Part shown: positions 1-64,000 of the stretch, in pieces
Position numbering within the stretch: position 1 is the stretch's first letter
Layout: each line of letters opens with the position of its first letter
Assembly: GCF_964355755.1 (NCBI RefSeq)
Contig: NC_092673.1
Location: forward strand, 21,201,648-21,265,647
Reading direction: 5' to 3'
Length of the DNA stretch: 64,000 nucleotides
Origin: Antedon mediterranea
Lineage: Eukaryota > Animalia > Echinodermata
Position numbers and translations under genes: made by a program
The notes under the pieces: generated by a model
Told to the model about the DNA's origin: nothing
Seen by the model: the letters and a program-made list of their open reading frames with translations, nothing else
Databases searched by the model: none

Positions 1-350
1 TCAATTATCAATACAAAATGAATTTGGTTTTACATCAGAATATCATAGAAATTGGAGGGGGTTCGTTTTCATGGCCTATCTAAAATTTTCAACCCCCCTG
101 TGAAGGAATGAAATCCCTTTGTTTAAAGAAGTTCTGAATCGATATTCATCATTATTTTTTCATAATCGATCAGTTCTCAACACTATGTCAATTATCAATA
201 CAAAAAAAATTGGTTTTAAATCAGAATATCATAGAAAATGGAGAGGGGGAGGGGGGTAGGTACGTTTTCATGTCCTATCGAAAATTTACAACGCCCCTAA
301 ATAAGTTCTGAATTGGTATTCATCATTATTTTGTCATAATCAATTAGTTC
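1..350. repeat. Two diverged tandem copies of a ~188-bp unit (may continue upstream of the window)
   Basis: tcaattatcaatacaaaa...atcagaatatcatagaaa...gttttcatg.cctatc...agttctgaat...tattcatcattatttt begins at 1 and again at 189. Confidence 0.75.
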
Positions 351-925
351 AGTGGGTGTTTATTGACAGAAATCCAAATAGCCTAGTACTACTAGTATAC
401 TCTTACGGTGTTGTTCTATTGACAAAACTACATGGTGCAGTATTTAAGTTGAGTTATTGTACCACCAATTGTGTTTGAAATTATTATGAGTATATTCATT
501 ACTTTGAATGGTGCAAGAATTCTATTTAAAATGTCATCACTGAAGAGTACACTGTGCAGTACTTGATGGACCAGGCTGCCAGGCAAAACAGATCACTCCA
601 AAAATATCTGAATGATGATTGGGTATTGGTTCACTATAATCACAATCTTATTGGTTAAAAATAATAACAGAAGTTTAATAACAAAGTTAGAAATTATTTT
701 GCATACAAATGTTGATTGGTATCCTATTGGTGGATAGTAATGAATTTAGTGAAATCCTATTGGTTAATAGAAAGTATCCTGGAAGCAATAAAAGAACGAA
801 ACCGTAATTGTTAAAACTGTTTTGCTGTCTGATCAGCTGAATCTAGATACATTTTTTCAAGTTTAACATCAACAAGGTAGGCATGAGTACCTCTCATTAT
901 ATACTGTAGTAAATAAATTTCCAGC

Positions 926-1136
926 ATGATAATTCAATTGGCTAGGTTGATAATTTTTTTTTACATAATTAATTAGCTGTATGAATGTATACATTTCTCC
1001 TAGAACTTGTTGAAAAACGATCTTTTTGTAAGCATATTTCTGTAAGTAATATGTTCTTGTAAATAGGTCTTGTGACATACTGTGATTACATATAAATAAA
1101 AAAAAAAATTATCAACCTAGCCAATTGAATTATCAT
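926..1136. repeat. Perfect ~37-bp inverted repeat with ~137-bp spacer
   Basis: atgataattcaattggctaggttgataattttttttt (926-962) is the reverse complement of aaaaaaaaattatcaacctagccaattgaattatcat (1100-1136). Confidence 0.85.
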
Positions 1137-1716
1137 TACTGTTAAATTGCATTTCGAGAATAAATAAAGTTTTGAATTGAATTGAATACATCGTTTGGTT
1201 CATACTAGACTAGACACGTGTTGGTTTGTCAGTTGGTACTATTCTAGTAGTAGATAAAATACTTATAACATATAACCAGGGTGTTTACATGAATAAGCAT
1301 ATGCTTGATCATAACACATGAATAGAATGATGTATCGTTACACAAAATAATATAGAATTTGAGTATCCGCTCATTAAATCAATTTTATTATCATTTAAAC
1401 TATCAACCGGATAAACGTTTTACACATTATTGCAGACAATTTTAAGCAAAATTAATATATGCCTGTAAAAAAAATAATAAAATATATTTGGTTAAATTAA
1501 AATTGTGTCCATGAAGACAATAGGTTTCAATAAGTCTTGATACAAATTAATTACTTTGGTGAAATTTATTTACACAATTATTAAGCGGTTACTTTCTATT
1601 TAAAACTGGGCCTTAGTTACAGTGCCTATAAATTAAATACAAACATTTAAAAAACATTTTTTTTAAAAGTAAACAATTTTGCCCATCTCCAAAGTAAATG
1701 TTTAGGTTGTAAAACT

Positions 1717-3552
1717 ATGGAAGAAGAATATGACAAGGTATATAATTACCTGAGTAATTCTAGTTATCCAGAGGGATGTTCCAAAGAGGATAAACGGAGG
1801 ATCAGAAGAAAATGCCTGAATTTTGTTATACAAGGTATATAAACATTTACTACTAATTCACACCATCCCCAACTACAGGGAGGTTGCGAACAACTGTAAA
1901 AACTATTTCTCTTATAATACAGATTATAAATAATTCAAAAATAAATATCAATTTGTAGGCAAAAATCTAAGAGTAAACAAATACTCTTCAAAGGTAAATG
2001 ACTATACAGTTTTGTTTTGTTATTACAAATTAGTAGTATTATAGAACTTGTGTTATCAACGCTGACTCCATTCTTCATTGTTTTAAATACTTCTTTAATT
2101 CTTGTTTTGTTTTTCCTTTTTGTAATCTACAATAAAATAAATACAATTTGATATCAATATTAATCATTATTCATAATTATATTTTTATTAAATCTAGGAA
2201 AAATCCTTCACCGAAAAATAAAGGATGGAAGAGTTGTCAAATGCATAAAAACAAAAGAAGAAGCAAAAGAAGTCTTGAGACAGGTACACGACATACCAAC
2301 AGGGGGGCATCTAGGCCGAAACAAAACACAAAAGATGGTGTGTGCACGTTTTTACTGGCCAGGCCAAACACTAATGATAAATGAATGGGTAAGCTTGAAA
2401 TCTTATGAAGGTATACATTTTTTTAAGATTACAATTTCTCTTATGGTAACAGTCTTTTATTCAGTCTATTTACAATTGGAAAGTTTTGTTTAAATAAACA
2501 ATTATTTACATAAATAATGTTTAGCTGTCAGACATCATATGAAAGTTTGGAGATGTAAATTGCTAGAATATATAGAACAATGTATCTTAACAATAAAATA
2601 TTTTGTTTAACTTCTAGATAACAAACTGCTTGTCTTGCCAGAAAGGAGACAGCTTAAAGTCAATTTCAAGGGAACTCCAACCAATAGCAGTATGACTTTA
2701 TTGTTTATTTTTATTCTGATCTAAGAATGGTTTTTTCATTACAAAAAAAAGATCATCATCAAAACATTATTAATCAAACCAGGCAACTCACTCATACTGG
2801 TTGACCAAGTATTGATTTTTAATTGAGGGTGTATGTTTCCATTCATGTTTGTGCCAAAAAATGTTTTGCAGTTTAAAAAACGAATTTTGTTTTACAGTAT
2901 AATTGTGAATCTCAAAACTACATTACTTTTAAAGGTTTCAAAAATTCTGCCCTACCAGACCAACAGCATTATTTAAAATATATGTTGTAAATTAAATTTA
3001 ATTGTTTTGTTTCTGCAGGTAACTGGCCCTTTTGAGATGATGGGCATTGATTTAATGGGCCCATATAAAACATCAGACGGAGGAAAAAAGTACATATTTA
3101 CCGCTACTGATTACTACACCAAATGGTGCGAGGCCTTTGTCATTCGGCAAAAAACAAGTGAGGAGGTAGCAGAGTGCATGGTAAAAATTTACCACAGACA
3201 TGGTGCCGTTAAATCAATCATAAGCGACAACGGAAAAGAGTTTGTAAATAAGGTTAGTTCATTATGAGTTAAGTATATATTAAGCGTCTCTACAACAATA
3301 TATAATTCGTTGAATTTCAAATGGGAATAGAAAATAATGTAATTGTTAATGTTTTTCAAAACTGAAGGTTAACGAGAGACTTTGCAAAATATTGGGGGTA
3401 CAACATAGGAAAACAACAGCTTACCATCCACAATCAAATGGCTTGGATGAAAGTACCAATAAAAAAATAAAGAGGTATGTGCATCTTTACAATTATAATA
3501 TTCAATCAGCACGTTGAAACTAAAATAAATACCCGCCCTTGAGTGGTTGCCA

Positions 3553-3589
<37 letters not shown>

Positions 3590-4761
3590 GTTGGTTTTTA
3601 AAAGTATAAAACATTTCCAGTACAATATCGGTTATTTTAAAATTCAATTATACTCTCCCGAACACTTTTCTTTTACACCAAACCAGTAAAATTTGGCCAC
3701 TAGTCCCAACTCCAGTAACATCCAGAGAAAGTGGATAACAAGGACCCCATATTGGCCGCTATATTTGATTTAAGATGACGGATAATGTTCAAAGTTCACA
3801 TCAATATTCCTAGATGTGTAAGGATGTGTGGAAAAAAAAATCTTATAAACCTTCTCAATTGTATACAGATGGCAATAACAAATCCACTATTATCAAACAG
3901 TAAATATATGTATAGTCATTAATTTCCATAACATCATCCAAATGTTGGTTTTATATTTCAGTTGCCTGAGTAAATTAATGGATCAAAAAAAAGATGACTG
4001 GGAAAGGTACCTGGATTCAGTCGTTTTCGCCTTAAATATCAACTGGCACACGACTACAGAGTACAGTCCATTTTTCCTCCTGTACCACAGAAAACCTAAA
4101 ATACCAGCTGAGATAAGTGACGAAGATGAAGAGTGGGTAGGGACCAATGTATTTTTACATCCATTTTCTCTTCATCTGAGCAGAATGCCATTTGGCAGGA
4201 AACATCATCAATGTTTTGCATAAATGCCTTACTGACAACCATATTTCTAGACGAAATAAAATTATGGTTTCAATTATTATCGTTATTAACAATTGTGCAA
4301 TTTTTAATTTATTAGTGTTCTGATATTATGTATAAATTTGTATCTCTAAAAACAGTTATCAAACCTATCGTGCATAACAGAGGCAAATGAAGAAATGGTG
4401 AAAAACAGAGGCAATGCCATCAAAGAAACGACCAAAGCTGTTCTAAAAAATATAAAGAAAAAGCAGAAACAATACAAAACAAAATATGACAAAAAGTTAA
4501 AAAAACCAGCCATTGAAGTAGGTTCAAAAGTTTTAAAATTCAACCAAAGAAAACGAAATATTAAAGGAAATCGTTTGCAACCGAACTTCAGTGGTCCCTA
4601 TATTGTTGCATCCATTGAAGGTAAGACTGTCACACTAAAAGATGAAAATGGAAGTGTTTTGAAATCAAGAACAAGCCTTGATCACATCCGTATATGCAAT
4701 GAGAGTAACACAGAAAAAAGTATCTGTGAAGAGCCAAAAAACAATGATGATGAAGATCTAC
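1717..4761 (+). other. Integrase part of the Ginger-like gene (7 exons)
   Basis: MEEEYDKVYNYLSNSSYPEGCSKEDKRRIRRKC (GIN1/Ginger-type N-terminus); HDIPTGGHLG...FYWPG...CLSCQ (HHCC zinc finger); GIDLMGP, IISDNGKEF, YHPQSNGLDE (D,D,E triad); SPFFLLYHRKP; FSGPYIV (GPY/F motif). Confidence 0.93.
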
Positions 4762-7700
4762 GTAAGTACATAATGTAACATTTGAATTAAACTCATCTTT
4801 TAAATCTATAGTATAGGAATTGTTTGTGGTCATGAAGACAATGTAAATACATGTCTCTATAAATTAACATGCATATGTATAGTATTCAATATGTTTTTAT
4901 TTCAGCAAATCAAGGTTATAATAATTATATTTTTCTAGCAGAAGATGTTACAGAACCACACCATGAGCCAGGTAAGTTGTTACATTTATAAATACATTAT
5001 TCTTAACGTTCTTTTATGGCATTTATTTACATTTAATTATTTCAGCAAATCAAGTTTAAAATAATTATCTTTTTCTAGCAGATGATGTTACAGAACCACA
5101 CCATGAGCCAGGTAAGTTGTTATATTTATAAATACATTATTCTCAACGTTCTTTTATGGCATTTATTTACATTTAATTATTTTAGCAAATCAAGTTTATA
5201 CTAATTATCTTTTTTTAACAGATGATGTTACAGACCCACATCATGAGCCAGGTAAGTTGTTATATTTATAAATACATCATTCTCAACGTTCTTTTATGGC
5301 ATTTATTTACATTTAATTATTTCAGCAAATCAAGTTTATACTAATTATCTTTCTTTTTTAACAGATGATGTTAAAGAACCACGTCATGAGCCAGGTAAGT
5401 TGTTATATTTATAAATACATTATTCTTAATGTTGATTTATGGGATTTTCTTTTATTTAATTAGTTTAGCAAATCAAGTTTATACTAATTATCTTTTGTTA
5501 ACAGATGATGTTACAGAACCACATCATGAGCCAGGTAAGTTGTTATATTTATAAATACATTATTCTCAACGTTCTTTTATGGCATTTATTTACATTTAAT
5601 TATTTTAGCAAATCAAGTTTATACTAATTATCTTTTGTTAACAGATGATGTTACAGAACCACACCATGAGCCAGGTAAGTTGTTATATTTATAAATACAT
5701 TATTCTTAATGTTGTTTTATGGCATTTATTTACATTTAATTATTTCAGCAAATCAAGTTTATAATAATTATCTTTCTTTTTTAACAGATGATGTTACAGA
5801 ACCACATCATGAGCCAGGTAAGTTGTTATATTTATAAATACATTATTCTTAACGTTGATTTATGGGATTTTCTATTATTTAATTATTTCAGCAAATCAAG
5901 TTTATAATAATTATCTTTTGTTAACAGATGATGTTACAGACCCACACCATGAGCCAGGTAAGTTGTTATATTTATAAATACATTATTATTAATGTTGTTT
6001 TCTGGCATTTATTTACATTTAATTATTTCAGCAAATTAAGTTTATACTAATTATCTTTTGTTAACAGATGATGTTACAGAACCACGTCATGAGCCAGGTA
6101 AGTTGTTATATTTATAAATACATTATTCTTAACGTTGATTTATGGATTTTTTTAAATTTAATTATTTAAGCATATCAAGTTTATAATAATTATCTTTTGT
6201 TAACAGATGATGTTACAGAACCACATCATGAGCCAGGTAAGTTGTTATATTTATAAATACATTATTCTTAACGTTCTTTTATGGCATTTATTTACATTTA
6301 ATTATTTCAGCAAATCAAGTTTATAATAATTATCTTTTGTTAACAGATGATGTTACAGAACCACATCATGAGCCAGGTAAGTTGTTATATTTATAAATAC
6401 ATTATTCTTAATGTTGATTTATGGGATTTTCTTTTATTTAATTAGTTTAGCAAATCAAGTTTATACTAATTATCTTTTGTTAACAGATGATGTTACAGAA
6501 CCACATCATGAGCCAGGTAAGTTGTTATATTTATAAATACATTATTCTCAACGTTCTTTTATGGCATTTATTTACATTTAATTATTTTAGCAAATCAAGT
6601 TTATACTAATTATCTTTTGTTAACAGATGATGTTACAGAACCACATCATGAGCCAGGTAAGTTGTTATATTTATAAATACATTATTATTAATGTTGTTTT
6701 ATGGCATTTATTTATATTTAATTATTTCAGCAAATCAAGTTTATACTAATTATCTTTTGTTAACAGATGATGTTACAGACCCACACCATGAGCCAGGTAA
6801 GTTGTTATATTTATAAATACATTATTATTAATGTTGTTTTATGGCATTTATTTACATTTAATTATTTCAGCAAATCAAGTTTATAATAATTATCTTTTCT
6901 TTTTTAACAGATGATGTTACAGAACCACACCATGAGCCAGGTAAGTTGTTATATTTATAAATACATTATTCTTAACGTTGATTTATGGGATTTTCTATTA
7001 TTTAATTATTTCAGCAAATCAAGTTTATAATAATTATCTTTTGTTAACAGATGATGTTACAGAACCACATCATGAGCCAGGTAAGTTGTTATATTTATAA
7101 ATACATTATTATTAATGTTGTTTTCTGGCATTTATTTACATTTAATTATTTCAGCAAATTAAGTTTATACTAATTATCTTTTGTTAACAGATGATGTTAC
7201 AGAACCACGTCATGAGCCAGGTAAGTTGTTATATTTATAAATACATTATTCTTAACGTTGATTTATGGGATTTTTTTAAATTTAATTATTTAAGCATATC
7301 AAGTTTATAATAATTATCTTTTGTTAACAGATGATGTTACAGAACCACATCATGAGCCAGGTAAGTTGTTATATTTATAAATACATTATTCTTAACGTTC
7401 TTTTATGGAATTTATTTACATTTAATTATTTTAGCAAATCAAGTTTATAATAATTATCTTTTGTTAACAGATGATGTTACAGACCCACATCATGAGCCAG
7501 GTAAGTTGTTATATTTATAAATACATTATTATTAATGTTGTTTTATGGCATTTATTTATATTTAATTATTTTAGCAAATCAAGTTTATAATAATTATCTT
7601 TTGTTAACAGATGATGTTACAGACCCACATCATGAGCCAGGTAAGTTGTCGTATTCATAAATACATTATTATTAATGTTGTTTTCTGGCATTTATTTACA

Positions 7701-10700
7701 TTTAATTATTTCAGCAAATTAAGTTTATACTAATTATCTTTTGTTAACAGATGATGTTACAGAACCACGTCATGAGCCAGGTAAGTTGTTATATTTATAA
7801 ATACATTATTCTTAACGTTGATTTATGGGATTTGTTTTTATTTAATTATTTAAGCATATCAAGTTTATAATAATTATCTTTTGTTAACAGATGATGTTAC
7901 AGAACCACACCATGAGCCAGGTAAGTTGTTATATTCATAAATACATTATTATTAATTTTGTTTATTTACATTTAATTATTTTAGCAAATCAAGTTTATAA
8001 TAATTATCTTTATTTCTAGCAGATGATGTTACAGAACCACACCATGAGCCAGGTAAGTTGTTATATTCATAAATGTTTTATTTCATAATTGTAAGAGTGT
8101 CTAGAAAACACAGATCTGATTATTGTCCTATATATATAATATATATATATATATAAATCTGAAGGCAAATTACTGAAAATAATAACAATGCTATATATAT
8201 ACATATATAAAAAAGTCAAATCGACAAAAGAATCGTTTTATTATTAATAAGAGGGTAGTGCGGTCAATTTGCATAAAATGCTGGTACAGTATATTTCAGA
8301 TATTCATGATATAAGAACACTATTCAATGACTGATTGTGCATAATGCATAAACATTTTATTTATCTTTAAATCTCCCCGCAATAGCCTAAATATATAGGC
8401 TAACATAACTTTGTAGTTTGCATTACATTATGACAAATATTTTGATATTTTGATATTTTTAAAAAGGTAAACAGCAAAGACGACACACTGGATTTGCCAA
8501 GATTGAAAACGTCGGCTATAATTCGCCAATTACATTTTCTTCGTCGGAGTCTGAGGTTTCTCTAAATAATCTCGAAAAAGGAACAAAAAACATAAACAAT
8601 TTATTTAGTTCGGATTTGGACAACCAAGGTTTGTTATTAATTTTACAAAACCTACTTTATCCTTGTGTGACACACATACATTTTAATGTCGAAAAACTAA
8701 ATTTATTTTCATTTTCAAAATGTTTACTTATCGATCTGAAATTCTATTTTTATAGTACGAAAAAACAAAACAACCACTATAGTATCCATATCATCTGATT
8801 TTGATGACTTAATACCACAGGTTGATGCTACAGACTTTCCCTCCGATTCTTTCCATAAATGTGATATGATTTCCATATCTCCACTTTCCACAACCAACAA
8901 CGAAAAACAAACAGACACATAGAGGGCGACAATACAAAAAAAAAATTATTCAAATTTGTTTTCGGTATTTAGCATTTTTTACCTCCGCCAAGGAGGTATA
9001 TGTAATCGATCGCGTGTGTTTGTTAGTTTGTCTGTCTAGACAGTTTGTTTGTTTGTTAACAGGATTACTCAAAAAGTAATTACAAGGTCTTTACCAAAAT
9101 GAATGTACAGATAGATATGTGGTCAACGACCATTCCATTAAATTTTGGGACCATTTCGGACCACGGTCCCAATTCTGGACCACTTTTTAGTATACTTTTC
9201 AGACCTGCTAGTGTTAAAAGATAGGACAAAATTTTTCAAACGCCGGCGAGCAGTCTTAAAGTAACAAGTAAACTGTAATTGAATTTTCTCGAAAACTACT
9301 TGTCCAAAAAACTTCATTTTTGTACAAGAGGCAAGAGTTCTAATTTCTGATTTGTAATTTTAAAACATAATTTTATTTAATGTGCACATTTTTTGATGCG
9401 AGTAGTTTAAAAAAGCCTATTTCTTTTCAAATTCACTCGTTTGATTTTCGCGTTGCTGTTCTTAGTCAACTGAAGCTATTGTTAATTGTTGAAAGGCTTG
9501 TTACATAACCATTACACCAAACTCGTATACATATGCTTGTATTTAAATTAGCCTAAATCAGAACACACAAATATATACAGTATATATTTTTTTTTTACCG
9601 GAGAAATCTTATGTAGGAGAATTTTACAGTAGGCGGAGGTATGCACTCTCAGAGTGGCTTTCTAGTTTATTTTGTTTTTGGTTGTTTTCGGTTTGTGTTT
9701 GGTTGCTTTCGGTAATTAGACTGACCATTTTTGTTGTTTTCGGTTGTTTTTTTTATTGTTTTCGGTAATTAGACTGATCCTACATTATTATTAATGTTGT
9801 TTTCTGGCATTTATTTACATTTAATTATTTTAGCAAATTAATTTTATAATAATTATCTTTGTTTATTAACAGATGATGGTAAGTTGTTATATTCATAAAT
9901 ACAGTTGTTTTATGGCATTTATTTACATTTAGTTTATAATAATTATCTTTTGTTAACAGATGATGTTACAGAACCACATCATGAGCCAGGTAAGTTGTTA
10001 TATTTATAAAATACATTATTTTAAACCTTTTTTTATGTATGTTATGTATTGAATTTGGCATTAAATTAAAATCCCTTTTGAGATTTGTTGTTAATCACCA
10101 CATTGTTGAAACCAAAGAATTGTGTTATTAACCACATTGGTTTCTCTCATCTGTCTTGGATAAAAGTTTTACATTTTAGAATTTTATATGCACCTATTTA
10201 TATTATTTATTCAGTAGATGAAGGGGATGATGAAATGGAAAGTGATTGTAAGTAATCTGAAATGTATTCAACTAAAGGGCGGTCCTATCCTTTATATAAA
10301 AAAATTTAAAAAAGTGTATGACCGATTTTGTTAGCCCTGGTTTTTAGTTATGCAAAAAAAATAACTTCTTGATAAAATGTTAAAATATGTATAGTTTATG
10401 AATTGTAAGATAATATTGCATGGGATTTCGCTCTGTGCCCATTAGAAATTCTGCAGTGAATGTTTTCTATTTTGTCATTCTAATTTGGTTTTCTTTACTT
10501 TGTGTTTATATTATAATAACAGTATGTACTACATACATTATAACAATTACTTTTCATTTTTTAGTTGATGATGATGAACTTTTAAATCTATGTAAGTACA
10601 TAATTGTAAACGATAAAAGAATTGATTTAGTTTGCACAGCGTAGAAAAAGATACAACAAACAATACAGAAAGTATAAAGCATACAAGTTAGATAAATAAG

Positions 10701-13700
10701 TTCAAAATTTGTTCAAAACATGGATGGGAGCAGTGGACCATCCGACTCAAGCCATTTCAAATCAATGGGAGCACTTAATGCCGACCTACAGGGTATATAG
10801 GCTGTAAATATAAAGGTATATCAAATTGCCCCAGCTTAAGTTAAATCCCCATCTTTCCCCTTGCTTGAGCTATTGGGTAAGTGTTGTTTCTGTAGCAAAA
10901 TGTGAATGTAAAAATTAGTAAAATAGACAAATTTTTATTCTAGCTGAACTAGATATATCCTGGACAAAGGATGAAAGCTGTGAGTATACTAATTGTTTAT
11001 TATTAATACGTAATAAGAAATGTATTAATATGTAATAAGAATAATTTGTTTGGTAACCGATGAATAAATAACAATACGTAAAAAAAGGCTGCAAAAATAG
11101 TAATGAAATAAGACAACATACAGAATGTAACTACTGTATATATCATGAATAAAGTGTTTTGTAATACAGTAAACATTAAACAACTTACCGTAACAAATAT
11201 TAAAAACAAAGTTGTCTAGCATTCATATTATCATCTTATTATTATCATATAAATTATTCTGCAGCCAAACTAGATGTGTCCTGGATAAAACAAGAGACTT
11301 GTAAGTACATAATACAGGATTGGAGTACTGTTATGGAGGATTCTCACAAATTGCCTTGCTATTTACCTATATCTTATTAAATAATTATATTTATTCACTT
11401 ACCAAGATGGGTTAGAATTAATTTATATGATTCAATATTGGTAATCAATGAAATATAAAATATAATTACAGGAATTATTAAAAATTAAAATTAACTTTCA
11501 TTTATTATCAATAGCTATTCAGAATTGTTATTATACAAAGGATTTGGCTGTTAAAGGTAACTACTGTTTTAAAAACCAAAGTTAACAAACTGCATGAATG
11601 TTTAAAGTGATACATACAGTAATGAAGCTAACAATAACAAGCTATGAAATACACAAAACATTATAAGTGAATGGTACTGCAATATTTACTAATTACTGTG
11701 CTATAAAACAAGTTAAATTGCTAATTTAAAATCTATCAATGGCATAGAAATGTCTATATTCAATTATTAGTATCAAAATGAAGCTAACCTTCAGATATAA
11801 TTTAAATATTGTAAAGTAAATTTTTCTTATATTAAATTTAGCTCTTGATTCAGCTTGGAATTTAAGTCAATTGGACCAATGCCTAGTCAGTAAGGTATCC
11901 GGTATTCAGGTTTTTAAAAACGACCTATCCACCATTCGAGATTGGCTATCAGACAAGGTAAACATGTACTACTTAATTATTGGTTATCCGCTCTCTCTAA
12001 TTGTCAATTTTTTTTTTTTTTGCTATTATTTTTTCTTTCTGCCATCTTTTTTCTAAAACTTGCAATCATAACATATCGTAAATTTCTTAACATATTGACA
12101 TTTATGTTCTGCCTACATTTTCATAACAATTGTACACTTGTCCAAAGTGCAGGTTCAAATGTAATATGTATTTGTCCATGTACAGACATGTATTTTTCAC
12201 TATAATTTTTGTACAAAAACAAACCACTTAAAAATACTGTAACTTCACACAGTAATTAGTCAACAACAAAAATACACCAGAAATTAAAACCACCTTTTAA
12301 ATCTTTCAGGTAATTGACGTATTCCTAGAAATACTAGTTCTCCGAAACACGGTAAGTGGTGGTTCTGTGTTGTTTTAAAGGTTGAATTGAAATTTACTGA
12401 AGATGTGTTTATACTGTATTCCCAAGAAGCATAGATTATAATATTCATTAACAACCATACATATATTATTACACATTTATAGAATGAATGTTTAGTGTTT
12501 CTAAGTTTGATAGTTCTTTATAAAGTATTTAAAATTATTATGTTTCATTCATTGTTCCAGTAGTCTTAGTGTACTTAATTGTGAATAGCATATTATCTTT
12601 TACAGGAAAAAAAAATACTAAGGATAGAATCTGTCATTTTGACAGATATTCTTAATGGTTCATGCAAACCAAGTCACTTAAGGAAGGTATGTATCATGAC
12701 ACAAATAACACATTTATTGATAATAAAAAAAACTGCTTTATTGATAGTTTATAATTTATAAAGCACAAACAAATTTATAGGTCTTCCAACAATAAACAAT
12801 TTGTTCTTAAACTAACTATTCAATGAAAAATAGTTAATTAATAAACAGGGATAGATGCTGTTTGGGTTTCTTTATAAGCTATAGTTTGTGTTATCAACTT
12901 TCTATTGTGTAGTAATGCTAAAAAAAACACTACTACTGCACAGTACTAAAATCTCAAGTAACATTTTAAAAATAGAACTATGCTACAAAATTTAAAACTG
13001 TTTTTAGGTCATATTATGACTAACTTTTTTTTTATATATGGTAGGTTGATTTCTCCAATTTTGATACCATAATTGGTGGGTTACATGAACCAGGCCATTG
13101 GACTTTTATAGTAAGAAGGTTTTATTCAAACTTATTCATGATTGTTAATTACAAAAGTCTTTTGTTAAAGAATTTTATTTTCAGTCCTGTGAATGTTTTG
13201 ATAACAATTATTATACTATTTCAGATTGGATACCCAGAGCAGAATCTGCTATTATATCTAAATCCCCTAGGAGAGTTGCAGGAAAAATGCACTAGCATTA
13301 AAGCTAATTGGAAGTAAGTATTGATGTTACAATGTGGCTGGCAGGCTGTAGTATCATATAGAAATGATTGTAAGACAAAACAGTTTATGATAGGTAAATC
13401 ATTCTGTGAATTATTGAAAAAAACATCTAAATATGTACAACTGTATACTAATAATTATTATAACTTTGCCTAAAAATGTTTTGCTAAATTAACTAAATTT
13501 TATGATTTTCAATATTGATAGTATTTAAAAAATGGCACCTCCTCTTTTATTTTTTTTATTTCCATAAGTTGACATTACTTAGTTAACCTGTAAGATAATT
13601 TGTCTGTGTTCGATGTCATTTTTTGTTTCAGTCTGTTTATGCAAATTAATGAGTAGTTAATATGGCAATCAGCATGTTGGCAATAGTTCACTGTTGGTGC

Positions 13701-15224
13701 GGATATCAATAAATAAACAAATTATCAGACTTTCCAATCTATAAAATGTTGTATGTATTGTTTCGTTCACAGTAAATTCATGAAAATGAGATTTAACACC
13801 AATGCACCAGGAGGAAGTGCACAAAGGTGGGATGTGTCCACATCTGTGCATGCCAAACAGAGGGACAGTTCTTCTTGCGGCATTTTTGTACTCAAGGTAA
13901 CTAATATCTAAAAGTAATATTAAATAATTATAATAATAAGGAAGATGTAATTGTCATAATGGTAATAAAATATTGGAAAATAAAATAGTTATTAAACCTG
14001 TTTTTTCCTAAGTTTGCAGAGGCTTTTATAGAAAGTAGAAGTTTAAAATTTGCAACAGACTCTACATCTATATTACAGTACAGGCATGAAATTGGAGTAC
14101 AGATATTGATGGCATCTGGTAAATTATAGTTTTATATTCTTGATATTTCAAATTTTACTAAAAACAAAAAAGTAACAAAAATGTCAGACAAAATGCCTAC
14201 CTAATGTTTTTTGTATTTACAAAAAAATCCTAATTTTTGAATTTATCTTTCAGAAAATTTAACACCATATTGCCGGTTTTGTGGTAATGAGGAGGTACCA
14301 AGTGGTCTGTATGAAGAAGAGACAAGACCCAAACCCAAATCAACACAGTGGGTGCGTAATTATCACTTTTTGGAATTTAATGATAATAATGCTACTAATT
14401 TCAAATGTTTTCTTTTTCTGGTTTTGATATTAAAATATTTATAGCTATAATTGTGAAGAGTTATCACTTAAGTCATCTATCAATACCACATACTAATATG
14501 AGAGATAGAAGGGAAGGGGGAGCAAGAGGGTGGTAATTTTTAAATAAATACCCCTATTTCATCTGCCTGTCTTTTTACCCCTTGAAATGTACTACCTTTT
14601 AGTCTTTAAACCGTTATGTATTCATTTTAATGTTGTTATCAACTATTCAGGGTACAATGCACAAATCTGTTTGAGATATAAAATCAAATTTCATTTTTAT
14701 TTGTTAAAAATTAGGTTGCATGTGACACATGTCACAAATGGTACCACCAGGATTGTTTAGATGTGCCAAAAACAAACTTTTCATCAGAAAAAAAATTCAT
14801 TTGCAACAGCTGCAAAAATGAACAGCAGCAGCAACAACAACATAAAAGAAAGCAGCAACACCCACAACAAAAACAAAAAGAGCCGCAGCAGCATCAACCA
14901 CAACAACCACAGCAGCAACCATATGAACTTGTAAATATAACTAACAGAATTAAAAAATGCAAGGGATGCAGAAATTATTTCAAAAAACCAGTAACTCCAC
15001 CATATGACTTAGTGATACGGCACAAAGAAAAACTACATTTTTACAATCCAAAAACTCAAACACAACAACTGGGAAATTTACAAAATGTTTATTATCACCC
15101 CAAAATTAAATGTGTGCAAATTTGCCACCCACAATTCCAGGCCAAAGACCTAGTCCTGTCAGAAGGAACAAAATTAAAGTCTGCCCACAGACATCTCCTA
15201 AAACGCAGGGGATGGGTGCTATAA
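1717..15224 (+). CDS. Ginger1-type transposase/integrase fused to a microexon-encoded acidic His-rich repeat linker, Ulp1 (peptidase C48) protease, PHD finger, Q-rich tract and C-terminal Cys/His finger (~1129 aa, ~45 exons)
   Basis: Manual splicing gives one frame. Integrase exons: 1717-1834, 2198-2388, 2618-2689, 3019-3252, 3368-3474, 3962-4136, 4356-4761. Microexons: 23 x 30 nt (4942-8052), 9873-9878, 9960-9989, 10218-10247, 10565-10591, 10944-10979, 11265-11300. Later exons: 11842-11957, 12310-12351, 12606-12686, 13045-13110, 13225-13313, 13773-13896, 14013-14118, 14254-14351, 14715-15224. All introns are GT-AG with consistent phases and no internal stop. Introns plus integrase+Ulp1+PHD and no RT/gag match the known Ginger1 architecture. 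Confidence 0.85.
4895..8073 (+). repeat. Tandem array of 23 x ~140-bp units, each a ~110-nt intron plus a 30-nt coding microexon (DDVTEPHHEP)
   Basis: Microexons start at 4942, 5082, 5222, 5365, 5505, 5645, 5788, 5928, 6068, 6207, 6347, 6487, 6627, 6767, 6911, 7051, 7191, 7331, 7471, 7611, 7751, 7891, 8023. Typical unit reads ...ttttgttaacag|ATGATGTTACAGAACCACAYCATGAGCCAG|gtaagttg. Two more units follow an insertion (9873-9878, 6 nt; 9960-9989). Confidence 0.95.
8978..9667 (+). mobile_element. Helentron-associated (HINE/DINE-1-like) non-autonomous element, family A copy 1
   Basis: 5' ACCTCCGCC with adjacent palindrome (ccaaggaggt); GTTT/GTCT microsatellite; 3' subterminal inverse GGCGGAGGT followed by hairpin cactct-c-agagtg and ctagtt; T-rich insertion site. 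Two more copies occur in the window. Confidence 0.7.
11842..14118 (+). other. Ulp1/SENP-like cysteine protease domain of the Ginger-like gene (7 exons)
   Basis: Spliced translation: DLSTIRDWLSDKVIDVFL...LHEPGHWTFI...YLNPLG...HAKQRDSSSCGIFVLKFAE...YRHEIG. This has the C48 family WL.D.VI motif, catalytic His (HW), Asn in place of Asp, oxyanion Gln and catalytic Cys. Confidence 0.85.
14254..15224 (+). other. PHD finger, Q/P-rich tract and C-terminal CxxC...HxxC finger of the Ginger-like gene
   Basis: YCRFCG...QWVACDTCHKWYHQDCLD...FICNSC (C4HC3 PHD); QQQQQQHKRKQQHPQQ...; KKCKGC...NVYYHPKIKCV. Confidence 0.88.
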
Positions 15225-15831
15225 CTATATTTTGAAATAATTTCTGCATCCCTTGCATGTTTTTAAATGTATTTTTATTTGTATATGTATTTGTATATGT
15301 ATTTTTAAAGGGACAGCTGGCCTTTGGGTCATAGAGATATTTTTTCTTTAGCTGTCCCTTACCATTTTTGGTAAATAAATAAATGAAAATACCGGTAGAG
15401 TATCACTAAAAAAAAATTTTAAATAAAAAATGTATACATTTATATACTTATATACATAGTATATTCATATATACTTGGAGTCGATTTTATATTACTGTAC
15501 TAGTTTATTCCACAAATTAGCTACCTGAAAGGGAAAACTTTAAAAAAAATTTATTATTAGGTGTTTGATCTATAAAATTATAATTTAATATCATGTTCTT
15601 TGAATAAATTTCTTGAATAATTTGGCATTGTGGTATAGAGCAATCTTAGTATAATTTTGGTGTTGAGATTAAATCTAGTTTAGATATATGTTACTAAAGC
15701 TTCAGAACTTTTACTGATATATGTTATGTTGGGAAAGAAATATTTACTTTTTTATGTAACCCTCGAATAAACGCCCCGGGCCATTAGTGTTGATATTTAA
15801 ATCTGAATAATTTTTGTTTCTGTGAGATCCT

Positions 15832-16215
15832 ATGATCATATTGTATATTTTTATGGTGCCAGTTTCAAGTTTAAGGCTAGATCAAACACTTGCAACATGC
15901 AAGTGGTCAAATGTAACCACCGGTATTTGCACACTATGTAACAATGGTGATTTTGAAGACATTCAGCATTTTGTTTTGAACTGTAATGCATTTGACAAAA
16001 TTAGAAAAGAAGAACTAAGAAAACTAGAAAATGATTTGACCCTCTGTGATGATTATGACATGGACATTATTTGTAAACGCAAATGATGAAAACAAATTAA
16101 GTTTTATCTTAGGAGGAGAGGATGTCTTTCTTTCTAATGAATCATACAATTTGTTTGATAAATTTTGTAAAACATTAAGTTCTGCATGGGAGAAACGGTA
16201 TTGTTGCTTGTAAAT
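15832..16215 (+). mobile_element. Degenerate 3' fragment of a non-LTR retrotransposon ORF2 (post-RT CCHC zinc finger)
   Basis: ICTLCNNGDFEDIQHFVLNCNAFDKIR matches the CxxC-x7-H-x4-C finger at the end of LINE ORF2; the frame is disrupted downstream. Confidence 0.6.
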
Positions 16216-17634
16216 AGTTCTTAGTTTAGTTATTCATATTTTTTTCTTAAAATACAATTTGAAACAAGTAAAATTCATTCAAAATATTTACAATTTATTA
16301 ACAGGACATTGGTACCTAGGGCATGGAAAAAAACACTTTATTTTCCTTGCTTATCAATAGACTCTATTTTTTTTATTACTGTATTTCATTTTTCGCATTT
16401 AATATTTTTCGTTGTTATAATTATTTGATGCTCTGTGTTTTTTATGCCATTTTAATTTTGAAACAACTCATGTTTGCTGTTAATAGTACTAAGTAATCTT
16501 ATTCATCGTAATGTTAACTTGTATGTAGTGTAAATGTAAAAAGGTTAAATATTGTAATTTTTCTTTCTATGTCAGTCGTTTAAAGTTAACGCACCTTTAC
16601 TTAAAAGTGTGCCGCTGTTATAAAGCAAAGTTCAAAAAATTATTATTGTTATTATGGTTTGTTAACATTCAAAGTTTTAAACATTTTTGGGCAAATTTTT
16701 ATCATCTCATTTGTGATTATAGGATAGGATAATTGTTTGTTAACTGGCAGTAAACAAAAATAACATCAAATTGTAAATACAACCAGAAACAATAAATACA
16801 ATTGAATAATATCATGCTTCCTAATTTATTTTTTTAGTATATTTTTACTAAGACTAGAGTGGAAATGTTTTTGGTTTTGCCAGCGCAAGAAACGCTAGTA
16901 ATAGTAAGATATCATGGCCTACTACTACTGGGATCCCTACTACTACTAGCTAGGCAGCTACAGTAGCAGATGCCTGCTTTCTTTCTGCAAACCATCATCC
17001 TGATTTTTCACGCCAAATAAACCAGAGAGAGTCATCTCTTTATTTAAGAAAGGTTCTAGTGACAATCTTGGAAACTATACAAAACTAATTAATCTCTTAA
17101 AAGTTAAGTAGCCTTCAATGATCATCAATTATTCAGGAAGAAGTACAGCACAACATTTTTGCATTTTTATAGACTTTTAAAAAGCCTTTGACTTATAAAA
17201 TATTAATACTGTTAGTAAATTGCAATACTCAGACATTCCAACCTAAATGAATTAAAAAATCGGGAGAGTATACCGCCACCAACGTTAACACTGTGAAATG
17301 CTATTTGTGCGTGTAAAAACGCGTCAGGGTATATGCGCGTATGCGTAAATCATAATTAATAACTTTTATTGTAGACACATGCTCGTGTTTATAATATCCC
17401 TATACGAGCTTTGATTGCACATCATCACATCACATATGTGGCTGCGTGTCCACCCACAAGGGTTAGTTTTAGGTCGATTATTTTTTAATTTAGGCCTAGG
17501 TTATTTGCAGATGCAGTTATTTGTTTATGATTTCTCTGGTAAGATTATTGATCTTTTTATAATAAATCATAATTTAAAACAAGAACAGCAGCAACAAGTA
17601 GGCCTACCAGGCTGGCTAGGAAGGCCTACTACGG

Positions 17635-19616
17635 TGTCAGATGAAATCGGTCGCGTCTGAAATCGGTCGCGTTTGAAATCGGTCGCGATTAAATCAACTT
17701 CCGGTATTTTGTATGGCGCGCCGCTAGAGCTATACGTTTAATGATATCGGTCGCGTTTGAAATCGGTCGCGCTATTTTGCATGGGACGCACTAGATACAT
17801 TTTTAATGAAAACGCTAATTATTATGTTTTTAGTTTATTTTGAATATAGAATTTCTAATACTATTAACATTTCTTTTACCTTGATCGTTATTATTTTTTT
17901 AGTACAGTAAATATAAATATTTATTTCGTTATTTATAAATAATTTGTGTTTTCATTTTATCCTACAGGTGTCAATGAATAATTGTAATGTGTTCGTTTAG
18001 AAAATCGTTTTAAAAAGTTTTTAAAAAGATTAGCATGCCACTGTTTAAAGTTTTAAAAATGTTGAAATGATTTAATATTAAACAAGTAGACGCGCGCGCC
18101 TATTGCGTATCACAGTTAATTACGAAACTAGTTCTATACCTGCAAGTGGATACCAGCCACGAGGTTTATGCAATAAATATGATGTATGACGATGATTTTT
18201 ACGTTCGATATCCACCACTCTTACGTGAGCATGGTTTTAGGATAATACTAATAAAATAATATGCCGTTATAAATCAATCTACCGGGCCTATACAGTAGGA
18301 CTATGCTGTACAGGACAGGACCACAATGCAAAACAAGTTTATTTCTACTTGATTGTGTTTTATCCTGTATAAATATGTTGTTAAATAAATAAATACAATA
18401 GGCCTAGATGTGAGAATAATAATGGATGGATAATAAAGGTGGGCAAGATTCTCAAAGAGGTAATCTTGCACTGATATTTAAACATTTAGATTTACGAACG
18501 GTGTACGGATATGAGACACTTGGTAGGCCTACTTAATTATTTACATTAAGTGATCATTATAAATGAAGAAATAAAAGATATTCAAATTAAAAACTATAGT
18601 ATCGCCGACGTATATACGTATTATATACATCGTTTCAAAATGGAACTAGGTTTCACAAAAACACGTGCAGGCCTATTGATGTTTCAACCGTATGGTTATT
18701 AGTAATAGGCCTAGTAGTATACGTCATCTTTACATGGCCATGGACAACGATCGTACGTGTTTTGTCCATGATTTGACACACTAGTGCGTGTTTTTTTTAA
18801 AGGGAATCCCCGTCAGCAAAATAACGTGCAGTTAACGTCTGCACGATCATAGAAGGTGCATCCACGATATGGCATATTTCGGGGTTTATTTCAGTAACTC
18901 GCCTTTAAACGATCCGCATATAATAATCATTTTTTACTAGAAAATATTTTAGGCCTAAACATTAGTAATAAAAATATACACGTGATTTGTCTCAACAATA
19001 ATCATTATAGGCCTATACTTAATATTATCCTACATAACGTACGGACATAAATAAAATAGAAATTAAAATTAGGTGATCCAATAATAGTAAGTTTTTAACG
19101 ACATGGATATTATCTGCCACAAAAATGGATATGCTGGCTTACAATTATTGTTTTTAAATAAATTGTTCTCTTTTACGTAATGGTTTGCATAATAAAAGAC
19201 ACAGACGTATATTCTCTATATATATTAATTACAGTACATAATAAAATAGAGGTAAATTATTATATGCCTAATAAAATATTTAAACGTGTTTAGAAATGGC
19301 CATTTTGAAAAGCACGTAGTCCTTCTTCTCTGAGACCTGTGTAATAAAATAAAATGATTGATAATAAACATTTATTAACCAAAATAAAAAATATCCACAT
19401 AAATAATCTAGTTCCTAAAAAATATCAATTAAATCTAGACTATATAAACGAAGAAAATGATTATCCCGCTAGCATGCATCTCGCTCCATAAAAAATAGCG
19501 CGACCGATTTCAAACGCGACCGATTTCAAACGTATAGCTCTAGCGGCGCGCCATACAAAATACCGGAAGTTGATTTTATCGCGACCGATTTCAAACGCGA
19601 CCGATTTCATCGTAAA
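17635..19616. mobile_element. ~2-kb non-autonomous DNA transposon with ~150-bp TIRs built from GAAATCGGTCGCG subrepeats (possibly Ginger-type)
   Basis: 17635-17785 is the near-perfect reverse complement of ~19485-19616 and includes caacttccggtattttgtatggcgcgccgctagagctatacgttt. The left end reads ACGG|TGT; the right terminus is degenerate (cgtaaa|cccc). No internal ORF. Confidence 0.8.
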
Positions 19617-19619
19617 CCC

Positions 19620-20035
19620 CTACCACTAGCTAACTATAAAGGCCTAAATAGCTAGGGCTAGCTTGAGTAGTAGGCCTAGGCTAGCTAGCTACTACTACTA
19701 GGGTAGGCTAGCCTAGGCCTACTACTAGTATTAGCCTAGGCTAGCTACTAGTAGCTAGGCCTAGCTAGGTCGGAAAGGAGGCTTCTTATTTATATCAATT
19801 ATATTTAAAATACAGTATTAATAATAATAGGTCCAATAGGTCTAGGTAGGCTAGGCTAGGCTATAAATTTAGCCTTGTTTTCCTATAATGCCTAGCCTAG
19901 TAACAGGGAGCTAAAATGCTCTAAACTATTTCTTTCCCTGCCTAGGCATAGGCCTAGGCCTAGGCCTAGGCCTTGATAGTTACAATTATAAAAACTCAGC
20001 TACAGTATTGCGTAGGCTTCTCTAGCCTTAGATGT
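19620..20035. repeat. (TAGGCC/CTAG)n low-complexity palindromic tract upstream of SIMC1-like exon 1
   Basis: Dense taggcctaggcctag / gctagctag runs; similar tracts at 20700-20845, 47400-47850, 52140-52240, 52610-52640 and 53840-54070. Confidence 0.7.
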
Positions 20036-20329
20036 AGTAGAGATCGAGGCTAGAGCGTTGTAGAGATCGAGAGGAGGCTAGAGCGTTGCTGCTGTGCTGA
20101 AGAGAACACCTCGACACACATAAAGACTAGAGAGGGGGGGTTGAAAATTATGGGCGGATTTATGTTAATAAATAACCGATGACGTCATTTGATTGACACA
20201 AGGGGGGTTGAGAATTATGGGGAGGTTGGATTTCTTAGAACAGTGGCACCAACAATGTCGTGAAAAAATAGCGAGGGAAAAAATGTTCTTAAAAAAAACA
20301 ATTCATTTCTTTCCAAATGCCAATCATTT

Positions 20330-23300
20330 ATGATCCTCGATACCTTAAGAAGGATGAATAACGGGCCCATTTTAATTAGTTCAGATTCTGATGATTCTGA
20401 AGATGATGATGATGATCTGGACTTGGTGGTCATTAACTCTTGGACATCGCCTACCAAAGCCAGGAAGGAGTCTTGTGATATAGGCCTAGGCCTAGGATTA
20501 CCAGACAGGCATAAGGCTACACCTAGGCCTAGGCTATGTCCAAAGTTGTTTAAAAATAGGCCTAGGCCTACAGCTATCTTAGGACCTATAATTGTCATAA
20601 GTGACGACGACAGTGACAGGACAACTGGAGATGAGTGTGTTGTATCCTCCGACTCAGAGTCGACAAAAGTAAGCAAATAATATAATAATTAATATAAATT
20701 AATACTACTAGGCTACTACTAGGCTAGGGCCAGCCTAGTAGTAGCTAGCTAGCTAGGCCTAGGCCGTAGTTAATACTGTAATAATAAATTATAACTCTAT
20801 AGGCCTGGCCCTAGCAGTATAGGCTAGGCGCCTAGCCTAGGCCTATTTTATTATAATAATTTTTACAGAATTGCAAGAAATTAGTTTTGTACTGTATTTT
20901 ATTTATATTTTGTATTGATGACACTCTATTCGACAAGCCAGAAGTTTATTGTAAAGTAATGATATAGATTTATAATTGAAAATTAATCAACCTTATTAGT
21001 ATCACAATTCAATTGTGTTTACGAATTTTCCCCAGAAAGGTCAATTGAAGAGATTTTCCAGATGTTTTTATGCCATTGGTCCATAATTAAACTCCAAAAG
21101 AAAACAGTTGATTTGACCTCTAACCATTCACATAAAACTATTAGATATTGACAGTTTTAAGCAGAGATTCGACAGGGCCAATTCATCATTGTAACCCCCC
21201 AGATAAGATCAATCACTCCCATCCAAACTACTGTACCTGGACAGAATTAGGACCAATCATTAAACTCACAGATAATGTAATGACAATGCTAATGAACTGA
21301 AGCCGATATATTCCCAAGTGTGAGAATAGCAAAGGCACACCTTACAGACACTTCTTCGAAGACACACCTCGCAGACACTTCTCGGAGCGCACACCTTACA
21401 GACACTTCTCGGAGAACACACCTCACAGACACTTCTTCGGAGCACACATCTTACCGACACTTCCTCAGAAGCACATCTACAGCCACATCTCACTTACAGC
21501 ATCAATCTTATACTTTGTTCCTGTTTCTTTATATTTGTATCGTATTGAATATTATAACGAATTATTGAATAAACAACTGTAATATTCAATCAACCAAGCG
21601 AGTAGAGTCTTTACAGTAAAACCTCCACACATTATATTATTATATTACATTATTGTTAGGCCTAGGCGAGGCCTAATGCACTTGTCAATTGTATGACCCA
21701 CTATACGATCCCCGGGAGAGATGCGTCATTATTATGTATTAAATAGCATTCATTACCAGCTTTATAACCATACTGTATATGGTAGGATTGTAAGCCAACC
21801 TACAGTATTGGTACATGCTGAACAGGGTGTACCAGTACCAATCAATGTACAAGAAATGATTTTCAAAAATGTTTGTGTAATACACTTACAGCCAGCGATG
21901 AAATCAAGGGAGGGACAACCGATAATTCAGTATTTTGCGAGCAACAATGGGATGGGGGCCAGGGGACCGCCTACGACCCCCGGCCGGGGTGCCCTGTGGA
22001 AGCTTTGGCGTTTCAGGGCAACCTAGATCATTTTAATCAGTTTACTGTACGTGCGCACAAATATGACAATGTTATTGGTAACACTAATTATACACTTCAA
22101 CAAAAGGTTTGCTCGAGAACGTTAGTTGCCGTAGACTTTGACCAGGTTCACCCCGCATACTACAGTATGTTTTCCTCAGTTCTTGCATTGTTGTGTGATA
22201 TCAAACTGCCTGTAGCGATGTTTGCAGCACTGCTGCGTCGGCTGTTCCCACGTCGTTTGTTTCAATTTTGTTGAAAACAAGTTGATAAAATTGCGATTTG
22301 ACGATTTGTTGTGAAGGGGACGATGTGTTTAAATTGTTTGTTTTTTTCCCTAAAAAATTACGGAGGGGGTGAGGTCAGTGTTCAACAACTGCTTATCAAA
22401 ATGATTAAATCTAAAATCTGTTTATTACAACTCTATGTAGAAACACTTTTATACTTATAGTTCTTTATATAGTAGTAGGCCCAGCCATATATGAAGTTCA
22501 CTACAGTATTTGTAGGTCAAGTCAACCAGGGTGATGTTTTATGTTTCATTAAACCATCCTTTTTCCCTTTCACACAATCTTTTCAGACAAGTGTGCGTTG
22601 TTTCTTTGTCTACTACCAGCAGATCTACTACCAGCAGAATAATAAAGCGACTTATAGGGGGATTGCATATGAGGTCAAAAGGTTATAAAAGTTGACTTCG
22701 CTACGCTCCAATGCTCATAGTTGCCATTTCTGGCATTATTATGCTTTTTGGCATTATTTAGAGGCCCACGGCATCTGGCATAATGCCGCGGCATTATTTA
22801 GCCGTTTTTAGCATAATCTGGCATAATTTTGTGTTTTTTGAACAACCAAAAAAATAATATACCACAGAACAAAAATAAAATATTTTGTTAATCTTGCAAT
22901 TTAATACATATCATCACCTTACACAATATCATATCGTACAAAACAGATCTGTTCGGGTTTTCGGTACAATAGTTCTTCCATCCTTTTGTTTCGGACTTAA
23001 ATAGACTCTTCGGATAGGAAGGCTGCTCGAAAACTACCGTGTGTGCGATATAGGCAGCACAGCAAATCCGAAGAGGCTAGCTATTGGCCAATTATGTTGC
23101 TCTATTTCAGAGACCATGCAGGTTATTGGATCCCCAGAATATAGAGACAATTGAACGAAAACATTATGAAAGGGGTTTTGTTGTTTCAGTTCATAATTAT
23201 AAGTGGCCGCACCCCTACCCCAACCCTTGAAATGGCAATTTCCAGTAACTAATTAGAAGCTCTAATTTTAAAAAGAATTTCTTCTAGGAGAATTTGTTTT

Positions 23301-26300
23301 CCATATTTCAAATTATGTTCCATTTGCATCGTCGTAGCAACCCTATTTTTCCAAATGTTCTTCACCTCTCAGCCCCAGTAGTGACCATGTGGGCGAGGTA
23401 ATTTTTATTTAAAATTAAGTGCCATCTCCGCCCATCGAGCAGCTCTATTTTTCCATTTTTTTTTACCTCAGCCCCAACCATTGTGGGGCTGAGGTCATGG
23501 AGACACTTAATATATATTTTTATTTTCTATTTTAAATTATAATTGCCATTTTCAAAACTATGATGGGCTAAGATCCTGGAGGTACTAATAAATATATTTT
23601 TATTTCATATTTGAAATTAAGTGCCATTTCCGCCCATTGAGCAGCTCTATTTTTCCAAATTTTCTTACCTCAGCACCAGCCATGGTGGAGCTAAGGTCCT
23701 GGAGACACTTAATATATATTTTAATTTCCTATTTTAAATTATAATTGCCATTTTCTAATTATGGTGACGTGGGCTAAGATCCTTTCATATTTGAAATTAA
23801 GTGCAAATATCGAGCAGCTCTCATATTCAGCTCAAAAATTCTAAATTTCCATGGTTGTAACAGGTTTTTTTTTTTTGGGTGGGGGGGGTGGGGGGAGAAG
23901 GGTTCGTGGGTTGGTGTTTGTGTCATTTGCAAATTACCATTTTCGCACCCCAGATATTTTTAGAATTATTAGTTATTACTCACAAAACTAAAAATACAAT
24001 TTTTGAACGACATAGGGATACAATTTAGGCCCTATTTTGTGTCAGTTGGGGTTTTACAAACGTTTATTAGACATACAACCGTTGGTGGCGCTGTTTAGGA
24101 CCACATTTTGGGGATCTGGCATTATTTTTCCCAATCTGGCATTATTTGAGACAGGATACGGCATAATTTAAATTTTATCGCTGGCAACGCTGCCAATGCT
24201 CCTGGTAGACAAACAACCTCCAGTTACTATGCTCACACATGGACAGTGATTACATCCTACTAACTTTAAATGTATTTTCTGTATCAACTTCTGTAGTTTA
24301 AACCTTCTGATCAATGTTCTGTTAACTTTTAAAATGAAAGAGGATACCTATTCTCAAAGTGTTCTCATTCCAGGCTGGGGACATGGATTATCCAATACTG
24401 TACCAATTAAATTGTTTTATTTCGTCAAGCACTCTGGCTCAAAAATTTTCTTTCTTGTCACTTTTATATAACATATAGTTTAACATATGATTGATATGGG
24501 TAAAATAGTTACACAGTACGACACAAAATCTGTATTTACTCTCAGTACAAAATTACAATGCACCTATTTATTATTCAAATGTTTATTACTGTATTTGAAT
24601 ATCACTCTGCTGCCACACTTGTACAGTAATTCAGAATTAATTCTCATGACCTACTGTACTATTACCCAGCTTAAAATAAACAAATAATGCCTTTATTTTT
24701 AAGTCCATTGGAAATTCACAACGCCTATTATTTGCACTGTCATGATGCAATCATCCAGAGCCTTTCTATAAACGTTCTCATTGGTTGAGAGTAACAATAG
24801 ATTCACCAATGATTGTATTGGTTGGTACAACAAGGTTACGTGGCTTTAAAAGAACAATAATACTGTACTGTAGCTCCAATAGATTGCTTCCCATGCATCA
24901 CTCTGTGTTATCTTTTTTAAACTGTTCAAATGGTCACCAGGTAGAAGGCAAAGCGTGTTGTTCAGTTGGTCAATAGTCCAGGTACTTAGTGGTAAGTTAG
25001 GCATTTGTTCATTTAAGCTGCTTAGTTGTGGTGGTATTGTTAAGCTTGTTCTAGTTAGGTCTATAGCAAAAAAATTGTTTCTTTCTCTACTACCAGCAGA
25101 ATAAAAAATCAACATATATAATAAGCATTCATACTAATATTGAACAATCGGGGAAAATTTTCATTTAAAAATTTTGTTTAGCAATATTGCTAATCAAACT
25201 GATTTTTAAGTCGAGAAACATAGTTTTGTATAGTATTTTTTGCTACACAATTTTCAAAATGTGTAGCAATAAGGTTGTTTTGTATAGCTTTTTGCTATGC
25301 TACACTGGCGAAAATGTTCCCTGACAATTATTGTTAATGTTATCATACACAGTAATAAATGATTTTGGATAATTGGGACAACATATAAACATATCTAAAT
25401 GTATTTTTGTAATAAATTAAAATACAGAAAACTGGATAGGGGTGTTGTGCGCTTCTTCACCTCTCCCCATCTCATTGAATCTGTCTATTATTATTAGTAG
25501 ATGCTTTAATTAACACAGAGAGATATAGTGAGGAGTACTTCCATAAAAAATTACAGATTTATAAACTAGATGCAATTGTTCTCACATAAATAAACTTGAA
25601 TTTTTATGAAAGCATTTGCTACTTAAATACTACATAGTGTAAACACAGAGCTATTTAGGTCCATGGTCCAAATATATCATTCCTGTTTCTATTTAAATTG
25701 AAACTATCTGATCTTTATTATAATTTTACCATCTTACTTCCTTGTCTATTCTTTAGTTCATGTATATTTTCAGAATTTAATATTTAATTACAAATTAGCA
25801 TTCTACACGCTTTCAAGCTGATGTAATATTAATGTTTTATTACTTCTTTCAAGCTAAAGTAATATTATGAATGTTTTATTACTTTTTCCGGTGGCTAAAC
25901 TGTGGAACAAACTCAAATAAATATCTTAAAATATAAAATTTTTTTCGAATAAATAAAAAAAAATGTTTTTCCTTATGAGTACCTACTGTAATAATAGCGT
26001 AGGTGTATTGTTTTTATTGCCTTTGTTTATGCAACTAATTCCTTGTTTCCTTATATTAAATTTTAATCTGGAGCTTGAATGTGATACATTAGGTGTACAT
26101 CCCCATTAGAACTTTATGGTCAAAATCCTTATCAGATATATCAACTTAAGCAGGTGATTAATGACCTGGATCTTATTATACCCCTGTGATATTATTAGCT
26201 CTCTTGTAATTGATTGATTAGGACAAGGTACATTCTTCAGTATGCAAGGTCAATGGTCAGGCAAAAACTAGCAGAAGTCAGCAATGATTAAAAGGTTTAA

Positions 26301-29300
26301 CGACCTGCCTATTTCGGGTAAAAATGAACACATTCTCTAATGGGACTGTACACATAATGTAAAATAAATTTTTGTTTTGTTTTAAAATTAAAACTCTCAT
26401 ACTGTACAAAGGCAATAATATTGTTTTTCTCTCAGCATTTTATTTATGTATTATATTATGTTATTGTTATGTATTATGTAAATTATATTATAAATAAAAT
26501 TAAAAACGTCATGAATATTTGGTACCAGCAGGCATAGATGATAATTATTATTATTAATAGTTTTGAGATTATGAATGCTGTGCATGTTCTAAATTTAGAT
26601 TTAAGCTTTAAGGCCCATTCACACTAGGACGATAACAATCGACGATAATAGACAATAATTTACATTTTTCATACATAAAATAAAAGAAATATAAAACCTT
26701 TTCATTCTAGAACTATAGAATAACCATCTATGCTTCCTTTGATGAAAATTATATTTCCATACGTCCAATCAAATGACGTCATGATTACTTTAAAATGTAG
26801 ATGTGGTTCAGGTTTATAGTACAGTAGTTCATTGACCTACTACAGTATTTACAAATCAAAATATTCTCTTTTTATTTTAACATTAACAATTCGATTCACT
26901 TGAGCACACTGTTGTTCAAGGTGTAAAAGTCATCTAATCTGTCCATTGGGATGGGAGATTACTTACATTACTTATTACTCTGGTATGCTAGTACTGTAGA
27001 TGGAATGCAATTGTGAGGTTGAATAGTGTACAGTAGATAGTTTGGTATTATCAGGTTAACTGTACATATATTTAAGGATTGTAGATAAATTAGTCATTCT
27101 ACAGTATACAGTTGAGGAATAGTACTGTACTGTATTCTTGAAGTACAGTATAGTCTGGTATGATAAATCTTCATACATATGATTTGATAAAACATCGTTT
27201 TCCAGAGACATGACTACAAAGTGTAGTATAGTTAAGCAAAAGCGTTAGGTTGATTTCATTCTTTGATAATATTTTAAATAAATAGCAATTATTCTAATTT
27301 TATAATCCTACTATGATAAAGCTTCGTACGATTTGATAACACACCATTTTTCATCCTTTGATAATATTTTGTAAAGAAAATTGAGAGAATTGTTATGGTG
27401 TGGTGACCCACAGCGGTAAAAATAACCTTTCTTGCATCATTAACCAAGTATTTTGATACTACTGTATCTTGTGTGATTTTTTTCTAAAGCACAGTTAGTG
27501 AAAGCAATTTAAAATATGTTAAAATCAATTCATTGTACTTTTATGCTATTTATTAGGTACAGTACAGTATCTCTATTTCTTCATTATTTCATTTTTATTA
27601 TACTGTATTTAATTTTGTTTAATTCTTCAAGATGAGGACACTGCGCACCGCAGCCACAATATTGACACAGATTTAAGGAACTCAAAAATTAATGAGTGGT
27701 AGAGAACAAGTCAGACTTAATTATGTAATACTGACGGTCCAGTTTACACATCTAGCTAGTGTGCTTCCCGGGGTCACTCTTAAATATTTTCATGTCAAAA
27801 TGTCACAATTTATCGCACAATTTTAGCAGGGATTTTAACTATACTGGATGCTAAGCCCATCGCTAAATTGATCCTACCTTTGAATCAATGAATACTAGCC
27901 GCCTATGTTATCACAAACCCTGTAATGAACGGTCGCCCTTTTCCTGTCGTCTTGGTAGTTCAAGTCCATAGTATTTTTCAGTAAAACAGGTAGCACCCTC
28001 ATGTCTTGAAGTGGCTGCTGCACCTCCCTGTTTGGTTTGTATATACAAGTGACCACCGTCACCCCACCCTCCGGGGTGTGCTTTTAAATAACACAGTTAA
28101 AGAGTAGGGGGTTACTGTACCAGTGTTCCACCACTCCAGTGTTTAGGTTCACTTCTGCTCGTCATTTATCGCTATGTTGGGTTAACAGCCCTACTACTGT
28201 ACCTGTAGTTAAATATTCATTTTCATCAAAGTAAACACAGTATTTAATTTTTTTGTTTTTATTTACAGTATATTTTTGTTTTCAGGATAATTTAATTTGC
28301 AGTACATATATTTCTATATAGTCTAATATAGTCTTTTAAAGCTTTTTTTTTCTTGTATTGCAGGAAAACCAATTTGTTGATGACCTACTTGATATAACAT
28401 TTGATGATATAAATGATGAAACAAAACCTCAAAATATGGAAACATCGCCTATCACACCCTTCATGGAAAGGCACACCCTGTCGCCACAAAACTTCCTTAA
28501 AACAAACAATAAATTTAGTCCTATAAAAAGATCAGAAACATTAAAAGGTTCAATAAACAATAACTCTAGGACAATCAAGTGCATTAAACCATTTCGGAAC
28601 TTAAATATAAAACAAGTTTGGCATCACTTAAGCAAAAAAACAAAAGATCAATTGTCAAAGATCTCAAATGAGGTGATAGTATTAAGTCATAATCAACATA
28701 GCCAGCTATTGTCTTCAGCTTTGCCAACTCATCTGAATAACGATTTCTATCGAGATGTCCAACGACCACATATGAATGATGTTCAAAACCAGACTGTAGA
28801 AATGAGTAACATTCACAACAATATAATTGAGGGTCACCAAGAGGAAGAGGTACATTCTGAAGCAATCACATATATTCACGATTTTACAACAACTGATATC
28901 TATCCTGAAAAACAGTGTTTAAAATATTTATTAGACACCCTTGTTGCGGTTGGAAGTAGAGATCTTACTTGTCAGACCTATAAAACTCTGAAACATATCC
29001 AGAACCACCATAAGCTAACTAGGAAAGACTTTTCAGAAGATTGGAACCAAATTATGGACATTTTAAAACCTCTAGAAACTGAATGTAATATTTTATTCTA
29101 TAGGAACAGACTTCTTTACTTAGATTTATTAACATCTGTCCTAGAAGAAGATCTTAACAAACATAAACTTAGGAATACAACGGCACAATCGTTTTTATGT
29201 AAAATGTTAAGCCCAGACCATGAAATGGCAAATCTAGCCAGTTTAAGTCTGTGTTTACTCAGTGTTTTGCAAAGAACGTTTGATAATTCTTCAGATATGT

Positions 29301-31390
29301 TTTTGGAAGAAGGTATTCAACGTTCTTTGTTGTTGCTACAGAAGATACTAACACTTAGTGTAGAGGTCTCCAAATCACGTCCTGAGGGTGCCATGAAAAT
29401 AGCTGAACACTTGCTCTATCCATTTCGTAATCTATCAAAAGTGGAACATAGGAGTCAACTACTTGAGGTACGCTTTTATTAACTTTTTTTTTAAATTTCG
29501 AATTAAAAGACGTTTACTATATTTCAATATAAAATTTAATGACAAAAAGAGAGATCGACGTTTCGGTATCATCATACAGTAGAACCATTTTCAAGATCAA
29601 CTGAATACAAAAAAATAATAATTATGTCCTGTCACCAACTTTGTTGCCTAGTGCACATAATTTACCTCCGCCAAGGAGTATATGTAATCGGTAGCGTGTG
29701 TTTGTTTGTTTGTTTGTTTGTTTGTTAGCAGGATTACTCAAAAAGTAATTACAAGATCTTTACCAAAATGAATAGACAGATAGATATGTGGTCAAGGACC
29801 ATTCCATTAAATTTTGGGACCATTTGGGACCACAGTCGCAATTCTGGACCACTTTTTAGTATACTTTTTTAGACCTGCTAGTGTTAAAAGATAGGACAGA
29901 ATTTTTCAAAAGCCACCGAGCAGTCTTAAAGTAACAAGTAAACTGAAATTGCATTTTCTCGAGAACTACTTGTCCAAAAAACTTCATTTTTTAACAAGAG
30001 GCAAGAGTTATAATTTGTGATTTGTAATTTTAAAACATAATTTGATTTAATGTGCACGTTTTTTTATGCGAGTAGTTTAAAAAAACTATTTGGCGGAGGT
30101 ATATTAGATTTAATGTACAAGTTTTTTTATACGAGTAGTTTAAAAACCATATTTCTTTTCAAATTCACTCGTTTGATTTTCAAATTTCTGTTCTATTGTT
30201 AGTCGGCTAAAGCTATTGTTAGTTAATTAGAGAGATCGACGTTTCGGTACCATCATACAGTAGAACCATTTTCAAGATCAAGTGAATACAAAACAATAAT
30301 AATTATGTCCTGTCACCAACTTTGGTGCTTAGTGCACATAATTATTATTTTTTTTTTTTTTTTTTTATATTATTGTAGCAAAAGGAATATGATTTAAACA
30401 ATGTAAAAGTGTTCTGATTAAAATGGTACTGTACCACATCCTGATTAGTGACATTCCATGGAAGACCAACCTCAGGAATATGAACCTAGTTAAGTAGACA
30501 TTGAGGAGAATCACCTGTTAAGAATTAGTCTCACCATGTTACACAACATAGAAACTATGTAATACTGTAATGTTTTATTTATTTGTGTTATTGTTAGTTA
30601 ATACAACAAATTATTTATACCTTTCAGACAATGCAGAGTAATCTTCTAAGAATAAAACTAATAGAGTTATGGCTAGAAAACTGCTGTGTGGTTAGAGACG
30701 TCTGTATACCTACATCTGGTGACCCAATATCCATCAATAAGATCCTGAATCGCCATTTCAGGTGTACGCCCTCATCGACTGTTGAAGATGCTAGCGTTGC
30801 CTGTGAAGAGTTAGCTATGATGCTGTATTTGCTCCTCAAGTCATACCTTGCATACAATGCAGGTTAGTTGCTTTATACAGTACGGTACTTAAAAAAAAAT
30901 TTAAATCCAACATAATCTATCTACTGTAAATTTCAAAATAGTATCAAAACAATAATATGTGTGTAGAGTGTATTATTACAAAAATAAAGATTTCAATAAT
31001 CCAAAATTTATATTTCAAGTTCATTTTATTTATTTAAAAAAAAAAACGTTTTAGGCGCCTGCCCATAATGTCCAGATTTTAGCTAGGTACAGAATATTAC
31101 TGTAATTTTCTTCTGGTATTGCACACAGTTGGTGTAACATCTTTCTATAGAAACAACATATATAATACTTTTTGGAATTTATTACAGAGAAAATCCATCC
31201 AAATGCAACAGACAATGCATCTTGTTATTGTGGTTTAAAGTTATCAAGAGAAGAATCAACATTGTTTCTAACAATGGGAGATGTTGTGACCAAGCTACGT
31301 AATCATCTCAGTTCATATGGGGAACTCACCACTAAGACGCTTGCCTACCTCAGTTATATAGAATCTCTGCAAGATCTTGTGGATATTTGA
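20330..31390 (+). CDS. SIMC1: SUMO-interacting motif-containing protein 1-like (N-terminal SIMs, C-terminal Nse5-like helical domain)
   Basis: Exons 20330(or 20354)-20668, 28364-29467, 30628-30862, 31188-31390 with consistent phases. SIM-like motifs PILISSDSDD, DLVVI, PIIVISDDDSD, CVVSSDSE. C-terminal segments LEEDL, LQKILTLSVEV, KIAE, TMQSNLLRIKLIE and EEL...LLKSY resemble vertebrate SIMC1 as recalled. Confidence 0.75.
21190..21649 (+). mobile_element. Possible solo LTR with internal ~27-bp tandem repeat
   Basis: TGTAA...TTACA termini, AATAAA near 21568, flanks tcat/ttat (4-bp TSD with 1 mismatch); about 5-6 copies of cacacct.acagacacttct.gg at 21335-21480. Confidence 0.4.
22716..24192. mobile_element. 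Non-autonomous hAT/P-type DNA transposon
   Basis: Perfect 8-bp TSD CCAATGCT (22708-22715 and 24193-24200); imperfect TIR CATAGTTGCCA / TGGCAACGCTG; subterminal GGCATWAT repeats at both ends; internal ~200-bp tandem duplication at ~23400-23830. Confidence 0.82.
29661..30230 (+). mobile_element. HINE-like family A copy 2 (rearranged 3' end)
   Basis: tttacctccgccaagga...(gttt)n...; body highly similar to 8978-9667; GGCGGAGGT at ~30092, then a further internal piece. Confidence 0.7.
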
Positions 31391-31423
31391 TTAGTCAAGT
31401 AGCCAATGTCTAGGTAAAAAATT

Positions 31424-31665
31424 TGATGATTGAGGCCTACTAGAAAAAGAAGTGATGATTGAGGTCTACTAGAAAAAGAAGTGATGATTGAGGTCTACTT
31501 TGTAAAAAGGTTAATGAGAGAGGTCTACTTTGATAAAAAAGGTTGATGAAAGAGGTCTACTTTGACCCCAAAAATAGTTGATGAGAGCAGTATATTTTGA
31601 AGAAAGAGAGATCTACTTTGACAAAAATTGATGAAAGAGGTCTATTTTGAAAAAAGGGTTATGAG
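31424..31665 (+). repeat. Degenerate ~30-bp minisatellite just downstream of the SIMC1-like stop codon
   Basis: About 8 copies of tgatga(tt/ga)gaggtctact(ag/tttg)aaaaag. Confidence 0.75.
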
Positions 31666-33517
31666 TGCTCGTCTACCATGGGAGTGTGGTCTACCATGGA
31701 ATGCCTTCCCTGGGTCTACTTTTGATGTTGATGACTGAGGTTGAAGTTTGTGGTGAACTGTACTTAGAAGAAGTACAGTATTGTAGATGTCGTCAGTATC
31801 CAGGTAATAAGTTTTCATACAAGTGAGTAATATACATCATATATACATCTTGTGAAAACTAATAGATTTCATAATGGAAGAATACCTAAAATGTCTTTCT
31901 ATAAATTAAATGTACATAAAAAAGTTATTATTATAATCAGCATTTTATCTTTTGGACACACATCAGTAGAAAACAATGTAGAGCCAAGAGAAATATCGTT
32001 AGATTCATAAAACCAAATATTTTTTGGTTTATTTTAGAAACCATACTGTCCACGTTCTACTTTAAATCATATACTGACCTGCTTTAAACAATTGTTTAGT
32101 TTAAATAGATATAGCAAGAATTTGTTGATATAGTGTACACAACTAGGGTTGGCCCACCAAATATTTCCAAAATTGTTTTTTTTCTAATCTCTATGTTGAT
32201 GATGTTATCTGTTTCTGCCTTGACCATTTTGTAGTGTGTATGACCAAAAATTATTTTTAACAAATTCATTTTTGTTTACGTATTAAAGTTTGTATACATT
32301 TTTTTAGACAGAAAGTGAGTGCATATTCTACACTGTTGCATTTTGCTTGTCAGGAATGTTATTATATTATATAATAATAATTATACTTCAATATATAATT
32401 TTTTATATTATATAAAATAGGTTTTAATAAAGAAAATATTAGTACTGTACGTAGCTCTAGTCAGTATATTGAAACGCACATAGTGAGTGCACATTCGATA
32501 CTGTGAAAGTTGCATTTAGATTGTAGTGTAGAATATACTGTAGTATATAAGCTTGTTAAAGGTGTGTTCACACAGATTAATTATTAGTTTTAAGGCATAT
32601 TGTCAATGTTGAACAAATTATCTTGTTTTTACAACCACATTAATGGTACAGGTATGTACAGTTTTAATTCATATATGCAATAAAGTCACATTGTGTACAT
32701 CTGTCCGAACGTTTGTTAAAATAGAACATTAATTTTTGTAATTGAGTGTATAATTTAGACGTTATTTCTGCTACAACAACTACTACTGTGCTCTTATTGG
32801 TCAGTTATTTTATACTTTTATATTTAAATTGGAACGATTTTTATTGATATACTATTGATTTATGCTACTTTTTATTTATATATTTTATAATATAGTACCA
32901 TTGTGGTACCTGTGTGAAAGCGTTTTTATTTTTAATACAGTACGGACACAAGTTGAGTGTTCAGTATGTATCCTTAAATTACTTTAAAATCTGATTAATG
33001 TTAATTTAATTATTTTATAGTAAGTTGAGTTCTAAGTTGAAGTTATGCTGTTACTTGTAGTTTTGTTTCGAAAGCAAGAAAGTGTTTCATTATCAAATTG
33101 ATAGGTAAATTGCTTGTTTGTTGTATGTAAACGCCTGGATGATACTGTATTAATACATTTTTAATCTTTTGATACAACACAATGATTCTCCATTCACTTC
33201 ATGTTTGTATTTTTTTAAATATATTTCTTCATTCTATATACTGTATATAGATAGAACAATAAAAATATATGCTTGATTATTGATTCAAACCCACGTCCTC
33301 GATAAATACAAGAGTGTATTGCAACGTAAGAACGTAGACGCAACGCAAGCGAGTTGACCAATGGCAAGCGTTCGGATGGTCCATCGCACGCGTCGTGATA
33401 TAAAAAAATTGCTTTCGTTCTTCGTTGCGTCCAAGTGGTAATCAAACTTTAATTACTGTATGTACATATTTTTAAATAAATAACGTGTGTGAACTGTTTG
33501 TTATGAACTATGCCTTA

Positions 33518-33694
33518 AGCGTGGTTCCCACTAGCGACGCAACACAAGGACGTAACGCAACACAAGGACGTAACGCAACGCAAGTGAATTGACCAATCAC
33601 AAGCGATGGCTAACTGTCTATAACTTCGCTTGTCATTGGTTAAAACGCTTGCGTTGCGTTTACGTCCTTGCGTTACGTTCTAGTGGGAACCAAG
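33518..33694. mobile_element. Palindromic Harbinger/PIF-like MITE
   Basis: agcgtggttcccactag...ctagtgggaaccaag; almost the whole element is a hairpin. Related pieces at ~33328-33437 and 61281-61905. Confidence 0.7.
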
Positions 33695-35816
33695 TAGGTT
33701 ACGAACAATCTCGGAGCTGATCTTCAAAAGCAGGCAATATCTCGTAAAGAATGGGTCTACGATAATATGTATGATGAGGGAATATATACCAAGAATATGC
33801 GTAAATTTACTACGGTAAATTACGGTAACAGAAACGGTAAATAAACATGTCATAATATTTTTAGAATCATAGATGTTAACACACAAAATATACAAACAAC
33901 AACGAGAGCACTAATTAAATATTATGGTATGCTTTGAAAAAATATCAATTTAAATCGATACAATAATCGCTCTGAACATAAGTGAAATGACGCATCATAT
34001 TTGTTTATCTACAAAACCAAGCAAACAGTATTAATTATTCAACAAGTCAAATATAATACTGATTGAACAAATTGGCTTGTAAAGAGAAAATACAAACTAA
34101 AGTAAAGTATAATATCCCTACATTTCCCCGACATTTTGTGTCTTTTATGCTAAGTTTAATTAGGCTACTACACTATCTTTGGGCTAGTCTATCTTTTAAC
34201 ATTAACAGGTCTGAAAATAATTGTAAAAAGTGGTCCAGAATTAGGATGATGGTCCAGATTGCCTCCGAAATTTAATGGAATGGTTCTTGACTTTTCAATA
34301 TTTTGGTAAAGATCTGGCAAAAAAAATACCGCGAACATTTCGTACGTAAAGTATTATTTATCATGTTTAATATGCAAGTAATTTGACCAATCACGACGCG
34401 GTAGATATGCAGAACTATGAGATGAAAAGTATTATAGCTTCCACGTTTCTCTATTTTTAATGACACGTATATCGATGTAGTGTTTATTTTGTATCTCAAT
34501 CTACATCCAACTGTTACTCAAAACAGCAGCTATTATTCTCATGATTTGCTGTTGGGGGGATATAGTATAGTAGGCCTATTATTAAAAATGGATGTAGGCT
34601 TTCTGAAAAACTACCCCATCGGAACAATTACCACACTCATAATACCTCCACCGGAACCACTAAATAATTTTAAATAACAGAGGGTGAACTAAATCGAAAA
34701 CGTAGAATTTTCAATGCCTTCAGATGTTGATATATACATTGTCTTTATTATAATAATATTATTATATTCATTACCGTGCTAATATTAATATTCAAGTCAT
34801 CTGTGTCCGAGTGTAGTGACGGCGCATATTATAACATGTTTATTATGAATAGAGCTTTTGTGTTATTTGTACTCAGTAACGCTCAACTGAATAAGAAATG
34901 ATCGCGCATTTATTAATAATTGGTAAACTTACAAGATACAAAATATAATTTTTTTTATCAGTTTTAAAATACAAATTAAAATTCGTTTTATTGATGCTAA
35001 ACAACAACACAGATGATAAATTATCATATCCTTCCTTAGAAGGGTCTACGCAAAAAAAGAACAAAGGAAATTCTCTGTTGCAATAACGTGCACCATCTAA
35101 GCAAAAACTTGTCATTCGAACAAGCAAACGAATTTATTGTGCACCAGGTGAGAACATGTTAATGACGGCCCAGAACAATGTACTTAATCTCATCGATGTA
35201 TATCTGCAAACTGTGGTCACTATAGTCTATAAATTCAAGCTAAGCCCTATCATAAACTTTGGAGAATTTAAGAAGAAATGTTACTGCATTTAGTGATAGC
35301 TTCATTTCATACCAATCAGATAGTTAGCCTGCTGTAGCTACTAACACAAATGAATATCCGGCTTCCCGCCACAATCTAAGAAAGTCAAGTTTAGAAATGC
35401 ATATTCGAAGGAAGTGAAATAGTCAACTCAGTGCCGGTTGTCAAGAACCGGTATTATACCGGTAATATACAGGAGCGAATTAGGTCGAAATTAGGTCATA
35501 TTTTGTAGACATTGATATGTCTAAACAATAAAATTACTGCAATTTAATCCATCCGCCAAGAGCTGCATGCCTCGTGGCTACTAACATAATTGAATATCCC
35601 GCCACAATTAGCAAGTGGTAGGCCTACTTTATAGGAATGCATTTGATTGTTGGAAGGATGGAGAGTCAAATAGTCAAAACCTAAAAATAATGTTCTTCAA
35701 AGCAATATGCCTACCGGTAGGCTTACCGTATTATTGCATCGGAAACTTGTACAGGGGCGAAAGTAAGAGGACAAAACGAAGTTTGAGGATTTGTCTGGCC
35801 GTGTTTGGAATGCTGA

Positions 35817-36540
35817 TGTTATGCGCGATTTGAACGATTTGCGCAATTTAAAATTGCGCAAAGAATTCCTTGCGCAATTTGAATTGAAACATCTGTTTCA
35901 AATTGCGCAAGCAACGTATTAAATTGCGCAAGTAATCTGCAAATTGCGCAAGGTTTTTTTCGACAGATTGTGAAATCATGCACACCCATATTTTTATAGT
36001 AATTTCTAAGAATGATTCAAAATTAAAGATAATATCGCATTTCCTTATTTTTTGTAGTAGTGAAAATATTGTTATTGAATAGCATATCGTCGAAGACCCG
36101 ACAAAGGACCACAAAGGTGGTGTTCCCGGCGGGCAGGTGCACGGCGGGCGGCTAATACTACTCTAGCCTACTACTGGCTATGTTTTGATAGCAAGTCTAA
36201 ACGTTGTGTATTACTACATTAATTTTTTTTATTTTTACATTTATTTTGATTTATTTTAAGTTACAATGAGTGATAATATTATTCAATTGTGTATGCCATT
36301 TATGTTGTGTATTATACACATGTTATCTTCGCATTTATTATGTTTCATTTTGAGTTATTAGTTTCGAATAAATTATTATTATTGTTAACCGATCGTCGAC
36401 GTTAGCACGCATTCTGGTAGAATTCTGCTGCGCAATTTGACAATTTTACAAATTGTGCAGCGCAATTTGAAATTGCGCAAGGATTTTCTTGCGCAATTTG
36501 ATATTGGAAATTGCGCAAATCGTTCAAATCGCGCATAACA
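35817..36540. mobile_element. 724-bp non-autonomous element with TGT...ACA termini (Ginger-like MITE)
   Basis: TIR TGTTATGCGCGATTTGAACGATTTGCGCAATTT / AAATTGCGCAAATCGTTCAAATCGCGCATAACA (33 bp perfect, extended by AATTGCGCAA subrepeats); flanks ctga/ctta, a 4-bp TSD with one mismatch. Confidence 0.8.
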
Positions 36541-37180
36541 CTTAGGCCTACATGAAAATTGTAATGTATTTTACGAGCAGAAAATAAACACGCGTGTAGT
36601 TGAAAATCTAAAGGAGTAATTAATTTGTGTACAAAATAAGGATACTATGACATCAAGAGCTGATAGTTGCATGATACGCAAAGTATTAAATTGTAAACGC
36701 TAAACAGCATCCAAAGAATGTATGATTTAACAAATGGGAAAAACATTAGTGTGGACAAGAATGAAAGGTAAGTTATTACTTTTAATCCTTCATGCTCAAA
36801 CTTTATTGTGGATGATTCGTTGATTCCGTTGAAGCGTATGGTGCGCACTTCTGCTCCTTTACATTGTGTCGTCCAGTTAAACAATTATGCTTGATGGTCA
36901 CTTTAGTTCCTGTGTACCGATAGGCCTGCCGCCCAAAATGCGCAATTGCCCAAACCTGCGTCTTCCCTTTTGAACTATTCGCGCCCTTTGGAACTATTTT
37001 TTATGTTTAACTGTATATTTTCTGTTCAAATTGAAAGAAACAATCTCTCTAAACCAACCAAGAACCTAGTATATAGCGAGATAGATAAATATACAATTGT
37101 CTATAGGCCTACTGTATTCTTAATTAATATTTTTGGTACGTCTCACGAATTGTGTGTTTTTAGTTTTCCTCGTCTTTTAA

Positions 37181-37525
37181 AGATGTATTGTCCCCCTGAA
37201 AATATTTTTTTTTTAATTTTTGTTGTTGAATATGCCATTTTAATGTTATATAATAGTTATTGACTTCGACCAAGAATTGGATCCGAAAAAAATGTATTTA
37301 CATGAAGAAACTGGAATTTAAAGCAAAAATGGTCAAATTGGCTGCCAGCCAATGGATTTTTGGTTGAATTTAACCATTTATCATGTTATTTTATAAGTGA
37401 AAACATTATTTTTTTCCGTCTTTTTTTTACGGAAGTGATTCACTTTATTAAAGCTACAAAATAACTTATTCAAAGTCTGATTTAATTAATCTTTATTTTT
37501 CATGTTTTTGGGAGACAATACATCT
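37181..37525. mobile_element. Kolobok-like TTAA MITE, copy 1
   Basis: TTAA|AGATGTATTGTCCCC...GGAGACAATACATCT|TTAA; body shared with 41922-42265 and 55944-56269. Confidence 0.75.
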
Positions 37526-38847
37526 TTAAACATTTATCGAAATTTATTTCACATATTACCGTAATTAAATTTTTGTGTAGGGTTCTCGCGAATGAAACAA
37601 ACCAGGGGGCGCTTTTAATATATTCCGTTTTAAAATAATAGTATCTATTTAGCGATCATTCTCTGTACGGTATCTTTATTAATACATTTTGTATTTTATA
37701 ATGTATACAAAGATATCATAATAGCCATAAACAACCTTGAAAGACAAAAAAAGTAAAACTTGATTAGAATAGATATTCACTAAATTCCATTTAATTTATT
37801 TATATATCAAGAAAAAAAAACATTAAATGGGTTACCCAAAACCTGACTAGTTATAAAACCCCAAACTGACTAGTTCTCTAGAAGGATCACACACACCAAA
37901 GTAGAAAATAGTTACCCTGACTGATATTTATATAAATATAGACACTATGTGAAATTTTACCTAAACAATTGATTACATTGAATACTGTAATAATCAAGGT
38001 TTAATTGGATAAGTGCACACGTTGGCTCAAAACGTCTTTGGTTCAATCACAATTATTAAAGTAAGTGTTTGAACTATAAAGGCTAAGAATGAATTCTTGT
38101 ATAAATAAAAAGCATAATAAAATTGTGCAGTTAAATTATAACATTAAAAGTATAGACACATCACACATACCTATAAATAGGTTCATGAACACACCACCAC
38201 ATATATAAATAATAAAAAATAAAAATATTTGTTTACTTTTAACTTTTAGTTACATTCAAAATAGAAACATTTATCCTAGAAATGTCCAAAGAAAAATGTC
38301 TCCAATTAATGACAAATATTAAAATAAATGTTGAACCATCAGAATAAGACTCTTGGTGATACATAATATACATTATTATAATTTTAAGTAATAATAGCCC
38401 AAAATATAATCTGTTAATTCTTTTTCAATTAGCATACATACTTTGTGTGTTATTTAAAACAATTTGTGATTGTTGACAATTTATTGACAACAATAACCAT
38501 TATTTTTGTGATGAATCTCTTTACAGTGATTGTTTCTAAAAATATGTACCAGTACCCGACTGATAATTTACCCTTTTTACATCGCCTAGCAAGACTCTAG
38601 ATTTTATACGCACCTGGTCCGACATCATGGGTTAACACCCCAGTGTGTGTAAACTACAGAATTTTGATAGACAATGTAGAAGTGGTATATGACTAATAGC
38701 TACTACAAACAGCCAATGCCATAATTATCAGTTTTACAGTAATATAATATATTGGCCAATACTTGACGCCTAAACCCCTATCCCCTGCTAATAATTTCTT
38801 GCATAGTATTTCGAAGCATGCAACTTTGTCTAATAAAAACGATGGCA

Positions 38848-41800
38848 TTAGTTGAGACGTGCTCGGGATGAGTGTTCATAACGTTCTTTCTCATTTTCAA
38901 TCTCTCGGCAAAGAACATATGCTAAAACGATTCCAGTGATCTGTTTAAAAAGAAAATTATTATTGCATTATTATATTTGTTATTATAATTATACAAATAT
39001 GTTGTAATTTTTTAGCATTTAATCCTATTAATAAAATACATTTACATCTGTATTGAGGTTTGGATATATTGTATTACTGTTTGTTTTGTTGTTACTATAC
39101 TAACATACTATTTAACATCCAAATCTTTGCATATCTCTAACCTTTGTGAAGTCTGGGATTTCCCAATCAGTTATCAGTGAATGTGTTTGTTGAGCGGTAA
39201 AAAGCACAATATCAGAATGTAGAATAAACACAAACTACAAATTTGTTTAACACGCTCAATTAAACTTTATCATTACGCTAACGCCTTAAAAAAGGCCATT
39301 AATAAAAGAAAGTAAACAGATAAAAATATATTTGAAGATCAATACAGATTGGTCGCTGCCAGCAATAATATTTTTTGACCTGTTACCTTGTAACCACACA
39401 TAGAATGTTCTAGAACATACAAAAATAGAAAATTAGCTGATCATATAACCTCAACACCTTGGGTTAGAATTTCTTATTAAGCTTGAATTTGTCCCAAGAA
39501 AAGCACAGTCAATACTATTTAGGATTTTAAAAAAAGTGGGGGGGGGGTATGCTTTGTAATGTAACAAAGAATAACAAACCTGAAAGGCTGCAACCATTAT
39601 AACAGTAACTCCCACAATGTAACTCTTTGTCTTAATTTCATCTAAGAGAGCTTCAACGCAACCCACTGTATAGATTTTATCGTTTGCTTCCACAACCTAG
39701 AAAAATTTAAAAAAAACATTATCATAAGCAGCTGCTTATCTACTAATTTTTTTAAATAAATTTTTTTAAGGCGTGAAATTTTATTTTGATGTCTTCTGTC
39801 TTGTACAGTACTTCATGACTTGTATGACACGCCACATCTGTCATAACATTGGCTATTTAGTAGTGGAGCTGTAGCTTAGTGTTTAACATGCTTGTCTTCC
39901 AATCTAAAGGTCCGGGGTTCAATCCTGACCTAGTGCCAGGGTTGTAAATCACGACCATTTCAAATCCACTCTCTAAACCTCAAATGAGACTTAGTTTATA
40001 AGCACAATAAAATAATAAATAGTTTATCCATGGAGGTAATCATTTTTATACCTCCATGGTTTATCCATCCTGTTATTGGCGAGTCACTCGCTGTTGGATG
40101 CGTATGAAATAAAATAAAAAAATATTTAGTGAAATGCAAACTTGAAGCTGAGTCTAACATTACTAAACGATCACTCACTGATAATCGCTGTGTGTTGTAA
40201 CCACACTGTGTATTGATAATTTCTTGTTCAGTATTACTATTGAGACAACATGAGTATGGCACGCCACATTTCTCAAGACTTGGATTGCTTGGTGTACAAT
40301 TAAAGTACTTGTTTTTGGTCCAGTCTTCATATGATGAAGCAGCTCCACAACATTCAAACTGTTGAAAGAATAACCTTGTGTTTACAGATGTCTTTGCCAT
40401 AATTCATCTGCTGTGAACAGTGTAATTATTAACTTGAATCACAAAAAAGGGCACATTTGAAATTGAACTCCAGAGTTGACGCCCCGGTGTTTTGGTGTGA
40501 AAGGTAAACCCAAACAATTCTCCGGAGGGCACACCGCGGGGAAACACTAGTGTTTTGGCGTGAAAGGTACAAACATCAAACTCCGGAGTTTTTAGGTCAA
40601 ACGGTCATCCTCACCCGATCAATCATATTTCTACAAAATATATAGCGGATTGAAAAATAAAATATAATTAGTATAAATAAAACATTATGACTTCTGAGAT
40701 TAAATTAAAAATATTATAAATTGAAATGATTATGATGATCGTCGCTATGTAAACAAACAAAATAGAGGGCGGTATTTATGATTATATTTTAAAAAACCTG
40801 GTGTTGCTAGGTTGGTGTGAATGGGGTATCTCCGGAGTTTCTTGATGTTTTGAATGGTCAAAACCCTGAGGTGTCTCTGGAGACCACTGCGGAGGTTCGG
40901 TGTGAAAGGGGTAAATGTTACTTACCGTTCTTTGTGAAAAGTCAATGAAGTTTGTGAGATCCTCATAGCCAGGTTGTCTGTATCTCATTATTGATGTTTC
41001 AACTATATCATTCGCTTCCTGTTCAAACTATCAAACAAAACAAAATATGTTATCTCTCACAAAACTTAGTTATTTTCTTTTATTGTTTATTGATTGTTTT
41101 TCCATTGGAGGTGAACATGAACACAATAAACATAAGTCATAGTCATCCCCAGTAGAGTAGCCAATGTTGAAAACAAAATCATGCCAGGTGGCAGCACAAA
41201 ATTATGCCAGGTCATGCTAGGCACAATTATGGCCAAATGTCACCAAACATTGTATCAGAGCGCGGTATATGAGTACTGTATATGTACCGTACTACAAAAG
41301 CCAAATTATGCTAGATTTGGTTACAATTATACTAGATTTTTTCGAAAAAATTCTAGAAAAATTGCTAGATCATAGAAAATATGCTTCAAAATTGGTTTTC
41401 CATAATGTCAAATTATGCTACAGTAGATTTTCTAAAATTATACCTAGCATAAATTCTAGATGGGTCAACATTATGCTACATTGAATAATTACGCTAGATT
41501 TGGCCACTATGATCACTATGAACCCCATAAAAAAATGATTGCGTTTTTTGTTCGTTTTTATCTGTTTTTGTTCTTGTACAGTATGGTATCGAAATAAATC
41601 AAATCATATGTTGTCGCACATGAAAAGATTGTAATATTGACAAGATATTGTTTAATCTCTTTGTCTTGCATCCCTATAATATATTGACCCCATTATGCTA
41701 TTTACAGGTGGTTAGTAAATCATCTTACCTCATCTGAATATATAAACACTAGAACACCTGCCATAACTTCCAAGACAAAAATTAGGAGCAAAAGCAAGTA

Positions 41801-44800
41801 AAACTGAAATCAAGATCAGCGGGAAAAATGCAGGTTAAAAACACATGCTGTTAGTTAAATAGTAGACAATAAAAAAGTATACAAACAAATATTCATTAAC
41901 TTTTGTTTTAGATTTGTTTAAAGATGTATTATCCCCCGAAGATTAATTAAATAAGACTTTGAATAGGTTATTTTGTAGTTTTAATCAAGTTAATCACTTC
42001 CATAGAAAAAAGTGCGTAGAAAAACCGAAAAACAAATTATGTTTTCACTTATGAAATAACATAAATGGTTAAATTCAACCAAAAATCCATTGGCTGGCAG
42101 CCAATTTGACCATTTTTTGCTTTAAATTACATTTTTTGGGGTAAATAAATGTTGTTCAGATCCACTTTTTGGTCAAAGGAGATAACTATTATGTGAAATT
42201 AAAATGGCATAGTCAACAAAAAACAAATTATATAATAAAATATTTTTCAAGGGGACAATATATCTTTAATGGGAGTATTTCAATTCAATTTGGTTTTATA
42301 TTTCAACAAGTTCTGTGCTACGAAGAGCAAAAATATCTAATAATATGAGACTCAACCAAAAAACAAAGCAAAATACTGTATAATGGATGATACTGTACAT
42401 TATATTGATTATTTATAAATTTGAATAATTTTCAAATATATTATTAATACTAATATACAGAATACTATAAATGTGTTTTTTTTATAATATCGTCGTCGGT
42501 CATTAAATGTATTTATCAATTAACTAAATGTTTGGAAATACTGTATGTTAATTTTTTAATATTATCCAAATTTTTGATTTCTGTTCACTTGAAACTTTGT
42601 CAACTAAAAGTGAAATTTCATTTTAGTTACATACAGTACTTCCCACTGACGGGTGACTCGCTAACTTTAATTATGATGATGTAACAACATTTTCTACTAA
42701 TTGGATACTTCCTGAAGACATCACATGACGAACAAAGAAATAAAAAGATTAATGTATTTAAAGTTTTTGGCTAAATGCCCTCTTTAAGTCTATCCAGAAT
42801 GATTTCTAATTTTTATAGTTTATTTAGTATAAAAATAAATGTATAAAATATATGTCGCATGCTTTTACATTCACTTTACTATTCATTGTATAAAAAATAT
42901 ATAATGTCACTTTAAAGTGGATCACTCTGAATGTCACAGACAAACTTTTTAGGAAAAAGGGTATGCATGCATGTTAATTAACTGAGAGATATTTTGTTAA
43001 TATTTCTTCATGCCAATGTACCTTTAATGGAGCAAATGCGTACTGTATGCCAACAAGCTTCATTTGTAATGTCAAATCCATGTCATGTCAAAGGTCAAAT
43101 GCATTTTATGCAAACTAGCAAGTCCTACCTTCCCTTTAAGGGCAAAGGCCATTATCCCACAAATCACTTCTATTAAGAAAAGGATTGCTATGGATACGTA
43201 GAACTACGCACAAATAAAAATATTGGTTAATAATACACTTCATTCACAGAACAATTTTAATTAAATTTCAGACGTTTTGTTTATGATACACAGTAGCGAT
43301 TTCGTCGTACAAATCAAAAAAAAATATTACAGATGTACTCAGATTGGTGAAGAAATGACAATTTAAATTGTGATATTTGGCTAAAAAGGCATTCAATCTG
43401 CATATTTACGTTATGTTTTGCTGATACAATATTCGCATAATCACATATTGGAATACTGTATATAATCGTATTTGTAAATGTCAGTTGGTCATATTTTAGA
43501 TCTAATACTTACAATCGTCAGGAGCACACAATTTTCACGGAGTGCACCAACACATCCCGAGAAACCGAGAATAAAAGCCAAAGCACCAACAACAATAAGA
43601 ACAATTGAAGGGTCCGTGAAGAAGTCCACGTAAGAGTTGATGCTTGTCTCACTCTCTCGCTCTACGAGTGCCCATATGCCAATTCCCATCAACACGATGC
43701 CAAATAACTATAAAATAAAAACAATTTAAAACATATAGAGTAGTCTATTGTATAAGCAATTATATTACATAGCCTATGTAAATACGCGAACGTGATTGGT
43801 TGAAACTGCATCACATGACTACCGCTGCGAGGATCGTAAATCGTATATATCCTCGAGAACGATGATATTGACTGTGTAATTTTCGCGTAATTATCGTGTC
43901 CCCTGTCATTAAACATATAGATTCTCGAGTTCGATGATATTGACTGTGTAATTTTCGTGTACCAACACTCGCGTTGCCGATAAATAAACAAAAGTCATCA
44001 ACTCGATCTTGAACTCGGGTGGAATTGTCACTCCATCGCAAGACAACGCTTCAACCGCTGCGCCACTGAACTTGCTTGAAGAAATTAATCTTCTAAACTA
44101 TTTAAGCTATGCATACATAGCGCCCTCATTTGTTATTAGTCCACCCTAAATGTGATGAAACACCGTTTGTGATTGGTCAATACTCACGGTGTAGTAACCT
44201 AGTAACTAGTACGCGCTGAACATCCGGTGATTCGGCTCCTCGAAGAGAAGTTAAGAAGACGAATTTTTATTCGGCCTACCTGATTATAATATTATTATTA
44301 ATAGGCTTATTGATGGAAATTCTTCTGTTAATTTAAACGACCTACAGTAGGCCTAAGTGAATATTTTATTGCCAAGGAATCATTAATTAGTAATTATCTG
44401 TATATTATTCTTCGCAAGGTAAGGTGTCTAGGCAGGCTTGTTTAAATACAATACAAATATAGGTAGGAGGCCTAGCCTAGCTTCACCCAACCCAGCAGAC
44501 TTGTTCTTGGCTATATAATATAACAGATATTGCCTTTTATATCGGTTAAATATAAGATTTGACATCCCCTCGGGAATGATATTAAGTTCTCGGGAAATAT
44601 ATATTCCCTCGAACTTAATATCATTCCCTCGGGGATGTCAAATCTTATATTTAACCTCTAAGCAGTCAATATCTGTATAATATTTCATAGTGAAGATCAC
44701 AATGCATTGTGGTATCATTCATTAATAAGTTCATTACAACACCCTGGTCTTAGCAAATGCCAGGCCCAACTTGATTAAAATATATATATATTTTTTTATT

Positions 44801-47800
44801 TAAAGACACCTTCCCTGCATTTTTAGTCGCGTGGACGCGACTCTATAGTTCACTATGTCGGTCGGTTGGTCTGTCTGTCTGTCGGTCCGGTATCACTATG
44901 CGTTTTATCGCTTTCTGACCTTATCTTGATATCAGTTTAATCTAGCTAGGTCAATTTTTCACAGTATATTCCTTATGGCCAGGAATCGATGTGGTTATGT
45001 TTTCACGGTGCGCAATAAAAAATTACGCGGTCTACGCACGATTTAACGAAATCACGTTTGTAATCATATCTTCACAACCATGAATCACAATTAAATAAAA
45101 TTTGATACTCATAAATTTCAGGGCATAAATCATCATATGGCAATACAATTACGTGCGTAGCGCGTGTAACGCATGCGTACGCGCGCTTAAAATTTATTTT
45201 CGATGAAATAAGAGTACGTTTCAGGCAATTTTAAGCGTTTACAAAATTGCCATGAGTGCGCATATTTTTGCGCGCGCACTACGCGTTAAATGTTATTGCA
45301 CACTCTTTTTGCCCGATTTCTGTTTTCTTGACTTACTTTTCAACTCGAAATTACGTTATACGAGCACGTCAAAAGTGACAGGCTACGCACGTGTAAATTA
45401 AAATAATATAAATGTTTTTAAACATTTCAACATTTTTAAACATGTTTAGTAATTTCGGTCAGTATACAGTAGTTCACTATGTCGGTCGGTCTGTCGGTAT
45501 CACTATGCATTGTAGCACGCGACTTAATGGCTGTTGGCCTTGTTTTATCTAATTTAAGCTCACAAACTATATTTAATGTAAAATTAATACTACCGTATAT
45601 CCTATTGCGATAAGTTTTTTCGTCTCTAAATGGTTAAAAATGTAAAAAATAAGTCGATTCTAATAATTATAGTGGCCCGCTATAAATCCCAAAATGCATT
45701 GCGCGCGGATTGATATTTTTGTTTTTCTTCTGTAATTCACCCACTTTTCGATCGATCGTTAGGCCAAAACAAATGGAAGACTCCTAACTTTTCAGCGAAA
45801 ATACCGGGTTTTCCCCAATTTGTACCAACGGAGTCTGGCAAAAATAGAAAGACACTTAATGCAGCAACTATATAATACAACGTCAGGCTAGGTATATAGC
45901 TAGCGTACGATGTTCAGGCGCTAATGCAGTTTCGTACCCACCCCTTAAAATTACTCAAAATCTTCATCCAACCTACTCACGAGTTGTCTACAACATTCTG
46001 CAATCATAAAATTGTAAAAAATCGATAATTTTTTATTTAAAACTATTTTTAATCAATTAATACTGAGCACCCTTCGGAAATACATCGCCAGCTTAGCTTC
46101 GCGAAAATCATCGCTAGGCCTGCCGATAAAAGTACGGAGGCCTCACAGGACATTAACTCTATAGAGTAAACAGTTACGTTCTATAGAGGGCGTAGTTACT
46201 AACGTTTAAAGCACGCACCAAATAATTATAATTTTCATTATTTCCGACATGCGTTTCGTATTTTTAATAAAGAAAAGAAATACTATACAATTGCTGTATT
46301 CATCATTGTGGGTATCATCATAATTATCTTATGTTTTTAATTTGTTCTTTCATTTTACTAGTAGAATTTCACACAGAAAAGAAGATAAATATGGAACTGC
46401 TGACTCTTGAAGATAAAGTACTGACCAATTTTCCTCTGTTTTAGTTTATTTTACATTATGGTTTGTAGGTCAAATAAATAAATGAAATGAATAAAAAGAA
46501 TTACAGTACTTCATTCCTGAGTTACATTGTTAATGTTATAACACAATAATCAAGCTATGACAAATTAATTGTTTTAGTATTTGTTATCACTAGCTATACT
46601 AGAAACGCTAATGGTTTCCATGTTTTAAGATTTTATAGAAGTATATTATTATTAATTAACATTTTTTATTCACCTATGAAAGACCTCTTCAAATACATGG
46701 AAATAGGAAATGCAACAAAAACAGAAAGATATAATTTATTGAAATGTAATGTACAATAATACAATAATAATTATAATAAAAATGTTTTCCATCAATTACT
46801 AGAATTTATTTTACTTCTGCTGACACTGAATACATCATTTCATGTCTATTCATTAATTTATTTCAACAATATTTTATGAGGGTGGTCCATCCAGCCGAAG
46901 CTGATCATTAGAGACCCTTACAAAAAATATAATTTGACAAGACAATAACACACAACATTCAAAATAAATAGAATTCAACATAATTAAACACAAAATATTT
47001 CTTTATGAAAAAAACTTAAAATCTGTTTCACGAGGAACATGTAAAAAATATTTTATTATCGCCATAATATGATCATAATAACAGCGTCCTCTTTAGACTT
47101 TAGATCGATGCCCTATGAGGCCTCCGTACTTTCATCGGCAGGCCTAGCGATGATTTTCGCGAAGCTAAGCTGGCGATGGATTTCTGAAGGGTGCTCAATT
47201 ATTAATTGATTAAAAATAGTTATAAATAAGAAATTATCGATATTTTACCATTTTATGCTTGCTGAATGCTGTAGACAACTCGTGAGTAGGCTAGATGAAG
47301 TATTGAAATCATTTTGAGTAATTTTAAGGGGTGGGTACGAAACTGCATTAGCGCCCGATGTTCATACGTTACCGATGTTTACCAGCCACGCCTACAAAAC
47401 TAAGCCTAGCTAGGCTAGGCCTAAAGACCGTCAACGAGAGGTCATTCGCCACGAGATACTTAGGTACAGTAGTGCATTGTTTCTCAATTTTTTTATCATA
47501 ATTTAACATAAAACGTACATTTAAGATGTGGAATGACCTGGTTTAATGTTTTTAAAGTAATATGTATTATTTTTACAAAAGGTGTCTTTAATTTTTATTT
47601 TTTTTATTTATAGTTTTTAATTTTATACAGTAGGCCTATATAATTCGACTTACTAATAAGATTAGGGGAGATCCAGATTAGATTACAGTACTAGGCCTAT
47701 TATATAACTATAATTCCAATATTATCCGCCCCCTTTAATAGTCTAGGCCTAGGCCTAGGTCGATTCGACCAGTGTCGGCCAAGACAAATGTACCTAAAAA

Positions 47801-48008
47801 AAAGTCTTTTGATAGCCAGGCTGTAGTGGCTGTAGGAACTAGGCCTAGCCAGCCAGATCGATGACTCATTGTGAAACTCGAAAGTAATATTAACATCCGA
47901 TACAGAACAGTAGTGATAAAATCGGAAACACTATTTACTTACCCAAAATAAGAAGTTAAAAACAAATAAAAGGTATTTGACTACCGGCCTCGTATCTTGA
48001 TGGGACAT
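38848..48008 (-). CDS. Tetraspanin of the TspanC8 subfamily (TSPAN5/14/17/33-like), 7 exons
   Basis: Exons 48008-47943, 43707-43513, 41803-41729, 41027-40926, 40358-40179, 39696-39580, 38940-38848. Motifs KYLLFVFNFLFW, GCVGALREN, CCG, YFNC, CGVPYSCC, NTQCGY, GC give 8 Cys in the large extracellular loop; four TM segments. Confidence 0.93.
39863..39945 (+). mobile_element. Truncated tRNA-derived SINE head
   Basis: A-box-like gtagcttagtg and B-box ggttcaatcc; no intact cloverleaf acceptor stem. Confidence 0.45.
41922..42265. mobile_element. Kolobok-like TTAA MITE, copy 2 (opposite orientation to copy 1)
   Basis: TTAA|AGATGTATTATCCCC...GGGGACAATATATCT|TTAA. Confidence 0.75.
44515..44680. repeat. 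Near-perfect hairpin (~55-bp inner arms), probably a MITE remnant
   Basis: ggttaaatataagatttgacatcccctcgggaatgatattaagttc ... gaacttaatatcattccctcggggatgtcaaatcttatatttaacc, with outer arms acagatattg / caatatctgt. Confidence 0.75.
44821..45546 (+). mobile_element. HINE/DINE-1-like element, family B
   Basis: 5' AGTCGCGTG with palindrome (acgcgact), GTCG/GTCT microsatellite, 3' subterminal CACGCGACT, hairpin ggc.....gcc, T-rich ends. Confidence 0.65.
45917..47355. mobile_element. Non-autonomous element with ~235-bp TIRs and 9-bp TSD (Merlin- or Mutator-type)
   Basis: GGCGCTAATGCAGTTTCGTACCCACCCC... / ...GGGGTGGGTACGAAACTGCATTAGCGCC; perfect TSD CGATGTTCA at 45908-45916 and 47356-47364. Confidence 0.85.
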
Positions 48009-48696
48009 TTTGACGTTTAGATAAGAGTCAAACTTCGAACCATCAAAATCAAGCCAGCTACAAAGTGACAGTTTAGTTTGTGTGTGTGGACGCGATTTTT
48101 GATGACGAAAACAAACAAAGCTCGACTCCACCCACCTAGATATGGCGCGTCTTGTGTGCATTCAATTCAGATTAAAGCAACTCTCATGGGTGTGAAGAAA
48201 GTATATAATATTTTTAGAATCAAATTTTCGTTTCTAGTGAAGGACAAATTAACGTTGAACAAAATATTTTTGGAAAGGAGATGAATTTATTCAATTTTAT
48301 ATAAATATTGTTTAATAATATATAGGCCTAATAATAAAAATATATAATAATGTTTTGTTTAAAAACTTATATAACAAATCAAAGGTATTTCTAAAGAAAG
48401 ATGGCAGGATAGTGATGTTTAGGAAGGAATCACCTAGCAAACCCAGCACACAAAGCATGGAGGTATAACAACCTCCATGCACAAAGTAAATAATATAGCA
48501 AAACGTTTATTACTTCCAATGAAATTTATTCTATATTAATTGCACATACTCCCGAGTATTTCAAAATAGTTATACACAAATATCATATGTACATTTCTAG
48601 TTTATTTTATATATTACGTTATAAAAGTATTTATTGTACATATATTTACACTCAAATATTGCTATAATTAAATTAACTAATTCCATGGTTACGTCT

Positions 48697-51600
48697 TTAA
48701 TGGCGTGGAATTAGGTCATTGATAGAGCGGCCTCGTTCCAGTCTTTTCTCCATGTTCACAAGGAGTTCAACACCGTCAATGACGCGCTGGACGAGTTGGA
48801 CCTGTAGCAAAAAAAAATAAAAAAAGAGGCCATTTAAAAATAACTGATTTGATGTATTTCTTTCATCGATCCATGCTTTCGCACGCATCATTAACCTTTA
48901 ATTCACGTGCGTAAAACAGGGCGGATCCAGGATTTTGAAATGGAGGGGATGGGGCGCTAAAAATGGTGAAATGAAGGGCTGAGCTTAATTTGATTCCTAT
49001 CTTTTGCGAATGGGGCGGCCCTGGTGCGATTTTGTTTTCGTACATAAGTTGAAACCATGTGAATTGAAAGATAGCCGTATATTACTGTAATAATTAAACC
49101 AGGAAAAAATAATTTCAAAACGTATACATTAACGTGTACTTACTTCTGATTGTCCCAAACGATCAAGGTTAGAGATATCAAACGTATCTCCTTCTGTGGA
49201 ACTGTCTACTCCTCCGGTTCCACGTTTCTGTAGACGAAGAGAGGCCAAAATATCTTCGAATCTCGGATCCTATAAAGAAAATAACGTTTCGTATAATGTT
49301 TAGTCGAATACTTAAAGCATTCTCGCCTCCTATGATAGTAACAGAACCTCACACTGTCTCCTCCTCTCCTCACTATACCATTAAGAATACCTTACCATAC
49401 TTACTACTAAATTAAACACGCGCGCAAACCCAAAACGCGTACCATATCAATTTGAGTGCGCGCGTAACACTTGATGCGCAGTACAATAGTAGCAATAAAG
49501 TATACAAAACCACCGATGATTTATTACCAATACCATACCTTATGGAGTTTGGTAAGCTTTACGTGAACACCCGCACGCAGACCAGTTCCCAGGTTGGAAG
49601 GGCACGTCAAAATATATCCTAAATGTTCACTCCACATAAACTCCCAGCCGTTTGATTTAATCTGCTTCTCAACCTGAAGAAGACAAAAAAAAAATCGATG
49701 TTAGTTTTTTTAAATTCAACATTTAAATTTTGAAATTATAAGTTTGAGATTCTTTAATTTACCTCTTTTAGTCCGTCACAGAACCTCTTAAATACACGTT
49801 TCATGTTTCCTCCTTTCTCCATGGAGATAACACGCGTGTGGTCCTCTTCGTTCACCCACACGAGGAAGTTCTTTTGGTCGTTGTGCCTGGAAAAGAAAAT
49901 GATGTTCAATCAATTGTCATTTTTACCCATTGCTATATGATTATAGCCTATTCAATAACATGTTAATTGTGAAACAAAACGATGTCTTACTCACCAAATT
50001 CCTCGGGCATCAGGCCAATCTCTTGCCATACCAGCACATGTTAGAAGTGGAGAGACTGGTTTGTCGAATAAGAAGTGATCGTTTATAAGTTGCTCCTGTT
50101 CGCTTTCTGTCATGTTGTTAAGCGGATAGTAAGTTCCTCGCAGATCTCCTTTTAATCCATCAAGGGCTGCCTTCACAACCTATAGAAGAAATATGAATTA
50201 TATTAAATATATATTAGCTCATAACCCTTTTTTCTCCACTTTGTGCTCCCAACGCATTAGTAGATAAAATTGCATGCAAAAATCAAACCTACACGTTCCA
50301 CTTCTCGTCGTTCGCCCCGTGTACACGAGGGCGGTAAATCCAAACCGCGAATGCTACGTCCTGTACGAACACGAGAGGACAAGACATATTTTGAGTCAAA
50401 GTTTCCACCTCGGATCTTGGACGAATCGAGATCTGTTGGGTGGATGTCTTCTGGTCCATAACCATTATGACGTGTAAATATAATTGGATCAAATAGCTCC
50501 TTAAATACCTATAAAGAATGAAAATATGTTAAGATAAGGTTGGCATTTTAAAAACAGTCTTTTTAGAGCAGAGTAGACAAAGGTGGATCTAGGCCATAAT
50601 TCAACAACTCCTCCATGCTCAGAGATGTTTTTGTTGTTGTTATTAACTTCACAGACATAAGTTTTATCGCAAAATTTTCGCGACTCTTGTGCAACAAATC
50701 ACGTACGTACGCGTCAAGATTCAAGATTCAAGAAATTTAATTTGTCCATAAAATGGAAATTCACTTTGCTTGGTAGATTAAAACAACAATAAAAAACAAA
50801 CATAAAAAATGTAGCAACAATTTAAAACGTGCAGTATTATAACAGATTAAAATACAAGATAAAAAGTTTGAAATAAAAAAAACTGTTAAAAATGTAAAAC
50901 TATTTAAAAATTGCATTATCGTCTTACATTAGAATTAAAAATATGAATGCTATTTACAACGAAGGATTTTCTAGTTCTACAAAGATTTGCTCTTGGAGGT
51001 CGTAGCCTAATACCTGATCTATTTAAGTTATAACAGTAATGTAACGGATGAGGTGGGGTCTTTCATAATATTGTTTACTTTTTTTAAAATACTCTTTTCA
51101 TAGATAAATGAACGAATGAATGAAGGCGTTAGATCAGCTTTAATAATACGTTGTGCAATTTTACGTGGTCTCTCAATAGTTTTCTTATCATTATCGGTAA
51201 AGTTACCATAAAAACATCCAATGCTAAAAGATAAAATACTTTGAATAATACTTTGATAAAATACAATTAAAATAGTATTATCAACTCTAATTTGCTTGAG
51301 TTTTCTGAGAAAGTAAAGCCTTTGAGATGCCTTCTTGGAAATCATGAGAGAGTTTGACTCCTATTTTAATTTGTTGTCAATTATAGTACCAAGTATTTGT
51401 ATTGGGTTACTCTTTCAACCTCGGTTTCTTTAATAGTTATTACATTATGTTCAACCACGGTTTTAAGAAAATCTATATTATCATCTCTTTGGTGACGTTT
51501 GCTCCCAATACTTCCCACTGCTATTTGCGATAAACCTTATTCTTTTGAACCTGCATACAAAAAATATTGGTTTCAACAAATACCTCGTATGACTCTTCAT

Positions 51601-51931
51601 CGCCAGCAACCATTCCAACTGTTTCAATAAAAGGGTGACCAGGATTGTCAACTCCCGTCTGAATACAGTCATCGATCGTGAAACCACTCGGCGTCTTGCG
51701 GTCCTTCAACTCCGCGTAGATACGTGGCGTCATGTAGCGCGCCATCAAATTATTGTGGTTTTTAACGTCAGGAAAATCCGCAGACGCCGGATAGCATTTA
51801 CGATTGTTTTCGGATTTGGCATATGCGGCGTTCTTGAAATCTGCCGCCCCTACAAAACCGCCACCGACGGTCAGTGCCGCTAACATCCGCTTCCTCGCTG
51901 TCCAACTCAATCGTGAAAATATTGGGGACAT
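48697..51931 (-). CDS. CKMT: Mitochondrial-type creatine kinase (phosphagen kinase), 7 coding exons
   Basis: Exons 51931-51584, 50508-50293, 50179-49995, 49886-49763, 49673-49539, 49269-49144, 48801-48697. N-terminal Arg/Ser-rich transit-peptide-like leader; motifs [60 protein letters not shown]. Confidence 0.93.
50714..51480 (-). mobile_element. 5'-truncated, degenerate LINE (Rex1/Babar- or L2-like) in creatine kinase intron 1
   Basis: [14 protein letters not shown]...[17 protein letters not shown] is the typical post-RT C-terminal region; 3' tail (CTTGAAT)n at 50714-50731 on the minus strand. Confidence 0.75.
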
Positions 51932-54630
51932 TTTTTACCGTTGTGATATTGATGGCAGAAGAAGTCTGTTTAAAGAAAAACTATTTTTATTTATTTATTT
52001 ATTTGTTTTAAATTTCATCAAAATCAACAGCAACGAAAGTTGCCACTTAAAGTTATGAAACAGAAAACAGATACAATAAATACTCTATTTATAAAGCAAA
52101 CTTAAATAAATAAATTAGCCTATTGAGCACAATTATTTTAAAAATTGAATGATGAATAACTACTAGGCCTAGGCCTATAGGCCCTATTGAACAAAATATC
52201 AACATTCAGACCTAGGCCTAGGCCTAGCCTAGGCTATATTATTGGACTCACTTAAATGGTTATACAAAGGCAAGCGTGTCTGAAAAGCTATAATTTTCGA
52301 GACATTTACTTTATTAAACAGAACATAAAAAGTGGACCTAACTCGTAGTTTTACTAGAAGGAGCAAGAGAACAGCAGTACGTCGCAACCAAACAAACAAT
52401 TGACACTCTTGTAAAGAAACATTAAATCTTCTAAACTTAGAGGTTCAAGACAATTAACAACATCAAAACGTTTACAAAGAAACCTAACTTAAATAAAAAG
52501 TAGGCTAAATACTTCCATATTGTTAATCATTTCAAAACACAGATTTCTAAGCACATACAATCTCTTGACTAAGTGGCTTTACCTTGTACAGTTTATATTT
52601 TTTATTTATGCTTAGGCCTATATAGCCTAGGCCTAGATAACTTGTTCATTTTGGCTATGCATATTATTACAAGGGCGGGTGGGTTGCGTCTTTATTTATG
52701 TATATTGTGAATTTATATGTATTTTTATATATATTTATTTATGTCCTTCAATATTTGTATGTGTATGTTTTTGTTAGTGTTTTTATTGTAAAGGTAGTAC
52801 AACGTTTTTTCAGGCTCTGCCTTAGTTGTACGTCCTCCATCTTAAATTGTATTTTTTTTATGTTTGTTATGATGGAAAATAAAGATTGATTGATTGATTG
52901 ATAAAGAAAAAACTTACCTGGCGTTCAGGTCCGCAGCTTGCCTCCTTGGTTACACTCCCCAGTAGAATGAAATAATAACAACATCATTTTGATGATGGGG
53001 TTTGCGTCTCAATTCGATTGTTCGATAAACAATAAGCGTATTAGGAGATACCATTACGCCATTGGTCAGATTTCACATATGATGCGCCATGCGTTGTCAT
53101 GGCCTAAAAAGCGCGTCGTCATGACTACACGCTGCAGCACTTTGGATTGGATTATTTTGCGTAATTCCTCGGGATTTTGTTTAGTGGTTCGTCCAAATAA
53201 AAAGGACAGATAATAAAATAGAAAATTTTTAAATTTATACTCAAAATTGAAACCCATTCCTAAATTAGAACATTTAATTATACTACTTTATGGAACAAAT
53301 TTATGATGCAATTACTCTAATATGATATTTGTTACAATTAGGCCCATATACTTAAGTCCTAAAGCTCTATCTACACTATCAAACTTTACGTGAAAAAAAA
53401 TATGATGTGCTCATAGACATATCACCATATTTTGGCATATCATTACCATTTTTACGCACATCACACTTTTTTGACTGTGTAGACAGGGGCTGGTTAAAAA
53501 GTGTCCTGTCTTTTTCGTACCTAATTACGATGAAAACGGAGACTCTATATACTACCATGAAACTCCGCATTTTTATTGCTGGTTTTTAGTTTATTCTTGA
53601 CTTGAATTGACTTTCTGTTTATATTTATTTATAAATATTTATTATTATATTAAGTTTTTACAATTCAACAAAACCGACAAAACATACTTCACACATGAGG
53701 GCGGTATATATAAAAGAGCATTTGAAAAGTTCTAGAAAATTCATATGAAAATATATAAAAGCTTTGTTGTAACATTAATTAATTTTAATCCAAGTCAAGG
53801 ACAATAAAATGTAAGTATGCATAACCCATAACAAAAATATGCTAGGCCTATGTTGTTAAGGCCAAGCCTAGGCCTAGGCCAAAGTTGTTAAGTCCTAGCC
53901 TAATACTAGGCCTAGGCCTAGGCCCTAGCCTAGTAGGCCTAGCCTACATTCTTGTCTGTGTTGTGTTGTCTAGCCCGCTTTGTAGCTGCTAGGCCTAGGC
54001 CTATATAGGCATCCAGACTGGCGCATGGCGCGAAGCCTCCCTTTTACTTTAGTTGTAGGCCTAGTAGTAGTCTAGATAATAGAATAACTATGTCCAGAGG
54101 CTAAACAACATGACTGGATACTACAATCGATGTCATTAATTGACGAACAGTTGTTTATAAAAGACAAAAAAAAGATAATTTAAATTAATATTAACTGCTG
54201 TCCCCCTAAACATTTTGTTCCCATTTTTTTTAATGTGCCAAGTGTCACATTATAGTAAGTTATTCACTTTGACCAAAAACTGAATCGAAAAAAAAAATGT
54301 TGCCTGAAAAAAATACTTAAATTGTCTTTCAGACCATACAATGGTTTTTGGTTAAAAAATAAATAAATAAATAATAAATAAGTGAAATTATTCTTTTTTT
54401 GTTTTTTTACAGACTTTATTAAAACTGCAAGATTGCCTATTTAAAGTCTGATTTTTTTAATCTTCCTTTTTAATAAAAAGTTGTCATATTTTTGCATTAT
54501 TATTTAATTAAAAATGTTTATATTTATATAATTGTAAACTTCTTATGCACTAGATAAGAAAGTTATTAATTTACTAGATTCCTACTTATTAATAATAACT
54601 AAAAATGCTTTTTACTTATAGAAATTGAAA

Positions 54631-57600
54631 ATGTCTACTACAGCAGATTCTAACCAGATTATTTCTGATGTACAAGATTATTATGGAAAAGTTCTTAAAA
54701 GTTCAGATGATCTAAAAACTCCAGTATGTTGTACAAGACCTCTGAACATGTCAAAGAATATCAAAGATGCATTGTCGCAAATACATGAAGAAGTTCAAAA
54801 CAGGTACGCTTAAGATTAATTATGTAACAATGTTTAAAAGTTTCATGAGTCAGCAAGAATCAAGAGAGATAAGTAAAGAGATAGAGAAGTAAATATTTCA
54901 AATTTGACGTCGGACGATGACATTGCAACAAATGCCTAAATAGAAAACAATTACATATGCATGGTAAAATATTAACTTATGTGTTGATAACTTTATTTTG
55001 TAGGTACTATGGCTGTGGTCTTTGTATACCAACTTGTCTAGAAGGAGCAAAAGTTCTAGATCTTGGAAGTGGTGCAGGACGCGACTGCTACTTGCTTAGT
55101 AAACTAGTTGGTGAAAATGGTCATGTGACTGGACTTGACATGACAGAAGAACAGGTATCCAATAACATTCAATATGTTCAGGTGTATTGATTTATAGGCC
55201 TACTGTGTTGTATACAACTTTATTATTTACAATAAAACCCCTAAACTTCCATTTTTCACTGAAAACTCTGGGGTGATTGGTTGAAATGATCATGTGATTG
55301 TCACAGATAATCATGTGTATAGCAGGTTACCTATTTGATAAAACATTGTAGTTTTATCTAAAATGATATTCTGTACTTACCTATCTATAACAAACAAACT
55401 TGATTGTACACCATATTGTTGGTTATGCAATAACAGGCTATAAACCTTAGTTTTCCTATACAATTACTGTATTGTATAGTCCCAGGGGCCTTAGTATGAA
55501 ATAACAGTAGCAATAGAATTACTGAAGTCATGTGTTTGAATATAGTGGGTGGGATTATATATGAACATACATATATATACTTGGTCATTTATACTTTAGT
55601 ATTTATGTCTCTTTATTTAGTACAAAATTTTACTGTAAAATTTACAACAATTCAACCCCTTGGCTACCAATGTATTGATGGATGAATTTAGATAATAAAG
55701 ATACCAAGATATATGTTTATATGTAATGTTCTTATTTCAGTTGGAAGTTGCCAGAAAATACAAAGATTATCACAGCAAGCTGTTTGGACACAAAGCCAGT
55801 AATGTTGACTTTTTGTTTGGTTACATCGAAAAGTTAACAGAGGCAGGAATTAAGGAAAACTTTTTTGATTTGATTGTGTAAGTGACTGAGTTTAAGCATT
55901 CAACTAAATAATAGTTTTGGCTATTTGTGAATGAAATAATTAAAGTTGTCCCCAAAAATATGAAAAATAAAGATTAATAAAAATCGGACTGAATATATTA
56001 TTTTGTAGTTTTAATCAAGTTAATCACTTGCGTAGAAAAAACGGGAAAAAATTAATGTTTTCACTTACAAAATGACAAATAAATGGTTAAATTCCACCAA
56101 AAACCCATTGACAGCCAGCCTTTTTTTGCTTTAAATTACAGTTTTTAGGTAAATACATTTTTTTCTATCTGAATTTTGGTCAAAGTGGATAAATATTAGG
56201 TGACATTAAAATGGCATATTCAATAAAAAAAATGTTTCAGAATTATTTTTCCAGGGGGACAATACATCTTTAACTTGTTTTTGTTAGATCGAACTGTGTA
56301 GTTAACCTGTCTCCTGACAAAAAAACAGTCTTAGAAGAGGCTTTCAGAGCTCTGAAAGAAGGAGGAGAACTGTACTTCAGTGATGTGTATGCTAGCAGGC
56401 CTGTGCCAGAAGATCTGAGGCAAAACAAGGTATTGTGGGGTAAGTAACTCTAAATATAACAGGGCCCGGGCGTAGCTACCAGTATAGTTTGTAAGGTTTC
56501 AACCTGACCACTTTTTTACAGAGGTCTTTGACAACCCAGTGGCTTGAACAGAGCTTTAGGAATTGTACGGAACCATTTAGTAGTTATTTTGAACCAGTTT
56601 AAAGCAAATATGTATAATATCAGATATTTAAAAAATATTTTTTACAGGAGAATGTTTGTCCGGTGCTCTTACGTGGAAGGATTTGGTCAACTTTTCAAAA
56701 GAGGTTGGCTTTTCTGCTCCACGCCTCGTATCAGTCGCACCTATTGACATCACAAATCCAGAGATCGTCAAGCTTGTAGGTATGTTATCTCTTTACTTTT
56801 CACAACCACCCATTTCGAATGAGATCCATAGTCTACTGCAGTACATTTACATTTTACTGGAGTAACACAATTTACTTACTCCATGGTTACTTTTAGGTGA
56901 TATGAAGTTTATCTCTGTGACATGTAGAGTGTTCAAATTACCAGCTAAGAAGGAAGAAGCTGGTGAGGTTATATATGAAGGCACCGTCACTGATCATCCT
57001 GACAGCTTGAATATTGACATCTCTTCAACATTTAAAGTATGTCTGCAAGTTGAGTAATCGTATTCAAACACAATAGTATAAAAATAGTATAAAAATAATG
57101 AATGTTTAGGAGTGTAATGGTACAAATAATAGCATGAGGTAAATTATGAACTATAACCTTTCATCATTCACCAAATGCCATTATTTGTACCATTACACGA
57201 ATATAAAACATTTATTATTCAACATATCTTTCTAGAAATGTACTTCCATTACGAAACCAGTCACAATATTCAATATTTGCAGCGGAAGTACAAAATAGGT
57301 GGCGCTGTTTTATTTCAAAAGCAATAGTATTAAAAAAAAAGATTTTCCAAACACGAAAAGATTTTTTTTCCGCACATGAACAAAAATGTACCATTGAACG
57401 ACTGTTCAATAGTGCATACTATTGCACGCCATTTGACTCGCAGTCCAATCAAATTACAGGAATATATTTAGGCATTATATAATACAATAATCTGAAATAA
57501 TTCAGTAAGTCGGTAGTGTAATGCAGATTACTTGAAAGAAATCTATTCAAGGAAATAAAGGCAGAAAACAAGATGAAATGCAAAACTCATAATAGGGATC

Positions 57601-58063
57601 ATTTGCTAATTCTCTACTTTTCTCTTTTGCAAAAACAGGCAAGCTGTCCTACATCTGTTGACAGTACCATGGCAACAATTCTTAAATCCAGTCGCTATGC
57701 AGATGATTTTACCTTCAATACCTCTGGTCCTTCAGAGGCTAAGAAATCATGTCAACCTAAAAAACTTGTGAGTACTGTTACAGTTGTTTTGTTGTTTAAG
57801 TGTTTAATAGCGAATAAACCCTACAGCATGTGGTACGGAAAATGTTTTTATCTATTTCCTTAAAGAGTTAGAGAAAAATGTTTTATTATTTTAGATTAAA
57901 AGTATTCAATAACAATAACAAAAAATATCAATAACACAGAAAAACTTTATATGAATATTGGATATTATTTTGACAGGACTGTACAATGGATCCATTTGTA
58001 TACCTTGAGACGAAGCCTGTGGCGTCTGGGTGTGGTCCAAAAACAAGTGGCAAATGCTGTTAA
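54631..58063 (+). CDS. AS3MT: Arsenite methyltransferase, 8 coding exons
   Basis: Exons 54631-54803, 55004-55154, 55741-55877, 56288-56439, 56648-56779, 56897-57036, 57639-57767, 57977-58063. Motifs VQDYYGKVL, RYYGCG, VLDLGSGAGRD (SAM motif I), GLDMTEEQL, GYIEKL, SNCVVNL, GGELYFSDVY, WGECLSGAL, SRYA, C-terminal CC. Confidence 0.95.
55944..56269. mobile_element. Kolobok-like TTAA MITE, copy 3 (AS3MT intron)
   Basis: TTAA|AG..TTGTCCCC...GGGGGACAATACATCT|TTAA; body similar to copy 2. Confidence 0.7.
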
Positions 58064-58738
58064 ATTGGAACCTGCTAGTTATAGTAGATATTGAAAGCAT
58101 GCTGCATGCAGAGTCATAACCGAAATTGGGAGACAAATACAACATTATTTAGTTCCAATAGCTAATCATGTGGAGCTGCGCAGTGAAAAATTTGTGACAT
58201 GATTATGTGTTTATCAGATTTGCATCTATCTTGAAGAAATAATTATTTCTTAAATAAAACAAATGAATGAGACATGATAATCATATTTAGTGCTCAACTT
58301 TTTGATTGATTACTTTCTAACTTGCCCATTTAAATTCCAGCCATGAGAAGACATTTGTTTTGTTTTTGTTACATGTAATGTACAGTAATAATGATTGAGG
58401 AATTGAAAATCAGTAATTTCATGTGTCACAAATTGTTTAACTAAATATCCTTGATTTTAACCAACATTTTAAAAATCGGACAAGAAAACCCAATAATATA
58501 TTATTTTCCTTTATTAATAATGATTATATTTACTAATCAGGTTGATGGGTAAATAACAAAAGTTTAACTTTTAATTTCATTATTGTCTCCTGCCATCAAA
58601 TGGAGTTTAGCAATAAAGTTATTGTACAGTAAATTGATTAAACAAGTAAAGTATTTGTAACTTTTTTAACAGTGTATTGCATGTCGCCCTCTATAGTACA
58701 CAGATAATAGCAATCCTTCCCATCATTCACTTTTTAAA

Positions 58739-59470
58739 ATGGCAGCGTTGACGATAAACAAAGTTGTAAGCGCTGCTCGGGAAACGTTTAAGACCATTTT
58801 GTCGGATAAAACTGTGCTAATGGAACATTTACAGAAACTTAAAATCTGTTGTAATGAGATTAAAGCATCGGATTTAAATATAACCGCTGGGGTTACGCAG
58901 GAACTGTTTTCATCGTCTAGTAGGCCTGCTGATCGTAAGCCCCCGGTTTCATACATGCATCTGTACGAGGATGAGGGGGTTTCGATGGGTGTATTTTTTC
59001 TGAGAGGAGGTAGTCGCATTCCTTTGCACAATCATCCTAACATGTACGGATTGTGCAAAGTGTTGTATGGTACCATTAATGTTCAAAGTTTTTCACCTAT
59101 AGTCAAAGATAATAATTTAGATATTCCAGAATTTAATGAATTCCAACAACAAGAAGGTAGGCCAACAACACCACGAGAACTTTTGACACCTACGAAGCAC
59201 TACGTGACCGATAACGTTACCTCGGATTCGGATGTATGTTTGCTGCTCCCGGACGTTGGCAACTGTCATGAATTAAAAGCTGTTGATGGACCGGCTGCAT
59301 TTGTGGATATTTTGGCCCCTCCTTACGCCCCCGATGAAGGCAGAGACTGTATGTATTATAAGTTGTTGACGGCGAAGAAAGGAGGAGACATTAAATGGTT
59401 GTTGGAGATTCCTCCACCGGCTGAATTTTGGACTGATGAAATACCATATACTGGTCCTGAAATAAAATAA
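58739..59470 (+). CDS. ADO: 2-aminoethanethiol (cysteamine) dioxygenase, single coding exon, 243 aa
   Basis: PPVSYMHLYE, SMGVFFL, IPLHNHPNMYGLCKVLYG, GNCHEL, GPAAFVDILAPPY, GRDCMYY, FW...PYTGP: PCO/ADO cupin with 3-His triad. Confidence 0.95.
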   Translation: MAALTINKVVSAARETFKTILSDKTVLMEHLQKLKICCNEIKASDLNITAGVTQELFSSSSRPADRKPPVSYMHLYEDEGVSMGVFFLRGGSRIPLHNHPNMYGLCKVLYGTINVQSFSPIVKDNNLDIPEFNEFQQQEGRPTTPRELLTPTKHYVTDNVTSDSDVCLLLPDVGNCHELKAVDGPAAFVDILAPPYAPDEGRDCMYYKLLTAKKGGDIKWLLEIPPPAEFWTDEIPYTGPEIK

Positions 59471-60070
59471 ATAATGAAATATTATTATTGTTCTCTTAGA
59501 AAGAGAAATATATGTTCCTTGTCACTATATGGCTTTCTAAGATTGAGAAGTATATTATAAGTTAAGAACTTTAAAAATTAGAAATTACAATCCAAAAGAT
59601 AATATATCTTGATCACTTTATTTTACCATGTTTAGGCCCTCAATCAAAATCCTGGATCCTCGACTGTCCAGCAGTGGGAATGCATTGTTTGTAATTTGCT
59701 CCTACCTAGGCTAATTGCAAAGATAAATGAATATGTTGAATGAAAGAGTTTTAATTAATACAAATATAATGTGTATATACTGTAAAAACTAATATTGAAC
59801 CGTATATATATATACCGTAATTATTTTGTTGAATGAAAGAGTTTTAATTAATAAAAAATATAATGTGTATTATACTGTGAAAACAAAAACCAATAAAAAA
59901 CTGAATCGTATGTTTAAGAGAGTGTCTTCATGTGCGCAGTGTACTATAGATACGAATTTAACCAGTGTAAATATGTCGTATATTGTATTTACACATCTCG
60001 TAACAATGTCGGCCATTTTAAGAAAGAAAGTATGACAGATATTCCGGTAATAAAATAATTTTATGTGTGA

Positions 60071-60446
60071 CACAGTGTGTTGGACGTTCTGATCGTAAGA
60101 TCGAGGTTCGACTACTGATCGTGAGATCGAGGTTCGACTACTGATCGTGAGATCGAGGTTCGACTACTGATCGTGAGATCGAGGTTCGAATCCAACTCTC
60201 GCCGCATTGCTTGTATCCTTAGGCAAGATACTTTACTTACGTTTGCCTCTCTCCACCACCCAGGTGTATAAATGAGTACCCGGTTAGATCAAGACATAAC
60301 TTTGCGCTGATAACTAGCTGTATTATTGGAATATGTTTCCATACGTGTTTGATCCAAAAAAAATGACAGAGGTAATAATGTTCAGCGCATTGAGAGCTTG
60401 CTTATATGCGCTATATAAGAATTTACTATTATTATTATTATTATTA
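60071..60446 (+). mobile_element. tRNA-derived SINE with conserved central domain and L2-like tail; B-box region tandemly amplified
   Basis: 4 x 26-bp ctgatcgtgagatcgaggttcgacta; central tccttaggcaagatactttac...ctctcc...caggtgtataaatgagtacc; tail gcgctatataag...(att)n. Confidence 0.75.
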
Positions 60447-61084
60447 ATCAATCGTTCGATATGCTATCGATCATATTATGTAATACGGTATTTTACAATT
60501 AATTATTAACATTCAAATGTATTTATTCAACTTCTCATTAAAATGCATATACATTAGACACATATCAGTGAGGGATAGAGGACCAACAGGTGGTAAACAC
60601 CTCTATAAAAAAGTCCAGACTCAATTGCACAATGAAAACGTTGTATGAAATTGTAATTATGTATGACGTTTTTCCTTTAAAGACAAATGCAGAAAAAATG
60701 TTGTACCAAAAGTGACGCAAGATAAACAGTGTCAAAGAGTGAATGGAAAACATCTATAACATTACTTACGTATGATGTAACGTATGATGTAATGTAAGTA
60801 CTGTACAAACTATCCTTTCTTTTAAAACATAGTGTATACTGTAATATAGTTGCAAAATGACTCGCTTATAAATAAATAGGTATTGAAAAGAGAGACCTTA
60901 ACACCTACACAACAGTGGAAAAAGGAAATAAAATGTGCCTTAAAATAATAATTGCAACAATGAATGCTACTGTATTTATTTTGGGCAGCAGGTGTAGAAT
61001 AGGGTCGATCGGCGGGGGCGTCATTTGGATTAGTAAAAAATAGCCTAAATATCAACAACACCATTGTCGACTAACTAATGTTTA

Positions 61085-61905
61085 ATACGCGACAAGGACT
61101 TAATGGTCTACTTATATATTATGGTATGACAAGCGATTTGGAAAGTGATGGGATGGTTGAATTAACATTTAATTATATATAATTCTGAAAAGATAATTAT
61201 TTTGTTTGTTAAATATGAAATTCGTGGCTTGAAACCGCAACTGTATACCTACTGTTGTTGGGAAGTAAATACAAGTAAGTAACTTGGCCAATCACAAGCG
61301 ATGGATTACCCAAACTGTCGCTTGTCATTGGTCAAGCGTTGCGCTCGCTCGTCATTTTTGATACGCGACACGGACTTAATTGTCTACTGATAATATTATG
61401 GTATGACAAGCGATTTGGAAAGTGAGGACTGAATTAACATTATATATAGGCCTAATACAAACAATTTAAAACGACTGTATCTGAAAAGATAATTATTTTG
61501 TTGTTATAGGCGTGACTTTAAACCACAACAGATATGCCTACTTTTGTTGGGAAGTAAATAATAGTAAGTAACTTGGCCAATCACAAACGATGGATTATCC
61601 GGACTGTCGCTTTTCATTGGTAAAGTGTTGCGCGTACGTCCTTACGTTGCGTTCTCCAGCAGGGAAGAGTTTCTTCTCTGGTTCTAGTGGGAACCAAGCT
61701 TTATTCCCACTAGAATGTAAGGCATATGGACGTAATGAGGGAAAGCGTAGTAAAGCTTGGTTCCCACTAGGACGCAACGCGTACAGACAACGTGAGTGAG
61801 TTGATCAATCACAAGTGATGGATTATTTGAACTGTCGCTTGTCATTGGTTGACACGCTTGCGTTGCGTTTAAATCCTTGCGTTGCGTCCTAGTGAGAACC
61901 AAGCT
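61085..61905. repeat. ~280-bp direct tandem duplication ending in a cluster of Harbinger-like palindromic MITE copies
   Basis: atacgcgaca.ggacttaat...ggtatgacaagcgatttggaaagtga...aagtaacttggccaatcacaa at ~61085 and ~61361; complete MITE agcttggttcccactag...ctagtgagaaccaagct at ~61754-61905. Confidence 0.7.
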
Positions 61906-62031
61906 TAAGGAGGACAAGCGTAGTAACTAAGCTAGAGTAACGTTTTCTTTCGGATCGTATATTACTTTCTCAAAAAATAATTGGAAATACCACATTACCG
62001 GCCCTTTCTTTTCTCATTTAGATACATGATT

Positions 62032-63250
62032 AAACTAGAAAGCCACTTCGAGAGTGCATACTTCCGCCTACTGTAAAATTCTCCTACATAAGATTTCTCC
62101 GGCAAAAAAAAAATATATATTTGTGTGTGTCTTAATGCTGTGTGTGATTTAGGCTACTACAAGCATTGTGTATGCGAGTTTGGTGTAATGGTTATGTAAC
62201 AAACCTTTCAACAATTAACAATATAGCTTCAGTTGACTAACAATATACGAAAATCAAACGAGTGAATTTGAAAAGAAATAGGTTTTTTAAACTACTCGCA
62301 TAAAAAAACCTGCACATTAAATCAAATTATGTTTTAAAATTTCAAATTACAAATTATAACTCTTGCCTCTTGTACAAAAATGAAGTTTTTGGACAAGTAG
62401 TTCTCGAGAAAATGCAATTTAAGTTTATTTGTTAATTTAAGACTGCTCAGCGGCTTTTGAAAATTCTGTCCTATCTTTTCACACTAGCAGGTCTGAAAAT
62501 AATTCTAAAAAGTGGTCCAGAATTGGGACCATGGTCCAGATTTTCACCAAAAATGGGCAGTGTCGTCCTTGCACCAGTCGACATGTATGGCAGTAATTTG
62601 GAGTCATTCGAATCAAAATTGTGAGCGCTAGAGTGATGACAAACAAACAAACAAACACACACACACACAAACCAAACAGATCAACATACTTGGCCAATTT
62701 TCAATTTGGCCAAGTAACAAACAGACAGACAAACCAAACAGATCAACATACTTGGCCAATTTTCATTTGGCCAAGTAACAAACAGACAGACAAACCAAAC
62801 AGATCAACATACTTGCCCAATTTTCAATTTGGCCAAGTAACAAACAGACAGACAAACCAAACAGATCAACATACTTGCCCAATTTTCATTTTGGCCAAGT
62901 AACAAACAGACAGACAAACCAAACAGATCAACATACTTGGCCAATTTTCATTTGGCCAAGTAACAAACAGACAGACAAACCAAACAGATCAACATACTTG
63001 GCCAATTTTCATTTGGCCAAGTAACAGACAGACAAACCAAACAGATCAACATACTTGGCCAATTTTCATTTGGCCAAGTAACAAACAGACAGACAAACCA
63101 AACAGATCAACATACTTGCCCAATTTTCATTTGGCCAAGTAACAAACAGACAGACAAACCAAACAGATCAACATACTTGCCCAATTTTCATTTGGCCAAG
63201 TAACAAACACACGCTACCAATTATACATATACCTCCTTGGCGGAGGTAAA
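62032..63250 (-). mobile_element. HINE-like family A copy 3 (reverse orientation, chimeric, expanded by an internal minisatellite)
   Basis: aactagaaagccac...gagtgcatacttccgcc at the left and acctccttggcggaggtaaa at the right match the reverse complement of 8978-9667. Confidence 0.75.
62665..63210. repeat. ~61-bp minisatellite, 9 copies, with internal palindrome
   Basis: acaaaccaaacagatcaacatacttggccaattttcatttggccaagtaacaaacagacag repeated; ACTTGGCCAA...TTGGCCAAGT stem in each unit. Confidence 0.92.
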
Positions 63251-64000
63251 TAAAGTCCTATTTAGCGTCCTACTCTCCTTCACATTCGTGATTATGTATA
63301 TTAAATAGAAATAATAAAATTCAATTGACGTTAACATGTTAATGATTGGCTTCTTGTGACGTTCTGTGACATTGTCCTGGCATTGTTCTCTATGTGTAAT
63401 CTGCCTAATGAAAACGTCACGTTGTTACGTAAAAAATAATGAAGTCTTTAACCTGTTTGTGCAATGTATTGTTTGTGTCTTCCACCGCGAACTCCACATA
63501 TTAATTAAATTAATTTCTGTAGAAATAAGTCGAGTAAATTATTGTTATAATAAGTCTAACGTATTAATTGTGTTTATTTAATCATTTTTATTACCTTTAT
63601 AATTCAATATTGTTTAAAAATGAATTGTTCATGTAGAAGTGAAAAAACTTCCACCACCTGAGGCAATCATCTTCATTATTATTTGTACACCAACTCTTCA
63701 TTATTATAGCTCCCATGTGAATCTAATAATTTTAACATTAAAACTTGTTTGAAAGATACTGTATCCTTATTATTATCTCCGATCAACGCCCCTGAATGTT
63801 TATCCATGAACGTGGCTACCGTGTGAACGGGGGGAAAATCTTCTATAGTAAGTTCTTTAAAATCAAGTTATGAGGCTAGTGCTACAATGTTAATAAGTGT
63901 CTTTAATTATGCTGGCAGTGATTGAAGTGTGTTTTTCTCTAAAGAGGAGATTAACTTATTTTCTACGTCATTCAGTTATCGTTGTCATTTTACGTCATAT

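What the first reader, a model, noticed from the sequence alone, without database searches (positions are those of the whole stretch)
1717..15224. Intact, ~45-exon Ginger1-like integrase-Ulp1-PHD-zinc-finger fusion: active transposon or domesticated gene?
Seen: a stop-free spliced frame with complete HHCC and DDE residues, protease His/Gln/Cys and a full PHD, despite several younger insertions in introns. Established: Ginger1 DNA transposons encode Gypsy-like integrases with introns and optional Ulp1/OTU/PHD domains, have TG(T) TIRs and 4-bp TSDs, and are related to the host gene GIN1. I could not find a matching TIR pair around the gene. There is a lone ACGG|TGT at 405-411 and a lone ...GTTAACA at 17290, and the left end may lie outside the window. 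Inference: this is either a large autonomous element or an independently domesticated integrase. The PHD could read chromatin and the protease could remove SUMO-dependent silencing at target sites.
Basis: partly seen in the sequence, partly recalled or inferred. Interest (0 to 1): 0.8.

Follow-up and report, generated by a model that had tools for sequence, protein, structure and literature searches.

The report
Stranded jumping gene with microexon array
This is an intact, apparently single-copy transposon enzyme gene of the known Ginger1 kind in an animal genome, with no recognisable end repeats and with 25 of its 45 exons forming a run of tiny repeated exons; it is likely a stranded jumping gene, possibly one that the host has begun to keep.

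Summary
A 45-exon model (all GT-AG, 3,390 nt) gives a stop-free 1,129-aa protein: YPYY-like motif, HHCC finger, D-D(35)-E core, GPY motif, acidic linker, Ulp1-like protease, complete PHD finger and an unassigned C-terminal Cys/His domain. It groups with stand-alone integrases, not with RT-bearing pol proteins. This domain set is textbook Ginger1 (like Ginger1-9_HM). The unusual part is the exon count: 25 exons are a tandem array of 140-bp exon+intron units, against 0-4 introns in described Ginger1. Public contigs show one copy at flank depth, two spliced integrase introns, and an in-frame splice that skips the whole protease. They also show a damaged second version that makes a more abundant spliced antisense RNA. 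The protease has Asn where SENP1 has the catalytic Asp. Signs of purifying selection are weak and no orthologue was found. Best reading: stranded, expressed Ginger1 copy without a shown host role (0.48); young domestication 0.35; still mobile 0.12. New variant of a known kind.

The parts
1717..1834 (+). Exon 1: start codon and YPYY-like motif region (aa 1-39)
   Evidence: aligns from residue 1 with stand-alone integrases
2198..2689 (+). Exons 2-3 (2198-2388, 2618-2689): HHCC zinc finger
   Evidence: Pfam Integrase_H2C2 1.2e-12; intron 2 spliced in runs X6 and X9
3019..4136 (+). Exons 4-6 (3019-3252, 3368-3474, 3962-4136): DDE core, D138-D197-E233
   Evidence: Pfam rve 2.6e-12; intron 4 spliced in X6; tree
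4356..4761 (+). Exon 7: integrase C-terminal part with GPY motif (aa 379-381)
   Evidence: homology to aa ~411 of stand-alone integrases
4897..8074 (+). Tandem array, 22.7 copies of a 140-bp unit, each a 30-nt phase 1-1 microexon (10-aa acidic/His repeat) plus intron; exons 8-30
   Evidence: collapsed-array depth about 15-fold above flank in X1 and X5
8075..9780 (.). Younger insertion(s) inside intron 30, splitting the array; includes an interspersed repeat at about 8975-9669
   Evidence: copies elsewhere in window at 82-96%; sequence
9873..9989 (+). Last array units: 6-nt exon 31 (9873-9878) and 30-nt exon 32 (9960-9989)
10218..11300 (+). Exons 33-36 (27-36 nt, all phase 1-1): older, diverged acidic microexons
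   Evidence: exons 35, 36 and the start of 37 share an S-x-LD-x-SW motif (sequence)
11842..14118 (+). Exons 37-43: Ulp1/C48-like protease, H817, N834, Q880, C886
   Evidence: skipped in the X6 splice form
14254..14813 (+). Exon 44 and start of exon 45: complete C4HC3 PHD finger
   Evidence: Pfam PHD 2.3e-7; best PDB hit CXXC1 PHD 5.8e-6
14814..15224 (+). Rest of exon 45: Gln-rich linker, unassigned C-terminal Cys/His domain (C1042, C1045, H1088, C1093), stop codon
   Evidence: no family found
528..4658 (-). Span of a spliced antisense RNA from a damaged second version (minus-strand introns 4364-4247 and 4010-2127)
   Evidence: joints CT..AC in X6 and X9; GT..AG on minus strand
15230..15266 (-). 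37-nt inverted copy of coding bases 14950-14985 just after the stop codon; would form an mRNA hairpin
   Evidence: 36 of 37 identical, E 3e-10

Best explanation
The locus is an intact, spliced Ginger1-type transposase gene with no terminal repeats found around it, likely a stranded copy of a cut-and-paste transposon that can no longer move itself and has no shown host role. Shown: frame, domains, catalytic residues, single-copy depth in run X1, two spliced introns, one protease-skipping splice, an antisense RNA. Inferred working: the HHCC/DDE/GPY module would cut and join Ginger ends supplied in trans. The PHD finger is predicted to bind methylated H3K4 and draw the enzyme to active promoters. 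The Ulp1-like domain would remove SUMO or a related tag near the target, if Asn can stand in for Asp. The linker between integrase and protease likely grows and shrinks by unequal crossing-over of 140-bp exon+intron units; because every linker exon is phase 1-1 and a multiple of three, copy number or skipping cannot break the frame. The same phase match lets splicing drop the protease and keep the PHD. The antisense RNA from the damaged version would tend to silence the gene.
For: Full Ginger1 domain set with an intact D-D(35)-E triad, as in mobile elements (PMC2836005 Table 1), whereas the domesticated Imagin lost DDE and GIN2's is doubtful. In a tree of 112 rows the core sits in a 20-row clade (SH-aLRT 99) with none of the 34 RT-bearing rows and 4 Ulp1-bearing rows. 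No TIR or LTR: best inverted and direct scores 35, against 27-40 and 28-39 in 20 controls each; no YNACA+TSD between 3233 and 48768. X1: one unbranched 4,476-nt contig over 9981-14474 at depth 18.8, flank 20.3 and 19.4. A damaged second version is seen in 3 of 4 runs laid: foreign sequence joined inside exon 7 at 4658 in X5, X6, X9; a stop in the Gln-rich linker and two changes in the last domain in X6. No close orthologue: exon 4 found 1 hit of 12 candidates (54%, Mya); the last domain found 0 of 43. Bao et al. describe a single autonomous Ginger1 copy in lancelet and TIR-less Ginger1 genes in Ciona.
Against: Hints of purifying selection at this locus: 5 of 9 listed exonic differences are synonymous (p 0.02 at equal rates, 0.08-0.14 with transition bias); 4 differences in 399 coding nt against 37 in 1,398 non-coding nt (p 0.057); 3 of 3 listed coding indels keep the frame length against 3 of 22 non-coding (two lie in Gln repeats); chance of no disabling hit under neutrality about 0.01-0.16. 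Run X5, filed under another organism label, also holds both flanks. The left end may lie outside the window. The orthologue searches are weak evidence. Depth from contigs is not a copy number.
Confidence: 0.48

Rival explanations
1. A young, lineage-specific domestication: the host keeps the gene, and likely uses it as a chromatin-binding protein with an optional SUMO-protease module chosen by splicing; the damaged version is a truncated duplicate.
For: Single-copy depth, no TIR pair, both flanks also present in the second organism label, transcription and alternative splicing; weak selection signals; several rounds of exon duplication of different age kept in frame; Ginger1 was domesticated repeatedly (GIN1, GIN2, Ciona genes, Imagin).
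Against: No orthologue found; all transposition machinery intact; the damaged version dominates the RNA (depth 192 against 21-34 in X6) and may be a null allele; selection statistics rest on truncated tables (80 of 312 substitution rows shown) and the locus was picked because it is intact.
Confidence: 0.35
2. A still-mobile autonomous Ginger1 element of more than 15 kb whose left end lies upstream of the window and whose right end is atypical.
For: Intact catalytic residues; Ginger1 families are low-copy; positions 1-527 differ between versions, and the other version carries a splice-donor-like sequence left of 528, so a 5' exon and the true left end may lie outside the window; a second version exists.
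Against: No canonical right end with TSD in 33 kb downstream; unbranched single-depth contigs in X1 and no element-edge loose end among those shown (24 of 118 rows shown); decayed LINE remnants next to the gene are shared with run X5; described elements are 2.6-7 kb with 0-4 introns.
Confidence: 0.12
3. Two unrelated pieces (an LTR-retrotransposon integrase remnant and a separate protease/PHD gene) joined only by the reader's splicing of a satellite repeat.
Against: Homologues carry integrase, Ulp1 and PHD in one chain in this order (P0001, P0016); RT-bearing pol proteins hit only the integrase exons; the tree separates it from them; an array exon is spliced to the PHD exon in X6; all phases fit.
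Confidence: 0.05

Closest known systems
Ginger1 DNA transposons, especially Ginger1-9_HM (Ulp1+PHD) (Bao, Kapitonov, Jurka 2010, PMC2836005; parts 1-3 of 5 of the text read)
   Same: Stand-alone Gypsy-like integrase with YPYY, H2C2, DDE and GPY/F, followed by Ulp1 and PHD; spliceosomal introns; no RT.
   Different: 44 introns against 0-4; coding span 13.5 kb against elements of 2.6-7 kb; 1,129 aa against about 500-800; tandem microexon linker; extra C-terminal Cys/His domain; no 40-270-bp TIR pair or CCGG/ACGG TSD pair found; Asn at the protease Asp.
GIN1 and GIN2 (vertebrates) and the Ciona Ginger1-derived genes (PMC2836005; PMC3424704, passages read)
   Same: Single-copy, intron-containing, TIR-less Ginger1-derived integrase genes.
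   Different: They are conserved at orthologous sites over hundreds of millions of years; no such conservation is shown here. The passages read give them no Ulp1/PHD. Shared intron positions could not be tested.
Imagin of malacostracan crustaceans (PMC12863088; abstract and passages read)
   Same: Single-copy multi-exon Ginger1-derived gene without inverted repeats; keeps YPYY and H2C2.
   Different: Imagin lost the DDE triad, has 3 exons and dN/dS 0.05-0.13 across orders; here DDE is intact and selection is only hinted.
Mya arenaria 'POL4-like' protein P0001 and unnamed P0016
   Same: Nearest rows in the tree; integrase+Ulp1+PHD in the same order.
   Different: Only 47% identity in the core, short linker, Asp in the protease, no C-terminal extra domain.
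Ulp1-bearing Mutator elements (Kaonashi/VANC; PMC13317346, passages read)
   Same: A transposon carries a Ulp1 domain whose function is still unknown.
   Different: Unrelated transposase; plants.

Membership tests
Ginger1 transposon | Gypsy-like integrase at the N-terminus of a stand-alone ORF, no RT/RNase H | tested here: met
   16 RT-bearing pol proteins hit only 2000-4000
Ginger1 transposon | YPYY motif upstream of the zinc finger | tested here: inconclusive
   Y11...Y17-P18...F36 pattern by eye and full-length alignment to homologues from residue 1; the paper's alignment figure and FASTA supplements could not be read
Ginger1 transposon | H2C2 finger, DDE core, GPY/F motif | tested here: met
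Ginger1 transposon | C-terminal Ulp1 or OTU domain, optional PHD | tested here: met
Ginger1 transposon | Phylogenetic grouping with named Ginger1 transposases | tested here: inconclusive
   groups with unnamed stand-alone, partly Ulp1-bearing integrases (quick search, midpoint root); no named Ginger1, Ginger2 or GIN reference was in the tree
Ginger1 transposon | 40-270-bp TIRs starting TGTNR | tested here: not met
   only 1,716 nt of left flank are in the window
Ginger1 transposon | 4-bp CCGG/CCGT/ACGG target-site duplication | tested here: not met
   one ACGG|TGTTG at 405-413, no right partner
Ginger1 transposon | Dispersed copies at different sites | tested here: inconclusive
   no genome held; X1 single-copy depth; a damaged second version, allele or copy, in X5, X6, X9
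Domesticated Ginger1 gene (GIN1/GIN2/Imagin type) | Single copy without TIRs, transcribed | tested here: met
   (contig-level evidence)
Domesticated Ginger1 gene (GIN1/GIN2/Imagin type) | Orthologues at a syntenic site in distant relatives | not testable with these tools
   no eukaryote genomes searchable; protein searches found no close relative
Domesticated Ginger1 gene (GIN1/GIN2/Imagin type) | Purifying selection (dN/dS well under 1) | tested here: inconclusive
Gypsy LTR retrotransposon | Integrase at the end of a pol with protease, RT, RNase H; LTRs; no introns | tested here: not met
Ulp1/SENP protease (C48) | His-Asp-Cys triad with oxyanion Gln | tested here: not met
   His, Gln, Cys present; Asn834 at the Asp position. 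This lowers 'canonical SENP', not 'works like one'
Ulp1/SENP protease (C48) | SUMO-cleaving activity | not testable with these tools
   needs an assay

The most novel reading that the evidence does not exclude
A Ginger1 transposase caught early in domestication with its whole toolkit intact: a catalytically complete integrase joined to an H3K4me reader and a switchable SUMO-type protease through a linker built from about 25 tandem microexons, so that splicing and array length tune the enzyme, while a broken sister copy regulates it by antisense RNA.
Probability: 0.25. Interest if true: 0.72.

Novelty: new variant of a known kind. Interest (0 to 1): 0.42.

Why it matters
The domain combination is known. 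The job of transposon-borne Ulp1 domains is still unknown (PMC13317346 passage; PMC2836005 offers only a hypothesis). This locus gives a natural pair of splice forms, with and without the protease, in a catalytically intact, expressed gene, which would make that question testable. It also shows a transposase gene going from a handful of introns to 44 by tandem exon duplication. I found no such case in print: search 'tandem exon duplication / transposase / microexon' (15 of 41 listed, none on this) and the Ginger1 search (11 papers). If orthologues under selection turn up, it would be a further independent Ginger1 domestication and, among those read here, the only one that keeps the Ulp1 and PHD cargo.

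Tried and rejected
Whole-genome copy count: no genome held. TIR/LTR search by exact seeds, BLAST and local alignment with controls: nothing above background. Candidate left ends at 409 and 532: best 40-nt match to the reverse strand downstream only 23 and 21 of 40. A near-palindromic likeness between 391-410 and 15385-15407 was seen by eye and not accepted as a terminus. C-terminal Cys/His domain: no Pfam hit at E 0.1, 0 of 43 candidates, no PDB hit, two Atlas searches with low recognition scores (1744, 1960) and only weak Pol_BBD look-alikes, rejected; single-sequence AlphaFold pLDDT 45.5, so no fold search was run. A likeness to PARP-type zinc fingers is recalled, not supported by any search. 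SIMC1 identity of the neighbour: no support. Rfam 1-20500: 0 matches. Exon 4 against PDB: 0 hits. Alignment A1 uninformative. No run is on record as RNA; RNA content of X6 and X9 is inferred from spliced joints. Lack of spliced protease introns in contigs is not counted as evidence of absence. A paper on CE-clan proteases gave no passage on Asn triads. A literature search for Ginger1 in echinoderms returned nothing on topic among 10 listed; the animal group is not established by any search. Earlier scan notes: none for this genome, none bearing. The careful tree search did not finish; the quick tree is reported.
Full report
Observation. I rebuilt the gene by coordinates. Exons: 1717-1834, 2198-2388, 2618-2689, 3019-3252, 3368-3474, 3962-4136, 4356-4761; 23 exons of 30 nt from 4942 to 8052; 9873-9878; 9960-9989; 10218-10247, 10565-10591, 10944-10979, 11265-11300, 11842-11957, 12310-12351, 12606-12686, 13045-13110, 13225-13313, 13773-13896, 14013-14118, 14254-14351, 14715-15224. 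All 44 introns are GT-AG, and the 3,390 nt give 1,129 aa with one terminal stop. The exon 6/7 boundary has alternatives and was chosen for phase. Pfam on 13 single exons confirms the H2C2 finger, integrase core and PHD. The triad is D138, D197, E233 with D(35)E spacing. The joined protease region matches Ulp1-bearing homologues (E 4e-13 to 7e-4, 14 of 151 proteins), and a profile of 12 homologous segments scores it at E 3e-35 (the segments were picked with the model, so this figure is partly circular).

What it is. The order YPYY-like, HHCC, DDE, GPY, Ulp1, PHD is the Ginger1 architecture of Bao et al. 2010 (PMC2836005, parts 1-3 of 5 read), met in full by Ginger1-9_HM. Database homologues carry the same domains in one chain (P0001, P0016). 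In a tree of the finger plus core (111 of 151 searched proteins passed an 80% coverage filter, plus the window, quick search) the window lies in a 20-row clade with support 99. That clade holds 4 Ulp1-bearing rows and none of the 34 rows labelled RT-bearing by motif. Sixteen RT-bearing pol proteins hit only the integrase exons of the window. An LTR retrotransposon is therefore excluded. No named Ginger1, Ginger2 or GIN sequence was in the tree; the paper's FASTA supplements could not be read and bear on exact placement and on shared intron positions.

Ends. No inverted or direct repeat joins the 1,716-nt left flank to the 5-kb right flank above control scores. The TSD+TGTNR motif at 405-413 is one of 6 in the window, and no YNACA+TSD right end lies between 3233 and 48768. 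The GTTAACA at 17290 ends a ~42-bp motif that recurs in other contexts in the runs (tables 4, 7, 8). Between the gene and it lie non-LTR remnants (zf-RVT E 8e-4 at 15826-16083; a broken RT motif near 17150-17190). The left end could still be outside the window.

Run X1 covers 9981-14474 with one unbranched contig at depth 18.8, the integrase exons at 12-19 and the downstream flank at 19-20, as a single-copy locus would. Run X5, under another organism label, holds the gene at 1.3-1.9% difference and both flanks, though 15292-15815 is poorly covered and no contig bridges the whole. X6 and X9 behave as RNA: intron 2 is spliced out in both and intron 4 in X6 (15 of 23 joints shown). Among the 10 joints, one GT-AG joint (depth 34, 26 nt on the short side) links an array exon directly to exon 44. 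It skips exons 33-43, keeps the frame (878 aa) and drops the protease. No protease intron was seen spliced. Which version of the gene makes this form is not known.

A damaged second version. X5, X6 and X9 carry foreign sequence joined at 4658 inside exon 7 and a 12-nt deletion at 4555; X6 and X9 also have a different left neighbour at 528. In X6 and X9 this version gives the deepest contig (192 and 98, against 21-26 and 3 for sense joints). Its two joints are GT-AG introns of the minus strand, so it is a spliced antisense RNA over exons 1, 6 and 7. X6 also holds an exon-45 variant with a stop in the Gln-rich linker and changes Y1087H and P1089T. X1 shows neither the deletion nor, among the rows shown, the junction. 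Allele or second locus cannot be told from contigs.

The microexon array. 25 of 45 exons come from a 140-bp unit (22.7 copies, 92% alike). In 22 aligned units, 5 of 30 exon columns vary against 39 of 114 intron columns, indels touch 0 exon and 14 intron columns, and mean pairwise difference is 4.4% against 7.5%. Units 5 and 12 are identical and 7/15 and 9/17 differ by one base, which points to block duplication by unequal crossing-over (inference). Exons 33-36 look like older rounds of the same process. Collapsed depth at 9790-10051 is about 15 times the flank in X1 and X5, so the array is not an assembly artefact, though its exact length may be. Repeats in this linker also occur in homologues P0062 and P0171 (2 of 14 checked); their exon structure is unknown. 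Described Ginger1 elements have 0-4 introns.

Selection. Of 80 substitution rows shown (of 312), 9 fall in exons: 5 synonymous, 4 not (p 0.02-0.14). Coding 4 of 399 against non-coding 37 of 1,398 differences in one X6 contig (p 0.057). A rough neutral model gives a 1-16% chance of no disabling hit since the split from the X5 version (the indel ratio is assumed). The locus was picked for being intact. This is a hint, not a demonstration. Against a host role: no close orthologue (weak searches), no sign of an annotated protein for this gene although a neighbour's protein is in NCBI, and a common damaged version.

Mechanism. Shown: an intact integrase gene, expressed, with at least one protease-less splice form and an antisense RNA. 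Inferred: the integrase would act on Ginger ends in trans. The PHD is closest to CXXC1 among solved structures, with BPTF, UHRF1 and PHF21A also among the hits. It keeps Tyr933, Trp960 and Trp969 at the places I recall as the methyl-lysine cage (positions recalled; the cage concept and the RAG2 precedent are from PMC2794343 passages). It is predicted to read H3K4me2/3, which would suit an element that prefers CCGG sites, but H3K4me0 readers are among the hits too. The protease has His817, Gln880, Cys886 but Asn834 where SENP1 has Asp (Asp in 10, Asn in 1, Gly in 1 of 12 homologues), so activity and substrate are open. The role of transposon Ulp1 domains is unknown in print. The last domain has four candidate zinc ligands but no family.

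Verdict. A real, well-formed Ginger1-type gene. It works like a Ginger1 transposase and fails the terminal-repeat tests for a mobile member. Stranded copy 0.48, young domestication 0.35, mobile 0.12, two pieces 0.05. New in its exon array, extra domain and protease-skipping form, not in its domain set. Interest 0.42. Papers seen: PMC2836005 (3 of 5 parts, supplement list only), PMC12863088, PMC6839031, PMC3424704, PMC2794343, PMC13317346, PMC6431247, PMC4961225 (passages); Marin 2010 only as cited in these.

Noticed in passing
window 528-4658, minus strand: Abundant spliced antisense RNA from a damaged version of the gene, about 8-30 times the depth of sense joints in runs X6 and X9.
   Followed up: partly
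window 14950-14985 and 15230-15266: A 37-nt inverted copy of coding sequence directly after the stop codon, followed by a second 10-bp stem at 15308-15360 and a poly(A)-like signal; would fold the 3' end of the mRNA.
   Followed up: no
window 1-330: End of a very high-copy repeat with a period of about 178 bp (depth over 100 times the locus in X5); positions 1-527 are replaced by other sequence in the second version.
   Followed up: partly
window 17630-19625: A 2-kb element with long inverted ends (17658-17739 and 19528-19609, 99% complementary) and 16-bp subterminal repeats; looks like a non-autonomous DNA transposon unrelated to the gene.
   Followed up: no
window 8975-9669, also about 29600-30360, 34189-34291, 62031-63209: Interspersed repeat family with a short terminal inverted motif and a microsatellite; resembles DINE-1/Helentron-type elements (recalled, untested); the copy at 62654-63209 carries its own 61-bp tandem array.
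   Followed up: no
window 15826-17230: Non-LTR retrotransposon remnants (zf-RVT hit, broken RT motif), also present in run X5.
   Followed up: partly
   Followed up: partly
window 37000-59467: By eye from ORF translations (names recalled): a tetraspanin-like gene (minus), a creatine/arginine kinase-like gene (minus, 48000-51934), an arsenite methyltransferase-like gene and a single-exon cysteamine dioxygenase-like gene, the last one present in NCBI/UniRef.
   Followed up: no
proteins P0036 and P0035: Integrases of the same clade are annotated as fusions: to phosphopantothenoylcysteine decarboxylase in a toad and to a long unrelated C-terminus with many isoforms in a mormyrid fish; possible further exaptations or annotation merges.
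   Followed up: no

Follow-up and report, generated by a model that had tools for sequence, protein, structure and literature searches.

A tandem array of intron-plus-microexon units in the linker of a Ginger1-type integrase-protease gene of Antedon mediterranea

A transposon-type gene of Antedon mediterranea carries, between its integrase and protease regions, a tandem array of units each made of an intron and a 30-nt exon. It is moderately probable that this is an intact Ginger1-type gene with 25 young copies of an intron and a microexon in its linker, most of which would be spliced in and encode a floppy acidic spacer tolerant of length and sequence. The preliminary description had interpreted the apparent 140-bp 'satellite' in this way, and the structure is confirmed here: the pattern AG, exactly 30 nt, GTAAGT occurs 24 times within 4942-9989, with 23 copies contiguous (4942-8052) and one at 9960-9989 (Table 1). 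Elsewhere in the window, the whole 64-kb stretch of DNA analysed, this pattern has three matches (the integrase exon end, the 10218 microexon and an unrelated site, 56410). TRF assigned the array a period of 140, 22.7 copies and a score of 5194. The repeat is real over the extent first described but is not contiguous, being interrupted after unit 23 by a 1.7-kb insertion that contains a dispersed repeat (8978-9669) present elsewhere in the window. Unit periods range from 132 to 144 (132-143 had been reported) with an intron part of ~110 nt, and the introns between contiguous units, 22 in number, are 102-114 nt long.

Table 1. Positions of the array, the older microexons and the host gene within the window
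Feature	Position	Strand	Basis or remark
Integrase part, 7 exons	1717..4761	+	Open frame, GT-AG sites, Pfam matches, residues
Integrase exons	1717-1834, 2198-2388, 2618-2689, 3019-3252, 3368-3474, 3962-4136, 4356-4761	+	
Main array: 30-nt exons 1 to 23, from 4942-4971 to 8023-8052	4897..8073	+	Pattern search, TRF
1.7-kb insertion within the intron that follows unit 23	about 8074..9780	.	Array resumes in register at 9781
Exon shortened in frame to 6 nt	9873..9878	+	Both splice sites retained
24th full 30-nt exon	9960..9989	+	
Older 30-nt acidic microexon, phase 1-1	10218..10247	+	
Older 27-nt acidic microexon, phase 1-1	10565..10591	+	
36-nt microexon	10944..10979	+	Duplicate of 11265-11300
36-nt microexon	11265..11300	+	Duplicate of 10944-10979
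Ulp1/SENP-like protease domain and PHD start, 8 exons	11842..14351	+	Homology to relatives
Protease exons	11842-11957, 12310-12351, 12606-12686, 13045-13110, 13225-13313, 13773-13896, 14013-14118, 14254-14351	+	
Last exon: PHD finger, Gln-rich stretch, Cys/His-rich tail, stop codon	14715..15225	+	PF00628, E=2e-7

All array exons, including the one reduced to 6 nt, are symmetric (phase 1-1) and in frame with the exon ending at 4761 and that starting at 11842, within a stop-free model of 1129 aa, as had been claimed. Each unit is frame-neutral, so that gain, loss or skipping of a unit leaves the protease in frame. The peptide DDVTEPHHEP is encoded by 14 of the 24 full units, and a trypsin site is present in only four units. 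Inclusion of every unit is predicted to yield 242 aa of linker with 44 His and 97 Asp/Glu, in agreement with the acidic, His/Pro-rich stretch of ~240 aa first proposed. The 22 complete units comprise 21 different sequences, 86-100% alike (mean identity 93%), with one identical pair; units 7-9 match 15-17 and units 4-5 match 11-12. The units were multiplied in blocks; unequal crossing-over or slippage, as happens in minisatellites, may have produced them.

Judged from its sequence, the host gene is intact. The model has 45 exons and 44/44 GT-AG introns over 13.5 kb, and the predicted protein consists of a Ginger1-type integrase, the linker, an Ulp1-like (SUMO) protease and a PHD finger. Single exons match the H2C2 zinc finger (PF17921, E=1.2e-12; H70, H77, C107, C110) and the DDE core (PF00665, E=2.6e-12; D138, D197 and E233 in D-D35-E spacing). 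A GPY motif lies at 379-381, within the region alignable to relatives, and the start before the zinc finger resembles the YPYY motif as known from its text description (Tyr17-Pro18 and Phe36 are present, the fourth position is His). In the protease domain of the model, His817, Asn834, Gln880 and Cys886 are found. Its assignment to Ulp1 comes through relatives: the model matches P0009 (BLASTP, E=7e-31), PF02902 is matched by P0009, P0001 and P0121, and P0110 matches SENP2 structures (E=9e-9); in an exon-by-exon profile search, PF02902 was not matched by any single exon of the gene. By eye, the N-terminus of the model is acidic and lacks a hydrophobic stretch, and the Cys/His-rich C-terminal tail had no match above 0.89 in the ESM Atlas. 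Symmetric microexons of up to 36 nt make up 29 of the 45 exons and supply 285 of the 1129 aa. The frame does not depend on them, as their removal leaves an 844-aa model; the linker has 311 aa with all exons and 69 aa without the array.

The exons of the young array show no constraint, and selection on the peptide is not supported. Exon changes had been described as mostly at third positions, which holds for three of the five variable sites; only one of these changes is silent (His, CAC/CAT), the GAA/GAC variation being Glu/Asp and amino-acid-changing, and constraint had been overstated. The ratio of one silent to four amino-acid-changing variants compares with 18 to 70 among possible single-base changes, and a His-to-Arg change occurs in 4/24 units. 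Variable sites amount to 5/30 in the exon and 28/110 in the intron (p=0.47; by event count p=0.29), the outcome that the preliminary description had named as one refuting its reading, here for the young array.

Array donors fit CAG|GTAAGT at 9/9 positions, and the 20 other donors of the gene at 4-7/9. In length, the array introns are near four ordinary introns of the same gene (114-135 nt), and in 10 of the 22 introns that separate contiguous units a branch-like YTRAY lies 18-21 nt ahead of the acceptor. Splice-consensus columns are variable in 0/12 cases against 33/128 for the others, with p-values (one-sided p=0.03; 0.06 by events) that are marginal for array units not independent of one another. 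RNA folding that would mask the splice sites was not found (z=-0.18), and an alternative acceptor 36 nt upstream is open in only 16/22 units. Two other candidate arrangements were rejected. Read-through of whole units by intron retention would reach a stop within 6 codons; a recursive AG|GT 'ratchet' at the AG just before each donor did not survive inspection, since it is the upstream AG, and not the donor-adjacent one, that has the pyrimidine tract and branch-like motif before it. The 110-nt introns with perfect donors may each be removed across the intron, and because of this most exons would be included and some skipped.

Four further symmetric microexons, overlooked in the preliminary description, lie 3' of the array. 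The two 36-nt exons are identical at 25/36 positions (0/200000 shuffles were as good), their flanking introns are unrelated, and 6 of their 11 differences fall at third positions. A 13-nt donor sequence is common to exon 10565-10591 and the exons ending at 4761 and 11300. By these sequence features the older linker microexons look maintained. The array unit has no significant alignment to them, so array and older microexons are separate duplications. The same kind of process may have left these diverged copies earlier.

A somewhat unlikely alternative is that the array is a minisatellite with splice sites whose units are mostly skipped, so that the mRNA keeps one unit or a small number and the remainder of the array is intron. 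Exons of 30 nt are smaller than those usually recognised by exon definition, the array exons lack constraint, and the frame does not need them, all of which fit this alternative. It also has a precedent in the amphioxus 'mirages', whose accessible descriptions (PMC3087553, PMC3902484) report minisatellite-like units of 150-160 bp with splice signals, 81-100% identity, unstable length and concerted evolution; these repeats appear skipped, RT-PCR suggests normal splicing, and they reportedly leave the mRNA unchanged. However, each amphioxus unit copies a single exon-intron boundary, whereas the unit here has an acceptor, a whole symmetric exon and the gene's best donor. The array introns are as short as the ordinary short introns of the gene, and the apparent maintenance of older microexons in the same linker likewise argues for inclusion.

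Of the 23 relatives that have both domains, 16 carry a repeat in the linker, with unrelated units; since 10 of the 16 belong to one tilapia family, seven independent families are represented. The repeats, in fish and other relatives, have units of 7-21 residues unrelated in sequence to the array, and are of Ser/Pro/Thr/Ala type with 1-6% His, against 14% here. Eleven tilapia records, 96-100% alike, differ by whole units (4-7 units). Linkers of full-length relatives measure 145-256 aa, and that of P0009 scores pLDDT <50 at residues 417-562, with folded domains on both sides. The spacer need not be long, because P0157, which has both domains, joins them by about 34 aa of linker. The one repeat-bearing linker read at the DNA level (L004) has its repeat within an exon. 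These sequences suggest that the linker is a spacer which tolerates change throughout the family and which has lengthened here through duplication of intron plus exon. If it tolerates almost any repeat, as the relatives suggest, the array would persist by drift, and selection would police at most the splice sites and the frame.

Against the spliced-in spacer count the amphioxus precedent, the dispensability of the microexons for the frame, the short linker of P0157, the intra-exonic repeat of L004 and the presence of a microexon array in 0/9 related loci examined.

It is unlikely that the array works as an adaptive dial of the kind proposed for the avian troponin T P exons, with linker length set through regulated skipping and through copy number, or with His/Asp clusters that bind Zn or Cu and control the enzyme. 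The His and acidic content of the predicted linker would suit such a role, and avian fast troponin T provides a precedent, in which, according to the accessible text of two reports (PMC11016001, PMC7581897), tandem short frame-neutral P exons each add a His/acid-rich repeat to a disordered segment; the resulting Tx repeat arose from duplicated, developmentally spliced P exons and binds Cu>Ni>Zn. The muscle protein has seven such exons, each coding for a pentapeptide, whereas the transposase here has 24 ten-residue exons with near-identical introns. The His-to-Arg changes and the lack of an excess of silent changes argue against such a role, near-identical units would offer a regulator little to distinguish, and the unrelated, His-poor linkers of the relatives weaken metal binding as a selected function. 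Regulated linker tuning or metal binding, as first suggested, is unsupported.

In a quick IQ-TREE analysis of the model with 92 of 108 relatives, a tree containing no named Ginger1 or GIN reference, a 27-row set (SH-aLRT 99) includes the window gene, all 7 Ulp1-labelled rows and 0/42 RT rows. By this sequence grouping, the gene is placed apart from RT-bearing Gypsy integrases, as Ginger1 transposases are. According to the accessible text on Ginger1 (Bao, Kapitonov, Jurka 2010; PMC2836005), these elements share with the gene a Gypsy-like integrase without reverse transcriptase, H2C2, DDE and GPY/F (the last missing from Ginger2), and spliceosomal introns; the C-terminal protease is Ulp1 or OTU with an optional PHD, and Ginger1-9_HM has Ulp1 and PHD after the integrase. 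They measure 2.6-7 kb with 0-4 introns, encode 500-800 aa, and have 40-270-bp terminal inverted repeats with TGTNR ends and CCGG or CCGT/ACGG duplications; linker repeats are not mentioned in that text. In contrast, the gene here occupies 13.5 kb, with 44 introns, 29 microexons and an extra C-terminal tail. No terminal repeat pair was found by exact, motif and brute-force searches within the window, which begins only 1.7 kb upstream of the gene, so the left end could lie outside it. A lone ACGG|TGTTG stands at 405-413, a paired 4-bp CCGG or CCGT/ACGG target duplication was not found around the gene within the window, and the gene has a single copy there. Like GIN1 and GIN2 (PMC2836005) and Imagin (PMC12863088), as described in the portions available, it is a multi-exon integrase-like gene without visible terminal repeats; GIN1/2 have 6-8 introns against 44, and Imagin is without the DDE triad, which is intact here. 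Introns alone do not decide domestication: three intron positions of the gene recur in L025, a relative flanked by TIRs.

Searches for close copies are relevant to whether the gene is a relic. A protein search with the last integrase exon gave 0 relatives among 829 candidates, and 50 pattern matches in viral contigs included none. No near-identical copy of the predicted protein was among the best 150 of an HMMER search with P0005 (1.84 billion representatives), and the best integrase identity was 40% among 270 proteins compared. The lack of a database protein of the same sequence among these search results, the missing repeat pair in the window and the insertions in introns of the gene would agree with a recently silenced transposon, its array having grown in DNA no longer expressed, yet such a relic is very improbable given 1129 codons without stop or frameshift, 44/44 canonical introns over 13.5 kb and intact catalytic residues. 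Repeats are hard to assemble and one unit pair is identical, but inflation of the copy number by assembly error is scarcely credible with 21/22 units distinct, a mean identity of 93% and diverged blocks.

If the exons are included as spacer, the gene has 44 introns against the 0-4 of described Ginger1 elements (PMC2836005, accessible text), 25 of them recent, from tandem duplication of one intron-exon unit, with older diverged rounds adjoining. The array and the older microexons would then form a rare time series of intron gain through internal duplication. The array would also offer a natural test of the spliceosome, which faces some two dozen almost identical 30-nt exons set between 110-nt introns and may include them, skip them or make a ladder. 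It is doubtful that one gene for a working transposase yields as many as 30 linker lengths, in a ladder, through microexon skipping, with a His/acid-rich, possibly metal-loaded tether setting the reach of protease and PHD from the transposition complex; were this true, the Ginger1 linker would act as a control element, tunable by splicing and so far unrecognised, and new introns would be arising in it. The integrase-Ulp1 linker appears as a repeat-expansion hot spot across the family, in at least one element within an exon and here by way of microexons, and a literature search found no published account of it as such. In genome annotation, pipelines would treat such an array as a satellite and mask it.

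In the Schistosoma micro-exon genes (PMC8293314), too, symmetric exons of <=36 nt follow one another and can be skipped without loss of frame; the accessible text describes these genes as encoding secreted or membrane proteins, consisting mainly of microexons and having high dN/dS, whereas here the microexons are near-identical and a minority of a predicted nuclear enzyme. The statement that no described transposase has such an array was upheld by a literature search mostly outside subscription papers, with one qualification: in the accessible part of PMC3902484, tandem repeats spanning splice sites occur in lancelet PGBD5, which is transposase-derived.

The repeat at 4897-8074 (TRF: period 140 bp, 22.7 copies) is a run of putative microexons with their introns. 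The pattern AG + 30 nt + GTAAGT has 27 matches in the window, 24 of which are array units. The preliminary description of tandem units, each an intron plus a 30-nt exon with its splice sites, is thus borne out by 24 full units and one with a 6-nt exon. The units lie within the span it gave (4895-9989), but not as one contiguous run, because a 1.7-kb insertion splits the last two from the others; unit sequence is back in register at 9781. The insertion (8074-9780) includes a dispersed repeat (8978-9669), further copies of which, 82-90% alike, lie at 29661-30224, 34189-34291, 62031-62537 and 63198-63253. With all 29 microexons, the gene model comprises 45 exons (1717-15225), 44 GT-AG introns and 1129 codons with no internal stop.

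Array units, downstream microexons and other genes of the window
Feature	Position or length	Strand	Basis or remark
Contiguous array units (n=23)	4942-8052	+	AG + 30 nt + GTAAGT pattern
24th full unit, separate from main run	9960-9989	+	same pattern
Unit with 6-nt exon	9873-9878	+	pattern scan
Symmetric microexons 3' of array (n=4)	30, 27, 36, 36 nt	+	gene model
Tetraspanin-domain gene	39996-40403	-	ordinary animal gene
ATP:guanido phosphotransferase-domain gene	51521-51934	-	ordinary animal gene
PCO/ADO dioxygenase-domain gene	58697-59470	+	ordinary animal gene

Observed are an intact gene, a frame-neutral unit, block amplification, older duplicated exons and, at the corresponding place in relatives, repeats of unrelated sequence. 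As a disordered tether, the segment joining integrase and protease would tolerate almost any length, a duplication spanning a whole small exon and its intron would have turned into a minisatellite, and each short intron would be removed separately, so that most units would be included and some skipped. We consider this mechanism, taken as a whole, somewhat probable.

Most array units are probably spliced into the mRNA. Counted for inclusion are the donors of the 24 full units, which match the consensus at 9/9 positions (the 20 other donors of the gene score 4-7); the short array introns (102-114 nt; four ordinary introns of the gene are comparable, 114-135 nt); YTRAY 18-21 nt before the acceptor in 10/22 array introns; folding of two units no stronger than that of shuffled sequence; and invariant splice-consensus columns (0/12 variable vs 33/128 other columns; p=0.03, or 0.06 by events, a marginal difference between non-independent units). 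Against these features it is unlikely that the units are mostly skipped, although the frame is kept without any microexon (844 aa remain), and amphioxus mirages, repeats of comparable size with splice signals, are apparently skipped according to the available text of two reports (PMC3087553; PMC3902484). Tandem acceptors 3 nt apart occur at units 1, 2, 23 and the 10218 exon (4939, 5079, 8020, 10215); with an alternative acceptor 36 nt upstream, open in 16/22 units, they are extra in-frame splice options.

The linker has undergone repeated duplication, and some of the resulting copies seem to have been kept as exons, because the 36-nt microexons 10944-10979 and 11265-11300 are 25/36 identical (0/200000 shuffles as good; 6/11 differences at third positions) between flanks matching at chance level (16/36 and 11/36), and a 13-nt donor sequence has three occurrences in 64 kb, every one at a linker exon. 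Both 36-nt exons share an L-D-x-x-W pattern with the start of the first protease exon (11842-11876). The pair may derive from the 5' end of that exon.

The young array bears no sign of peptide selection. Stronger constraint on exon than on intron positions, whose absence the preliminary description had named as a refutation, was not found: 5/30 exonic and 28/110 intronic sites are variable (p=0.47; by events p=0.29), with diversities of 0.044 and 0.075. Of the five exonic changes, which that description called mostly third-position, one is silent, in line with 18 silent vs 70 amino-acid-changing single-base changes possible. His is replaced by Arg in 4/24 units, and the sole exonic indel keeps the frame, for which the chance is one in three. 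Since so young an array gives the test little power, this null result is absence of evidence only. It is quite unlikely that the array is an adaptive dial or a metal-binding segment. Avian troponin T is known to have His/Glu microexons that arose by duplication, are spliced in a regulated way and bind metal, as far as the available text goes (PMC7581897; PMC11016001).

Among 270 proteins compared, 23 match both the integrase and the C-terminal part, and the linker of 16 of the 23 contains a tandem repeat; ten of these records are one tilapia family, leaving seven independent families. Mya (3 records), P0006, P0153, P0157 and P0162 have no linker repeat (the sequences of P0153 and P0162 seem to be faulty gene models). 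Units are unrelated between relatives (8, 9, 12, 14 and 15 residues) and rich in Ser/Pro/Thr/Ala, with 1-6% His vs 14% in the window gene; P0175 has, by eye, an acidic 21-residue unit. Eleven tilapia records (out of 15 listed, in a cluster of 29; some may be isoforms or alleles), 96-100% alike, have 4-7 units each. This integrase-Ulp1-PHD cluster (P0026; P0109-P0122), with many records, several locus ids and unrelated names, is probably a Ginger1 family that has been active in the recent past and whose linker varies. AlphaFold predicts the linker of P0009 (417-562) with pLDDT <50, between folded domains. The linker of P0157 has ~34 aa; therefore, a long linker is not required. No microexon array was found in nine related loci, a small and one-sided set (one assembly, sister subfamily), by a rule that recovers 27/29 window microexons. 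L004, an integrase-protease element related to the window gene, carries in its linker an intra-exonic 21-bp repeat (11166-11352, 8.8 copies) within one open frame.

In a profile search of 12 exons, single exons matched Integrase_H2C2, rve and PHD; seven had no match, and for one other the sole match was a spurious chitinase line. The motifs H2C2, D138-D197-E233 and GPY are all intact, and it is very unlikely that the gene is a silent relic. Residues 721-993 match relatives carrying PF02902 (P0009, E=7e-31), and the protease domain of a relative matches SENP1/2 structures. The gene has the His, Gln and Cys of the Ulp1-like catalytic site, with Asn834 (13225-13313) in place of the usual Asp; P0016 also has Asn there. 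In a quick integrase-core tree (n=93; 92/108 relatives plus the window gene, no named Ginger1 among the rows), the gene groups with all 7 Ulp1-labelled rows in a set that has no RT (support 99), and 42 RT-bearing rows fall outside. By its sequence, the gene has the Ginger1 architecture of integrase, protease and PHD, as given in the available text of Bao et al. (2010; PMC2836005). The Cys/His-rich tail after the PHD and a Gln-rich stretch (14918-15225; aa 1029-1129), which may be a further zinc finger, is absent from all 270 proteins compared and has no ESM Atlas match >0.89. A 34-bp inverted repeat (97%) has arms in the coding last exon (14952-14985) and just 3' of the stop codon (15230-15263), which could pair in the mRNA.

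Inverted-repeat searches within the window, which begins 1.7 kb upstream of the gene, found no terminal pair around it. From 321 confirmed metagenome loci, 80 were kept and 17 of these checked; five have Ginger1-type ends, with CCGG on both sides (L021, L033, L044), CCGG with one mismatch (L036) or CCAG (L025). All five have introns, three of them in L025 at positions common to the window gene, so introns do not decide between a mobile and a domesticated gene. For these reasons, it is called a Ginger1-type transposase gene and not classed as a complete element. A 2-kb element 2.4 kb behind the gene (17635-19616) has ~130-bp inverted ends made of 16-bp units; its left end, ACGG|TGTCA, is like a Ginger1 end, while the right one is degenerate; the two ends are similar to those of L025. 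It is possibly a non-autonomous Ginger1-type element. Upstream, at 926-1136, a perfect 37-bp inverted repeat (137 nt apart) is like a small non-autonomous element.

The array grew by tandem duplication in blocks, because units 7-9 nearly match 15-17 (differences at 1, 2 and 1 positions) and 4-5 nearly match 11-12 (2 and 0), while 21 of the 22 complete units, 86-100% identical, are distinct. This pattern is not assembly stutter, and an artefactual copy number can practically be dismissed.

The layout is of a recurring, under-described kind. Splice-site minisatellites, one in the transposase-derived PGBD5, are known in amphioxus (PMC3902484), and runs of symmetric microexons in Schistosoma MEGs (PMC8293314), in the available text of both reports. 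Its site in a transposase linker is new; the literature listings covered showed no microexon array in a transposase.

Elsewhere, open frames at 20264-20680 and 28340-29482 have no Pfam match. The first has several hydrophobic-plus-acidic motifs, which we take to resemble SUMO-interacting motifs, a curious feature beside a SUMO-protease-like gene.
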